64,000 nucleotides of DNA, taken from NCBI RefSeq assembly GCF_963921235.1, contig NC_086097.1, positions 101,868,001-101,932,000 of the forward strand. The letters run 5' to 3'. Origin of the DNA: Mobula hypostoma (taxonomy: Eukaryota). Position numbers and translations under genes: made by a program. Of the stretch, positions 1-64,000 are shown one piece after another. The notes below the pieces were generated by a model. The model searched no databases and was not told the origin of the DNA. It saw only the letters and a list, made by a program, of their open reading frames with translations. The first letter of the stretch is position 1; each line of letters starts with the position of its first letter.

Positions 1-657
1 GTGGAAGAATGAAAAGGTGGGAGGAGCGTCAGAGGGAGGTGATGGGAAGGGGATAAGGTGAGAGAGGGAAAAGGAGATGGGGAATCGTGAAGGGGAGGTG
101 GGGCATTACCAGAAGTTCGAGAAATCAATATTCATGCCATCAGGATGGAGGCTTCTCAGACGGAATATAAGATGTCGTTCCTCCAACCTGAGTGTGGCCT
201 CATCGTGACGGTGGAGGAGACCATGAATTGACATATCGGAATGGGAATGGGAAGTGGAATTAAAATGGGCAGCCACTGGGAGATCCCACTTTTTCTGGTG
301 GACAGAGACAGTGCTCAGTGAAGCAGTCTCCCAGTCTACGTCGGGTCTCACCGATATACCGGAGGTCACCAGGAGCAATCAGCGCAACAGGCTCACATGT
401 TAAATGTCACCTCACTTGTTCACACCCACCCGCCACTTTCTGCTTTTCACAGGGATCGTTCCCGACACAACTCCTTTGTCCATTCGTCACTCCCCACTGA
501 TCTCCCTCCCGGCACTTACCCTTGCGAGTGTAACAAGTGCTACACCTGCCCCGACACCTCCTCCCTCACAATCATTCAGGGCCCTAAACAGTCCTTCCAG
601 GTGAGGCGACACTTCACCTGTGGGTCTGATGGGGTCATTTACTGTGTCCGGTGCTCA
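1..657. mobile_element. Penelope-like element fragment with 5' inversion (GIY-YIG C-terminus on -, Cys-rich linker on +)
   Basis: ORF 106-378(-) PVAAHFNSTSHSHSDMSIHGLL..RLEERHLIFRL..GMNIDFSNF; ORF 397-690(+) PCECNKCYTC..FTCGSDGVIYCVRCS. Confidence 0.85.
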
Positions 658-1998
658 CTTTTTCTTTTGTTGGGGTGTATGGGGTGTTGAGAGAGGGGTT
701 GCACCTCTGGTGAAGGGTCTGTCATGTCTGTTCCAAGGCAGCTCACTCATCTTTGGTCCCCAACAGACACTCATCTCTCACCTGACCTCCAAGTTGTGAC
801 TGACCAGGTGAGGATAGCCAGAGGTCTCGTGTCCTGGTGAGATAGGGACATGCCTGTCCTAGAAAGTGAAATCAGCTCCAGTGGAGGGGCGGAAGAGATC
901 TCAATGGACAGGAGGCAGCTCAATGCTCTGTGTCAAACAGGGGGCAGGACAAGGCACAGACGTGGCCATGGTCACCCACTGTAACCAAGGAAGATCCAGT
1001 TATAACCTGGACTTGGATTTCTGAGGTCAAGAGAGTGGAACTACCCTAATGCAATGGCTTTTCCACTTTAAAAATTCTCCCACACAGGTTTCCTGTCATC
1101 ATGGGGCATAATAGACAACCACCATCTATTTCTGACTGAAAGTTATATTTTTTTTTAATATTTATGTATTGCAATGTACTGCTGGCACAAAACAACAAAT
1201 TTCCCAACCAGTGACATTAAACTTGCTTCTGACTCTGCCCTGACAGTTAATGAAATGCTGCATGATCATTCACTGATTGCTGATTGTAAAGGGACCTCAG
1301 GGTCTACCTCTTCACAGAGTGTGGTCAGGATATGGAACCAGCTGCCAGAGGAAGTTGTTATGCCAATCCAATACAACATTTAAAAGACACTTTGATTTGA
1401 CAGGAACATGGATAGGAAGGATTTAGAGGGATAGGGGTCAAACACAGGCAAAAGGACATCCCCCCTTATCGCACCCCCATTGGGCAGGACATATTAAAGC
1501 ACATATACTAAGCCTAAGGGAGCTTCTACCCTGCTATTATAAGGCCGTAAGACACAGAAACAGAATTAGGCCATTTGATAAATTGAGTCTGCTCACTGTC
1601 CAATCATGCCTGATTTGTTTTCAACCCCATTCTCTTGCCTGCTCCCGATAACCCTTAACCCTTCACCTATGAAGAATGTATCAACCTCTGCCATAAATAC
1701 ACTAGTGACTTTGTATCTATGCAACATCCCCCACCCCCAACATCACCAGATTCACAACCCTCTGGCTAAAGAAATTCCTCCTCATCTCAGTTTTAAATGG
1801 ACACCACCTCAGAATCTAGACTCTCCTACTAATGGAAACATTCTCTCTATGTGCATTTTATCCTGACTTTTCAGTATCCTCATGAAGGGTCTCAACACAA
1901 AATGCTTTATTCCTCTCCATTGATGCTGCCTAACCTCCTGCTGAGTTCCTCCAGCATTTTGTGTGTGTTGCCCTTCCAGTATCCAAAAGGTTTCAATC

Positions 1999-2031
<33 letters not shown>
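1999..2031. repeat. (CG)n(CA)n microsatellite
   Basis: cgcgcgcgcacacacaca... visible. Confidence 0.9.
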
Positions 2032-3251
2032 CCTTCTGAACTCCATCAAATATAAGTGTGGAGACATAAAACATCCTGCTGTTAAGCCTTTCGTTCCAGG
2101 GATCATTCTTGTGAACCTTTGGACCCAGTCCAGGGCCAGCACATCCTTCCCTAGTTACAGAGGCCAAGATTGCTCAAGATATTCCAAATGTGGTCCTAAC
2201 AGCTTCAACGGTTCATATCACTTTTATTTTCTAGTCATCTTGAAGACTATTTATTGATCCCTTGTACAATAAGATGTTCTCTTGACTCTACCTCACACTG
2301 GCCTTGCATCTTCTGGCTGCCTGGACTGCAATTTTACTGTAACTATATCACTCTCCCCAGCTACCAGCTCCATGTGATCCGATTACATATCATAGGTAAT
2401 GTGATCTGATTAGGTGAAATGCAAATCAAAGTTTTCCACTGTACCTGTGCCATTAAAAACCAATGTGGTATCTTGGTTGGTGTGGCCTGTTTCCATGTGG
2501 TCTCTATAGCTCTAGATCAGCGATTCACGGACCCCTGCTCGCGGGTGGCAGTCCACAGCATGAAGAAGGTTGGGAGCCGCTGTTCTTGGACATTCCTTGA
2601 ATATATTATTTTGTGGAGACTTACTCAGACTTTCTGGATTCTTGCTATTCCCCAGCTTTCACCTGATCCCTGTACAGACTAGCGGGCCTTATAACTGAGA
2701 TTTCACCCTTCCTCCGCCTCTGGCCTCTGGCCTCTTCCTAGTGTGAGGCACATGAGGAGTCAGGAGTTAGGCCCATGTGCAGCATTAATCCGCATCATTG
2801 GTGGGTCAAAGGGTCAAAATGCTCTAAATTGAGGAATCGGTTTACTATTGTCCCATTTACCAAGTTATGGTGTAAAAAGACAGTTGCACACGCCATCCAG
2901 ACAGATTATCACATCGATACCTTGAGGCAGTATGTATGCTTTTCTCGCCCTTGCCTATCATTTGCATCAGCGAGCTGGGTCCTCTACACCGAAATTCGCT
3001 CCCCTAACTCAGGGGCCCGCCTCTGCCCACTTTTAGTAACCTGTCTTTATATCAAACCCATTTCTCAGCCAACTGAATGTGATGGTAATTTTCTGCTCGG
3101 TAAGACATCTGTGAGTAAACACCCTTCAGTTCAGCTTTTGTCGCCTCATCACTTTAGAAAAAGCACAGACGAGGCACAAAAGTTTAGAGATTCTACATCC
3201 AGAGCGCTCTTCGCGGTGATTGTCTGGACATTTGTCCACAGCACACGGCCA

Positions 3252-5676
3252 ACCTCCAAACGCGTACAGACCTCCAAACCCGTACAGACCACAAAACCCG
3301 TACAAAGCACAAAACCCGTACAGACCTCCAAACCCGTACAGACCACAAAACCCGTACAGACCACAAAACCCGTACAGACCTCCAAACCCGTACAGACCTC
3401 CAAACCCGTACAGACCACAAAACCCGTACAGAGCACAAAACCCGTACAGACCACAAAACCCGTACAGAGCACAAAACCCGTACAGACCTCCAAACCCGTA
3501 CAGACCTCCAAACCCGTACAGAGCACAAAACCCGTACAGAGCACAAAACCCGTACAGACCTCCAAACCCGTACAGACCTCCAAACCCGTACAGACCACAA
3601 AACCCGTACAGACCACAAAACCCGTACAGACCACAAAACCCGTACAGAGCACAAAACCCGTACAGACCTCCAAACCCGTACAGAGCACAAAACCCGTACA
3701 GACCTCCAAACCCGTACAGACCTCCAAATCCGTACAGAGCACAAAACCCATACAGACCTCCAAACCCGTACACACCTCCAAACCAGTACACACCTCCAAA
3801 CCAGTACACACCTCCAAACCAGTACACACCTCCAAACCCGTACAGACCACAAAACCCGTACACACCTCCAAACTAGTACACACCTCCAAACCAGTACACA
3901 CCTCCAAACCCGTACACACCTCCAAACCCGTACACACCTCCAAACCCGTACACACCTCCAAACCCGTACAGAGCACAAAACCCGTACAGACCACAAAACC
4001 CGTACAGACAACAAAACCCGTACAGAGCACAAAACCCGTACAGACCTCCAAACCCGTACAGACCTCCAAACCCGTACAGAGCACAAAACCCGTACAGAGC
4101 ACAAAACCCGTACAGACCTCCAAACCCGTACACACCTCCAAACCCGTACAGACCACAAAACCCGTACAGACCACAAAACCCGTACAGACCACAAAACCCG
4201 TACAGAGCACAAAACCCGTACAGACCTCCAAACCCGTACAGAGCACAAAACCCGTACAGACCTCCAAACCCGTACAGACCTCCAAATCCGTACAGAGCAC
4301 AAAACCCGTACAGACCTCCAAACCCGTACACACCTCCAAACCAGTACACACCTCCAAACCAGTACACACCTCCAAACCCGTACAGACCACAAAACCCGTA
4401 CACACCTCCAAACTAGTACACACCTCCAAACCAGTACACACCTCCAAACCAGTACACACCTCCAAACCCGTACACACCTCCAAACCAGTACACACCTCCA
4501 AACCCGTACACACCTCCAAACCCGTACACACCTCCAAACCAGTACACACCTCCAAACCAGTACACACCTCCAAACCCGTACAGACCACAAAACCCGTACA
4601 CACCTCCAAACCAGTACACACCTCCAAACCCGTACAGACCACAAAACCCGTACACACCTCCAAACCAGTACACACCTCCAAACCAGTACACACCTCCAAA
4701 CCCGTACACACCTCCAAACCCGTACACACCTCCAAACCAGTACACACCTCCAAACCAGTACACACCTCCAAACCCGTACACACCTCCAAACCCGTACACA
4801 CCTCCAAACCAGTACACACCTCCAAACCCGTACACACCTCCAAACCCGTACAGACCTCCAAACCCGTACACACCTCCAAACCCGTACAGACCACAAAACC
4901 CGTACACACCTCCAAACCCGTACAGACCACAAAACCCGTACAGACCTCCAAACCCGTACAGAGCACAAAACCCGTACAGACCTCCAAACCCGTACAGAGC
5001 ACAAAACCCGTACAGACCTCCAAACCCGTACAGACCTCCAAACCCGTACAGACCTCCAAACCCGTACAGACCTCCAAACCCGTACAGAGCACAAAACCCG
5101 TACAGAGCACAAAACCCGTACACACCTCCAAACCCGTACACACCTCCAAACCCGTACAGAGCACAAAACCCGTACAGACCTCCAAACCCGTACAGACCTC
5201 CAAACCCGTACAGACCTCCAAACCCGTACAGACCTCCAAACCCGTACACACCTCCAAACCAGTACACACCTCCAAACCAGTACACACCTCCAAACCCGTA
5301 CAGACCACAAAACCCGTACACACCTCCAAACCCGTACAGACCTCCAAACCCGTACAGACCTCCAAACCCGTACAGACCTCCAAACCCGTACAGAGCACAA
5401 AACCCGTACAGAGCACAAAACCCGTACAGAGCACAAAACCCGTACACACCTCCAAACCCGTACACACCTCCAAACCCGTACAGACCTCCAAACCCGTACA
5501 GACCTCCAAACCCGTACAGACCTCCAAACCCGTACACACCTCCAAACCAGTACACACCTCCAAACCAGTACACACCTCCAAACCCGTACAGACCACAAAA
5601 CCCGTACACACCTCCAAACCCGTACAGACCTCCAAACCCGTACAGACCTCCAAACCCGTACAGACCTCCAAACCCG
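3252..5676. repeat. 18-bp minisatellite (AAACCCGTACAGACCTCC and variants), ~135 copies, in GALNT16 intron 1
   Basis: Directly visible tandem array with a few interspersed unit variants. Confidence 0.97.
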
Positions 5677-6291
5677 CTCTGTGCGCACCGGCTGCACACG
5701 CTGCGTTGGAACTGGTTTCAACAACACACCGCCGTTAAATTCAAATGGTAAAATATGCTGCCGGGGCAACTCAGCAAGTCCGACAGCGTCCACAGCAGGT
5801 AATAAACAGTCGACGCTTCGGGCCGAGACCCTTCAACGGGCTTCCATGGATGCTGAGTTCCTCCACATTTGTTGATCAAGATTTCCAGATATTTGCAGAA
5901 TCTGTGTCCTGAATTGCGACGGGATTTGTGTCCGTAGCAAGTGCAGTGGTAACCGTTTGCATTATGCACAGCATACGCGATTTGCAACATATTAGATGTG
6001 TCGCCTTCTGTGCTTCAGAATGATCGCCAAGCTCGCGGATCTCCCTCTCACGACCCTCGCCCTCCCTCCCATCCCCGTCCCGGCCCCATCCAACACGCAT
6101 GAAGCACAATCGCCACAGCCGCATTACGCCGCCAGAGACAACGAACTAAAAATCGGCAAAGCTTAAAAATAAGAGCATTAAAAAAGATGAATGAGACGAA
6201 AAACAAAAGATGTGGTAGTCAGTGAAGAGAGGGATGATAGATAACGGGTAGAGACGAGGGGAGAGGGATAATAAATAATGGGTGCGGGTAG

Positions 6292-6480
6292 AGAGAGAAT
6301 GGGTGGGGGGTTAGAGAGAGAATGGGTGGGGGGTTAGGGACATAATGGGTGGGGTTAGAGAGAGAATGGGTGGGGGGTTAGAGAGAGAATGGGTGGGGGT
6401 TAGAGAGAGAATGGGTGGGGGGGTTACAGAGAGAATTGGTGGGGGGGTTACAGAGAGAATTGGTGGGGGTTAGAGAGATA
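6292..6480 (+). repeat. ~22-bp G-rich tandem repeat (GAGAGAGAATGGGTGGGGGTTA), potential G-quadruplex
   Basis: About 8 imperfect copies with runs of 3-8 G. Confidence 0.75.
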
Positions 6481-6972
6481 ATGGATCGGCGGTAGAGAGA
6501 GATAATGGATGGTGGGGAGGTAATGGAACAGAGGACAATGGAGATACAGAGAGCGCATCGTGGGGAGGTGAAAGAGAGGATTAGACGTTAACAGAGTCAG
6601 GAGGAAAGTAACGGAGAGAACGAGTGGGCCTCATTGTGAGAACAGAACAGAAGGGGACAGGGAGGGACAGATGGAAAGGGGACAGTGAGGAGAGAGGGGG
6701 TGTTTGTGGGGAAGGCGCGGAGACGGTGGGAAGAGAGAGCGGTGTTGGTAGGGAGAGAAACGGGCGGTGGGGAGAGAAAGGGGATACTGGAGAGAGAGGG
6801 GGTGTTGGTGGAGAGAGAGGGGTGTTGATGGAGAGAGAGGGGGTGTTGGGGGAGAGAGGGGGCTGTTGGTGGGGAGATAGAGTGAATGGAGGGAGAGTGG
6901 TGGAGGAAAAAAGGAACCACTGGGATGGTTGACGCTCCCGCCCCGAAAGCACCCCGCTGCCGATCCACTCAC

Positions 6973-7146
6973 CGCCTGCCAGCCGCCGGCGACCTGCCCG
7001 GGGTGCTGGGGCTGCCGCTGATGCAAGGGCTCCCCGGGGCCGTGCACCGCTGGACGGGGCTTGCCCCCTTGCCACAGATAGTAGAACAAACCGAGGATCC
7101 AGGCAACGGTGAGCAGGGCGGCGGCGTTCACCCGCACCCTTCGCAT
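6973..7146 (-). CDS. GALNT16: Coding exon 1 of polypeptide N-acetylgalactosaminyltransferase 16 (58 codons; cytoplasmic tail, TM helix, start of stem); gene continues beyond position 1
   Basis: Translates MRRVRVNAAALLTVAWILGLFYYLWQGGK...WQA, closely resembling the GALNT16 N-terminus as I recall it (MRKIRANAIAILTVAWILGTFYYLWQ). ATG context CCACGATG (A at -3). Phase-0 donor GCG|GTGAGT at 6972-6967. Confidence 0.9.
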
Positions 7147-7839
7147 CGTGGGCTGGACGCTGCCTCTCAGCCTCCTGCCCCTCACACCCTGGTCGGCAAA
7201 GCACCGCTGCAGAGTGCAGACACAGCCGTGCTGGCAACCGCCGGGTCCTAACGCGCGCCATCGCATCATTTCAATGCATTCTCACAGTCCTGCTTCGGAT
7301 AACACCGCAGCTGAGGTCACGTCTTTAAAAGTGCCTTTATTCTTGAACCATCCTAATGTCCTGCACCATTCGCAGCGGAATCCCTCTCCCTTCATTCCTA
7401 ATGAATCCCTGTTCCTCTATTCCGAATCCAGTTCCAGTGTACTTTCAACCCATTCCGAATCCCTCTCAAACGAGAAAAAATCTGCAGATGCTGGAAATCC
7501 GAACAAAATGCTGGAGGAACTCAGCAGGCCAGGCAGCATCTATGGAAAAGAGTGCAGTCAACGTTTCTGGCAGAGATCCTTCCAAGATGCTGAGCTCCTC
7601 CAGTATTTTGTGTGCGTTGCCTAACCCATCCCAATGTCTTTTCTCCATTCCCAGTGAATCCCCATCTCTCCATTCATTTCCAACTCATCCTAATATCCAG
7701 TCATTTCAGTCCCAATTAATTCCTGCCCCTGCACTATATTCCCAAACCATCCAAGTAAATGATCACTCCATTTTCGGAGGATTCCCCTTCCTCTGCTGCA
7801 CTCTGAGCCCTTTCCGATGTCTTCGCTTTTCACTCTGAA

Positions 7840-8090
7840 GTAGATAGACCCTGTTCACGGTGTGCCTGCTGATTACGGCGCTCAGCTCCTCTGGTGCACG
7901 CCTGATGTTGGCTTGAGGCGGAATGTACACCACTGCCAGGATGATGGCGGGAAAGCGCCCTCGGCACATAAAAGGAACGTTTGACTGCAAGATGTTCCAT
8001 GTCTAGTGAATAGGACTGAGGTAGAGCCGCCACGACTGTGCACCATAATGAGTTAATCATAAAGCACACTCCCTCTCAAGAGTACCGGAA
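7840..8090 (-). mobile_element. Rex1/Babar-type LINE endonuclease fragment
   Basis: AIILAVVYIPPQAN motif in ORF 7763-7990(-). Confidence 0.6.
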
Positions 8091-8199
8091 CAGTTGGCGG
8101 AGATATTGAGGAGACAGCTGTTGGTAAGATGTTGCAACAATTTTAGGTCCTTTCTTCGGCAGGAGTTGATTCTGGCCATGTTGCAACATCAGATGTTGG

Positions 8200-11100
8200 T
8201 AAGACCTCAGACAAATTTAGGAATCAAAAGGTTGAGCGTTGTGCGACAAAATCGAAATGGGTGAATACAGGACTGAAAGTGCTGTATCTGAATGTGCACG
8301 GTATACGGAATAAGGGAGTGAACTTGCAGCACAGTTGCAGATTGGCAGGTATGATGTTGCTGGCATCACTGGATCATGGCTGGAAGATTATAGCTGGGAG
8401 CTTATTGTTCAGGGATGCACATTGTATCAAAGGGGCAGGCAGGGAGGCAGAGGGGGTGGCGTTGTTCTGTTGGTAAGAAAATGAAATCAAATCATTAGAA
8501 AGAGGTGACATAGGATCAGAAGGTGTTGAATCATTGTGGATAGAGCTAAGGAACAGCAAGGGTAAAAAGACCCTGATGGGGGTTGTATACAGACCCCCAA
8601 ACAGTGGTAAGGATGTGGTCTACAAATTACAATGGGAGATGGAAAATGCATGCCAAAAGGACAATGTTACAATAGTCATGAGGGTCTTCAATATGCAGGT
8701 AGATTGGGAAAATCTGGATGGTACTGGATTCAGGAGGAGAAATTTCTAGAGTGCCTACAAGATGGCTTTCTAGAGCAGCTTGTGGTTGAGCCCACTAGAG
8801 GATCAGCTTTTCTGGATTGGGTGTTGTGCAATGAACTAGAATTGATTGGAGAGCTTAAGGTAAAAGAAGTCTTTCACATAAAGTGATCATAATATAATCA
8901 AATTCACTCTGAATTTTGAAAGGAGAAGCTAAAGTCAGATGTATCAGTATTCTAATGGAGTGAAGGAAATTACAGAGGCCTGAGAGAGGAGCTGGCCAGA
9001 ATTGATTGGAAAAGAACACTGGCAGGGATGATGGCAGAGCTGCAACAGCTGGAATTTCTGGAAGCAATTTGTAAGGCACAGGATGCATATAACCATATAA
9101 CAATTACAGCACAGAAACAGGCCATCTCGGCCCTTCTAGTCCATGCCGAAGTCTTATTCTCACCTAGTCCCACCAACTTGCACTCAGCCCATAACCCTCC
9201 ATTCCTTTCCTGTCCATATATCTATCCAATTTAACTTTAAACAACAACATCGATCCTACCTCAACCACTTCTGCTGGAAGCTCGTTCCACACAGCTACCA
9301 CTCTCTGAGTAAAGAAGTTGCCCCTAATGTTACCCCTAAACCTTTGTCCTTTAACTCTCAACTCATGTCCTCTTGTTTGAATCTCCCCCACTCTCAATGG
9401 AAAAAGCCTATCCACATCAACTCTATCTGTCCCCCTCATAATTTTAAATGTCTCTTATCAAGTCCCCCCTCAACCTTCTACACTCCAAAGAATAAAGACC
9501 CAACTTATTCAACCCGTAACTTAGGAGATGAAACCCAGGCAACATTCTAGTAAATCTCCTCTGTATTCTCTCAATTTTATTGACATCTTTCCTATAATTC
9601 GGTGACCAGAACTGTACACAATACTCCAAACTTTGCCTTACTAATGCCTCATACAATTTCAACATTACATCCCAACTCCTATACTCAATGCTCTAATTTA
9701 TAAAGGCCAGCATACCAAAAGCTTTCTTCACCACCCTATCCAAATGAGATTCCACCTTCAGGGAACTATGCACCATTATTCCTAGATCCCTTTGTTCTAC
9801 TGCATTCTTCAATGTCCTACCATTTACCATGTATGTCCTATTTTGATTAGTCCTACCAAAATGTAGCACCTCACATTTATCAGCATTAAACTCTATCTGC
9901 CATCTTTCAGCCCACTCTTCTAACTGGCCTAAATCTCTCTGCAAGCTTTGAAAACTTACTTCATTATCCACAACTCCACCTATCTTAGTATCATCTGCGT
10001 ACTTACTAATCCAATTTACCATCCCATCATCCAGATCATTAATATATATGACGAACAACATTGGACCCAGTACAGATCCCTGAGGCACACCATTAGACAC
10101 TGTCCTCCAATCTGACAAATAGTTATCCACCACTACTCTCTGGTGTCTCCCATCCAGCCACTGCTGAATCTATTTTACTACTTCAATAGTAATACCTAAT
10201 GATTGAACCTTCCTAACTAACCTTCTGTGTGGAACCTTGTCAAAGGCCTTACTGAAGTCCATATAGACAACATCCACCGCTTTAAACTCGTCAACTTTCC
10301 GAGTAACCTCATCAAAAAATTCAATAAGATTTGTCAAACATGACCTTCCACACACAAATCCATGTTGCCTGTTCCTAATCAGACCCTGTCTATCCAGATA
10401 ATTATATATACCATCTCTAAGAATACATTCCATCAATTTACCCATCACTGACGTCAAACTCACAGGCCGATAATTGCTAGGTTTACTCTTAGAACCCTTT
10501 TTAAACAATGGAACAACATGAGCAATATGCCAATCCTCTGGCACCATCCCCATTTCCAATGACATTTGAAATATTTCTGTCAGAGCCCCTGCTATTTCCA
10601 CACTAACTTCCCTCAAGGTCCTAGGTAATATCCTGTCAGGACCCGGAGACTTATCCACTTTTATATTCCTTAAAAGTGCCAGTACTTCCTCTTCTTTAAT
10701 CATCATACTTTCCATAACTACCCTTTTTGCTTCCTTTACCTTACACAATTCAATATCCTTCTCCTCAGTGAATACCGAAGAAAAGAAATTGTTCAAAATC
10801 TCCCTCCCCGCCATCACTTTTGGCTCCGCACATAGCCATCCACTCTGATTCTCTAAGGGACCAATTTTATCCCTCACTATCCTTTTGCTATTAATATAAT
10901 GGTAGAAACTCTTTAGATTTATTTTCACCTTACTTGCCAAAGCAGCCTCATATCTTCTTTTATCTTTTCTAATTTCTTTCTTAAGATTTTTTTTACATTC
11001 TTTATATTCCTCCAGCACCTCATTTACTCCAAGCTCCCTCTCTTTTTCCCAACCAACTGTCCAATATCCCTTGAAAACCATGGCTCTCTCAAACTTTTAA

Positions 11101-14100
11101 CCTTTCCTTTCAACCTAACAGGAACATAAAGATTCTGTACCCTCAAAATTTCACCTTTAAATGACCTCCATTTCTCTATTACATCCTTCCCATAAAACAA
11201 ATTGTCCCAATACACTCCTTCTAAATCCTTTTGCATCTCCTCAAAGTTAGCCTTTCTCCAATCAAAAATCTTAACCCTGGGTCCAGTCCTATCCTTCTCC
11301 ATAATTATATTGAAACTAATGGTATTGTGATCGCTGGACCCGAAGTGCTCCCCAACACAAACGTCCGTCACCTGCCCTATCTCATTTCCTAACAGGAGAT
11401 CCAACACTGCCCCTTCTCTAGTTGGTACCTCTATGTATTGCTGCAAAAAACTATCCTGCTCACATTTTACAAACTCCAAACCATCCAGCCCTTTTACAGA
11501 ATGGGCTTCCTAGTCTATGTGTGGAAAATTAAAATTCCCCACAATCACAACCTTGTGCTTACTACAAATATCTGCTATCTCCTTACAAATTTTCTCCTCC
11601 AATTCTTGCTCCCCATTAGATAGTCTATAATAGACCCCTATAAGCATCACTACACCTTTCCCATTCCTTCAATTCCACTCAAATAGCCTCCCTAGACGAG
11701 TTCTCTAATCTATCCTGCCAGAGCACTGCTGTTATATTTTCTCTGACAAGCAATGCAACACCTTCCCCTCTTGCCCCTCCGATTCTATCACACCTGAAGC
11801 AACGAAATCCAGGAATATTTAGTTGCCAATCACACCCCTCCTGCAACCATGTTTCACTAATAGCTACAACATCATATTTCCAGGTATCAATCCATGCTCT
11901 AAACTCATCCACCTTTCTTACAATGCTCCTTGCATTAAAATAAATGCATTTAAGAAACTCTCCACCTCTTACTCTCTGTTTATTCCGAATGGAGCAAACA
12001 ACTTTGTTATCTTTTTCTTCCTTCTCCCCTACGTCTTCGGTCTGAGTGCTCCCATTCTCTGTCCCCTGTCTATCCTCCCTCACACACTGTCTACTAGCTT
12101 TCTCTATTTGTGAACTAACCTCCTCTCTCCTAGTCTCTTTAATTTGATTCCCACCCCAACAACCATTCTAGTTAAAGTCTCCTCAGAAGCCTTCGCAAAT
12201 CTCCCTGCCAGGATATTGGTCCCCCTAGGATTCAAGTGTAACCCGTCCTTTTTGTACAGGTCACACCTGCACCAAAAGAGGTCCCAATGATCTAAAAACT
12301 TGAATCCCTGCTCTCTCTCCAATCCCTCAGCCATGCATTTATCCTCCACCTCATTGCATTCCTACTCTCACTGTCGCGTGGCCCAGGCAGTAATCCCGAG
12401 ATTACTACCTTTGCAGTCCTTTTTCTCAACTCCCTTCCTGACTCCCTATATTCTCCTTTCAGGACCTCTTCCCTTTTCCTACCTATGTCATTGGTACCTA
12501 TATGTACCACGACCTCTGGCTCCTCACCCTCCCACTTCAGGATATCTTGGACGTCATCAGAGACATCCAGGACCCTGGCACCAGGGAGGCAAACTACCAT
12601 CTGGCTCTCCTGACTGCGTCCACAGAATCGCCTATCTAACCCCTAACTATCGAGTACCCTATTACTACTGCCCTCCTCTTCCTTTCCCTACCCTTCTGAG
12701 CTACAGGGCCAGACTCTGTGCTGAAGGCACGGCCACTGTCTCTTCCCCCAGGTAGGCTGTCCCCCCCCCAACAGTACTCAAACAGGAGTACTTATTGTCA
12801 AGGGGTACAGCCACTGGGGTACTCTCTAGTACCTCACCCTTCCCCTTCCCCTTCCTAACTGTGGCCCAGTTATCTTCCTCCCATGGCCTCGGTGTGACCA
12901 CCTGCCTGTAACTCCTCTCTATCAACTCCTCACTCTCCCTGACCAGATGAAGGTCATCGGGCTGCAGCTCCAGTTCCCTAACATGGTCCCTTCGGTGCTG
13001 CATCTTGGCACACCTGGCGCAGATGTGGATGTCCAGGAGGCTAGGAGACTCCAGGACCTCCCACATCAACACCGAGAACAGCAAGCTGCCCTCACACTCA
13101 TACTTCCCCACCTTTCCTCAAATAACAGGAAAAATTGAAAACCAAACCTTCTTCACCTCGCCCATTTCCACCTAAGCCCATTGAGCCAAAGCCCTTAGGC
13201 CTTCACTCTGCTCCCGGCTCTCTCAGCAGCCTGCAATCTATGCTGCCCGCTGTATAAGGTTGTGTTCCTTTTAAATCTTCTGTGCTTCACTGCCCGACGT
13301 CACATGCCTGCGCAGTCCCGCCTCTCTTAACTCCAATGGAAAAAAAACCGGAAAATTCAAAATGGCTTCCGCCGCACTCCCGCTCCAATTCTCAGACTCC
13401 CTTCTCCGAATACATCCCAAAGAGGAAGAAGTATTCTAAAGTAAAGATGATCCAAACGTGGCTGACAAGAAAAGTCGAAGGCCAGATAAAAGCCAAAGAG
13501 AGGGCATATAATAGAGCAAAAATTAGTGAGACAATACAAGATTGGGAAGCTTTTAAAAACCAACAGAAGGCAACTAAAAAAGTCATTTAGGTAAAAATGG
13601 AATTCAAAAGTAAGCTCGCCAATAATATTAAAGAGGATCCCAGAAGTTTCTTCATATAAAATTTTTTTCTGTGTAAAAGAAAGGCGAGAGTGGATATTGG
13701 ACTGCTGGAAAGCGATGCCGGACAGGTAGTAATGGGGGACAATAAAATGGCAGATGAACTGAATAAGAGTTTTGCATCAGTCTTCACTGTGGAAGACACT
13801 AGCAGTATGGTAGAAGTTCCAGGTGTCAGGGGCCATGAAGCGTGTGAAGTTACCATAACTAGAAAGAAGGTTCTTAGGAAACTGAGAGATCTGAAGGTAG
13901 ATAAGTCACCTGGACCAGATGGTGTACACCCCAGAGTTTTGAAAAAGTTGGCTGAAGAGATTGTGGAGGATTAGTAATGATCTTTCAAGAATCACTAGAT
14001 TCTGGAATGGTTCCGGAAGACTGGAAAGTTGCAAATGTCACTCCACTCTTCAAGAAGGGAGAGAGGCAAAGACAGGAAACTGTAGGCCAGTTAGTCTGAC

Positions 14101-15395
14101 CTCAGTGGTTGGGAAGATGTTGGAGTTAGATATTAAGAATGAGGTACATGATAAGATAGGCCGTAGTCTGCATGGTTTCCTCAAGGGAAAATCTTGCCTA
14201 ACAAATCTGTTGGAATTCCCTGAAGAATTAACAAGCAGGATAGACAAAGGAGAATCGCTTGATGTTGTGTACTTGAATTTTCAGAAGGTCTTTAACAAGG
14301 TGCCACATACGAGGCTGCTAAACAAGCTACGAGCCCATGGTATTACAGGAAAGATTCTAGTACGGATAAAATAGAGACTGATTGTAGGAGGTAAAGAGTG
14401 GGAATAAAGGGAGCCTTTTCTGGCCGGCTGCCAATGACTAGTGGTGTTCCAGAGGGGTCTGTGTTGGATGGATTCTTTATACATTATATGTCAATGATTT
14501 GGATGTTGGAACTGATGGCTTTGTTGCAAGGTTTGCAGATAATATGAAGAAAGGTGGAAGGGCAGGTAGCTTTGAGGAAGTAAAGGAGTGATAGGAAGAC
14601 TTAGACAGATTTGGAGAATGAGCAAAGAAATGGCAGATGAAATGCAGTGCAGGAAAGTGTATGGTCATGCACTTTGGTACAGAAATGAATGAGTTGACCA
14701 TTTTCTAAGTGGAGTGAAAATTCAAAAAACTGAGATGCAAAGTGACTTGGGAGTTTTAGGTTACAGATTGAGTCGGTGGTGAGGAAGGCAAATGCAATGG
14801 TAGCGTTAATTTCAGGAGTACTGGAATACAAAAATGAGGATGTAATGTTGGAACTTTATAAAACACTGGTGAGGCCTCACTTAGAGTACTGTAAGCAGTT
14901 TTGGGCCCCTTATCTTAGAAGGGATGTGCTGAAACTGAAGAGGGTTCAAAGGAGGTGATTCCAGGATTGAATGGCTTGTTGTATGAAGGGTGTTTGATAG
15001 CTTTGGGCCTGTATTCACTAGAATTCAGAAGAATGCGGGGTAACCGCTTTGAAACCTATTGAATGGTGAAAGATCTTGATAGAGTGGATGTTTCCTATGG
15101 TGGGAGAGTCCAAGACCAGAAGACACAGACTCAGAATAGAGGGGCAGAGATAAGGAGGAATTTCTTTAGCCAATGAGTAGTGAATCTGTGGAATTCTTCG
15201 CCACAGGCAGCTGTGGAGGTCAGGTCTTTATGTATATTTCAGGCAGAGGTTGATATAATTTTGATTGGTCAGAGCATGAAGGGGTATGGGGAGAAGGCAG
15301 GAGATTGGGGCTGAGAGAAAAAATAGATCAGCCATGATGAAATGCGGAGCAGACTTGATGTGCCAAATGGCCTAATTCTGCTCCTGTATCTTATG
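8200..15395 (+). mobile_element. Decayed CR1 LINE ORF2 (EN-RT), split by a younger CR1 at ~9087-13410
   Basis: LKVLYLN, WIELRNSKGKKTLMGVVYRPPN, KSPGPDGVHPRVLK, RPVSLTSVVGK, LVRPHLEYC motifs in order; many frameshifts. Confidence 0.9.
9087..13410 (-). mobile_element. Near full-length CR1 LINE: ORF1 (Zn finger/coiled coil + SGNH esterase), ORF2 (APE endonuclease + RT), short-repeat 3' tail
   Basis: ORFs 12701-13111 (ICARC), 12292-12600 (VVVHIGTND), 11679-12083 (CIYFNARS, ISETWL), 10170-11081, 9693-10133 (GVPQGSVLGP, YADD); tail ATAACCATATAAC at ~9087. Confidence 0.92.
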
Positions 15396-15399
15396 GTCT

Positions 15400-15680
15400 C
15401 TCCTCTACCTTTAAGAGACTGAGCAGTGCTATCTTTTCAGAGAATGGTGAAGCTATCGAGCTACAATGCTGTGTTTGAAATGACAGGGTGAGCCATTTTA
15501 CTAAGAAGCAAAGTACACAGTAGTCCCTGATATCCCACTGGGACAGCAATCTTGCTCTAAGGTTTGCAACTTTATTTTCCAGAGACTGTACATTCGCCAG
15601 CAAGATAGTTAGGGATGGGGGTCTAAGGCTAGGCATTTCAGTCACACCTGTAAACCAGCATGCCATCCTCACTTCCATTT
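15400..15680 (-). mobile_element. Rex1/Babar-type LINE ORF2 N-terminal fragment
   Basis: PSLTILLANVQSLENK...CVLCF motif. Confidence 0.65.
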
Positions 15681-17005
15681 TTTTTTACTGTACTCACAAT
15701 CTGAGTCTGTAGTCCTGGTTCCACCTATTTTGAGTATCGATAGGTTTTTAAAATGTCTTAAAATGATGCTGCTTACTTAAATACCCATGGCTGCGACTGT
15801 GGATTTCTGCTGTCGTAGACCTAAACGGGAATATTTAATAATTCCCATTGCAGCTGTACACAAAGACTCCCCGTCTTCAATCACATGAGGAAATGTAGTT
15901 AACTTGGAATACAGTTATACTCCTGAGCCAGGGAAACATCCTTCCTTCTCAAGCTTTGCAAGAGTTTTGTATGCATCCATGAGGTCATCTCTCAATCTTC
16001 TAAACTTTAGGGAACCAAGATCTAATCTGTTCAATCTCTCCTCACTTGCCTCAGGAACCAGTTAGATGAAATTTGCTCCACTCCTTATGTGGAAAATTTA
16101 TCCTTTGCTAGTTAAAGGAGCCAAAATTGTACCTAATATTCCAGCTGCTTTCTTGATAGGGCCCCATATAATTGCTTAAGGCACACTGCCACTTCTCTTA
16201 TTGAAATCTACAATATGTGGATATGAAGTGCATATGAAATATTTGGTTCTCATAACTCAATCTTATTTGAAGGCAATGTTCATACCGCAAGATCAATCAG
16301 TTGTTTCTACATGAAAGATTTGTTCAGCTGATTTATAATGAATTTCGGAGCATAGAGAGTTGAAGGAGAACAGGAGAGACGGTTTCAAGATGTTAAGCAG
16401 GTTTAACCAAAGGCATGGAGTCACGCAGAACAGAGGCAGTCTTCAGTCTGCTTTGTCCATGCCAACTTCAAATCTCTAACAATACCTGCCAGCACTTTGA
16501 CCATAGTCTGACATGCTCATCCAGAGGTTTCTTAACTCTTGTGAGAGTCTGCCTCTACCACACACTCAAGCAGGGTGTTCCAGAGTCCAACCACCCTTTT
16601 ACTGGAAAAACATCCTCACACAGTATCCCCTGTAAACTATCCAGGGTCTCGAACTAAAATGTCAACTGTATTTCCCTCCATAGATGCTACCTGACCTGTT
16701 GTGTTCCTCCAGGTGCCTTTTGTGTTGTTCCAGCTTCCAGTGTCTGCTGTCTCTTGTGTCTCCCTTGAAGTTGGAGAGAGAAGTAAAACCTATGTATGAA
16801 CCTATTCCATCTGGTCTTAAACAACTCTGCAGTCAGGTATGCAACACATTTTGCAGATGCTTCTGCCCACAAGAACTACTGTTCACTGGATGTTTTTTGT
16901 TTCTTACGCCATTCTCTGTAAATTCTAGATACTGTTAAGTGTGAAAATCCCAGGAGATTAGCAGTTTCTGAGATAATCAAACTACCCCATCTGGCACCAA
17001 CAATG

Positions 17006-17565
17006 ACAAAATGCTGGAGGAACTCAACAGGTCAAGCAGCATCTATGGAAATGAATAAATAGTTGACATTTTGAGCTGGGACCCTTCACCAGGATTGGGA
17101 AGGAACAGAGAAGATACCAAGATAAGAAGATGGGAGGAGGAGAAGGAGGACAGGCTAGAAGGTGATAGGTGAAGCCCTGTGTGTGGAGAAGGGGAGTTGA
17201 AGCAAGAAGCTGGGAGGTGATAATTGGGCTAGAGGTGAAAGAATCTGATAGGAGAGGAGAGTGTATCATGGGCAAAATGGAAGGTGAAGGTGCACCAAGG
17301 GAAGATGATAGGCTGGTGAACAGAAGAAGTAAGAGGCCAGTAGGGGATAGAAGAAGAGGGAAGAGGGAGGGGAAAAATTAATGGAAAGAGAGATTGATGT
17401 TCTTGCCACCTGGTTGGAGGCTACCTAGACAGAATGTGAGGCGTTGTTCTTCCAACCTGAGAGTGGTCCCATTGCACCAGAAGAGGAGGTCATGGGTCGA
17501 TAAGTCAGAATGGGAATGGGAATCAAAAATGAAATGATTGGCCAGCAGAAAATTTCACTTTTGAG
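17006..17565 (-). mobile_element. Penelope-like 3' end/pseudo-LTR with degenerate hammerhead
   Basis: Similar to 61637-62200; degenerate core CTGGTGAagggtcccagctcAAAATgtc on - at ~17061-17096. Confidence 0.75.
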
Positions 17566-17594
17566 TTTGCAGTCAGGTATCGGTATTAGTTTAT

Positions 17595-17840
17595 GCAACA
17601 CCCTGGTAAAGGTTTCACTGCTAATGTAATGGTCTTTCTGTAGAAGCAGTGTTTGGGTTATGGTGAGAGATAACGGGTGCTTTGCAATGTGAGTTGTCCA
17701 ATGACAGGAGGGTGTTTTCGTGCCGTGTGCCTGACACCAGGGTGATCTGGGTCTTTTGTCTGGTGGGAGATGAAGAGAGAAGATGCCGGATCGGAGCCAT
17801 GACCTGTTGAAGGCCGGGGAGATCGAAGGAGGATCAGTGT
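17595..17840 (+). mobile_element. LTR 5' fragment (same family as 45904 and 63498)
   Basis: tgcaacaccctggtaaaggtttcactgcta...tgtaatggtctttctgtagaagca shared with 63498-63575. Confidence 0.6.
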
Positions 17841-18856
17841 AGTCAAATTAAGAATTATAAAGCTAAATCTTTTAACTGTATGCAGTGTACTATCTATTAT
17901 TTTGTGGTACCGATTTGTATATGAAAATCTTGTAAATCATCCAGACAGATCATCTAAACACAAGTGCACTGAGGTAGTGAAAAGAAAATCAAATGCATAA
18001 TAAAGTGTGTCAGTTACAGAGAAAGTGCAGTGCAGGCAGAACAAACCAGATGCAAGGACTACAATGAGGTCGATTGGGAGATCAAGCATTCACTTCTGTT
18101 CTCCCAGTTTTGATATGGGACATCCATTCAAGAATCAGATAGCAGTAGATAGAAGCTGCCCTTCAACCTGGTGGTATGTGTTCACAAGCTCTTTTGCCAG
18201 GCAGGAGCAGGAAGAAGAGAGAATGACCATGATGTGGATGGTCTTTGATTACACTGGCTGCTTTTCCAAGGAAGTGTAGAGTGAATGGAAAGAAGATTGA
18301 TTTACTGTCTACCCTACCTACTATTCCCGTTAGGATTGTGTGTATGTTTATCAGGTTCTCCTTCAGCCCCCTTTAATGGAGAGGAAACAAGCCCAGCCTG
18401 CTGAGACTCCCCTGAAATTTCCAATCTCAAGCAACGTCCTGGTGAATGTACTCTGCACCCTCTCCAGTGCAATCACATCCTTCCCATAGACTGGTGACCA
18501 GAGCAGCATACAATATTGCAGCTCCTCACTATCAGATTACTCTCCTCACTGGAACAATTATCACATTAAACCAGTTCAAAGTTCCAAGTAAACTTTATTA
18601 TCAAGGTACACATATGTCACCATATACAACCCTGAGATTCATTTTCCAGTGGGCATACTCAGCAAACCTACAGAATAGTAATGATAACAGGATCAATGAA
18701 CGATCAAACAGAATGCAGAAAATACCAAGTTGTGAAAATGCAAATATAATTAAATAGCAATAAGTAACGAGAACATGAAATGACAAGATAAGGAGTCCTT
18801 AAAGTGAGATCATTGGTTGCGGGAACACTTCAAGAACATCCAGAAAATATTCCTTC

Positions 18857-19332
18857 CGTCAGGGCACTGAAGCAGGGACCCAATCACAGACCAAGTACTG
18901 TGCACACTGTGAGTCAGCATCAAAGTTCAGGCGGAGATCAAAAATTCCAGAGAAATCCAAAAACCAGAATTGGGAAACAGACAGAGTCAATATTTGGACA
19001 GACAGAGTTCAGATATGAATGCTGGAAAGGCTCAGGAAAACTCACTGGCACAATCTGGCAAAAACACAGGACTGAAATACACTGAGGAAATAAACAGAGA
19101 GGCAGATGATAGGTGGAGCACAATGAGACACAAGTGGCAGCAAAACAGGTAATAATGAGAAACAGGTGAGAGATGGAGTACTCAGTAATACAGGGGCTGG
19201 AGTAGAGCAGGAGCGGGGACAGGAGCACATGGGGCATGAAAACAAACAAGAGCACATGGTAATACAAAACCACAGACTGATGGCTAGGGGGAAAACACAC
19301 AAAAAGACAAAGTTCAATTGGAGGTACTGACA
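18857..19332. mobile_element. Solo LTR with 5-bp TSD
   Basis: Termini cGTCAG...CTGACA; flanked by CCTTC at 18852-18856 and 19333-19337. Confidence 0.75.
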
Positions 19333-20049
19333 CCTTCACACAGAAACTGTCTTTCAAAAACCTGTGAATGCTGGAGAAAGTTAAACATTTTCAAGAGATT
19401 TTTGGGTCAAGGTGATGACTTCTATTTATTTCTTCATGGTATTAAGTAAAATTTACTGGTAGGACCAGAATTTTTTGCCATCTCTAATTGCCCTTGAGAA
19501 GGTGGTGTTTTCCAGACTTTTTGAATGGCTACAGTGCTTCTAGTGAAGGTGCCCCCACAATGCCATTAGGGAACATTTAGTGATGATGAAAGAGTAGCTA
19601 GAAATTTGTAAATTAGGATGGCGCACAACTTGAAGACAAATCTGGAGATAGTGATCTTGCCAAGTGCCTGCTGTCCATATTCTTAGTGCAGAAATCACAG
19701 GTTTAATAGATGCCGTTGAGTGGGAGAGCCACAATGATGTGTTTTGTAAGTGTTGCACACTGCACCTATTGTATGCAGTAGTGAACATAAATGTTGAGGG
19801 CAATGGACAGGAAGCCAATCAATCAGATTGCTTTGTCCTGGATAGTGTCAAGCTTCTTGAATGTTACTGCAGCCGCAGTCATCCAGGAAACAATCCATCA
19901 TACGCCCAACTTGACATGTAGATATAGTATTATTATTGTGGGTGGTCTAATGTTCATATCTTTAACCTAAAGTGTTAATGGTCAGATCACAGTGATGGTA
20001 ATATCAATGGATGATGGTTAGATTCTCATGAAAACTTTCAATAGAATTA

Positions 20050-20570
20050 AATGGAAAATGCCTGTTTCACTGAACTGCTACTGTGTGCGCCTGAATCTCC
20101 GGAGGGGAAGGCCCCGAGTCCTCGGCTTTGCTTGTTGTTTGGTGGGGTTGAAGCGCTCGGCAGAGATGGTGCTCGGTGCTCAGTGTCGGAGGGCTGGTCG
20201 GAGGCTCGAAGTTTTCGGACGGACTCAGAGTCGGCTGTGGTTGGGTGCTTCCAGGGTGCTGCATCGGCAAGTTTGCAGCGCTGGAGGTTCATGGCAGGGA
20301 GAGTTTCTCCCTTCTACCATCTGTGTGAGATGATGGGGCTATCGGACTTGAGACTTTTTTTTACCGTGCCCATGGTCTGCTCTTTATCAAATTACGTTAT
20401 TGCTTTGCACTATTGTAACTATATGTTATAATTATGTGGTTTTTGTCAGTTTTAGTCTTGATCTGTCCTGTGTTTCTGTGATATCATACTGGAGGAACAT
20501 GGTATCATTCCTTAATGCATGCATTTCTAAATGACAATAAACGAGGACTGAGTGTCCTCATAATCTAATA
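20050..20570 (+). mobile_element. Non-autonomous LINE-derived/SINE-like insertion with 3' stem-loop tail
   Basis: GC-rich 5' part; 3' end AATAAAC-GAGGACtgagtGTCCTC-ATAATCTAAT (hairpin plus short tail). Confidence 0.45.
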
Positions 20571-21074
20571 GAGAATAGATAGGCAGAGTATTTTAAAATA
20601 GTGTGAGACTAGAAGGTATTGGTGCTTAGAAGTACCGAGGTATTCTTGCGTATCAATCACTATGGGTTAACATGCATGTAGAGCAAGCAATTAGGAAGAA
20701 AATATTGTGCCAGCATTTTAAAGGATAAAGATATCTTTCTCCAGAAGGAGAGAGGAACTGAGGTACATAGTTTCCCAAAAGTAATGTTCCAGGTACACAG
20801 GGTGGTAGAGGAGGCTTTTGTTATCAGTCGGGGCATTGAGTATAGGAGTTGAATGTCATGTTGCAATTATCCAAGATGTTGCCGAGGCCATATTTGGACA
20901 ACTGTGTTCAATTTCGGTCACTATGCTATAGCAATGATGCCATTAAGCTGTCAAGAGTGCAAAGGAGATTGAGAAGGATGCTGTGGAGATCCAAGCAGCT
21001 ATGATATGAAGAGAGGTTGAGCAGGTTAGGAGATTTTCATTGCAGTGTAGAAGAATGAGGTTTTATTGAGGTGT

Positions 21075-23540
21075 AAAAGGGGGGTGCAGAAGGAAAGAGG
21101 GAGAAGAGTGGAGCGGTACTGATAGGGGACTCAATTGTGAGGGGAACAGACTGGAGGTTCTGTGGACGTGAATGGGACACCTGGATGCTAAGATGCCTCC
21201 CAGGCGCCAGGGTCAGGGACGTCTCCGATCACGTCTGCAGCATTTTGGAGAGGGAGGGAGAGCAGCCAGATGTCTTGGTACATATTGGTACCAATGACAT
21301 AGGAAGGAAAAGCAATGAGGTCCTGAAAAGTGAATTTAGGGAACTAGACCGAAAGCTGAGAAGCAGGACCTTCAGGGTAGTAATTTCTGGATTGCTACCT
21401 GTGCCATGTGCCAGTGAGGGTAGAAACAGGATGATCTGGCAGGTAAATATGTGGCTGAGAAGCTGGTGGAGAGGGCAGAGCTTCCGGTTCTTGGATCATT
21501 GGGATCTCTTCCGGGGGAGGTATGACCTGTTCAAAAGTGATGGATTGCACCTGAACCCAAAGGGGACAAATATTCTTGCAGGCAGGTTTGTTAGAAATGT
21601 TGGGGAGGGATTAAACCAAATTAGTGGGGTGGGAGAGGTGAGAACCGGAGCAAAGGGACTCAGGATAGGACGGATGATAAAAAAGCAAAGATGGCGTGCG
21701 GTCAGACAGTCAGGAAGAGCAGGAAGGTGATAGGACACAATTACAGCCAGCAGGGTGAGTATCAGTGTATTAGGGATGCAGCATCAAAAAGGGTAGCAAA
21801 TGCAGTACTCAAAGTGTTATGTCTCAGTGTATGGAGTATAAGAAATAAGGTGGATGATCTTATTGCACTATTACAGATTGTGAGGTACAATGTTGTGGCC
21901 ATCACTGAATCATGGCTGAAGGATGGTTGTAGTTGGGAGCTGAATGTCCAAGGTTACATGTTGTACCAGAGGGATAGGAAGGTCGGCAGTGGGGGTGACG
22001 TGGCTCTGCTGGTAAAGAATGGCATCAAATCAGTAGAAAGATGTGAGATAGAATCAGAAGATGTTGAATCCTTGTGGGTTGAGTTAAGAAACAGCAAGGG
22101 TAAAAGGACCCTTCTGTCAGTCATATACAGGCCTCCCAACAGTAGCTGAGATGTGGACTACAGATTATGACGGGATATAGAAAGGCATGTCAAAAGGGTA
22201 ATGTTATGGTAGTCATGGGAGATATCAACATGCAGGTTGATTGGGAAAATCAGGCTGGTAATGGATCTCAAGAGTGTGGGTTTGTTGAATGTCTACAAAA
22301 TGGTTTTTTAGAGCAGTTTGTTGTTAAGCCTACTAATGGATCAGCTATACTGGATTGAGTGTTATTGTAATGAACCAGAGGTGATTTTGGAGCTTGAGGT
22401 AGAAGAACCCTAAAGAGGCAGTGATCACAATATGGGAGATTGAGTTCAACTTGGAATTTGATAGGGAGAAAGTAAAGTCTGATGTAGCAGTATTTCAGTG
22501 GAGTAAAGGAAATTACAGTGGTAAGAGAGAGAAGTTGGCCAAAGTAAATTGGAAGGAGCTGCAGGCATGGATGACAGCAGAGCTGCAATAGCGTGAATTT
22601 CTGGTAACAATGAGAAAGATACAAGATAGATGTATTCCAAAAATGAAAAAATACTCAAATAGCAAAATAGTACAACCATGGCTGACAAGGGAAGTCAAAG
22701 CTAATGTAAAAGCAAAAGAGAGGGCATACGACAAAGCAAAAATTTGCGGCAAGGTAGAGGACTGGGAAGCTTTTAAAACCCTATAGAGGACAACTAAAAG
22801 AATCATTAGGAGGGAAAGAATGAGATATGAAATCAAGCTAGCAAGCAATATCAAAGTGGATAGTAAAAGCTTTTTCCAAGTATGTAAAAAATAAGAGAGA
22901 TGAGAGTGGATCGCTAGCAATAGATGCCAGATGTTGAAGGGTGTGAGGGAAGAGGAGTGAGTACAGTTACTATTACAAAGGAGAAGGTGCTCAAAAAGCT
23001 GAAAGGCCTAAAGGTACATAAGTCACCCAGACCAGATGAACTGCACCCAAGGGTTCTGAAAGAGGTAGTAGTAGAGATTGTGGAGACATTAGAAATGATC
23101 TTTCAAAAATCATTGGACTCTGGTATTGTGATGGAAGATTGGTGGAGAGACAGATAGTGTTGAGGAAACAGGAAGGCTGCAGAAGAACTTAGACAGATTA
23201 GGAGAATAGGCAAGAGAGTAGCAAATGAAATAGAATGTCGGGAAATGCATCGTCATGCACTTTGGTAGTAGAGATAAATGTGCAGACGATTTTCTAAACA
23301 GGGAGAAAATCTAAAAATCTGAGGTGCAAAGGGACTTGGGAGTCCTTGTGCAGAACATCCTGAAGGTTAATTTGCAGGTTGAGTCGGTGGTGAGGAAGGC
23401 AAATGCTATGTTAGCATTCATTTCAAGAGGTCTAGAATACAAGAGCAAGGATGTGATGCTGAGGCTTTATAAGGCTGGTGAGGCCTTACCTCAAGTATTG
23501 TGATCAGTTTTGGGCTCCTTATCTACAAAATGTTTCCATC
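21075..23540 (+). mobile_element. Decayed CR1 LINE (esterase ORF1, EN, partial RT with internal deletion near 23140)
   Basis: ORF 21137-21730 (VLVHIGTND, DGLHLN), 21691-22149 (AITESWL, YRPPN), 22924-23157. Confidence 0.88.
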
Positions 23541-24810
23541 CTTCAGCATTTCAAACTCACCTGCTGAGTTCCTCCGGCATTTTGTGTGTGTTACTCTGGA
23601 TTTCCAGCATCTGCTGAATCTCTTGTGTTTAGCAAATCTGTAAGCAAATTTCTGGTGTACAGAATGATAAAAGATTTCAATCACATTCATATTAACTGGA
23701 GTACAGTCAGTTCAGAGAACACAGATTCCCCAAACTGCATTCAGGGGAATGTTTTAGCCTGTATGTAGCATGACCTATGAAAGGGCAGCAAATCTGGATT
23801 CAGTTTTAGGCCCTGAAGCAGGAAAGAGGAAAGGTGCGGAAACATCTGGCAGTAATTCAATTAGATTAAAGATGGTTATGTAGACGGAGAAAAGCAAAAT
23901 GGGGAAATGGTTAGACTGGTGAAGTCCAACTTTACTCGTCTCAGCCACTGGTGTTGCCGCCCTCACCCACATCTCCTCCATTTCCCAAACATCTGTGTTC
24001 ACCCCACCTTCCCACCACCTTGACAGGGATAGAGTTCTTCTTGTCCTCACCTACCACCCCATGAACCTCCACATCCAGCACAACTTCCTCCGCAACTTCC
24101 GCCATCTCCAAAGGGATCCCACACTAAACATATCTTTACCTCTCCCCCATCCCATGCTCCACTTTCCACAGGGATCACTCCCTCTGTGATTCCCTTGTCC
24201 ATTCGTCCCTCCCCACTAATATCCCTTTCGACACTTATCCCTGAAAGTGGCCTAAGTGTTACACCTGCCCATTCACCTTCTCCCTCACTTCGCAAAAAGA
24301 CCTTCCAGGTGAGGCAATATTTCACCTGCAAATCTGCCAGGGTCGTCTATTGTGTCCAGTGCTCCTGAAGTGGCCCCCGCTACATTGCCAAGACCCGTCA
24401 TAAATTGGGGGATTGCTTCATCGAACACCTCTGTTCCATCCACCAAAAGCAGAACTTCCTGCTGTCAAACATTTTAATTCCTATTTCAACGTGTCAGTCC
24501 ACGGCCTCCTCTTGTGCCACGATGAGGCCGCCCCCAGGGTGGAGGAGCAGCATCTTATATTCCATCCGGGTAACTTCCAACCTGATAGCATGAATATCGA
24601 TTTTTCCATCCCATAAACAAATTCCCTCCCCTTCCCCTCTTCTACTCCCCATTCTGACCTCTTACCTCTTTTCACCTGTTTATCACCTCCCCCCAGGGTC
24701 CCCTCCTCCTTCCCCTTATCCTATGATCTACTCTCCTTTCCTTTCAGATTCCTTCCTCTCCAACCTCTTACCTTTTCTTCGCAACTGAGTTCACCTATCA
24801 CTTTCTAATT

Positions 24811-27800
24811 ATAGAACATAGAACAGTACAGCACATTACAGGCCCTTCGGCCCACAATGTTGTGCCGACCCTCAAATCCTGCCTCCCATATAACCCCCCA
24901 CCTTAAATTCCTCTATATACCTGTCTAGTACTCTCTTAAACTTCACTAGTATATCTGCCTCCACCACTGACTCAGGCAGTGCATTCCACGCACCAACCAC
25001 TCTCTGAGTGAAAAACCTTCCTCTAATATCCCCCTTGAACTTCCCACCCCTTACCTTAAAGCCATGTCCTCTTGTATTGAGCAGTGGTGCCCTGGGGAAG
25101 AGGCGCTGGCTGTCCACTCTATCTATTCCTCTTATTATCTTGTACACCTCTATCATGTCTCCTCTCATCCTCCTTCTCTCCAAAGAGTAAAGCCCTAGCT
25201 CCCTTAATCTCTGATCATAATCCATACTCTCTAAACCAGGCAGCATCCTGGTAAATCTCCTCTGTACCCTTTCCAATGCTTCCACATCCTTCCTATAGTG
25301 AGGTGACCAGAACTGGACACAGTACTCCAAGTGTGGCCTAACCAGAGCTTTATAGAGCTGCATCATTACATCGCGACTTTTAAACTCTATCCCTCGATTT
25401 ATGAAAGCTTACACCCCATAAGCTTTCTTAACTACCCTATCCACCTGTGAAGCAACTTTCAGGGATTTGTGGACATGTACCCCCAGATCTCTCTGCTCCT
25501 CCACACTACCAAGTATCCTGCCATTTAGTTTGTACTCTGCCTTGGAGTTTGTCATTCCAAAGTGCACCACCTCACACTTCTCCGGGTTGAACTCCATCTG
25601 TCACTTCTCAGCCCACTTCTGCATCCTATCAATGTCTCTCTGCAATCTTTGACAATCCTCTACACTATCTACAACACAACCAACCTTTGTGTCATCTGCA
25701 AACTTGCCAACCCACCCCTCTACCCCCACATCCAGGTCGTTAATAAAAATCATGAAAAGTAGAGGTCCCAGAACAGATCCTTGTGCGACACCACTAGTCA
25801 CAATCCTCCAATCTGAATGTACTCCCTCCACCATGACCCTCTGCCTTCTGCAGGCAAGCCAATTCTGAATCCACCTGGCCAAACTTCCCTGGATCCCATG
25901 CCTTCTGACTTTCTGAATAAGCCTACCATCTGGAACCTTGTCAAATGCCTTACTAAAATCCATATAGATCACATCCACTGCACTACCCTCATCTATATGC
26001 CTGGTCACCTCCTCAAAGAACTCTATCAGGCTTGTTAGACACGATCTGCCCTTCACAAAGCCATGCTGACTGTCCCTGATCAGACCATGATTCTCTAAAT
26101 GCCCAGAGATCCTATCTCTAAGAATCTTTTCCAACAGCTTTCCCACCACAGACGTAAGGCTCACTGGTCTATAATTACCCGGACTATCCCTACTACCTTT
26201 TTTGAACAAGGGGGCAACATTCACCTCCCTCCAATCCTCTGGTACCATTCCCGTGGACAACGAGGACATAAAGATCCTAGCCAGAGGCCAGCAATCTCTT
26301 CCCTCGCCTCATGGAGCAGCCTGTTGAATATTCCGTCAGGTCCCGGGGACTTATCCGTCCTAATGTATTTTAACAACTCCAACACCTCCTCTCCCTTAAT
26401 GTCAACATGCTCCAGAACATCAACCTCACTCATATTGTCCTCACCATCATCAAGTTCCCTCTCATTGGTGAATACCGAAGAGAAGTATTCATTGAGGACC
26501 TCGCTCACTTCCACAGCCTCCAGGCACATCTTCCCACCTTTATCTCCAAGTCATCCTTTTGTTCTTCACATAATTGAAGAATGCCTTGGGGTTTTCCTTT
26601 ACCCTACTCGCCAAGGCCTTCTCATGCTCCCTTCTTGCTCTTCTCAGCCCCTTCTTAAACTTCTTTCTTGCTTCCCTATATTCCCCAATAGAACCATCTG
26701 ATCCTTGCTTCCTAAACCTCATCCACCTTCTTCCACCTGACTAGATTTTCCACCTCACTTGTGACCCATGGTTCCTTCACCTCACCATTCTTTATCTTTC
26801 TCACCGGGACAAATTTATCCCTAACATCCTGCAAGAGATCTCTAAACATCAAGCGCATGTCCATAGTACATTTCCCTGCAAAAACATCATCCCAATTCAC
26901 ACCCGCAAGTTCTAGCCTTATAGCCTCAGAATTTACCCTACCCCAATTAAAAATTTTCCTGTCCTCTCTGATTCTATCCTTTTCCCAGATAATGCTAAAG
27001 GCCAGGGAGCGGTGGTCACTATCCCCCAGATGCTCACCCACTGAGAGATCTGTGACCTGACCCAGTTCATTACCTAGTACTAGATCTAGTATTGCATTCC
27101 CCCTAGTCGGAAACAACAGGAATTCCTGACAAAGGGTCTCAGCCTGAAACGTCGACTGCACCTCTTCCTAGAGATGCTGCCTGGCCTGCTGCGTTCACCA
27201 GCAACTTTTATGTGTGTTGCTTGAATTTCCAGCATCTGAGAATTCCTGTTGTTTGCCCCCTAGTCAGCCTGTCCACATACTGTGACAGGAATCCGTCCTG
27301 GACACACTTAACAAACTCTACCCATCTAAACCCTTGGAACTAATCAGGTGCCAATCAATAATAGGGAAGTTAAAGTCACCCATGATAACAACCCTGTTAT
27401 TTTTGCACCTTTCCAAAATCTGCCTCCCAATCTGCTCCTCTGTATCTCTGCTGCTACCAGGGGGTCTATAGAACACCCCCAATAGAGTAACTGCTCCCTT
27501 CCTGTTCCTGACTTCCACCCATACTGACTCAAAAGAGGATCCTATGACATTACCCACCCTTTCTGTAGCTGTAATAGTATCCCTGACCAGTAATGCTATC
27601 CCTCCTCCCCTTTTTCCCCCCTCTCTATCCCTTTTAAAGCACTGAAATCCAGGAATATTGAGAATCCATTCCTGCCCTGGTGCCAGCCAAGTCTCTGTAA
27701 TGGCCACTACATCATAATTCCATGTATGTATCCAAGCTCTCAGTTCATCACCTTTGTTCCTGATGCTTCTCGCATTGAGGTACACACATTTCAGCCCTTC

Positions 27801-28610
27801 TGCCTTACTGTCTTTACACCGTTTATTCTGCTTCTCTTTCCTCAAAGCCTCTCTATATGTTAGATCTGGCTTTACTAAATGCACTTCTTTCACTGCTCTA
27901 TCTCTCTGGGTCCCATCCCCCTCGCAAATTAGTTTAAACCCTCCCGAACCATGCTAGCAAACCTACCAACAAGGATATTGCTCCCCCTCGAGTTCAGGTG
28001 CAACCCATCCAATCTGTACAGGTCCCACCTTCCCCAGAAGAGATCCCAATGATCCAAATATCTAAAACCCTGCTCCCTGCACCAACTCCTCAGCCACGCA
28101 TTCAACTGCCATCTCCTCCAATTCTTACCATCACTGTCACGTAGCACTGGCAGCAATCCTGAGAACGCCACCCTTGAGGTCCTGTTCTTCAGCCTTCTGC
28201 CTAGTTCCCAAAACTCACACTTCAGGACCTCATCCCTCTTCCTGCCTATGTTGTTGGTACCAACATGTATCACGACTTCTGGTTGCTTTCCCTCACGTAC
28301 CAGGATGTTGTGCACCTAGTCAGAGACATCCTGGACCCTGGCACCCGGGAGGCAACAAACCGTGCGGGTGTCCTTCTCACGTCCACAAAATCTCCTGTCT
28401 GCTCCCCTGTCTATAGAGTCTCCAATGACGACAGCTCTCCTCTTCTCCGTCCCACCCTTCTGCATCACCAGGTCAGACTCAGTGCCGGAGGCCCTGCCAC
28501 CGTGGCTCACACCTGGTCGGTCGTCCCCGCCAACAGTATCCAGGACGGTTAACTTATTATTCAGGGGAATGGCTACAGGGGTGCTCTGCACTACCTGTCT
28601 GCTCACCTTC
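24811..28610 (-). mobile_element. 5'-truncated CR1 LINE (esterase ORF1 + EN-RT ORF2)
   Basis: ORFs 28316-28612 (VIGDS), 27929-28315, 27318-27893, 25601-26269 (FADD), 24872-25366; tail ATAGAACATAGAAC. Confidence 0.92.
27111..27255 (+). mobile_element. 145-bp Penelope-derived miniature element with 15-bp terminal inverted repeats and a hammerhead motif
   Basis: TIR aaacaacaggaattc (27111-27125)/gaattcctgttgttt (27240-27254); TSD ccccctagtc(g/a)g at 27099-27110 and 27256-27267; body matches the 3' end at 63089-63217. Confidence 0.85.
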
Positions 28611-29579
28611 ACTTTCTTCCTTCCCCTCCACCCACCTTTTTATTCTGCCATCTTCCCCCTTCCTTTCCAGTCCTGAAGAAGGTACTTGGCCCAAAACATC
28701 AACTGTTTATTCATTTCCCTAGATGCTTCCTGGCCTGCTGAGTTCCTCCAGTGTTTTGTGTGTGTAACTGCTCTGAGAAGTGATTGACTAATTGGTCCGG
28801 CACAACACTGTGGGCCGAGGAGGCTGTTCCCGACCCGTGCTGGTCTATTCCACAGGTTGGTTCAGGACAGGAACTCTGGCTGAAAGAGGCAGAATCTCTC
28901 ATGTTTAAACAGGACTTGGATACGTGACCAGTAGGGCCACAGACCCAGTGTTTGAAGGGGCAATTAATCCAGGTACCTGTTTTACAACTGGCACAGACAT
29001 GGTGGGGCAAGTTGTCTCCTTCTGTGCAAAAAATTCATTGATTGCGACTCTCCAAGGCGCTTAATTATTTATCAGACATAACCTTCCCTGAAGCAAATAT
29101 GTTGACCATTCCCATTACCCTGTAGCTTTCCAAATGGGTTTACTGTCCCTAGAGTGGACCGTCACCAATGGCCTGCAATTACTAGACTTAATCCTTCATT
29201 CCTTTCTAAACAACAATATAATATTAGCAAAAGTTCTGTCACCAAGGAAGGTAAATAAAAATCACACTTGCAGCTGCCACCAAGTCCTCTTTTACTTTGT
29301 TTAGTAGCATGGATATGTTTGATTTGAGCCTGGCACTTTATCCAATTTCAAAGATGCCAAATCCTTAATACATCTTCCCTTCAATATTCCATATACGTTC
29401 AGCTTACTTACAATGCCTCTTCTGAAATTACTCCTGCAAAGTATTCACTAAAAACCCAATTTAAGTCCATAGGTAAGTCACTTGAACTTAATGGAACTTC
29501 TTCATCAAAATTAACCGACCAATCTGTACGCCATTGGGATGTCGGAGGAAACAGGAGCAGCCGGGGGAGACACAGGATT

Positions 29580-30100
29580 CAGAAAGTTGAAAGTAAATTG
29601 GTTATCAATGTACATACAGTACATACCTATCACCAAATGCAACCCTCAGATTGATTTTCTTACAGGTATCAGTAAATACCAGAAACATAATGGACTCAAT
29701 GAAAGACTGCCCCTACAGGACAAAGAACCAACATGCAAAAATCATCAAACTGGGCAAATACAAGAAGAAAAAGAGAGAAAAATAAATAAATAAACAATAA
29801 ATGTTGAGAGCAAGAGGTGAAGTCCTTGAAAGTGAGTCCATAGGTGGTGGGAAGTGAAGTTACCCAGTCCGGATCATGAGCCTGATGGTTGAGGGGTGAT
29901 AACTGTTCCTGAGCCTGGTGGTGTGAGTCCTGAGGCTCCTGTACCTCCTTCCTGATGGCAGCAGTGAGAAGAGAGCTGCTTTCCTGCAACAGCTCAATGG
30001 TGGGATGGGTTTTACCAAGATGAACTGGGCCATATCAACTACTTTTTGTAGGCTTTTCTGTACAAGGGCATTGGTGTTTCCATACCAAGCGTGATCACAG
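29580..30100 (-). mobile_element. Rex1/Babar-type LINE 3' end
   Basis: AWYGNT..LQKVV..FSLLPSGRRYRSLRTHTTRLRNSYHPSTIRL. Confidence 0.75.
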
Positions 30101-30310
30101 TGTGCAAACACCACACACAGCACCAGGGGTAAGGATTGAACCTGTGTCAGAAGAGATGTGAGACAGTGACTCGACTTAGCTGTGCCACCTTGATTGACTG
30201 AATTCATATTCACAAATGTTGGAAATCAATATTGAGTGGGAGAAGCACAGGAGATGCTGACCAAACGCAGTGGGGGAGCTCAGCATCTATGGAGGGAAAT
30301 GAATGGTCTG

Positions 30311-30825
30311 CATTTCAGGTCAAGCCTCTTCGTCTGGACATTTCAGGTCAAGCCTCTTCGTCTGAACATTTCAGGTCAAGCCTAATCGTCTGGACATTTC
30401 AGGTCAAGCCTCTTCGTCTGAACATTTCAGGTCAAGCCTCTTCGTCTGGACATTTCAGTTCAAGCCTCTTCGTCTGAACATTTCAGGTCAAGCCTCTTCG
30501 TCTGGACATTTCAGTTCAAGCCTCTTCGTCTGGACATTTCAGGTCAAGCCTCTTCGTCTGGACATTTCAGGACAAGCCTAATCGTCTGGACATTTCAGGT
30601 CAAGCCTCTTTGTCTGGACATTTCAGGTCAAGCCTCTTCGTCTGGACATTTCAGGACAAGTCTCTTCGTCTGGACATTTCAGGACAAGCCTAATCGTCTG
30701 GACATTTCAGGACAAGCCTCTTTGTCTGGACATTTCAGGTCAAGCCTCTTCGTCTGGACATTTCAGGACAAGCCTCTTCGTCTGGACATTTCAGGACAAG
30801 CCTCTTCGTCTGGACATTTCAGGTC
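30311..30825 (-). repeat. 28-bp tandem repeat x18 (+ partial), unit derived from the hammerhead ribozyme core
   Basis: Unit catttcaggtcaagcctcttcgtctgga; on - it reads CAGACGA-agaggcttgacct-GAAATGTC, versus CTGACGA-agggtctcggcct-GAAACGTC at 63089-63116. Confidence 0.9.
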
Positions 30826-31023
30826 TTCGAAGAATTTGAAAAACATCCACTGTCCATTTTCCCCCACTGATGCTGCCTGACCATGAAGTTGCTCCAGCAT
30901 GTTGCATGGCAGTGACACCTGGTCTCTCACACAGAGCTGGAGTTTCTGCCTGTGATGTCCGTGCTGAACATGATGCCAAATTAAACTAATCCCTTTTGCC
31001 TGTGTACGATCCATATCTCACCT

Positions 31024-31430
31024 CAACAAAACATTCTGGGGGAACTCAGTGGGTTAGGCTGCATCGGCGGAGGGAAATGGGGAGACAAGACCCTTCATCA
31101 GGTCTGAAAGATTGAGGGTAAATTGGATAGAGTGGAGATGCAACAGATTCCAGGTGCCAGGTGGATACATGTGAGGGCAGGTGGGGGAGGGATGATTGGG
31201 AATGGCATCAGAAGCCAGGAGATGATAGGTGGAGGTGTCAAAGCGCTGAAGGTGGTGGAATCTGATAGGAGAGGAAGGTGGAGCACAGAATAAAAGGAGG
31301 GTGTTGCGGATGGCAGGGGGGAACAGTGGGGGAGTGTCTGGGTGATAGACAGATAAAGAGGGTGAGGAAAGGAAAGCGGCATGCTGATTGGTGCTGGGGT
31401 GGATTGAGAGAAAATAGATTGGACATGGCC
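31024..31430 (-). mobile_element. Degenerate Penelope-like pseudo-LTR
   Basis: acaaaacattctgggggaactcag...gacccttcatcagg followed by a GA-rich body like that of other copies. Confidence 0.6.
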
Positions 31431-32329
31431 GGTGATCAGAGAGTAAGTCTTTAGTAGACTGTGAAAAGTACTTAGTCCCTGTGGAAGAACACATGCTTTC
31501 AGTGGTACTTGTAAAATTACAAGGGGTGATTGATAAGTTCGTGGCCTAAGGAGGAAGGAGATGAGTTATTAACTTCACCCCTCATAGTCTAGCTTTGTTC
31601 GGATTCAAAACACCTTAACGCAAGCTACCCCACCTATTAAATGTCACAGAACTACATCAGCCTCAAAGAATTTAGTGCTCTGGCTTTCCTCTGAACATGG
31701 TCCCAGATGACAGCTGTACAACACACACTTACTAAATGAGAAACACTCCAAGGCAGGGTCTGAGAAAAATGCACTGTTAATTTATTAAACAATCTGTGGG
31801 GGGGGGGGGGGAAACAAAAAAATCTCCTCCAGCACAGCAAAGGCACGAGTTAAAATGACACAGAAGGCACTTCCTGCAGCTGGGTTGAAGATCTACGCCA
31901 GGAACAATGCCGTGATTTCAGGGATTCTGGTTTTCCGGCCTGTCACTGTTACAGTTGTCCAGTTGCATTCTACCTTCTCGCTGATCGATCATTATCAACA
32001 TTCTGATATCACAGGTGAAATCAGTGATTGCTTATGAATCTATAGATTGTGAATACTTGGAATTTAATTTGTCCAGGGTCCAAAATGACAGTTCAATCAC
32101 CAGGCAATGTCTTTTGCAGAAACTGAATGCTGAATGTGTCTCTCTACTTGCGTTTTACCCACCATAGAAACTCTCATCCTGTGAATTAAAAGAGACACAT
32201 TCCCAGGACAGCGATAGCAAACTATTTTTATTATTTCACACACCCTGCTGTTTATTATGATCAATGTTCAGAAATATGTGGTGAGCTGCTGCCATTGAGA
32301 TGAGACCCAAAAGGAATGAACCCCCTCTC

Positions 32330-32530
32330 TCTGAATCCATGCAACATTATTTCAGTGACGAGAAACTGTGTAGTCCCTTATGACCTGGTGGTTACCATTC
32401 ACCCTAAACCTGCCAAACTGACTGCTGTCTTTCCCACATTTCAACAGTCACAACACCTCATTCGTAGTTAGTTACCTGAGATACATTAAGGTCCTGAGGG
32501 GCTTTATAGACAAAACAGACCTCTCTTTCC
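32330..32530 (+). mobile_element. Ancient Deu-domain/LF-SINE-like SINE remnant
   Basis: ctgctgtctttcccacatttcaacagtcacaacacctca...gtcctgaggggctttataga resembles the 3' end of this SINE group (recognised from memory, highly diverged). Confidence 0.4.
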
Positions 32531-33169
32531 TTGACCACACCCTACACGGTTACCGTCAATTGGCAGAACAATTAGCACCTTTATCGACAAATGCGATCAT
32601 TTTATCACAAGCTCCAGTTCAGTTACAATTTAGTATCTGCACATAATTCCAGTTAAACTGCAAATGTTCCAATTCAAGCAATTCTCCAGGGTGGATCAAG
32701 TTTCGAGCCAACCTCACTCATGTTCGAATGTGAAATATGAGCCGTACACCACACTGTGGGATGAGTCACCTCTTTGTTTTCCAACCAATGACAACATACT
32801 CATTTCTCCTTCTATCCTTTCCCCCTTATTCCTTGGCTTGTCAGACCACTCTCTGAATTGGAGGTCCAGGGATCTGTGTAATTGTAGAAAAGTTCAGTCA
32901 GGCTGGTGAAGTGTTGTATCATCGTCTACATATCGAGTAACATGTAAAAGCTGTCGAACAGGAAATTGACCTTCCCCTCCTCATGGAACCAAGGCAGCAG
33001 AGGCATTTTTCAACAAACCTGTGTTGCTTTGAATCACCAGCCATTTACTTAATGGCTGTGCTAGCCCTTGGAAAGAAAAGCTTACACACGGCTGTTCACA
33101 TTATAAGAACAATGGCCTTTGGAGTCTGATTAGCATGAAATAAGCAAGATCTCAATCAGATAACAACCA

Positions 33170-33400
33170 ATGATTTTGTTTGAGGGGAAAATATGGACCA
33201 AATGCAGGGTAGATTTGATCTGGTCTAAAGCAATCACGTTGTAAGATCTGACACATACATCTGAGAGGACAGTTGGAGCTTCTCTTTACCATGTTGTCCA
33301 AAAAACAGCAGCTTCAAGAGCCCAGAACGCTCCAGGTATCACACTGGAGTTTAAGGCTATATTTTTTCCTTCATTCCTTGAAGTGGATCTGAACAGTCTT
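33170..33400 (-). mobile_element. Ancient Deu-domain/LF-SINE-like SINE remnant
   Basis: catctgagaggacagttggagc...cacactggagt...gaagtggatctgaac resembles the reverse complement of the LF-SINE-type consensus (from memory). Confidence 0.45.
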
Positions 33401-33699
33401 TCAACACGTTATCCAAATAATCTCTCTTAAATTGGTCGATTTATTTTTAAATTGTTTGTAATCTAACTTCCCCTGAACTGTCAATAACTATGAAAAGCAT
33501 GATAAAATGTCTCTGAATTTAAACTCTGTTTGTCTCTTCATAGACACTTCTTGACTTTCCCTGTGGATTGCTTTACCTAGTCCGCCTCTTCCCAGGGAGA
33601 ACTGCTATCTCCTCACTTGGGGGACTTTCCTTTTCAGCAGGATGAGATTTTCAATATGGGGCATGAGGAATGAACAGCACCAGCAGGCTATCCTGGTTT

Positions 33700-34800
33700 A
33701 TCCTATATTTAATATTTCAATAACAGTGTAAATATACTGTTTGATTAAGTATTCTGTGTTGTTTAAAGAAATCATTATGGGTTATATGTAAAAATACGTG
33801 AACGCAATACGTCTTTACTCCACTACATCCTATTTATGCGCCTCACTGAAAGTGCACTCATTATCCCTGGGCTCCCTGTGCTTTTCTTTCAACTAGTTTT
33901 CTGTTTTGGAGCTACAATACATAGTAATGGTAATGAGTAAGTTTTAAAATGAACCGGAAATGATTACCTGCCTACTGAAGTGGAGCAAGATGTTCAAGAT
34001 AAAAAAAGCATAGCATGTGCTTTCTTCACAAGAGGACAGAAAACAGATGAATTTATGGGTTCATAAACAGTGAGTATCAGGTGATAATAATCATACATTT
34101 TTGAAAAAGAGCAGAAATGGCTGGCTACATTGGAAAGACAGATACAATCAATTGCACAACGGATAACTGGCTGATATATACTGAGCAAATTGAGCAGTAT
34201 TTTGAATAAAATGAAATAGCAAATGAGAAGAGAGTGCCAGTTTTGCTGAGTGCAATGGGTGGAAGAGCATACCGTTTGTTTAGAAGTTTAACTTCTCCAA
34301 CCAAATCAGTCAAAATGAACTTTGCTGATATCATGAAAATAATGCAAGAACATTTAGAACCAAAATCATTGTTGATTGCAAACCATTTTAGGTTTCATAA
34401 CCGGAATCAAAAGAAAGGGGAGCGAACATGGCTGAATTGAAGAAATTGAGGATTGTCAGGTCAGTGATGGGCTTAATGCTGCATTGAGAGATCGTTAAGT
34501 TTGTGGAATCTTACAGAAAAGTATTCAGAAATAGCTCTTAACTGAAGCACAACTCACATTTAAAAGAGCAGTTAGAATTGCTGTATCAATGGAAGCTGCA
34601 GCCAGAGATTTAAGTGAGGTGCAGTCAAGGATAGAAAGTAAGTGTGAACAAAATTGTAACACCTAGGCAGAAACCTGCCTGGCCAAACAAATTATGTTAC
34701 CATTGTGGCAACGCTCACGTGCATCAGGTTTAAAGGCAGAAAATGCAACAAAATAGGACATGTACAAACAGCATGTTGGGCAGGCAAAAATAAATGGACC
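33700..34800 (+). mobile_element. Gypsy LTR retrotransposon 5' part (LTR, gag pseudogene)
   Basis: LTR similar to 45374-45585 and 55318-55568; gag-like MAGYIGK...PVLLSAMGGRAYRLFRSL..HLEPK..FRFHNRNQKKGE. Confidence 0.8.
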
Positions 34801-34862
34801 TCAAACTGAGTGAGAATGTCCACAATTTATACCTAATTTCACAAACCCGTTCAAATTTCCAT

Positions 34863-35840
34863 CTTTTTTATATCAAAACTGTAAAAGTTTATTTACAACA
34901 CACAGACACAAGACAATCAATACTTACTAGACAGTAGCTACACTCAAACTACTGTACGGTTACAACCGTATATAAAACAGCCTATACCATGGGAGGACCA
35001 CCGCTCATGGAAATCCCCCAATGTGCCCACCGCGACCGCATGCTCCCTCTCCAAGGACAGCTGGCACGGTCATATCCTCGGAAAGGGGGCAGGCAGTCGG
35101 CCCAGGCAGCGCCCTCCACTTTCCGCCGCCTAGACCTGTGGATGGCCACCTTGGCCAGGCCCAGGTCCAAGCCCAGCAGGAGCTCCTCCTCATGCCCCGC
35201 CCTTCCAAGCTGGGTGTGCGGAGATGAGGAGCACAGGACTAACGTGCAGCCAGAACAGTAGCAACAGCCTCCTGAGAAACTCAAAGAGCGGCTGCAACCT
35301 CTCCCATCCCGTGTACGCGTGGTACACCGACTCGTCCCACCCGCAGAACTGACAGCTGGACGGGGTGTTGGTGACCCTGTTGTACGGGACTGCCCGACGC
35401 AACACCTTCCACCCCAGGCCCCCAATGTACAGGGGAAGCACCCCTGCGTAAAGGGACTTCCACTGGGGACCTCCTCCGCTGCCAGATGGTAACACGGACC
35501 GCCAAGGCGAGTCTAGTCAGCAGACCAGGGCGAGGAAGGGGGAGGTGTGCAGCAGCAGTCCATACAAGAAGCGCTTCGGAGCGTCGCGGAACTGCACGGT
35601 GGGAAACCCCACGAGGCGGCTCATGTTGTGCGGGACCCTCTCCCACATGGTCTCCCAAGGCCTGGGTCCAACGCGCGCATCTGGTGGCAGTGCAGCCAGA
35701 ATCCCTCCACTAACCCGCGCCCTCCTGACACCCACCGTACTCAGACCGTGACCAGTCCCCCCAGCAGCCAAAGTGTCATTCTCCAACGGCACGGGAGCAC
35801 CCGGCCCTGATGATGACAGAGCCCAAACTCTTCACAGTTT
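34863..35840 (-). mobile_element. Tx1-like (L1 superfamily) 3' fragment
   Basis: KRFLYGLLLHT, QWKSLYAGVLPLYIG.LGWKVL, CQFCG.DESVYHAY..ERLQPLFEFL; AATAAA and short A tail near 34865-34895 on -; GC-rich. Confidence 0.8.
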
Positions 35841-37399
35841 CAAACTGAGTGAGAATGTCCACAATTTACACCTAATCACACGAACCTTTTGAAATTTCCA
35901 TCCTCTCATCAAACCGTTTGAGGTCAAGAGTGACTTGTGGCCAGTTGCTGAACACAGAGCATGGACCAGTAGGGCTCTTCCGCCCCCAGTGCTGCGTTGA
36001 ACTAACTCAGCGGGTAATTTAACACCAAACTGAACTAATTCCTTCTTCCTACACAGTGCCCATACCCCACCAGTCTCTGCACACTCATGTGTATATCTAA
36101 GAGCCTTTTAGATGCCTCTTTCACATCTGCTTCCACTGTCACCTTGGCAGTGTGTTCCAGGCACTCTGCACTCTCTGTGCAAAAAGCACCCGCCCCACTC
36201 ATTCTCCTTCCACCATTTCCTCTCTGGCTTTAGGGGCAGAAGTAGAAGTTGCCACTGCATGCTCTTTTAATGCAGGGTGGTCACGGATCTGACAGAAGGA
36301 GATTTGTTCCGAAGGCAAGGTGCTATTCCTGAAAACTTATTACGCAGTGCCCTTCCAAAAACACTAGATCCTGCTATTTCCTCCACCGTGACAGACAGTG
36401 ATGTCTCAATTATAACTACTCTGAGGCCGAACAAGTTCCCCCATGCCCCCATGTGCCTTTTGCTCATCTTTTTGAACCTGCATCCCCGTAGTTAACATTG
36501 AAGCATTTGCTGAGTGGTTGGTAGATTACCCAGTCACTCCAAATTACCCCTTGTGTACAGGGGAGGGTAGTTTTTAAGGGGGGGAGTTGAAGGGAATGAG
36601 GAAGAATGGGTTACAAGTAAAGAGGTAAATAGAAATATTTAGTGAGCCAACACAGACTGAATGGGATGAATAGCCTCATTCTCAATCAAAGTACGGGGAT
36701 ACTTCCCTATGTCTTGCCTAAACTTGTCATGGGGATGTGTACTATCCTCAAACCTCCCCTCAATCTCCTTTCATAAGGCCAGAGTTGAATTCAGGCCGGC
36801 ACTCATTTGCTGATTATTCTACTGTCATCACAGCTGCAGATCTTCATGGAAAAATAGTGAGAATTATGAAATGTTATCCCCTAAAAGCCAGTTTTAAAAA
36901 AGCTTGGAATCCCAAATATTAAGTATGTTATTTGGCCTAGTTAGTGCAACCCAAGGAACCTAACCATCATTAAAATGATGAGCAGAGAACTCAGAATAGC
37001 TGATAATGAATATATCTTGTAAGTCAAAAGTATGATGTGAAACTTGCAGCAGAATGTGAATAGATTGGTCGCATGAGCATATAAAACCCAGAATAGGAGT
37101 CCGTTTTATTATCACTGATTTATACAGTATGATGTGAAACTTGCAGCAGCAGTACAATGCAAAACACAAAATTGCAATGTATTACCAAAATAAATAGTGC
37201 AAAACAAGGAAATCGTTGATAGATTTTTAACTAAGACCATATTGAGGTTTCACTCTCATCCTAACATAGGCTCATCCATATTACAATTTCCTGCTGCTGA
37301 ATTGTCATTTAAGACAAATTTTGGTGAGTAACAACCAGGTCTTTATTTTGTATTCATTAATTTAATAAGGCAACTGTTACTGTAGTGTGATTGTGTAGA

Positions 37400-37740
37400 G
37401 GTAATATGGATGAGCTCTGCATTAGCTTCCTGTGTCTTTCAGAATTCATTTTAAAGTTCTCTTACTTGTTTTTAAAGCTGTCAATGGTCTGGGACTGGAG
37501 TACATCACAGAATCACTTTGGTTTTATAATCCTGCTCGAGCTCTCAGATCTTCTTCCAACAGTCTCTTAAACTTAAACGATCTCCCTCAAAAGATAATTG
37601 GTAGATCAGCTTCTTGGAACCATGCTTCTAACCTGGGGAACTCAATACCTGAAACTAAGCAATGCAGATTTAGGTGACACTTTTAAACACCAGCTGAAAA
37701 CCTACTTGCTTAACCTTACTTTTCGCTAACATAATTTTGT
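37400..37740 (+). mobile_element. L2 LINE 3' fragment
   Basis: LH*LPVSFRIHFKVLLLVFKA..YNPARALRSS. Confidence 0.7.
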
Positions 37741-37789
37741 CTATAATTTTAACGTTTTCACTTTGAACGAGAGAGTGTATGATACTGGA

Positions 37790-40700
37790 TCTGCCATAAG
37801 GGAATAAGACACGGCAGGTGACAGCAGTTGTCAGAAGTAGGGAAACACTTTGCATCTAGAGGTCACAATGCCATTAGTTTCAAAATAAATATGCAAAAAG
37901 ATAGGCTGGGTCCATGGATTGAGATTCTAAATTGGAGAAAGGCCAATTTTGATGATATCAGAAATGATCTGGCAAGTGTGGATTGGGACAGGCTGTTTTC
38001 TGGCAAAGCTGTACTTGGTAAGTGGGAGGTCTTCAAAAATGAAACTTTGAGAGTATAAATCTTGTACGTGACTGTCAGAATAAAAGGTAAAGACAACAGG
38101 TGCAGGAACCTTGGACTTTCAAGAAAGATTGAGGCCCTGGTTAAGAGAACAAAGAAGGCGCATAGCAGGTATGGTTGGCATCAGTCTGTCTCAAAAGAAT
38201 GAGTGATGTTCATCACAAGCCTGGATGGAAGGTATGGAGATCCTGAGATGTCCAGTCGTCAAGATCCCCCTCTCGGCCTCACCAGTGTAGTTCAAAGGAA
38301 AGCTTATGAAGCAATACATTTGGCACCAGCTCAGCTGCAGGAGCTGCTGGAAGGCTGTTCAATGACATCCAACTGCCTTAGGGGCTCCACTCTGGATTTG
38401 CTGTCTGTGCTTACTCCCGTAGACTTTTGTCACTCCTGAAGCTACCTACAAGGCAGTGGGGCTACTTACCCGTAGCTAGGGAGCAGGTATAGACAGGTAG
38501 GAACACATGAGCTGCTTATGGAGTATAAGAAATGCAAGAGAACGCTTAAGAGAGAAATCAGGAGGGCTAAAAGAAGGCTTGGGGTTGCCCTAGCAGACAG
38601 GTGCTAGAGAATCCCAAGGATTTCCACAGATATGTTGAGCACAAGGATTGCAAGAGAGAAAATTTGTCCTCTGGAAGATGATAATGGTAATGCATGCAAA
38701 AAGCCAGAACAGATGGGGGAGATCTTAAATGCATTCTTTGCATCTGTATTGACCCAGAGATGGAATAGACACAGAAGTGAGGTAAAGTGGCGTCCACTTC
38801 AAGGAGCCAGTACAGATTGCAGAGGAGGAGGTGGTTGCCATTCTGAGGCAAATCAGGGTGGATAAATCCCAAGACCTGACAAGGTGTTCTCTCAGACCCT
38901 ATGGGAGACAAGTGCAGAAATTGCCAGGGCCCCAGCAGAGATATTTAAATCATCCTTAGCAAAAGGAGAGGTATCACAGGAATGGAGGATAGCCAAGGTT
39001 GTTCTGCCATTTGAAAAAGGCTCTGAACATAAACCAGCAAATTATAGGCTGGAGAGTCTGACATCAGTTGTGGGAAAATTATTGGAAGGTATTCTAGGGG
39101 ACCAGATGGATATATAAGTATTAGAATAGACATAGACTGATTAAAGATAGTCAGTATGGCTGTGTGCATGGTAGGTCATGTCTAACTAATCTTATAGAGT
39201 TTTTCAAGGAAGTTCCTAGGAAAGTGGATGAAAGTAAGGCAGTAAATGTTGTCTACATGGACTTAGAAACCATAGAAAAACTACAGCACAGAAACAGGCC
39301 TTTTGGCCCTTCTTGGCTATGCCGAACCATTTTCTGCCTAGTCCCACTGACCTGCACACGGACCATATCCCTCCATACACCTCCCATCCATGTATCTGTC
39401 CAATTTATTCTTAAATGTTAAAAGTGAGCCCACAATTACCATCTCATCTAGCAGCTCATTCCATACTCCCACCACTCTCTGTGTGAAGAAGCCCCCCGCT
39501 AATATTCCCTTTAAACTTTTCCCCCCCTCACCCTTAACCCATGTCCTCTGGTTTTTTTCTCCCCTTGCCTCAGTAGAAAAAGCCTGCTTGCATTCACTCT
39601 ATCTATACCCATCATAATTTTATATACCTCTATCAAATCTCCCCTCATTCTTCTACGCTCCAGGGAATAAAGTCCTAACCTATTCAACCTTTCTCCGTAT
39701 CTGAGTTTCTCAAGTCCTGGCAACATCCTTGTAAACCTTCTCTGCACTCTTTCAACCTTATTTATATCCTTCCTGTAATTTGGTGACCAAAACTGAACAC
39801 AATACTCCAGATTCGGCCTCACCAATGCCTTATACAACCTCATCATAACATTCCAGCTCTTATACTCAATACTTCGATTAATAAAGGCCAATGTACCAAA
39901 AGCTCTCTATACAACCCTATCTACTTGTGACGCCACTTTTGGGGAATTTTGTATCTGTATTCCCAGATCCCTCTGTTCTACTGCACTCCTCAGTGCCTTA
40001 CCATTAACCCTGTATGTTTTACCTTGGTTTGTCCTTCCAACATGCAATACCTCACACTTGTCTGTATTAAACTCCATCTGCCATTTTTCAGCCCATTTTT
40101 CCAGCTGGTCCAAGTCCTGCTGCAGGCTCTGAAAACCTTCCTCACAGTCTACTACATCTCCAATCTTTGTATCATCAGCAAATTTGCTGATCCAATTTAC
40201 CACATTGTCATCCAGATCATTGATATAGATGACAAATAAAAATGGACCCAGCACTGATCCCTGTGGCACACCACTAGTCACAGGCCTCCACTCGGAGAAG
40301 CAATTCTCTGCTACCACTCTTTGGCTTCTTCCATTGAGCCAATGTCTAATCCAATTTACCACCTCTCCATGTATACCTAGTGACTGAATTTTCCTAACTA
40401 ACCTCCCATGGGGGACCTTGTCAAAGGCCTTACTGAAGTCCATGTAGACAATATCCGCTGCCTTCCCTTCATCCACTTTCCTGGTAACCTCCTCGAAAAA
40501 CTCCCGATAGATTGGTCAAACATGACCTACCATGCACAAAGCCATGTTGACTCTCCCTAATAAGTCCCTGTCTATCCAAATACTTGTAGATTCTGTCTCT
40601 TAGTACTCCCTCCAATAACTTACCTACTACCGACGTTAAACTTACTGGCCTATAATTTCCCGGATTACTATTCGATCCTTTTTTAAACAACAGAACAACA

Positions 40701-43690
40701 TGAGCCACTCTCCAATTCTCTGGCACCTCACCTGTAGACAGCAACATTTTAAACATTTCTGCCAGGGCCACCGCAATTTCAACACTAGTCTCCTTCAAGA
40801 TCCGAGGGAACATCCTGTCAGGTCCCGGGGATTTGTCCACTTTAATTTTCCTCAAGACAGCAAGCACCTCCTCCTTTTCAATCTGTACAGTTTCCATGAT
40901 CTCACTACTTGTTTCCCTTAATTCCATAGACTTCATGCCAGTTTCCTTAGTAAATACAGATGCAAAAAACCTATTTAAGATCTCCCCCATTTCCTTTGGT
41001 TCCGCACATAGCAGACCACTCTGATCTTCAAGAGGACCAATTTTATCCCTTACAATCCTTTTGCTCTTAATATACTTGTAAAAGCTCTTTGGATTATCCT
41101 TCACTTTGACCGCCAAGGCAACCTCATGTCTTCTTTTAGCCTTCCTGCTTTCTTTCTTAAGTATTTTCTTGCACTTCTTATACTCCTCAAGCACCTTATT
41201 TACTCCCTGTTTCCTATACATGTCATACAACTCCCTCTTGTTCTCTATAAGAGTTGCAATATCCCTTGAGAACCAAGGTTCCTTATTCCTATTCACTTTG
41301 CCTTTAATCCTGACAGGAACATACAAACTCTGAACTCTCAAAATTTCTCCTTTGAAGGCTTCCCACCTACCGATCACATCTTTGCCAGAGAACAATCTGT
41401 CCCAATCCATGCTTTTTAGATCCTTTCTCATTTCTTCAAATTTGGCCTTCTTCCAGTTCAGAACCTCAACCCTAGGACCAGATCTATCCTTGTCCATGAT
41501 CAAGTTGAAACTAATGGTGTTAATGATCACTGGAACCAAAGTGCTCCCCTACACAGACTTCCGTCACTTGTCCTAACTCGTTTCCTAACAGGAGATCCAA
41601 TATTGCATCCCCTCTAGTTGGTCCCTCTATGTATTGATTTAGAAACCTTTCCTGAACACATTTTACAAACTAAACCATCTAGACCCCTAACAGTATGGGA
41701 GTCCCAATCAATATATGGAAAATTAAAATCCCCTACCACCACAACTTTATGTTTCCTGCAGTTGCCTGCTGTCTCTCTGCAGATTTGCTCTTCCAATTCT
41801 CGTTGACTATTGGGTGGTCTGTAATACAATCCCACTAATGTGGCCATACCTTTCCTGTTTCTCAGCTCCACCCATAAGGACTCAGTAGACAAGCCCTCTA
41901 ATCTGTCCTGCCTGAGCACTGCTGTGATATTTTCCCTAACAAGCAATGCTACTCCCCCACCTTTCATTTCTCTGCCTCGATCACATCTGAAAGATCGGAA
42001 CCCTGGAATATTAAGCTGCCAGTCCTGCCCCTCCTGTAGCCAAGTTTCACTAATTGCTATAACGTCATAATTCCACGTGTCAATCCACGCCCTCAACTCG
42101 TCTGCCTTCCCCGCAATACTCCTAGCATTGAAATATATACACCTCAGAAGATTTTTACCACCACTCACAACCTTTCTATTAGCGGATTTGCTTGAACTTT
42201 TAACATCATTTATTTTCACCCCAGCCACACTGTCAGCTCTGGCACCCTGGTTCCCATCCCCCTGCAAATCTAGTTTAAAACCTCCGCAATAGCACTAACA
42301 AACCTCCCTGAAAGGATATTGGTCCCCCTGTAGTTCAAGTGTAACTCGTGTCTCTTGTACAGGTCCCACCTGCCCCAGAAGAGGTTCCAATTATGCTGAA
42401 ATCTGAAACCCTGCCCCCTACACCAGGTCCTCAGCCACTTGTTCATCCTCCAGAGCATCCTATTCTTACCCTCACTGGCACGTAGCACAGGTAGCAATCC
42501 TGAGATTACCACCCTTGAGGTCCTGCTTTTCAACTTCCTACCAAGCTCTTTATACTCACTCTCCAGGACCTCCTCACTCTTCCTTGCTATGTCATTGGTA
42601 CTGATGTGCACCATGACATCTGGCTGGTCACCCTCCCACTTCAGAATGTCATGCAATCGATCAGAGACATCCTTGACCATGGCACCTGGGAGGCAACAAA
42701 CCATCCTGGATTCTCTGTCACGACCACAGAACCTCCTATCTGCACCTCTAACTATCGAGTCCCCTATCACTACTGCTCTCCTCTTTTTCCACCCTCCCTT
42801 CTGCACTGTAGAGCCAGACTCAGTGCCAGAGATCCGGCTACTGCAGCTAGTCCCAGGTAAGTCATCCCCCCCAACAGTATCCAATGCGGTATACTTGTTG
42901 TTGAGGGGAATGGCCACAGGGGAACCCTGCTCTGCCTGCCCTTTCCTCTTCCCTCACCTGACAGTGACCCAATTTCCTGTCCTCTGCTCCTTTGTCATAA
43001 CTACCTCCCTGTAGCTACTATCTATAATCTCCTCATTCTCCTGAATGATCCGCAAGTCATCCAGCTCCTGCTGACTTTAGTAAGACATATGATGAGGTTC
43101 AGTGGCTCAGCATTCAGGATGATGTAGTAAATTGGATTAGACATTGGCTTTGCGGGAGAAGCCAGAGAGTGGTAGTAGATGGTTGCCTCTCTGACTGGAG
43201 GCTCGTGACTAGTGAGGTGCTGTGGGGATCGGTGCTGGGTCTCTCGTTGTTTGTCGTCTATATCAATGATCTGGATGATAATGTGGTTAACTAGACCAGC
43301 AAATTTGCAGAAAAAAACAAGATTGGGGGTGTAGTGGACAGTGAGGAAGGCAATGAAGGCTTGCAGAGGGATCTGCATCAGCTAGAAAAATGGACTGAAA
43401 ATTGGCAGATGGCAATTAATGCAGACATGCAAGATTTTGCACTTCGGTAGGACCAACCAGGGTCGGTCTTACACAGTGAATGGTAGGACACCGAGGAATG
43501 TGGTAGAACAAAGGGATCTGTGAATACAGGTCCATAATTCATTGAAAGTGGCATCACAGGTAGATAAGGCCATAAAGAAAGCTGTTGGCACACTGGCCTT
43601 CGTAGATTATAGTACTGAGCGCAGGAGATGGGCTGTTATGTTGCAGTTGTAGAAGACTTTAGTGAGGCCTAATTGGAGTATTGTATACAA
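37790..43690 (+). mobile_element. Decayed CR1 ORF2 host, interrupted by the CR1 at ~39265-43072
   Basis: ILNWRKANF, HGRSCLTNLIEFF..VVYMD| resuming FSK.. at ~43076; duplicated gactt(t)ag at the junctions. Confidence 0.85.
39265..43072 (-). mobile_element. CR1 LINE, 5'-truncated within ORF1; ORF2 nearly complete with few frameshifts
   Basis: ORFs 42270-42917 (VIGDS esterase), 41614-42267 (EN), 40469-41539, 39907-40476 (FADD), 39511-39891. Confidence 0.93.
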
Positions 43691-44046
43691 TCCAAAGTCT
43701 TTCAATTTCCTTTTTTAATTCAGCATATTTCTAGTGTTTTTCACATTGATTTCTGTAAGTTATGTGTGTTTGGAATGGCTATGTCTATCAAGTAAATTGT
43801 GTTTGCTTGATATTATATCCAAACAGATAGTATGGATTCTCCTAACGGTAAAAATGGATTGGTCGTACTGTAATCTGTAGGACTCTGACACTAAAACTGG
43901 ATCAGGCTGGTATTTATTGTAAGTTATGGTGTCCTTTTTGAGTTTATATTTTAAAGCAAGATTTTGGTGAATGATGTTTGCCACTTGTTGTGGTAAGTAA
44001 TCAGACTGAGTTAAACTGCTGCAGGGTCCTGTAATGTGTTGGTTTA

Positions 44047-45062
44047 TGTCATGTACCCCGTGACGGGGATAATGAAACCAGCAGAAATAGAAAACACTTT
44101 GGAGTCTGGTATTGCTATAAACTAATAATATTTATTAGTAACTACGCAATACAGTAATATAAATGAAGATAAATCACACAGGTTAGCCATGATTATATAT
44201 ATAAGTAAGTAAATCAGTAAGTGTAGAAATATATGTATGAAAACCAAGCTTCTTTAAGTCTAGGGGTAAAAAGATACAGTCTTACAATGTTGAGTTCAGT
44301 TCAGTTCATGGTATTTAGTTGAATAGCGATGGGGAGAGAGAGAGAGTTGAGTCTTCAGGTGAGCTAATGCCATCGATCTTCTGGTCGTCCTCCAAAATCC
44401 TTTACAAGTCACCGACTGTGACTTTAACCAGGGGGACTGGTTTTCCTGTGGTGGAGCTATCACCCCGGCAAGGGTGGACACATAGACAACTCCCCACCAG
44501 TCAACCCCTTCTTCACTGCTGGAATAGCAATTTGGATTGATCCGCCTAATCGATCCTCCAAAACCCACTTTCTCTGCGGGCACAACACTGCTCATTCAGT
44601 GTCCAGATCATGTGTCTGAGGTCTGTATCATCTGACCTCCCATTTATTTCACCAGGCTGAGCATCACCTGTCATTCAAAAAGTCCCTCCTTCCTTTGTCT
44701 GTGAAGAAAATGCACAAGCAGGCAACAAGTCCTTGAAAGTAACATCAATAATGTGCTGAAAATCATAACATCGAGTGTCCATTAAATAACACCGCCTTCG
44801 GTCACCGTAGCAACTTACGAGCTGCTCGGTGCTGTCTCCAACTCCAAACTCGGTAAAAATCCAAAGTTACTTCCAATGCCTTAAAGTGACAGTCCAACAG
44901 TTAATATTCGTCTCTCTCTCTCTCTCTTTTCAAAAGCAACATATCGGTGGTAAATAACCCTCTCTCTGTCTCTCTCTCATTTCCAAACAAACCATCAATG
45001 ATAAATGTCTCTCTCTGTCTCTCTTCAAACAGTTAATAGGGGCACTCCTGGATCCCCTCACA
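44047..45062. mobile_element. Solo LTR (TG...CA), same family as 57927-58775 in the opposite orientation
   Basis: tgtcatgtaccccgtgacggg...ggatcccctcaca is the reverse complement of tgtgaggggatcc...cccgtcacggggttcgtgaca. Confidence 0.8.
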
Positions 45063-46079
45063 ATTGCTTCTGGTTTCTTTTGGCATTTTCTGCATTTATC
45101 AACTGGAATTTGTTGGTCTCTTATTTGTATTTTTGATGATTTTTTGTGTTAACCACTTGATCCTATATTGCCACAAGGAACCCTTCTGTGTCTGGGAAGG
45201 GGTTTCCAAACCTGAGAGAGGCATTCATTCAACACTTCCTTGTGAACATCGAGTTTTTCTGTGTTGTGCTTTCATTCAAGTTTAATAATGTGTACTTCAT
45301 ATCAGAATTTCATATGCTCACGTGGGGTGCTATTTGAATTTATTGCTTTAGCTTTACTGATAAAGGAGTGCATTGTTGTCTATTTAATATTTTAATATTT
45401 GAGTAATCATGTGTACATTAATTTAAATAATCCATTATAAGTTATATGTATAAATATGTGAATTGCATATATCACCACGCTGCAATGCGGTAAGTGTGCA
45501 CCTCGCTTAAAGTAAAACACAAAGTTAGACCTGGATTCCCCAAGTCTTCCTTTGAATTAGTTAATGTTGTGAAGTTACAAAACATTGGTGATGAGCTATT
45601 TTCAAAATGAACCCGAGACGGCTATTGACCTGTTGAATTGCAGTGAGACATTCGAACTTCAAAAAAAAACGCAGTGAGGAATGGTCAAATTAAAAAAACA
45701 GCCCAGCATATGCAGACAGTCAAATTCCTTTTTTAAAAAAGCTGTCGAGCATGTTCTTCAGAAGGGAAGACATGCCAAGTTTTTTAAAAGGAAGAAAACA
45801 GAAGAATTCATGGGTTCATAAAGAGTAAGTATAATGAGTAAGAGTGGGGATAATACTCATAAAAAAGAGGAGAAATGGCTGGCTACATTGGAAAGATAAA
45901 TATTGCAACACCCTGGTTAGGATTTTTACTGCTATACTGCAGGTAAGAGCAGTCTGTTCTGCTTTCTGCTTGCTTGGGTTTAAGCTGAGATAAGGGGCTT
46001 TGTTGTTCAATTTAGGAATGTGGTATCAGCCAATCAGGATGGTGCTGGGGAGAAGATGGCGACACGAGAGGACCAGTGA

Positions 46080-47360
46080 AGTGAGTTCAAGATGGAAGAT
46101 GGTGGGAAAGAGGAATGGAGTGGAAAGAGTAAGAAAAGAAAACAGAGGTATGAGATATCAAACTATGAGGAGTCAGGGGATGATCAAAATAGGATGGCAA
46201 ATCAATGGAAAGAAGATGAGATTAAAGCAATTATAAAACTGAGCGAAGACTTTCAGTGACTGGAATTCATTTGATAAAGACAACCAACAAACTTATAGGC
46301 AAGGTCAAGAGAGCAAAAATTTTATGAAATGGATCGCTATTAGTGATTTGCTGGGATAGTGCTCAGCAAGGCAAAGTGATAAGGTTAAATAAAATAGATG
46401 GCAAGAAAGTACAATGCTCCATACCCAACAACAGAAAGTGGACTAGAGGAGTTATTTCGGGGATACCAACAAAGGTTACTATGGATAAGATTAAACAGAA
46501 CATAAAAGGAGGAAAAATTATTGAGGTCAAACGTTTGAAAGCTACAAAAAAACAGAAAAAAGTGTGATAGCTTATCAGTTATGATTAACTTTGATGAAGA
46601 GATTTTACCGACTAAAGTTTATTTAAGACATATGTGTTATGAGGTCAGAATATATATACCACCACCTTTAAGATGCTTTAAATGCCAGAAATTCAGGCAT
46701 ACTGCGGCAGTCTGCAGAGGGAAACAAAGATGTGGGAGATGTGCTGGAGAACATGAATTTTCGGGAAATGTGAAGCAGGAGCTAGGCTGAAATGCTGTAA
46801 TTGTGGCGAGGAACACAGTGCAGCTTATCGAAGGTGCATTAATAGTAAGAAAGAAGCTGAGATACAATATGTGAAAGTAACTCAAGGAATCAGTTACGCG
46901 GAGGCAGTGAAAGCATTTGCTGGAAAGGAGAAAGCTATCAAGCAAACAAATACAGGGAAAAATAAACCGATGAACTGTGAGGGCTGTAATATGATAAATA
47001 AGGATACTCTAATAATGAGTAGAAAAGATTTCGTACTGTTTATGGTAGATGCAATTAACTGTTCAGCGCAGACAGACAAACTGAAAAAATTAAAGTTATA
47101 GAAATATATATATTATATTTTTTTTTTCTGCAGAAAAGTATCTTGGTATTACAGGGCTTAGGTGGGAAGCAATCAAAGAAGTGCTGAATGGAGGATCAAA
47201 CAGTTTACAGGCAGGAGTGGCAGGATATTAATCAGTATATATATTACAAGGGAATGCAGATTATTATTGCAAATGGTCAAGAACTTACGAATATGTATCA
47301 GAACTTAAGGAAAATCTTCAGATTTTATGTATACAAGAAACATGGTTGAAACCCAGGGTA
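46080..47360 (+). mobile_element. I/Nimb-like LINE 5' part (ORF1 with three CCHC knuckles, start of endonuclease)
   Basis: RGVISGIP; YIPPPLRCFKCQKFRHTAAVCRGKQRCGRCAGEH; CCNCGEEHSAAYRRC; ISYAEAVK; ILCIQETWLKP. Confidence 0.75.
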
Positions 47361-49499
47361 AATCTGCAGAACTCCAACAACAAATAGAAGTACTCAATAA
47401 GAACAGCTGTGAGTTGGAAAAGAGATTGGATGAAACAGTACTGCATTTAAGATAGATGGATAGATATACTTTATTGATCCCGAGGGAAATTGGGTTTCGT
47501 TATAGCCGCACCAACCAAGAATAGAGCATAAATATAGCAATACAAAAACGACAAACAATCAAACAACAATATGCAAACTATGGAAATGGATGGAAATAAG
47601 TCCAGGACCAGCCTATTGGCTCAGGGTGTCTGACCCTCCACAGGAGGAGCTGCAAAGTTCAATGGCCACAGGCAGGAACAATTTCTAGAACAATTTCAGG
47701 AACAAAGGAGACGATTTCTGAAAAGGATGCTTGTTGTCAAAAATTCAGTGACTTGGAAAACAGATTAAAAAATGGAGGAAATTATTCCAAAGTTATAAAA
47801 GGAAAAAGGAATTGTTGCAAAGTGAATTATTTACATTCGGATTATTAAACAAAAACATGGAAACAAAATTTAAAAGTTAAGCTTGAGATAAATAATAAGA
47901 AGATTTTAGTCTTACAAATGATGCAGATGAAATCAATGTAATTGAGGTGATGCAATTACTTGAAAACCATGTGATAGGAATTAGGGAGAACAGCAGTTTA
48001 TGGCACTGCTCTCTAATGGGCGCATACAGCATTTGCAAGAGGAATTGCAATTACAGAGTGAAGCAAATAGAAATATGCAGGTTGAACTAGGTTGTCTAAA
48101 GTAGGTTGGAAAGAGATTGAAAATGGAGGAACTTATTACAAAATTACAAAAGGAAAAGGTATTGTGGTAAAGTGAATTATCTACATTCAGGTTACAAAAT
48201 GAAAGCATGGAAGCAAATGAAGAAGAACTTCAAGATCTCAGTAAACAATGAGAGAATATGATTCAAGAAAAGGAAAACTTGGAAATAGCAGATAGACTTG
48301 AAAAACAGTGATTTTAAATGTTAAGCATGCAAAAATTAATATCCTTAAACAAGAAGCTTTTAGTTTTACAAATAATGCAGATGAAATCAATAATGCAATT
48401 ACTTGAAAACCATGTGACAAAAATTAGGGAAGGAAAGCAGACTGCGGCACTGTTATCTACTGAGCGTATACAGCACTCACAAAAGGAGTTGCAATTACAG
48501 AGTGATGTAAATAGAGATCTGCAGGCTGAACTAGATTGTTTAAAGCAGAATACTCCAGGACGTATTTGGTTGAAGATGGAAGCCTAGCAGGTGGCGGTAA
48601 TGGACCTTAAAGCTGGTTTGCCAACCGCCATTAAACAAGAAGAAGAAGAGAAGCCAATCAGGAGAAGGTTCTTGAGAATGCTGGGTGGGAGTTGGGAGAA
48701 GACAGGAGGGAAGGTGGTTTATGATGCGGACCCTGTTACACAAGGTGCTTTGTGCAGATGAATGGCTCCAAGAAGGAAGGACCAATATTCCCGTGGGGCA
48801 GTCCGTTTGTTCGAGGTGGGTTTTGAGCGACATTTGAGAGGTGGTGTGTGCTTTCACGCAGACCCTGGGTCCAGCACCTGGGTTACAGACAACTTCAAGA
48901 TAAGTTCCAACTAATGTGCATATTTGACTGTTCCATTATAATGGGCCCTTTTTGTTTTCTTCTTTTCTTTAATAACTCTTCGGTTAAGTTAATTTTCATA
49001 AATATACTCTTTGTATGCAGTGTACAATCTGTTATTTCTTGCCAACGGGGGATTGCGGGGTAGGGGGGAGGGTGGTGTAGTAACTCTCACAAACCGGGGT
49101 TTGGATGGGCGGGATATCTCAACCTCACTGGTACAGCGGGACTAGGCATCCGCAGCCTGAGAAAGGTGGGTTCCTCGTGCAGAGTCCAGTCGCTGTTAGC
49201 GACGGTCATTCCCAGAAATGCACTGTAAAAAGGGGCTTCATTGTGGGGGCTATTGTCCTGGATTGAATTCGTTGCAGAGATTAAGTGTTGGTGCGAGTCA
49301 AAGAGGTTACCTGTAATTGGTGGTTGTGTTCTGAGCAGGGTGGATATGCACAGACCAGATGAATTGTTGATTCGGGTTTTAAGTTCTGTTAAAATATTAG
49401 ATAAAGTTACGGTCATGGAGCGGTGGGTTGACGGAACAATGGGCACAGATGTGGTTTTAGTTCAGACTGCCTGTTACCACTGGGGCGCCTGGAGAGGTG

Positions 49500-50663
49500 G
49501 GGCCATGGGCTGTCCGTACTTTCAGAGAGGGGAGTGTAGGCGAGGGTGTCGAATTGTGGGGTCATGGGCCGTCCGTACTTTCAGAGAGGGGAGTGTAGGC
49601 GAGGGTGCCAAATTACAGGGCCATGGGCCGTCCATACTTTCAGAGAGGGGAGTGTAGGCGAGGGTGCCAAATTACAGGGCCATAGGCCATCCGTACTTTC
49701 AGAGAGGGGAGTGTAGGCGAGGGTGCCTAATTACAGGGCCATGGGCCGTCCGTACTTTCAGAGAGGGGAGTGTAGGCGAGGGTGTCGAATTGTGGTGTCA
49801 TGGGCCGTCCGTACTTTCAGAGAGGGGAGTGTAGGCGAGGGTGCCGAATTACAGGGCCATGGGCCATCCGTACTTTCAGAGAGGGGAGTGTAGGCGAGGG
49901 TGCCAAATTACAGGGCCATGGGCCGTCCGTACTTTCAGAGAGGGGAGTGTAGGCGAGGGTGCCAAATTACAGGGCCATGGGCCGTCCGTACTTTCAGAGA
50001 GGGGAGTGTAGGCGAGGGTGTCGAATTGTGGGGTCATGGGCCGTCCGTACTTTCAGAGAGGGGAGTGTAGGCGAGGGTGCCAAATTACAGGGCCATGGGC
50101 CTTCCGTACTTTCAGAGAGGGGAGTGTAGGCGAGGGTGTCGAATTGTGGGGTCATGGGCCGTCCGTACTTTCAGAGAGGGGAGTGTAGGCGAGGGTGCCA
50201 AATTACAGGGCCATGGGCCATCCGTACTTTCAGAGAGGGGAGTGTAGGCGAGGGTGCCAAATTACAGGGCCATGGGCCGTCCGTACTTTCAGAGAGGGGA
50301 GTGTAAGCGAGGGTGTCGAATTGTGGGGTCATGGGCCGTCCATACTTTCAGAGAGGGGAGTGTAGGCGAGGGTGCCAAATTACAGGGCCATGGGCCATCC
50401 GTACTTTCAGAGAGGGGAGTGTAGGCGAGGGTGTCGAATTGTGGGGTCATGGGCCGTCCATACTTTCAGAGAGGGGAGTGTAGGCGAGGGTGTCGAATTG
50501 TGGGGTCATGGGCCGTCCATACTTTCAGAGAGGGGAGTGTAGGCGAGGGTGTCGAATTGTGGGGTCATGGGCCGTCCATACTTTCAGAGAGGGGAGTGTA
50601 GGCGAGGGTGTCGAATTGTGGGGTCATGGGCCGTCCATACTTTCAGAGAGGGGAGTGTAGGCG
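49500..50663 (+). repeat. 59-bp minisatellite, ~19-20 copies, within the PNMA-like gag
   Basis: ccatgggccgtccgtactttcagagaggggagtgtaggcgagggtg(ccaaattacaggg|tcgaattgtggggt). Confidence 0.95.
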
Positions 50664-52309
50664 AGGGTGCTGAATTACAAGTCTAGTTTTCCATAGCCAA
50701 GGGCGGAAACTTTAAAGACAAGTTGCTCTAGTTTCAGCGAGTGGGGGGAAGGAGCTGTCTGATGTGAAAGGTCCACTGAGTCCTTCAGCTTTTGATTTAA
50801 ACTGAGCTCGTTTTGGTTATTACATCACTGGTTGATAAATGCTGAAGTACATCTGCGGAGAACCGAAGTTATTGTAGGCTGGGAGTGATCTCTGGGGTCA
50901 AGCCCACACCCAGTGGGGAAGAAGAATAGGAGGTTTGGACTAAGCAGGCATCTCAGTTATCAGATGAATGGCAGTGCTCGGATAATATGGAAAAACTGAC
51001 GCTGGTAGAGAGATGAAAGGGGACGGTGACTGATAGAGTGAGGTTGCTCAAGGCAGAAAACCCATTAGCTGTGTCAGCTAATTACCTGCAAGCTCTGCTG
51101 GAAGTGCAGCCGATCTTAGGAAGGAGTTAAGGCTCACATTTCAGGAGGAAATAGAGAAGCTGCCTGCCTACATTTTCAGGTTGGAGGAGCTGCTACACTG
51201 TTTGTGCCACAAAGGGGGCATTCAACTGTCTGAGAGAAATTGCTTGAGGATGGAGCAAGCTGTGAAGAGTGTGTTGTAATGTGGAGTAATTGCTCTGCAT
51301 ATTCGAATGACCCACAGGATACGTCCTCCTTCCCTTACTGAGTTACTCAGAGAAGTTGGAGAGGAGGAAAACGCGATAGTGGAGCTGGAGGCTTCGGTTA
51401 GCAGGGCAAATTCATCGGTAGTAGCTGCTGTTGCTGAAGCGACCCCTGATGTCCAACAGGCGGGGGTTTTACAGGATTTGTGAAAGATTTGAGAGCAGAG
51501 GTATCCCGGTTGATATCAGTGGATGCTGTCACCAAGCATGACAAGGCCGATAGGGAGCCGGACCCACTGATGAACGTGCTAAGCAGACGGCTGCTACTGA
51601 ACAGGGTCCTTGACCAGGGAAGTGACCAATATTTACTGTTACAGCTGTGGAGAAGATGGACATTTCAAGCAGGAGTGTGAAGGAAATTAAAATTTTTGAA
51701 AATTAAATCAGCGATGAATCAAGCAGTGAAAAAAGAGGTAAAACTACGGAGGGACCCAGCAAAGGAACAGGCTGATGTTTCGGAGAGGATACGTTCCTAT
51801 CAGTGTATCAAAGGAAATAGTCAAGTACAGAACACTATTCCTGGAGGTTTAGTGGGACCAAGCTCTGATGTATCCATACGGATTGAAGGCGTTTATGCTA
51901 GAGCCATACTTGACACAGGTTCTCGAGTAACTTTGTTTTATCGATCCTTTTACAACTGGTTTTTGACACATTTACCAATGACGCCACTCAGTGCCCTTGC
52001 AATTCTGATGGTTGGTGCTGATGAGTACCATTGCGATGGCCACTTGGAGCATGCAAGGAGAGGAATGGAGAGAACTATTTGAACACCTTATCCATTCACC
52101 GTGTCCAGAGCAGCTTTCGAGAAGGTGCGAGCTTTTCTTAAGCAGGATGATGAGTATAAATGAGGAACTGTGTGGTACGGCCAGTCTAAACCCGTCATGT
52201 TATGTCGTGGAGGAGGAGCCAGAGTGGAAGCAACCCCAGAATTTGATGGAATGTCCAAGGAATGGAAAAGTTGATTAATTGAGAAGGTGCTGGGACGCGA
52301 AGAAACGTT

Positions 52310-53572
52310 TTTTTTCCCTGCCATCCATGTACCTATCCGGCTACATCCTTGTAAATTTTCTCTGTATTCGTTCAACCTTGTTTACATCTTTCCTGTACGT
52401 AGGTGACCAAAACTGCACACAATACTCCAAATTAGACCTCACCAACATCTTGTACAACCTTAACGTAAAATCTATTTTCTATACTCAGTACATTGATTTA
52501 TGAAGGCCAATGTGCCAAAAGCTTTCTTTACAACCTTATCTACCTGTGACGCCACTTTCAATGAATTCACCTGTTTTCCCAGATCACTTTGTTCAACGAC
52601 ACTCCTCAGTGCCCTACCGTTTACTCTGTAAAACCTACCATGGTTGGACCTACAAAAGTGCAAAATCTTGCACTTATCTACATTGAATTCCATCTGCCAT
52701 TTTCAGCCCATTTTTCCAGCTGATACAGATCCTCTGCAAGCCATGATAGCCTTCCTCACTGTCCACTACACACTGTCTTGGTGTCATCCACAAATCTGCT
52801 AACCCAGTTAACAACATTATCATCCAGATCATTGATATAGATGACAAACAACAACAGACCCATCACTAGTCCCTATGGCGCTCCACAGGCCTCCAGTCAG
52901 AGAGGCAACCACCTACTACCACTCTCTGGCTTCTCCCACAAAGTCAATGTCTAATCCAGTTTACTACCTCATCTTGAATGCCGAGCCACTGAACCTTCTT
53001 GATCAACCTCCCACGCAGGACCTTGTCAAATGCCTTACTAAAGTTCATGTAGACAACATCTACTGTCTTACCTTCATCCACTTCAGCCCATTTCATAATT
53101 TACTGGCATAATTTACATATTACTATTTAACTATTTATGGTTCTATTACTATTTATTATTTATAGTGCAACTGTAACAAAAAACAATTTCCCCCGGGATC
53201 AATAAAGTATGACTAACTAAACTAACTAACTAACTAACTTTCCTGGCAACTTCGCAAAATACTCTATAAGATTGGTTAGGTGTGACCCACTATGCGCAAA
53301 GCCATACTGACTATCTTTATTCAGTCCATGTCTATCCAAATACTTATATATCCGGTCCCTTAGAGTACCTTCCAATAACTTTCCCACTACTGATGTCAAA
53401 CCCTCCAGCCTATAATTTCCTGGTTTCTATTTAGAGCCTTTTTTAAAACAGCAGAACAGCATTGACTATCCTCCAATCCTTTGGTACCTCTCCTGTCACT
53501 AAGTATGTTTTAAATATCTCTGCTAACACCCTGGCAATTTCTGCATTTGCCTCCTGTAGGGGTCAAGGGAAC
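52310..53572 (-). mobile_element. CR1 RT fragment (with a small insert ending in (CTAA)n at ~53085-53238)
   Basis: MEFNVDKCKILHF..VVKKAFGTLAFI. Confidence 0.85.
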
Positions 53573-56079
53573 ACATTCAAAAATGGTTCCTAACTGAAGC
53601 ACAACTTACATTTAAAAGGGCAGTTGAAATTGCTGTTTCAATGGAAACAAGACAGAGATTTGCAGTCAGGATTGAAAGCGAGCATGAACAAAATTGCCGT
53701 GTCTAAACAGAAACCTGACTGGCTGAACAAATTGTGTTACCTTTGTGGCAGGGGCTCACATAGACCAGACCAATGCAGGTTTAAAGGTGAAACTTGAAGA
53801 AAATGCAACAATCCAAGGGTACGTACAAAGAGCATGTTGGGCACATAAAAATAAATGGACTGCACAGGGAAAAGAAAAAGCTAAAAAGTCAAGTTGCAAT
53901 TTCAAAAACAGTACTAATATGCATGCTGTTGATGAAAAATCTGATAATGATGAATTAATGCAGGACTGCGTAGCCTTGAGATTCACAGTGTGAAAATTAG
54001 CAATAAACAACAATATGGCTTACATCAGAAGTGAACAGCAAATTGATTAAAATTAAATTAGACACTTGCTTGGCCATTTCAGACGTTCCACTAAATGAGT
54101 TTGAATGGCATTTCAAAGATACTAAACAGAAGCCTGCAGTTGTACAACAAGGAACTTATACTGGAAAAAAGATAACTCCTGTGGGAATCGTATTCTTAAT
54201 AGTGGCATTCTTAACAGTGAAATGCAGCAACTAACGAGCCACATTAGGCTTGTATGTGGGGGGAGAAAAACAGGAAGACCAGCATTGTGGGTAAGACAAT
54301 ATCTTGATTGGGGATCCATCCACGATTTGCATGACACATACCCTGCAATGAAGCCAACTGAAAGCGAATTAAGAAAGGTACTGGATAAAGCCTCAGCTGT
54401 GTCTATGTTATGCATCATGAACCATTGCCCAAGAGAGGACAAGCAGGGTGTTGGTGCCAACCTCTGTGCCTCTGGTTGGAAAGTAATTGGACCAAGGAAG
54501 GAGCATGCTGCTCAAAGGAATCGTGAAAGTGACAAAAGCAGTGGATCAACTACAACAGTTTTTGTTGGTAACATCTCAGAAAGCCTCTGATATGTTAATC
54601 GGGCAGTTACTTGCAAAACGTGGCTTGGCTCTAAGCTGTAAGAGAGTTCAAGGAGCTTCAGGAAAGTTGCAAGCATTTGTCTTGTGTGTATAAAGAACCA
54701 GAATCTACTCAGCGAGCTTTTAAAGTTATTGCATGAACTTCAAGTAGGAGACAAAAAGCCATTTGTAAAATTAGACGCAAAAACCAACTGGATGAATGGA
54801 AGGCCAAAAAGAAAGGAGTTAATGATATACAAAATAGAGAATTCATCAGATGATGGTGTAGATGAGGAAACCAGGAGGAGAGATCAGATCGTAAAGTGAA
54901 CAATAGAAGGATGAATAGGAGAACACTCCAGTGAACTAAATGCACCTTCCCAAGATCAAGATGCACAAAGTAGAAGAAGAAAGAAAAATGTCAAGCGCTG
55001 TCAGAACCACTACCTGCAGTCCCAGAGTCAACTCCTACGACCAGCACAGAGGAGGCCCCTGAACCTGAGATTGTTTCACAGCCACAAGTCTCACCTTCTG
55101 AGCAGAGTGACCACCTTGTCGGGAAAGTGTAAGAGAACCTCCACAATGATTAATTCTTTAGGCCTGAATGGGACAATTTGAAATTTACTATGCTGTGGAT
55201 GTCTGTATGTAATAGTTGTATTATACAGTATACTATATTATTATGATTCAGTATACTGTGTCTATAGTTGAGATGCATTCTTTGTTGAGTTGGAGTTTAT
55301 AGCTAAGCAGGGAGGAGTGTTGTGTATTTGATATTTCAGTAATATTTGATTAATCTTGCATGTGTGTATATATATCAGTTGATCAAAAATTTTTGTTTAA
55401 ATAATTCATTACGAGTTGTATGCATAAATACATGAACTGCATACATCATCACACTACCACATGGTACGTTTTATGCCTCGCTTAAAGTAAAACAAAGTTA
55501 GACCCACTTTCAGACTCCCGTGTCTTCCTTTGAATTAGCTTAATGTTTTGAAGTTACAAAACATAATACGTACAATTTTAAATTGTCCATGTACAGAAGG
55601 TGTGTCAAGGTATAATCAGTTTAGTTGTCTCTGATTCAGTATGCTATTTTTGTCTGATTCAGAGAGCGGGTTTAAAACTAGACAAAACCAGAGTAGGGAT
55701 GTCGCCTGGAAAAAGCCTGTTTATTTTGATAACTGTGGTTTTCTGGTTGTTAACAGATAGGGTGATTATAGTACGCCAGTGCTTCTTCAGATGTTGTAGG
55801 GATTTCACAAGTATTGGGTGTAGATATACAGATATATATCAATCAACTTCTCTAAACTATGAGCATGGGATAGAATCAAATGCTTTGTGCTGGTCAATAT
55901 AACACATGAAAAATTTCTGCTTTTCCTCTGGGCTTGATTTAAAATTACAGACTCTATTATCAGTTGTTCTTTACATCTTTCCGTTCCCTTACAGCATCCT
56001 TTCTGCTCTTTTGTAAGTATATTATGGTTATTTAAGTGAGTGGTGATTAGTTGTAAGATGCATGATGTTACGGTTTTAT

Positions 56080-57666
56080 GGTGGTTGTCTCTCGGGGTCC
56101 GAGGAAGACTAAACATTGTGCAGTCATCTGTGGATATGCACGTGACTTCAGGGGCCGAAGGCTGAAGCACACAAGCAGTTGCAGGTTGGACATGCAATGG
56201 TGGTTGTTAGAACAGGTGCACACACAGCTTTGTGGCATTGGTCTCGTGCTGCTGCAAGGCGCTGATTTCAGTCATCCTCAGTCAGATGCAGCTTCTCTGG
56301 TCAGGGTGCGCCACACAGCCCTGTTGGCTGCGGACTCCTCAAGTTGTCGAGGCTGGAGGTCTGCCCATTTGATGTACGATTTCAGATTGTCTTTGAATCA
56401 TTTTTTGGGGCGGTCCTGATTGTGACTGCCATGCTCAAGCTCACCGTAGAGCAGATGCCTGGGGATTCTTGTTTCACCCATGCAGATTACATGGCCAGTC
56501 CAGTGTAGCTGGGACTGGAGGATCCTTGCCTCAACGCTTGTGCTGTTGGCTCTGTCAAGGACTTCTTGGTTGGTGATTCGGTCCTGCCATCGAATCCTCA
56601 TGATCGACAGCAGAGAGCGCGTGTGAAGGTGCTCCAGCTGTTTGATGTGCCTGTGGTACAGGGTCCAGGTTTTGCAGCCGTACAGGAGAGAGGTGAGAAC
56701 CACAGCCTTGTACACCTTGAGCTTGGTTGAAAGCTGATTGTCCTTGTGCTCTAAAACTTTGACACGGAGTTTCCCAAGTGCCTGGCTGGCTTTCTGGATC
56801 CTTGCTATGATCTCTTTGTCAAGGGATCCGTCACTGGAGATGGTGCTTCCTAGATACTTGAAGCTCTCCACATTCTTCAGGACAGTGCCGTCGATGGTGA
56901 TGCATGGCTGATGAGGGTGACTGTTTAGTGCAGGTTGTAGGAGAACTTCTGTCTTACCGAGGCTGATTGTCAGGCCGAACAGCTTTGAGGCTGCGGAGAA
57001 CTTGTCAACAATCGTCTTCAGGTGGTTCTCCTGGTGGGCCATGAGGGCACAGTCATCAGCAAACAGGGCTTCAGTGATGAGCCTCCTCAACGTTTTGGTC
57101 TTTGCAGCAAGGCGTCTCAGGTCAAACATTGATCCGTCTAGGCGATATCTTATGTAAATACCCAGGTCTAGGTCCTTAACAGCATGCTTCAGCATTTGGG
57201 TGAAGAAGAGGTTGAAGAGCACTGGTGCTAGAACACACCCTTGCTTCATGCCATTTGAGATGTTGAAAGTCTCAGATGGGGAACCATCTGAGAACATTTC
57301 TCCTGTCGTGCCATCGTGGAGCAGGTGGATGAGTGTAGTGAATTTCTGCGGGCAGCCAAGCTTTCTAAGGATGATCCACAGTGCATTTCTGTTGACCGTG
57401 TCAAACGCCTTCATCAGATCAATGAGGACAGAGTATAATGTCATGTTCTGTTCCAAGCACTTCTCCTGTATCTGTCTCACTGCGAAGATCAAGTTGACAG
57501 TGCTGAGTTCGGGGCGAAAGCCGCATTGTGACTCGGGAAGGTTCTCTTCTGACACTGTTGGAATCAGTCTGTTGAGGATGATGCGGGCAAGGATTTTTCC
57601 GGCAATGGAAAGTAGTGAGATGCCTCTGTAGGTCCTGCAGTCGGTCCTTGAACCTTTAATTTTTTA
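56080..57666 (-). mobile_element. RTE (BovB-like) LINE, 5'-truncated, with an uninterrupted 385-aa RT ORF
   Basis: LPESQCGFRP, IDL.KAFDTVNR, QGCVLAP.LFN, LFADDCAL, FKYLGS, LLYGC.TW; TSD tac(g/a)gttttat at 56069-56079 and 57667-57677. Confidence 0.88.
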
Positions 57667-57926
57667 TACAGTTTTATACATAGCTTGTAAATAAGTAATA
57701 GAATGATACTTTGGTCATTTGTGATTTCTCCTTCAGGTAAGAGATGTGATTTACCTTCTGTAAAAATTCAGGCATTTTTTCAAGAATTTTAAGAAAATTG
57801 TTTATATGCATTATTCGGTACGGATGAGGACAAGTAAAATTTTTATACCAATAATTATGAGTATTATCACTGCTGGTAATTTTCCAGTTTCCAGTTGTGG
57901 ATATTTTTATAACTGCTTTTGGCATA

Positions 57927-58775
57927 TGTGAGGGGATCCTGAAGTGCCCCTATTAACTGTGCTTTTGAAGAGAGAGAGAGAGTTAGTTACCACCGATGGT
58001 TTGTTTTGAAAAGAGGTTTGGAGACAGCACCGAGCAGCTTGAAAGTTGCTATGGTGACCAAAGGCAGATTATTAATGTTACTTTCAAGGACTTGTTGCCT
58101 GCTTACATTTCTTCACAGACAAAGGAAGGAGGGATTACTTGAATAACAGTTGATGGTCAGTACGGTGAGATAAATGGGAGGTCAGATGATACAGACCTCA
58201 GACACATGATCTGGACACTGAATGAGCATTGTTGTGCCCGCAGGAAAAGTGCGTTTTGGAGGATCGACCAGGTGGATCGATTCAATTGCTCTTGCAGTGG
58301 AAGGAGGAGAAGGGGTTGACTGGTGGGGAGTTGTCTATGTGTCCACCCTTGCCTGGGTGATAGCTCCACCACAGAAAACCGGTCCCCCTTGTTAAAGTCA
58401 CAGTCGGTGACTTGTAAAGGACTTCGGAGGACGACGAGAAGATTGACGGCATCAACTCACGTGAAAACTCAAATCTCTCCCTCTCTCTCTCTTTCCATCG
58501 CTAGTCAACTAAATACCACGAACTGAACTGAACTTTACTCACCATCATAAGACTGTATCTTTTTAACCCTAGACTTAAAAAAGCTTGGTTTTTTTTCATA
58601 CATATATATTCCACACTTACTTTTACATAATCATTGCTAACTTGTTTGATTTATCTACATTTATATTACTGTATTGTATAGTTACTAATAAATATTATTA
58701 GTTTATAGCAATACTGGACTCCAAAGTGTTTCCCATCTCTGCTGGTTCTTTATTCCCGTCACGGGGTTCGTGACA
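57927..58775. mobile_element. Solo LTR with 4-bp TSD CATA
   Basis: TGTGAG...GTGACA flanked by CATA at 57923-57926 and 58776-58779. Confidence 0.85.
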
Positions 58776-59087
58776 CATATCTATTCTAAATTCAGGTGCT
58801 TGTATGTCTACAGTTGTGAGTGTGCTCCTTTCTCTGCCTAATCCAGATGGCTTCTTGATTGTGCATCACCCTGTTTGACCAGATATTAGACCAGAAGGTC
58901 ATTATCTCTGTGTTTGTTGGTAATTCTGTGGTCGGTTTGGTGACACTTTGGTGTGTCAAATTTAGTTTTACTGTCCTGTATAAACATTTTTATTGCTCCT
59001 GAACTGATAATTTTGTTTTCTTCATATTTCATGTATCTACTTAGTCTGCCTTTGTATGCAGCAAGCATTTGTTTTAGTGTATCTATA

Positions 59088-60058
59088 AATTGAATTGAAT
59101 TTGCTTTCTTGCTTACATCCCTCATGTACATGAGGAGTAAAAATCTTTATGTCTCTGTCTAAATGTGCAATTATAGTAATTTATAATAAATATTATGTAC
59201 AACAGGACAGTCAATATAACATAGAGATACAGTTGTCTCAGCATGAATTAATCAGTCTGATGGCCTGGTGGAAGGAGCTGTCTTGGAGCCTGTTGGTCCT
59301 GGCTTTTATGTTGTGATACCGCTTCCCAGATGGAAGCAGCTGGAACAGTTTGTGGTTGGGGTGACTCGGGTCTCCAATAGTCCTTTGGGCCCTATTTACA
59401 CACCTGTCTTTGTAAATATCCTGAATAGTGGGAAGTTCACTTCTACAGATGCGCTGGGCTGTCTGCACCACTCTCTGCAGAGTCCTGTGATTGAGGGAAG
59501 TACAGTTCCCATACCAGGCAGTGATACAGCCAGTCAGGATGCTCTCAATTGTGCCCCTATAGAAAGTTCTTAGAATTTGGGGGCCCATACCAAACTTCTT
59601 CAACCGGCTGAGGTGAAAGAGACGCTGTTGTGCCTTTTCAACCACACATTTGGTATGTACAGACCACATGAGATCTTCGGTGATGTGGATGCTGAGGAAC
59701 TTAAAGCTGTTCACCTTCTCAACCCAGATCCATTGATGTCTATAGGGTTAGCCTATCTCCATTCCTCCTGTAGTCCACAACCAGCTCCTTTGTTTTTGCA
59801 ATATTGAGGGTGAGGTTGTTTTCTTGACACCACTGTGTCAGGGTGATGACTTCCTCTCTGTAGGCTGCCTCATTATTATTTGAGATTAGGCCAATTGGTG
59901 TAGCATCATCAGCAAATTTAATTAGCAGATTGGAGCTGTGGGTGGCGACACAGTCATGGTATAAAAGGAGTAAAGGAGGGGGCTTGGTACACAGCCCTGG
60001 GGGGCACCTGTGTTGAGGGTCAAAGGGGCAGAGGTGAGGGAGCCCACTCTTACCACTT
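59088..60058 (-). mobile_element. Rex1/Babar-type LINE 3' ~1 kb
   Basis: FKFL.IHITEDL.W..KAQQRLFHL..FYRGTIESILTGCITAWYGNC..LLPSGKRY; GAPQG and FADD motifs upstream. Confidence 0.85.
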
Positions 60059-60627
60059 GAATTCTACAGTGCTTTTGTTGGGTTGATCATATCTGGTGTG
60101 GACAGTGTATTTCCTTACCTTTTCCCCGAACTTGCTTGCTCAGGTTATCCATTTTATGCTTCATTAGGTGGGCTATTTCTGCTCTTAAAAGTTTCAATTC
60201 CGTTTCTTAATCTCTTCTGCCATTTTGGTGTTCTCATTTGATTAGTCAGTTTTGGATTTCTGTTAATGACTGCCTCTTTTCTGTAACTTGAATTCCCAAT
60301 CCTTTTGTTCAGTGTCATAACCAATGAACGTAGCATATGCTTTCCTACCCTAACCCCATCTCCTTGCAGTGAGCTGTGGTCTCGGATCCCAAAATCCCTT
60401 GGCATACCAATGCTTTTAAGAGTCCTGCCATTAACTGTATACTTTCCACCTTCATTATTTATTTTTTCTTTCTATGTGATCATGTGTTGTATTGTGCTGC
60501 TGCTAACTTAACGCATTTCACGACACGTGCTGTGATAATAAATTTGATTCTGATTCTGAAGCTCCTCGCTCTTGTTTAGATTGAACTCCAACCCGCCATT
60601 TCTCCACCCATGTCCGGAACTGCTCTA

Positions 60628-60932
60628 CAGCACTGCGCAAAAGTCCTTAGGCACCCTAGATGTTTTATATGGTTTCATGTCTCAACATCATCGACACTGT
60701 CTATGATTACCTGGAGAGATAGAAGTGAGACAGTCAAAGTCTGCAGATGAACAGTGGCAAAGCCAAAGGCTGGTCACACCAAATATCGATTTGATTTAGG
60801 TTCTTTTTTAACTGTTTACTGCTCATTATAGTTTTTTTTGATATTTAGAGTCCATTCATTTCATTATTTTTGAAAGCACCTTCACTTTACAGATTTTTTT
60901 TTACATGTGCCAAAGTCTTTTGCACAGAACTG
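60628..60932 (+). mobile_element. Tc1-like non-autonomous DNA transposon (MITE)
   Basis: TA TSDs (60626-27, 60933-34); imperfect TIRs CAGcACTGcGCAAAAG../..CTTTTGCACAGAACTG; internal LNII and GHTKY transposase remnants. Confidence 0.8.
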
Positions 60933-61695
60933 TACATTCTGCTGTATCCTTTGCAAGGCCTCCACACTGTTATTTGCTCCCTCTCCCTATTCATGTTTTG
61001 TTTCCAGCCTTGACTATTGGATTCATTCCTTGTCAATGATCATGAATACATCACACAGTCCCTTTACACAGTCTGCTGCATTTTTGAAAAAAGTAATTTA
61101 TAAAGTTTATTGTTGTGTAGGAGTGGTCCCACATTGTTCAGTCATAAAACTTCTGAATGTTGTTGGAAAAAATAATCTTATGGTCAAGTGTCATTTTCTC
61201 ATGAGATGAAGAAAAAAATTTCTCACTCTTAACAAGTGAATGTCCCATTATTTTTTACAAAGGCATACTTTATTCTGTTTCAAGGCTAATGTCCAATTGG
61301 GAGGAAAATGTTCCTGTATTCAAGATTGTTTAATGTTATTTTTGGTACATGACTGTAAAAGAGAATGAAATAATTGTCACTCCAGATCTTAATAGCACAA
61401 AAAAACACTAAGATAAAGAACACAATAACAAAATAACACACTAAATATAAATGTGTAAAATAGCTTATATACATTGATTGTATGTCCATAAAGTGACACT
61501 AGGCACAGGAGTGTCTGTACATAAGGTGACTGACAGCAAAACGATAAAGTGGTGGGGGTGTGGGGGTGTGGAGGTGTGGGTTAGTGGGTGGAGGTGTTGA
61601 CCAGTCTTACTGCTTGAGGAAGCTAGCTATTTGTGACATACATCAAAGTTGCTGGTGAACGCAGCAGGCCAAGCAGCATCTGTAGGAAGAGGTGC

Positions 61696-61731
61696 AGTCG
61701 ACGTTTCAGGCCGAGACCCTTCGTCAGGACT
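61696..61731 (-). ncRNA. Minimal type I hammerhead ribozyme (identical to 63085-63120)
   Basis: Reverse complement of agtcgacgtttcaggccgagacccttcgtcaggact. Confidence 0.85.
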
Positions 61732-63084
61732 AACTGAAGGAAGAGTGAGTAAGGGATTTGAAAGTTGGAGGGGGAGATCCAAAATGATAGGAGAAGACAG
61801 GAGGGGGAGGGATAGAGCCGAGAGCTGGACAGTTGATTGGAAAAGAGGATATGAGAGGATCATGGGACAGGAGGTCTGGGAAGAAAGACGGGGGGGGGCA
61901 ACCCAGAGGATGGGCAAGAGGTATATTCAGAGGGACAGAGGGAGAAAAAGGAGAGTGAGAGAAAGAATGTGTGCATAAAAATAAGTAACAGATGGGGTAT
62001 GAGGGGGAGGTGGGGCCTTAGTGGAAGTTAGAGAAGTCAATGTTCATGCCATCAGGTTGGAGGCTACCCAGACGGAATATAAGGTGTTGTTCCTCCAACC
62101 TGAGTGTGGCTTCATCTTTACAGTAGAGGAGGCCGTGGATAGACATGTCAGAATGGAAATGGGATGTGGAATTAAAATGTGTGGCCACTGGGACATCCCG
62201 CTTTCTCTGGCGGACAGAGCGTAGATGTTCAGCAAAGCGGTCTCCCAGTCTGCGTCGGGTCTCGCCAATATATAAAAGGCCACATCGGGAGCACCGGACG
62301 CAGTATATCACCCCAGTCGACTCACAGGTGAAGTGATGCCTCACTTGGAAGGACTGTTTGGGGCCCTGAATGGTGGTAAGGGAGGAAGTGTGAGGGCATG
62401 TGTAGCACTTGTTCCGCTTACACGGATAAGTGCCAGGAGGGAGATCAGTGGGGAGGGATGGGGGGGACGAATGGACAAGGGAGCTGTGTAGGGAGCGATC
62501 CCTGCGGAATGCAGAGAGAGGGGGGGAAGGAAAGATGTGCTTAGTGGTGGAATCCTGTTGGAGGTGGTGGAAGTTACGGAGAATAATATGTTGGACCTGG
62601 AGGCTGGTGGGGTGGTAGGTGAGGACCAGGGGAACCCTATTCCTAGTGGGGTGGTGGGAGGATGGAGTGAGAGCAGATGTACGCGAAATGGGGGAGATGC
62701 GTTTAAGAGCAGAGTTGATAGTGGAGGAAGGGAAGCCCCTTTCTTTAAAAAAGGAAATTTTGGCATGAACATCGACTTCTCTAACTTCCGCTAAGGCCCC
62801 ACCTCCCCCTCGTACCCCATCTGTTACTCATTTTTATGCACACATTCTTTCTCTCACTCTCCTTTTTCTCCCTCTGTCCCTCTGAATATACCTCTTGCCC
62901 ACCCTCTGGGTCACCCCCCCCCTTTGTCTTTCTTCCCAGACCTCCTGTCCTATGATCCTCTCGTATCCCCTTTTGCCTATCACCTGTCCAGCTCTCGGCT
63001 CTATCCCTCCCCCTCCTGTCTTCTCCTATCATTTTGGATCTCCCCCTCCAACTTTCAAATCCCTTACTCACTCTTCCTTCAGTT

Positions 63085-63120
63085 AGTCCTGACGAAGGGT
63101 CTCGGCCTGAAACGTCGACT
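63085..63120 (+). ncRNA. Minimal type I hammerhead ribozyme (predicted cleavage after GUC at 63116)
   Basis: agtc-CTGACGA-agg-gtctcgg-cct-GAAAC-GTC-gact: complete conserved core, stems I and II paired, palindromic ACGT mini stem III. Confidence 0.85.
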
Positions 63121-63497
63121 GCACCTCTTCCTACAGATGCTGCTTGGCCTGCTGCGATCACCAGCGACTTTGATGTATGTTGCTTGAATTTCCAGCATCT
63201 GCAGAATTCCTGTTGTTAACTATTTGTGAGTCTGGTGGCCCTGGTGTGGATGCTACATAGCCTCCTCCCTGATGGGAGTGGGACAAACAGTCCATGACTA
63301 GGGTGTGTGGGATCCTTCATGATATTACTGGGCTTTTTCTGGCACCTTTCCGTATAAATGTCCTTGATGGCAGGTAGGCTGCTGCTGGTGATGTGTTGGG
63401 CAGTTTTGACTAGTCGTTGTAGAGCCTTCCTGTCCACTGTAGTGCAGTTTCCACACCATGCAATGATACAGCTTGTTATGATGTTCTCTCTACTGCA

Positions 63498-64000
63498 TGT
63501 AACGCTCTGGTAAAGGTTTTACTGCTACTGTTGCAGGGTATTTCATGTAATGGTCTTTCTGTAGAAGCAATGTTTGAGTTACTGTTGGAGATAAGGGATG
63601 GTTAGGAATGTGGACCATCCAATCAGCAGAGTGAAATGGGGAGAAGGTTCTAGAGAAGCCTGGGGGAGCAGTTTTGTGACCAACACTGGTAGTGGAGTTT
63701 TGTCTTTGTTCAGCAAGAGATGAAGAGAGAAGACGCTGGAGAGAACCAGTCATAAGATTCGATCCGGTGGGGAGATACGCCTCGATGGAGCCCAGGTGCG
63801 GAGGTTTGCCAAGGATCGGTGAATATGGCTTTTGGAAGATTTGAGCTCCAGCCTGTGCACATTTAACTGTTTCATTAATTTGCTTTTTTCTTTCTTTTCT
63901 GTACTAACTTGTTGGTTAAGTTAATGTTTACAAATATACTTCTTTATGATTGTATGCAGTGTGCGATCTGTTATTTCATGCTGACTGGCTATTGCAGGGC
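63498..64000 (+). mobile_element. LTR of the PNMA-gag Gypsy family, running off the window end
   Basis: Begins TGTAACgctctggtaaagg like 17595/45904; tgtatgcagtgtgcgatctgttatttc matches 49012-49040. Confidence 0.65.

Follow-up and report, generated by a model that had tools for sequence, protein, structure and literature searches.

In a 64,000-nt stretch of the Mobula hypostoma genome (contig NC_086097.1, positions 101,868,001 to 101,932,000; hereafter, the window), a 28-nt minimal hammerhead ribozyme (min-HHR) module, situated at the inner arm end of an old inverted-arm mini-element of the Penelope-like (PLE) type, has in all likelihood been multiplied 18-fold into a minisatellite derived from a transposable element (TE), which is likely without ribozyme activity. 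The array is a real and ordinary TE-derived minisatellite and not a ribozyme satellite. TRF reported the repeat at 30311-30825 with a period of 28, 18.4 copies, 93% matches and 0% indels. A register search of the minus strand identified 18 units with no more than three mismatches from CAGACGAAGAGGCTTGACCTGAAATGTC, all of them in exact 28-nt register (0 expected from 100 shuffles), and the two analyses together confirm the 18 exact-length 28-bp units of the original prediction. The head-to-tail repetition of a 28-bp unit, the absence of indels and the presence of variant blocks of 56 and 112 bp, described below, are the properties by which a minisatellite, with units of 10-100 bp and a variant pattern as left by unequal exchange, is recognized. 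The 5′ strand of the core reads CAGACGA in 16 of the 18 units and CAGACAA (G8>A) in the remaining 2, with A at position 4 in every unit. GAAA is likewise found in all 18 units, and the cleavage triplet is GTC in 14, GTT in 3 and GCA in 1. The majority unit could be aligned without gaps, as had also been predicted, to the HHR core of another PLE copy in the window, at 63089-63116, with 22 of 28 positions identical. The features of the locus and of this comparator copy are listed in Table 1.

Table 1. Positions in the window of the array, the arms that belong to the same element, and the PLE copy used as a comparator.
Feature	Position	Strand	Remark
Left arm, outer part: family sequence following the cleavage site (CAGACCATTCATTTCCCTCCATAGATGCTGAGCTCC...)	30233..30308	- (sense copy)	gap-free with 12 single-copy relatives
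Array: 18 full 28-nt units, CAGACGA-AGAGGCTTGACCT-GAAAT-GTC	30309..30812	-	amplified min-HHR module of the left arm
Partial unit GACCTGAAATGTC at the inner end of the array	30813..30825	-	
Arm joint, palindrome CTTCGAAG	30825..30832		read from the sequence; exact crossover not resolvable
Right arm, sense copy	30829..30933	+	alignment to 9 single-copy relatives and arm-to-arm
Comparator: 5′-truncated PLE copy, not part of the array	61636..63250	-	
Comparator: sense HHR	61700-61727	-	
Comparator: ORF fragment, weak GIY-YIG match	62018-62827	-	
Comparator: inverted arm with HHR	63089-63116	+	

The locus as a whole is best read as one old two-armed PLE mini-element, in which the array constitutes the innermost, HHR-bearing portion of the left arm. 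MAFFT places the terminal unit, together with the sequence that flanks it, gap-free alongside the 12 relatives of Table 1, and the right arm, from ~30829 on the plus strand, aligns to its nine relatives in the orientation opposite to that of the left arm, with homology that is firm up to ~30909. An adjacent, inverted and 5′-truncated copy that creates inverted repeats is, therefore, present, since both arms are collinear with the relatives and have opposite orientations. The 5′ truncation of the right arm lies inside the HHR core, at G8, where the arm starts GAAGAATTTGA-AAAACATC|CACTG, and the arm carries a 4-nt deletion in helix II. The pairing of the arms is seen in an inverted repeat of 21 nt (I1, 30281-30301 and 30855-30875; 81% complementary) and in a longer, gapped arm-to-arm alignment of ~30233-30333 with 30828-30933. 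The original prediction had placed the array between inverted arms. The arms were indeed found, but the array belongs to the left arm and was not inserted on its own between the two. No target-site duplication of the array element was recognizable by eye at ~30233 and 30933; target-site duplications of 13-15 bp are clear in the relatives L082, L083, L071 and L126.

The relatives were obtained by a genome search (3.48 Gb, 200 contigs) with the last array unit and the left flank as the query, which yielded 49 matches, and 29 single-copy relatives were extracted from these. They share with the array both the module and the arm sequence that comes after it (...GAAATG-TC/CT/CA-GAC-...TTCATTTCCCTCCATAGATGCTG...), and the single-copy core of L052 is identical to the array unit at 27 of 28 positions. 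This near identity, together with the collinearity of the last unit and its flank with the relatives, bears out the proposal that the unit was derived from a hammerhead module. The A at core position 4 is also present in 10 of the 29 single-copy relatives, with one further relative being ambiguous. Because the U4>A change is common to these single-copy sequences, it predates the array, and the progenitor of the array was likely already a dead ribozyme.

The assignment of the family to PLEs depends on the younger comparator copy; the subfamily to which the array itself belongs is older and is tied to that copy by HHR and arm homology alone. The motif CTGANGA-N(8-20)-GAAACGTC occurs twice in the window (0.01 expected), at the two HHRs of the comparator, and this young form of the HHR flanks the ORF at 62018-62827 on both sides in inverted orientation. 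The ORF gave a GIY-YIG match with E = 3.5e-4 and 21.3 bits, which is below the Pfam cut-off of 22.6. It has 14 longer homologues with up to 60% identity, the best of which are proteins named from two shark species (60% and 54% identical). Among the homologues, P0007 scored 38.6 bits for RVT_1 (cut-off 29.6) and 20.8 bits for GIY-YIG (cut-off 22.6), and P0004 scored 27.7 and 22.6 bits, respectively, against the same cut-offs. The architecture of the ORF fits a PLE, with endonuclease scores that are weak to borderline. The claim of a Penelope-type element is thus supported by an HHR family that flanks an ORF with a weak GIY-YIG match and by homologues that contain RVT_1. When the copy at 63060-63250 was compared with the window by BLAST, seven places were found; the array flanks were not among them because they belong to the older subfamily.

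The family module contains GTC twice, 28 nt apart, once at the end of the 5′ strand of helix I and once as the cleavage triplet. It had been proposed that duplication may have taken place on this repeat and that the unit boundary at the cleavage site is meaningful. The array end that can be read is the one at which the last unit continues directly into family sequence (...GAAATG|CAGACCATTCATTTCCC). Following ...GAAATG, the array reads CAGACCATTC..., and the relatives have TCGACCATTC, CTGAC... or CAGAC... at the same place. The internal junction, ...ATGTC|CAGA, is compatible both with the single-copy 3′ end ...GAAATGTC and with the single-copy 5′ start AGTC|CAGA. Because the register of a tandem is arbitrary and the internal junction lies inside the shared GTC, the boundary is known only within 3 nt. 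Judged from the sequence, the crossover took place somewhere within the repeated GTC, which amounts to a 3-nt microhomology, and a boundary at the cleavage site is indistinguishable from such a microhomology. The junction is consistent with the register that was originally proposed, yet it does not single that register out; it is the 3-nt repeat inherent in this hammerhead family that makes the array look phased at the cleavage site. Duplication on the two GTCs, then, fits the observed junction; a meaningful boundary at the cleavage site is not supported, given the GTC microhomology and the diverse junctions at other loci. Because the terminal unit has GCA where the inner units have GTC, the progenitor may have had no second GTC, in which case the microhomology would be 1 nt and not 3. 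L042 carries GAAATGCAGAC as a single copy. We also considered an alternative register, in which the CAGACGA of the units was produced when the post-cleavage CAGAC was joined by chance to GAAGAGG from an arm truncated at G8. It was rejected because the period would have to be 26 nt with 2 nt inserted in addition, and because the relatives have AGTCCAGATGAAGAGG as single-copy sequence.

The array units satisfy the requirement for G12-A13-A14 and for an N-U-H cleavage triplet. They do not possess the catalytic core C3-U4-G5-A6-N7-G8-A9, owing to the A at position 4, and a change of U4 in the hammerhead core abolishes activity, as established by classical mutagenesis. Helix I is absent: the 5′ neighbor of C3 is ...AUGUC and the 3′ neighbor of C17 is CAGAC..., which places C opposite C at positions 1.1/2.1. 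Helix II, when drawn by eye, consists only of a 3-bp AGG/CCU stem with a 5-nt loop, and this stem is not used in the free fold of three units, the energy of which (-18.4 kcal/mol) is that of shuffled sequences (-18.7 ± 3.0 kcal/mol; z = 0.09). Cleavage is inefficient even in intact min-HHRs, which are active only in dimeric form (PMC4209133). On the strength of A4 in all units, the lack of helix I between neighbors, a fold that does not exceed that of shuffles and the poor cutting of intact min-HHRs, the array is predicted not to self-cleave. The first three of these properties lend support to the earlier suggestion that it is probably inactive in cis. A scan with Rfam hammerhead models had been recommended as a check. 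At the gathering thresholds, the whole window gave 0 hits, and at E<=10 no hammerhead was found in 30150-31000 or 63000-63220, where the only matches were chance ones to snoRNA/sRNA models. This is a weak test, as the motif-intact copy at 63089 was missed along with the array and the Rfam models are ill-suited to min-HHRs. The description of the 63089 copy as an intact hammerhead accordingly relies on its motif and on the published account of minimal PLE hammerheads, in which helix III is missing (PMC4209133), and not on a match to an Rfam model.

One could still envision the array as a functional RNA locus, either a retrozyme-like tandem that gives rise to small or circular RNAs, or the source of a transcript that acts on PLE RNAs by pairing, as antisense or as a decoy. 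The persistence of the array in organism B (see below) could be taken in this sense, as could two low-depth contigs, 30570-30711 within the array and 30805-31081 in the right flank, from a run that is guessed to be RNA (X9). However, X9 may contain DNA or intronic reads, and we do not count its contigs as evidence of expression. The mutated position 4 in 18/18 units, the missing helix I, the lack of an Rfam hit and a fold no better than that of shuffles all argue against such a function, as does the fact that the array is unique in the assembly. In addition, its unit is 28 nt, whereas the consensus lengths of non-LTR retrozyme families are given as 51-972 bp in the accessible part of a recent preprint (Li et al. 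2026, 10.64898/2026.07.22.740005). We consider a functional RNA locus to be extremely improbable.

Equally little credence is due to an assembly artefact, whether in the array itself or in its copy number. Short-read contigs of all four runs examined break at the array edges and none spans the array, and the copy number of 18.4 is that of the assembly alone. Nevertheless, both edges and inner pieces were recovered in independent contigs of organisms A and B, and the units bear ordered, non-random variants. The contigs of organism A cover 30060-30340 and 30794-30991 with 0 differences. For organism B (X5), contigs extend over the left edge at 30053-30361 with 4 differences and over the right edge at 30797-30984 with 3, and a stretch within the array, 30542-30641, is matched with 0 differences. 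Because the edges and an inner piece of the array are found in organism B, the array predates the split between organisms A and B. In organism C (X10), no piece was found on the unique flanks at 85% likeness.

Hammerhead satellites occur in newts, schistosomes and crickets, and non-LTR retrozymes of animals were reportedly the subject of work by Cervera and de la Pena in 2020 (PMC7229834). The array resembles these, as far as the accessible descriptions go, in being a set of tandem repeats with a type I hammerhead motif related to PLE pLTRs. It differs in that non-LTR retrozymes have a complete ribozyme with helix I and form multi-copy mobile families, whereas the unit of the array is 28 bp, incomplete and confined to one locus. 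Without helix I and U4, and with matches only to itself, the array lacks the complete type I HHR units and the multi-copy family that characterize a retrozyme. The array also resembles TE-derived minisatellites. In the model summarized in the accessible part of the preprint (10.64898/2026.07.22.740005), part of an interspersed repeat is first duplicated in tandem, and unequal exchange then acts on the duplicates. The array shares with them a 28-bp head-to-tail unit within a decayed transposon copy, higher-order variant blocks and restriction to a single locus; it is unlike them in that its unit is a ribozyme core bounded by the built-in GTC...GTC and lies at the joint of an inverted-arm insertion.

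Min-HHRs in the pseudo-LTRs of metazoan PLEs have been described (Cervera and de la Pena 2014, PMC4209133), and the family copies here agree with the accessible text of that paper in having CUGAYGA, an unpaired A before helix II, GAAA and GUC, in lacking helix III save for a palindromic ACGU, and in having a helix I of 4-5 bp. The family copies are also frequently paired, in keeping with that paper, with one member on each strand and a distance of 100-700 bp between them. The array unit departs from that description by its A4 and its lack of helix I, and a spacer-free tandem of bare cores is not mentioned in the accessible text. PLE insertions with an inverted 5′-truncated copy are likewise on record (Craig et al. 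2021, PMC8557442; see also PMC11167929). Like them, the locus has mirror arms that meet centrally with their 3′ ends outward; the difference lies in the short-period repeats in tandem at its joint, of which the accessible parts of those two papers make no mention. No description of a spacer-free HHR-core minisatellite was found in the literature searched, which consisted mostly of titles and abstract starts. The array is in itself of little import, being one more minisatellite born within a transposon. The genome census described below does advise caution, in that short tandem hammerhead motifs in vertebrate genomes should not be read as retrozymes.

Genome-wide, at least 72,197 exact 28-nt min-HHR modules were counted (0 in the control), and the array sequence matched only itself. 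HHR tandems are rare, about 1.7 per 1000 modules, and have many different junctions. The spacer-free junction GAAAYGTCCWGAYGA has 107 occurrences, compared with 44 for a reversed control; 13 of the 107 are within the array, and no other cluster was present among the 100 matches listed. Seventeen other loci with this junction were read and proved to be mostly 5′-truncated copies with a chance GAAAT upstream. At L020, L021, L023 and L024, a partial HHR ending in GAAACGTC is joined to CTGAYGA and adjoins an antisense arm. A search for two successive HHR-HHR junctions with spacers of 0-30 nt gave 40 matches (control 0), 15 of them here and 25 in 17 other loci, the periods of which are 35-54 nt. 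TRF, applied to 16 of these 17 loci, returned periods of 36, 37, 38, 39, 40, 43 and 51-54 nt and 2.5-13.4 copies. Further HHR arrays have periods and copy numbers of 26 nt x2.9, 42 nt x46, 40 nt x4.0 and 53 nt x3.9. Among the HHR arrays found, that of the window is neither the largest nor the shortest in period.

Dimers with a spacer of 0-9 nt gave 47 matches, of which 10 belong to the array and 37 are spread over 32 other loci, and a spacer of 0, that is, a 28-nt two-unit tandem, was seen in only 2 of those 32. For spacers of 10-30 nt there were 111 matches, 9 here and 102 elsewhere, 91 of the latter being listed, in 82 loci. Among the matches listed, the upstream unit ends exactly at GTC, by our own reading, in ~18 of 114 dimer loci. 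Were the ends distributed evenly over 0-30 nt, fewer would be expected there. The commonest single junction among the matches listed is GACTG|CAGTC (10 loci), at the outer end of helix I, and many joins use CTCTTCCT, which is common to the sequences upstream and downstream of the HHR. The search that had been proposed for other 28-nt arrays with the GTC junction, therefore, revealed no second run among the matches listed, and the junctions at the ~114 dimer loci are very diverse. In substance, this is the sole array of its kind and breakpoints elsewhere vary, an outcome that speaks against the boundary claimed in the original prediction. Tandem duplication is, moreover, not confined to the ribozyme: a segment of the arm, scored by a 12-mer anchor ~37 nt downstream of the HHR, is tandem at periods of 28-58 in 110 of 200,474 copies. 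The corresponding figure for a 12-mer anchor in the HHR is 238 of 142,985, about three times as many per copy. The HHR, or its nearness to the joint, favours duplication, with a threefold difference that is not all-or-none.

The order of variants along the array shows how it grew. Units U5-U6 are the same as U7-U8, which makes a 56-bp variant block, and the likeness of U14-U15 to U10-U11 marks a 112-bp block. The shared variants are TT (U3, U10, U14), A6 (U11, U15), A18 (U6, U8) and T28 (U3, U5, U7), and the identity between units is 0.949 at a lag of 112 vs 0.926 at a lag of 28. Because variants recur in 56- and 112-bp blocks, the mutations were duplicated after they had arisen, which fits slippage or unequal exchange at the DNA level. 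An alternative hypothesis is that the whole array was made in one step, by a PLE reverse transcriptase (RT) that copied a ribozyme-cut or circularized 28-nt RNA in a reiterative or rolling fashion, so that the units end at the cleavage site. An end after GUC would be consistent with the junction, the GTC ends at ~18 of the 114 dimer loci listed point in the same direction, and the tandem units at the joints of young insertions are identical to one another, as in L067 (5.1 units, 100% identity). PLE RTs are also sister to telomerase, according to the accessible text of PMC8557442. However, the variant blocks indicate that duplication continued after point mutations, and A4, present in every unit and in 10/29 single-copy relatives, means that the template would have been a core-mutated ribozyme. 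A C3-to-C17 unit without helix I could not have excised itself at both ends, and the other arrays have periods of 26-54 nt and other junctions. Furthermore, a PLE protein has been described that cuts and extends both DNA strands in a reaction for which HHR cleavage is dispensable; in vitro insertion was independent of cleavage, and none of the reads terminated at the site of cutting (Frangieh et al. 2024, PMC11167929). We regard one-step synthesis as very unlikely, and the claim that a ribozyme-cut RNA served as the template is not supported, in view of the block-shared variants, the diverse junctions and the occurrence of U4>A before the array.

Amplification at the DNA level, which we favor, leaves the question of how the first duplication was seeded, and here the position of tandem HHRs in other copies is informative. 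The loci that were printed have a common layout, consisting of a target-site duplication, an antisense arm, the joint, tandem HHR units, a sense arm that runs to the 3′ end, and the second target-site duplication. L082 (28 nt x1.9) and L083 (2.8 units) are young insertions flanked by target-site duplications, and both have the spacer-free 28-nt junction of the array at their joints. Antisense-arm motifs are located no more than 130 nt upstream of the first core in 14 of 16 arrays, compared with 10 of 44 unselected cores (Fisher p = 8.6e-6). The comparison cores were taken from the first 40 of at least 72,197 min-HHR places, and arrays and cores were scored by one script. By eye, the natural upstream sequence simply continues in 25 of the 44 comparison cores. 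In a fifteenth of the 16 arrays, L070, a diverged antisense-arm motif was seen by eye. The window array conforms to the layout, as its partial unit abuts the palindrome at the joint. The census is of some use for PLE research in showing that tandem HHRs are almost always located at the joints of inverted-arm insertions, and this clustering suggests that HHR tandems have their source in integration itself or in the palindrome that results from it. In our interpretation, the two-armed joint accompanies or brings about the first duplication.

A plausible course of events would begin with the insertion of the element by priming on both DNA strands, giving two mirror-image arms that meet at the HHR. 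A first duplication of 1.5-3 units would then be generated at the joint, either by a template switch of the RT on short homology or because the palindrome there gave rise to slippage. This seed would have been extended to 18.4 units by unequal exchange or slippage during replication, in part as blocks of 56 and 112 bp. With respect to the seeding step, a template switch of the RT at insertion and later slippage on the palindrome predict the same junction. One tentative possibility, which we consider to have the odds somewhat against it, is that the PLE RT stutters on its own hammerhead, switching back across the stem base after the HHR that is closed by helix I and thereby seeding arrays at joints. 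The 28-nt array would then represent one GUC/GUC seed that later grew as DNA. If this is so, the ~150 HHR dimers and arrays record template-switch sites of PLEs, and this step of PLE integration becomes testable.

Among the arrays derived from the minimal hammerhead ribozyme (HHR) of the Penelope-like element (PLE) family that we met in the M. hypostoma assembly (G000), the largest was locus L127, a 1.9-kb satellite in which a 42-nt unit is repeated 46 times with 86% matches. This unit is the HHR module including helix I, with an altered core (CCTGCCGA...GAAACGTCGACTGTAC). A short-period tandem was seen at locus L126. This young mini-element has two arms and a target-site duplication of 13 bp (GTAAAATTTTGCA), and its joint holds 2.9 units (ACGAAGGGTCTCGGCCTGAAAYGTC). 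Each unit is only 25-26 nt long and the period is, therefore, below even 28 nt; here, too, the unit ends with the cleavage triplet GTC. The non-ribozyme arm of the same family has also given rise to minisatellites (see table).

The HHR dimer junction GTC-GACTGCAGTC-CTGACGA was found at no fewer than 10 loci of the assembly, and at this junction the helix I strands of the adjacent HHRs form a joined palindrome. The dimers represent either a subfamily that carries two HHRs and transposes as such, or a site at which switching is favoured.

The unselected HHR sample (L086-L125) was taken from the first 2 Mb of contig C1 and comprised 44 cores, in 25 of which the natural upstream sequence runs on for at least 100 nt. 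Three of its loci (L089, L109 and L125) are symmetrical hairpin insertions with arms that meet at a short spacer, each arm passing through the HHR into approximately 20-40 nt of upstream sequence. The window itself contains a minimal PLE mini-element, in which an antisense arm of 15 nt (AAACAACAGGAATTC) directly abuts C3, the first core base of the HHR; the HHR is followed by a sense arm up to ...GAATTCCTGTTGTTT, and the element is flanked by CCCCTAGTC(G/A)G repeats.

Long stop-free frames at 2742-5875 of the window are attributable to an 18-bp minisatellite (unit ACCTCCAAACCCGTACAG). The decayed non-LTR retrotransposon ORFs of the window carry RVT_1, Exo_endo_phos and GDSL-lipase/OSK-like domains, and a GDSL fragment is the sole exception to their strand.

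Coordinates of repeats, PLE-derived loci and retrotransposon remains
Feature	Location	Strand	Repeat structure
HHR-derived satellite L127	G000:C2:15837772-15839702		
Mini-element L126	G000:C22:3694190-3694264		
Non-ribozyme-arm minisatellite	G000:C9:189968989-189969333		37 nt, at least 10 units
Non-ribozyme-arm minisatellite	G000:C40:125582264-125582485		35 nt, at least 7 units
HHR dimer junction, example loci	G000 C1:96583794, C2:43706110, C5:18958573, C71:8411647		
Minimal PLE mini-element	window 27110-27255		
Minisatellite	window 3252-5676		18 bp x 134.7 copies, 91% matches
Tandem repeat	window 49500-50679		59 bp x 20 copies, 92% matches
Decayed non-LTR ORFs	window 9693-12167, 25601-27953, 39907-42953, 56398-57663	-	
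GDSL fragment	window 21077-21730	+
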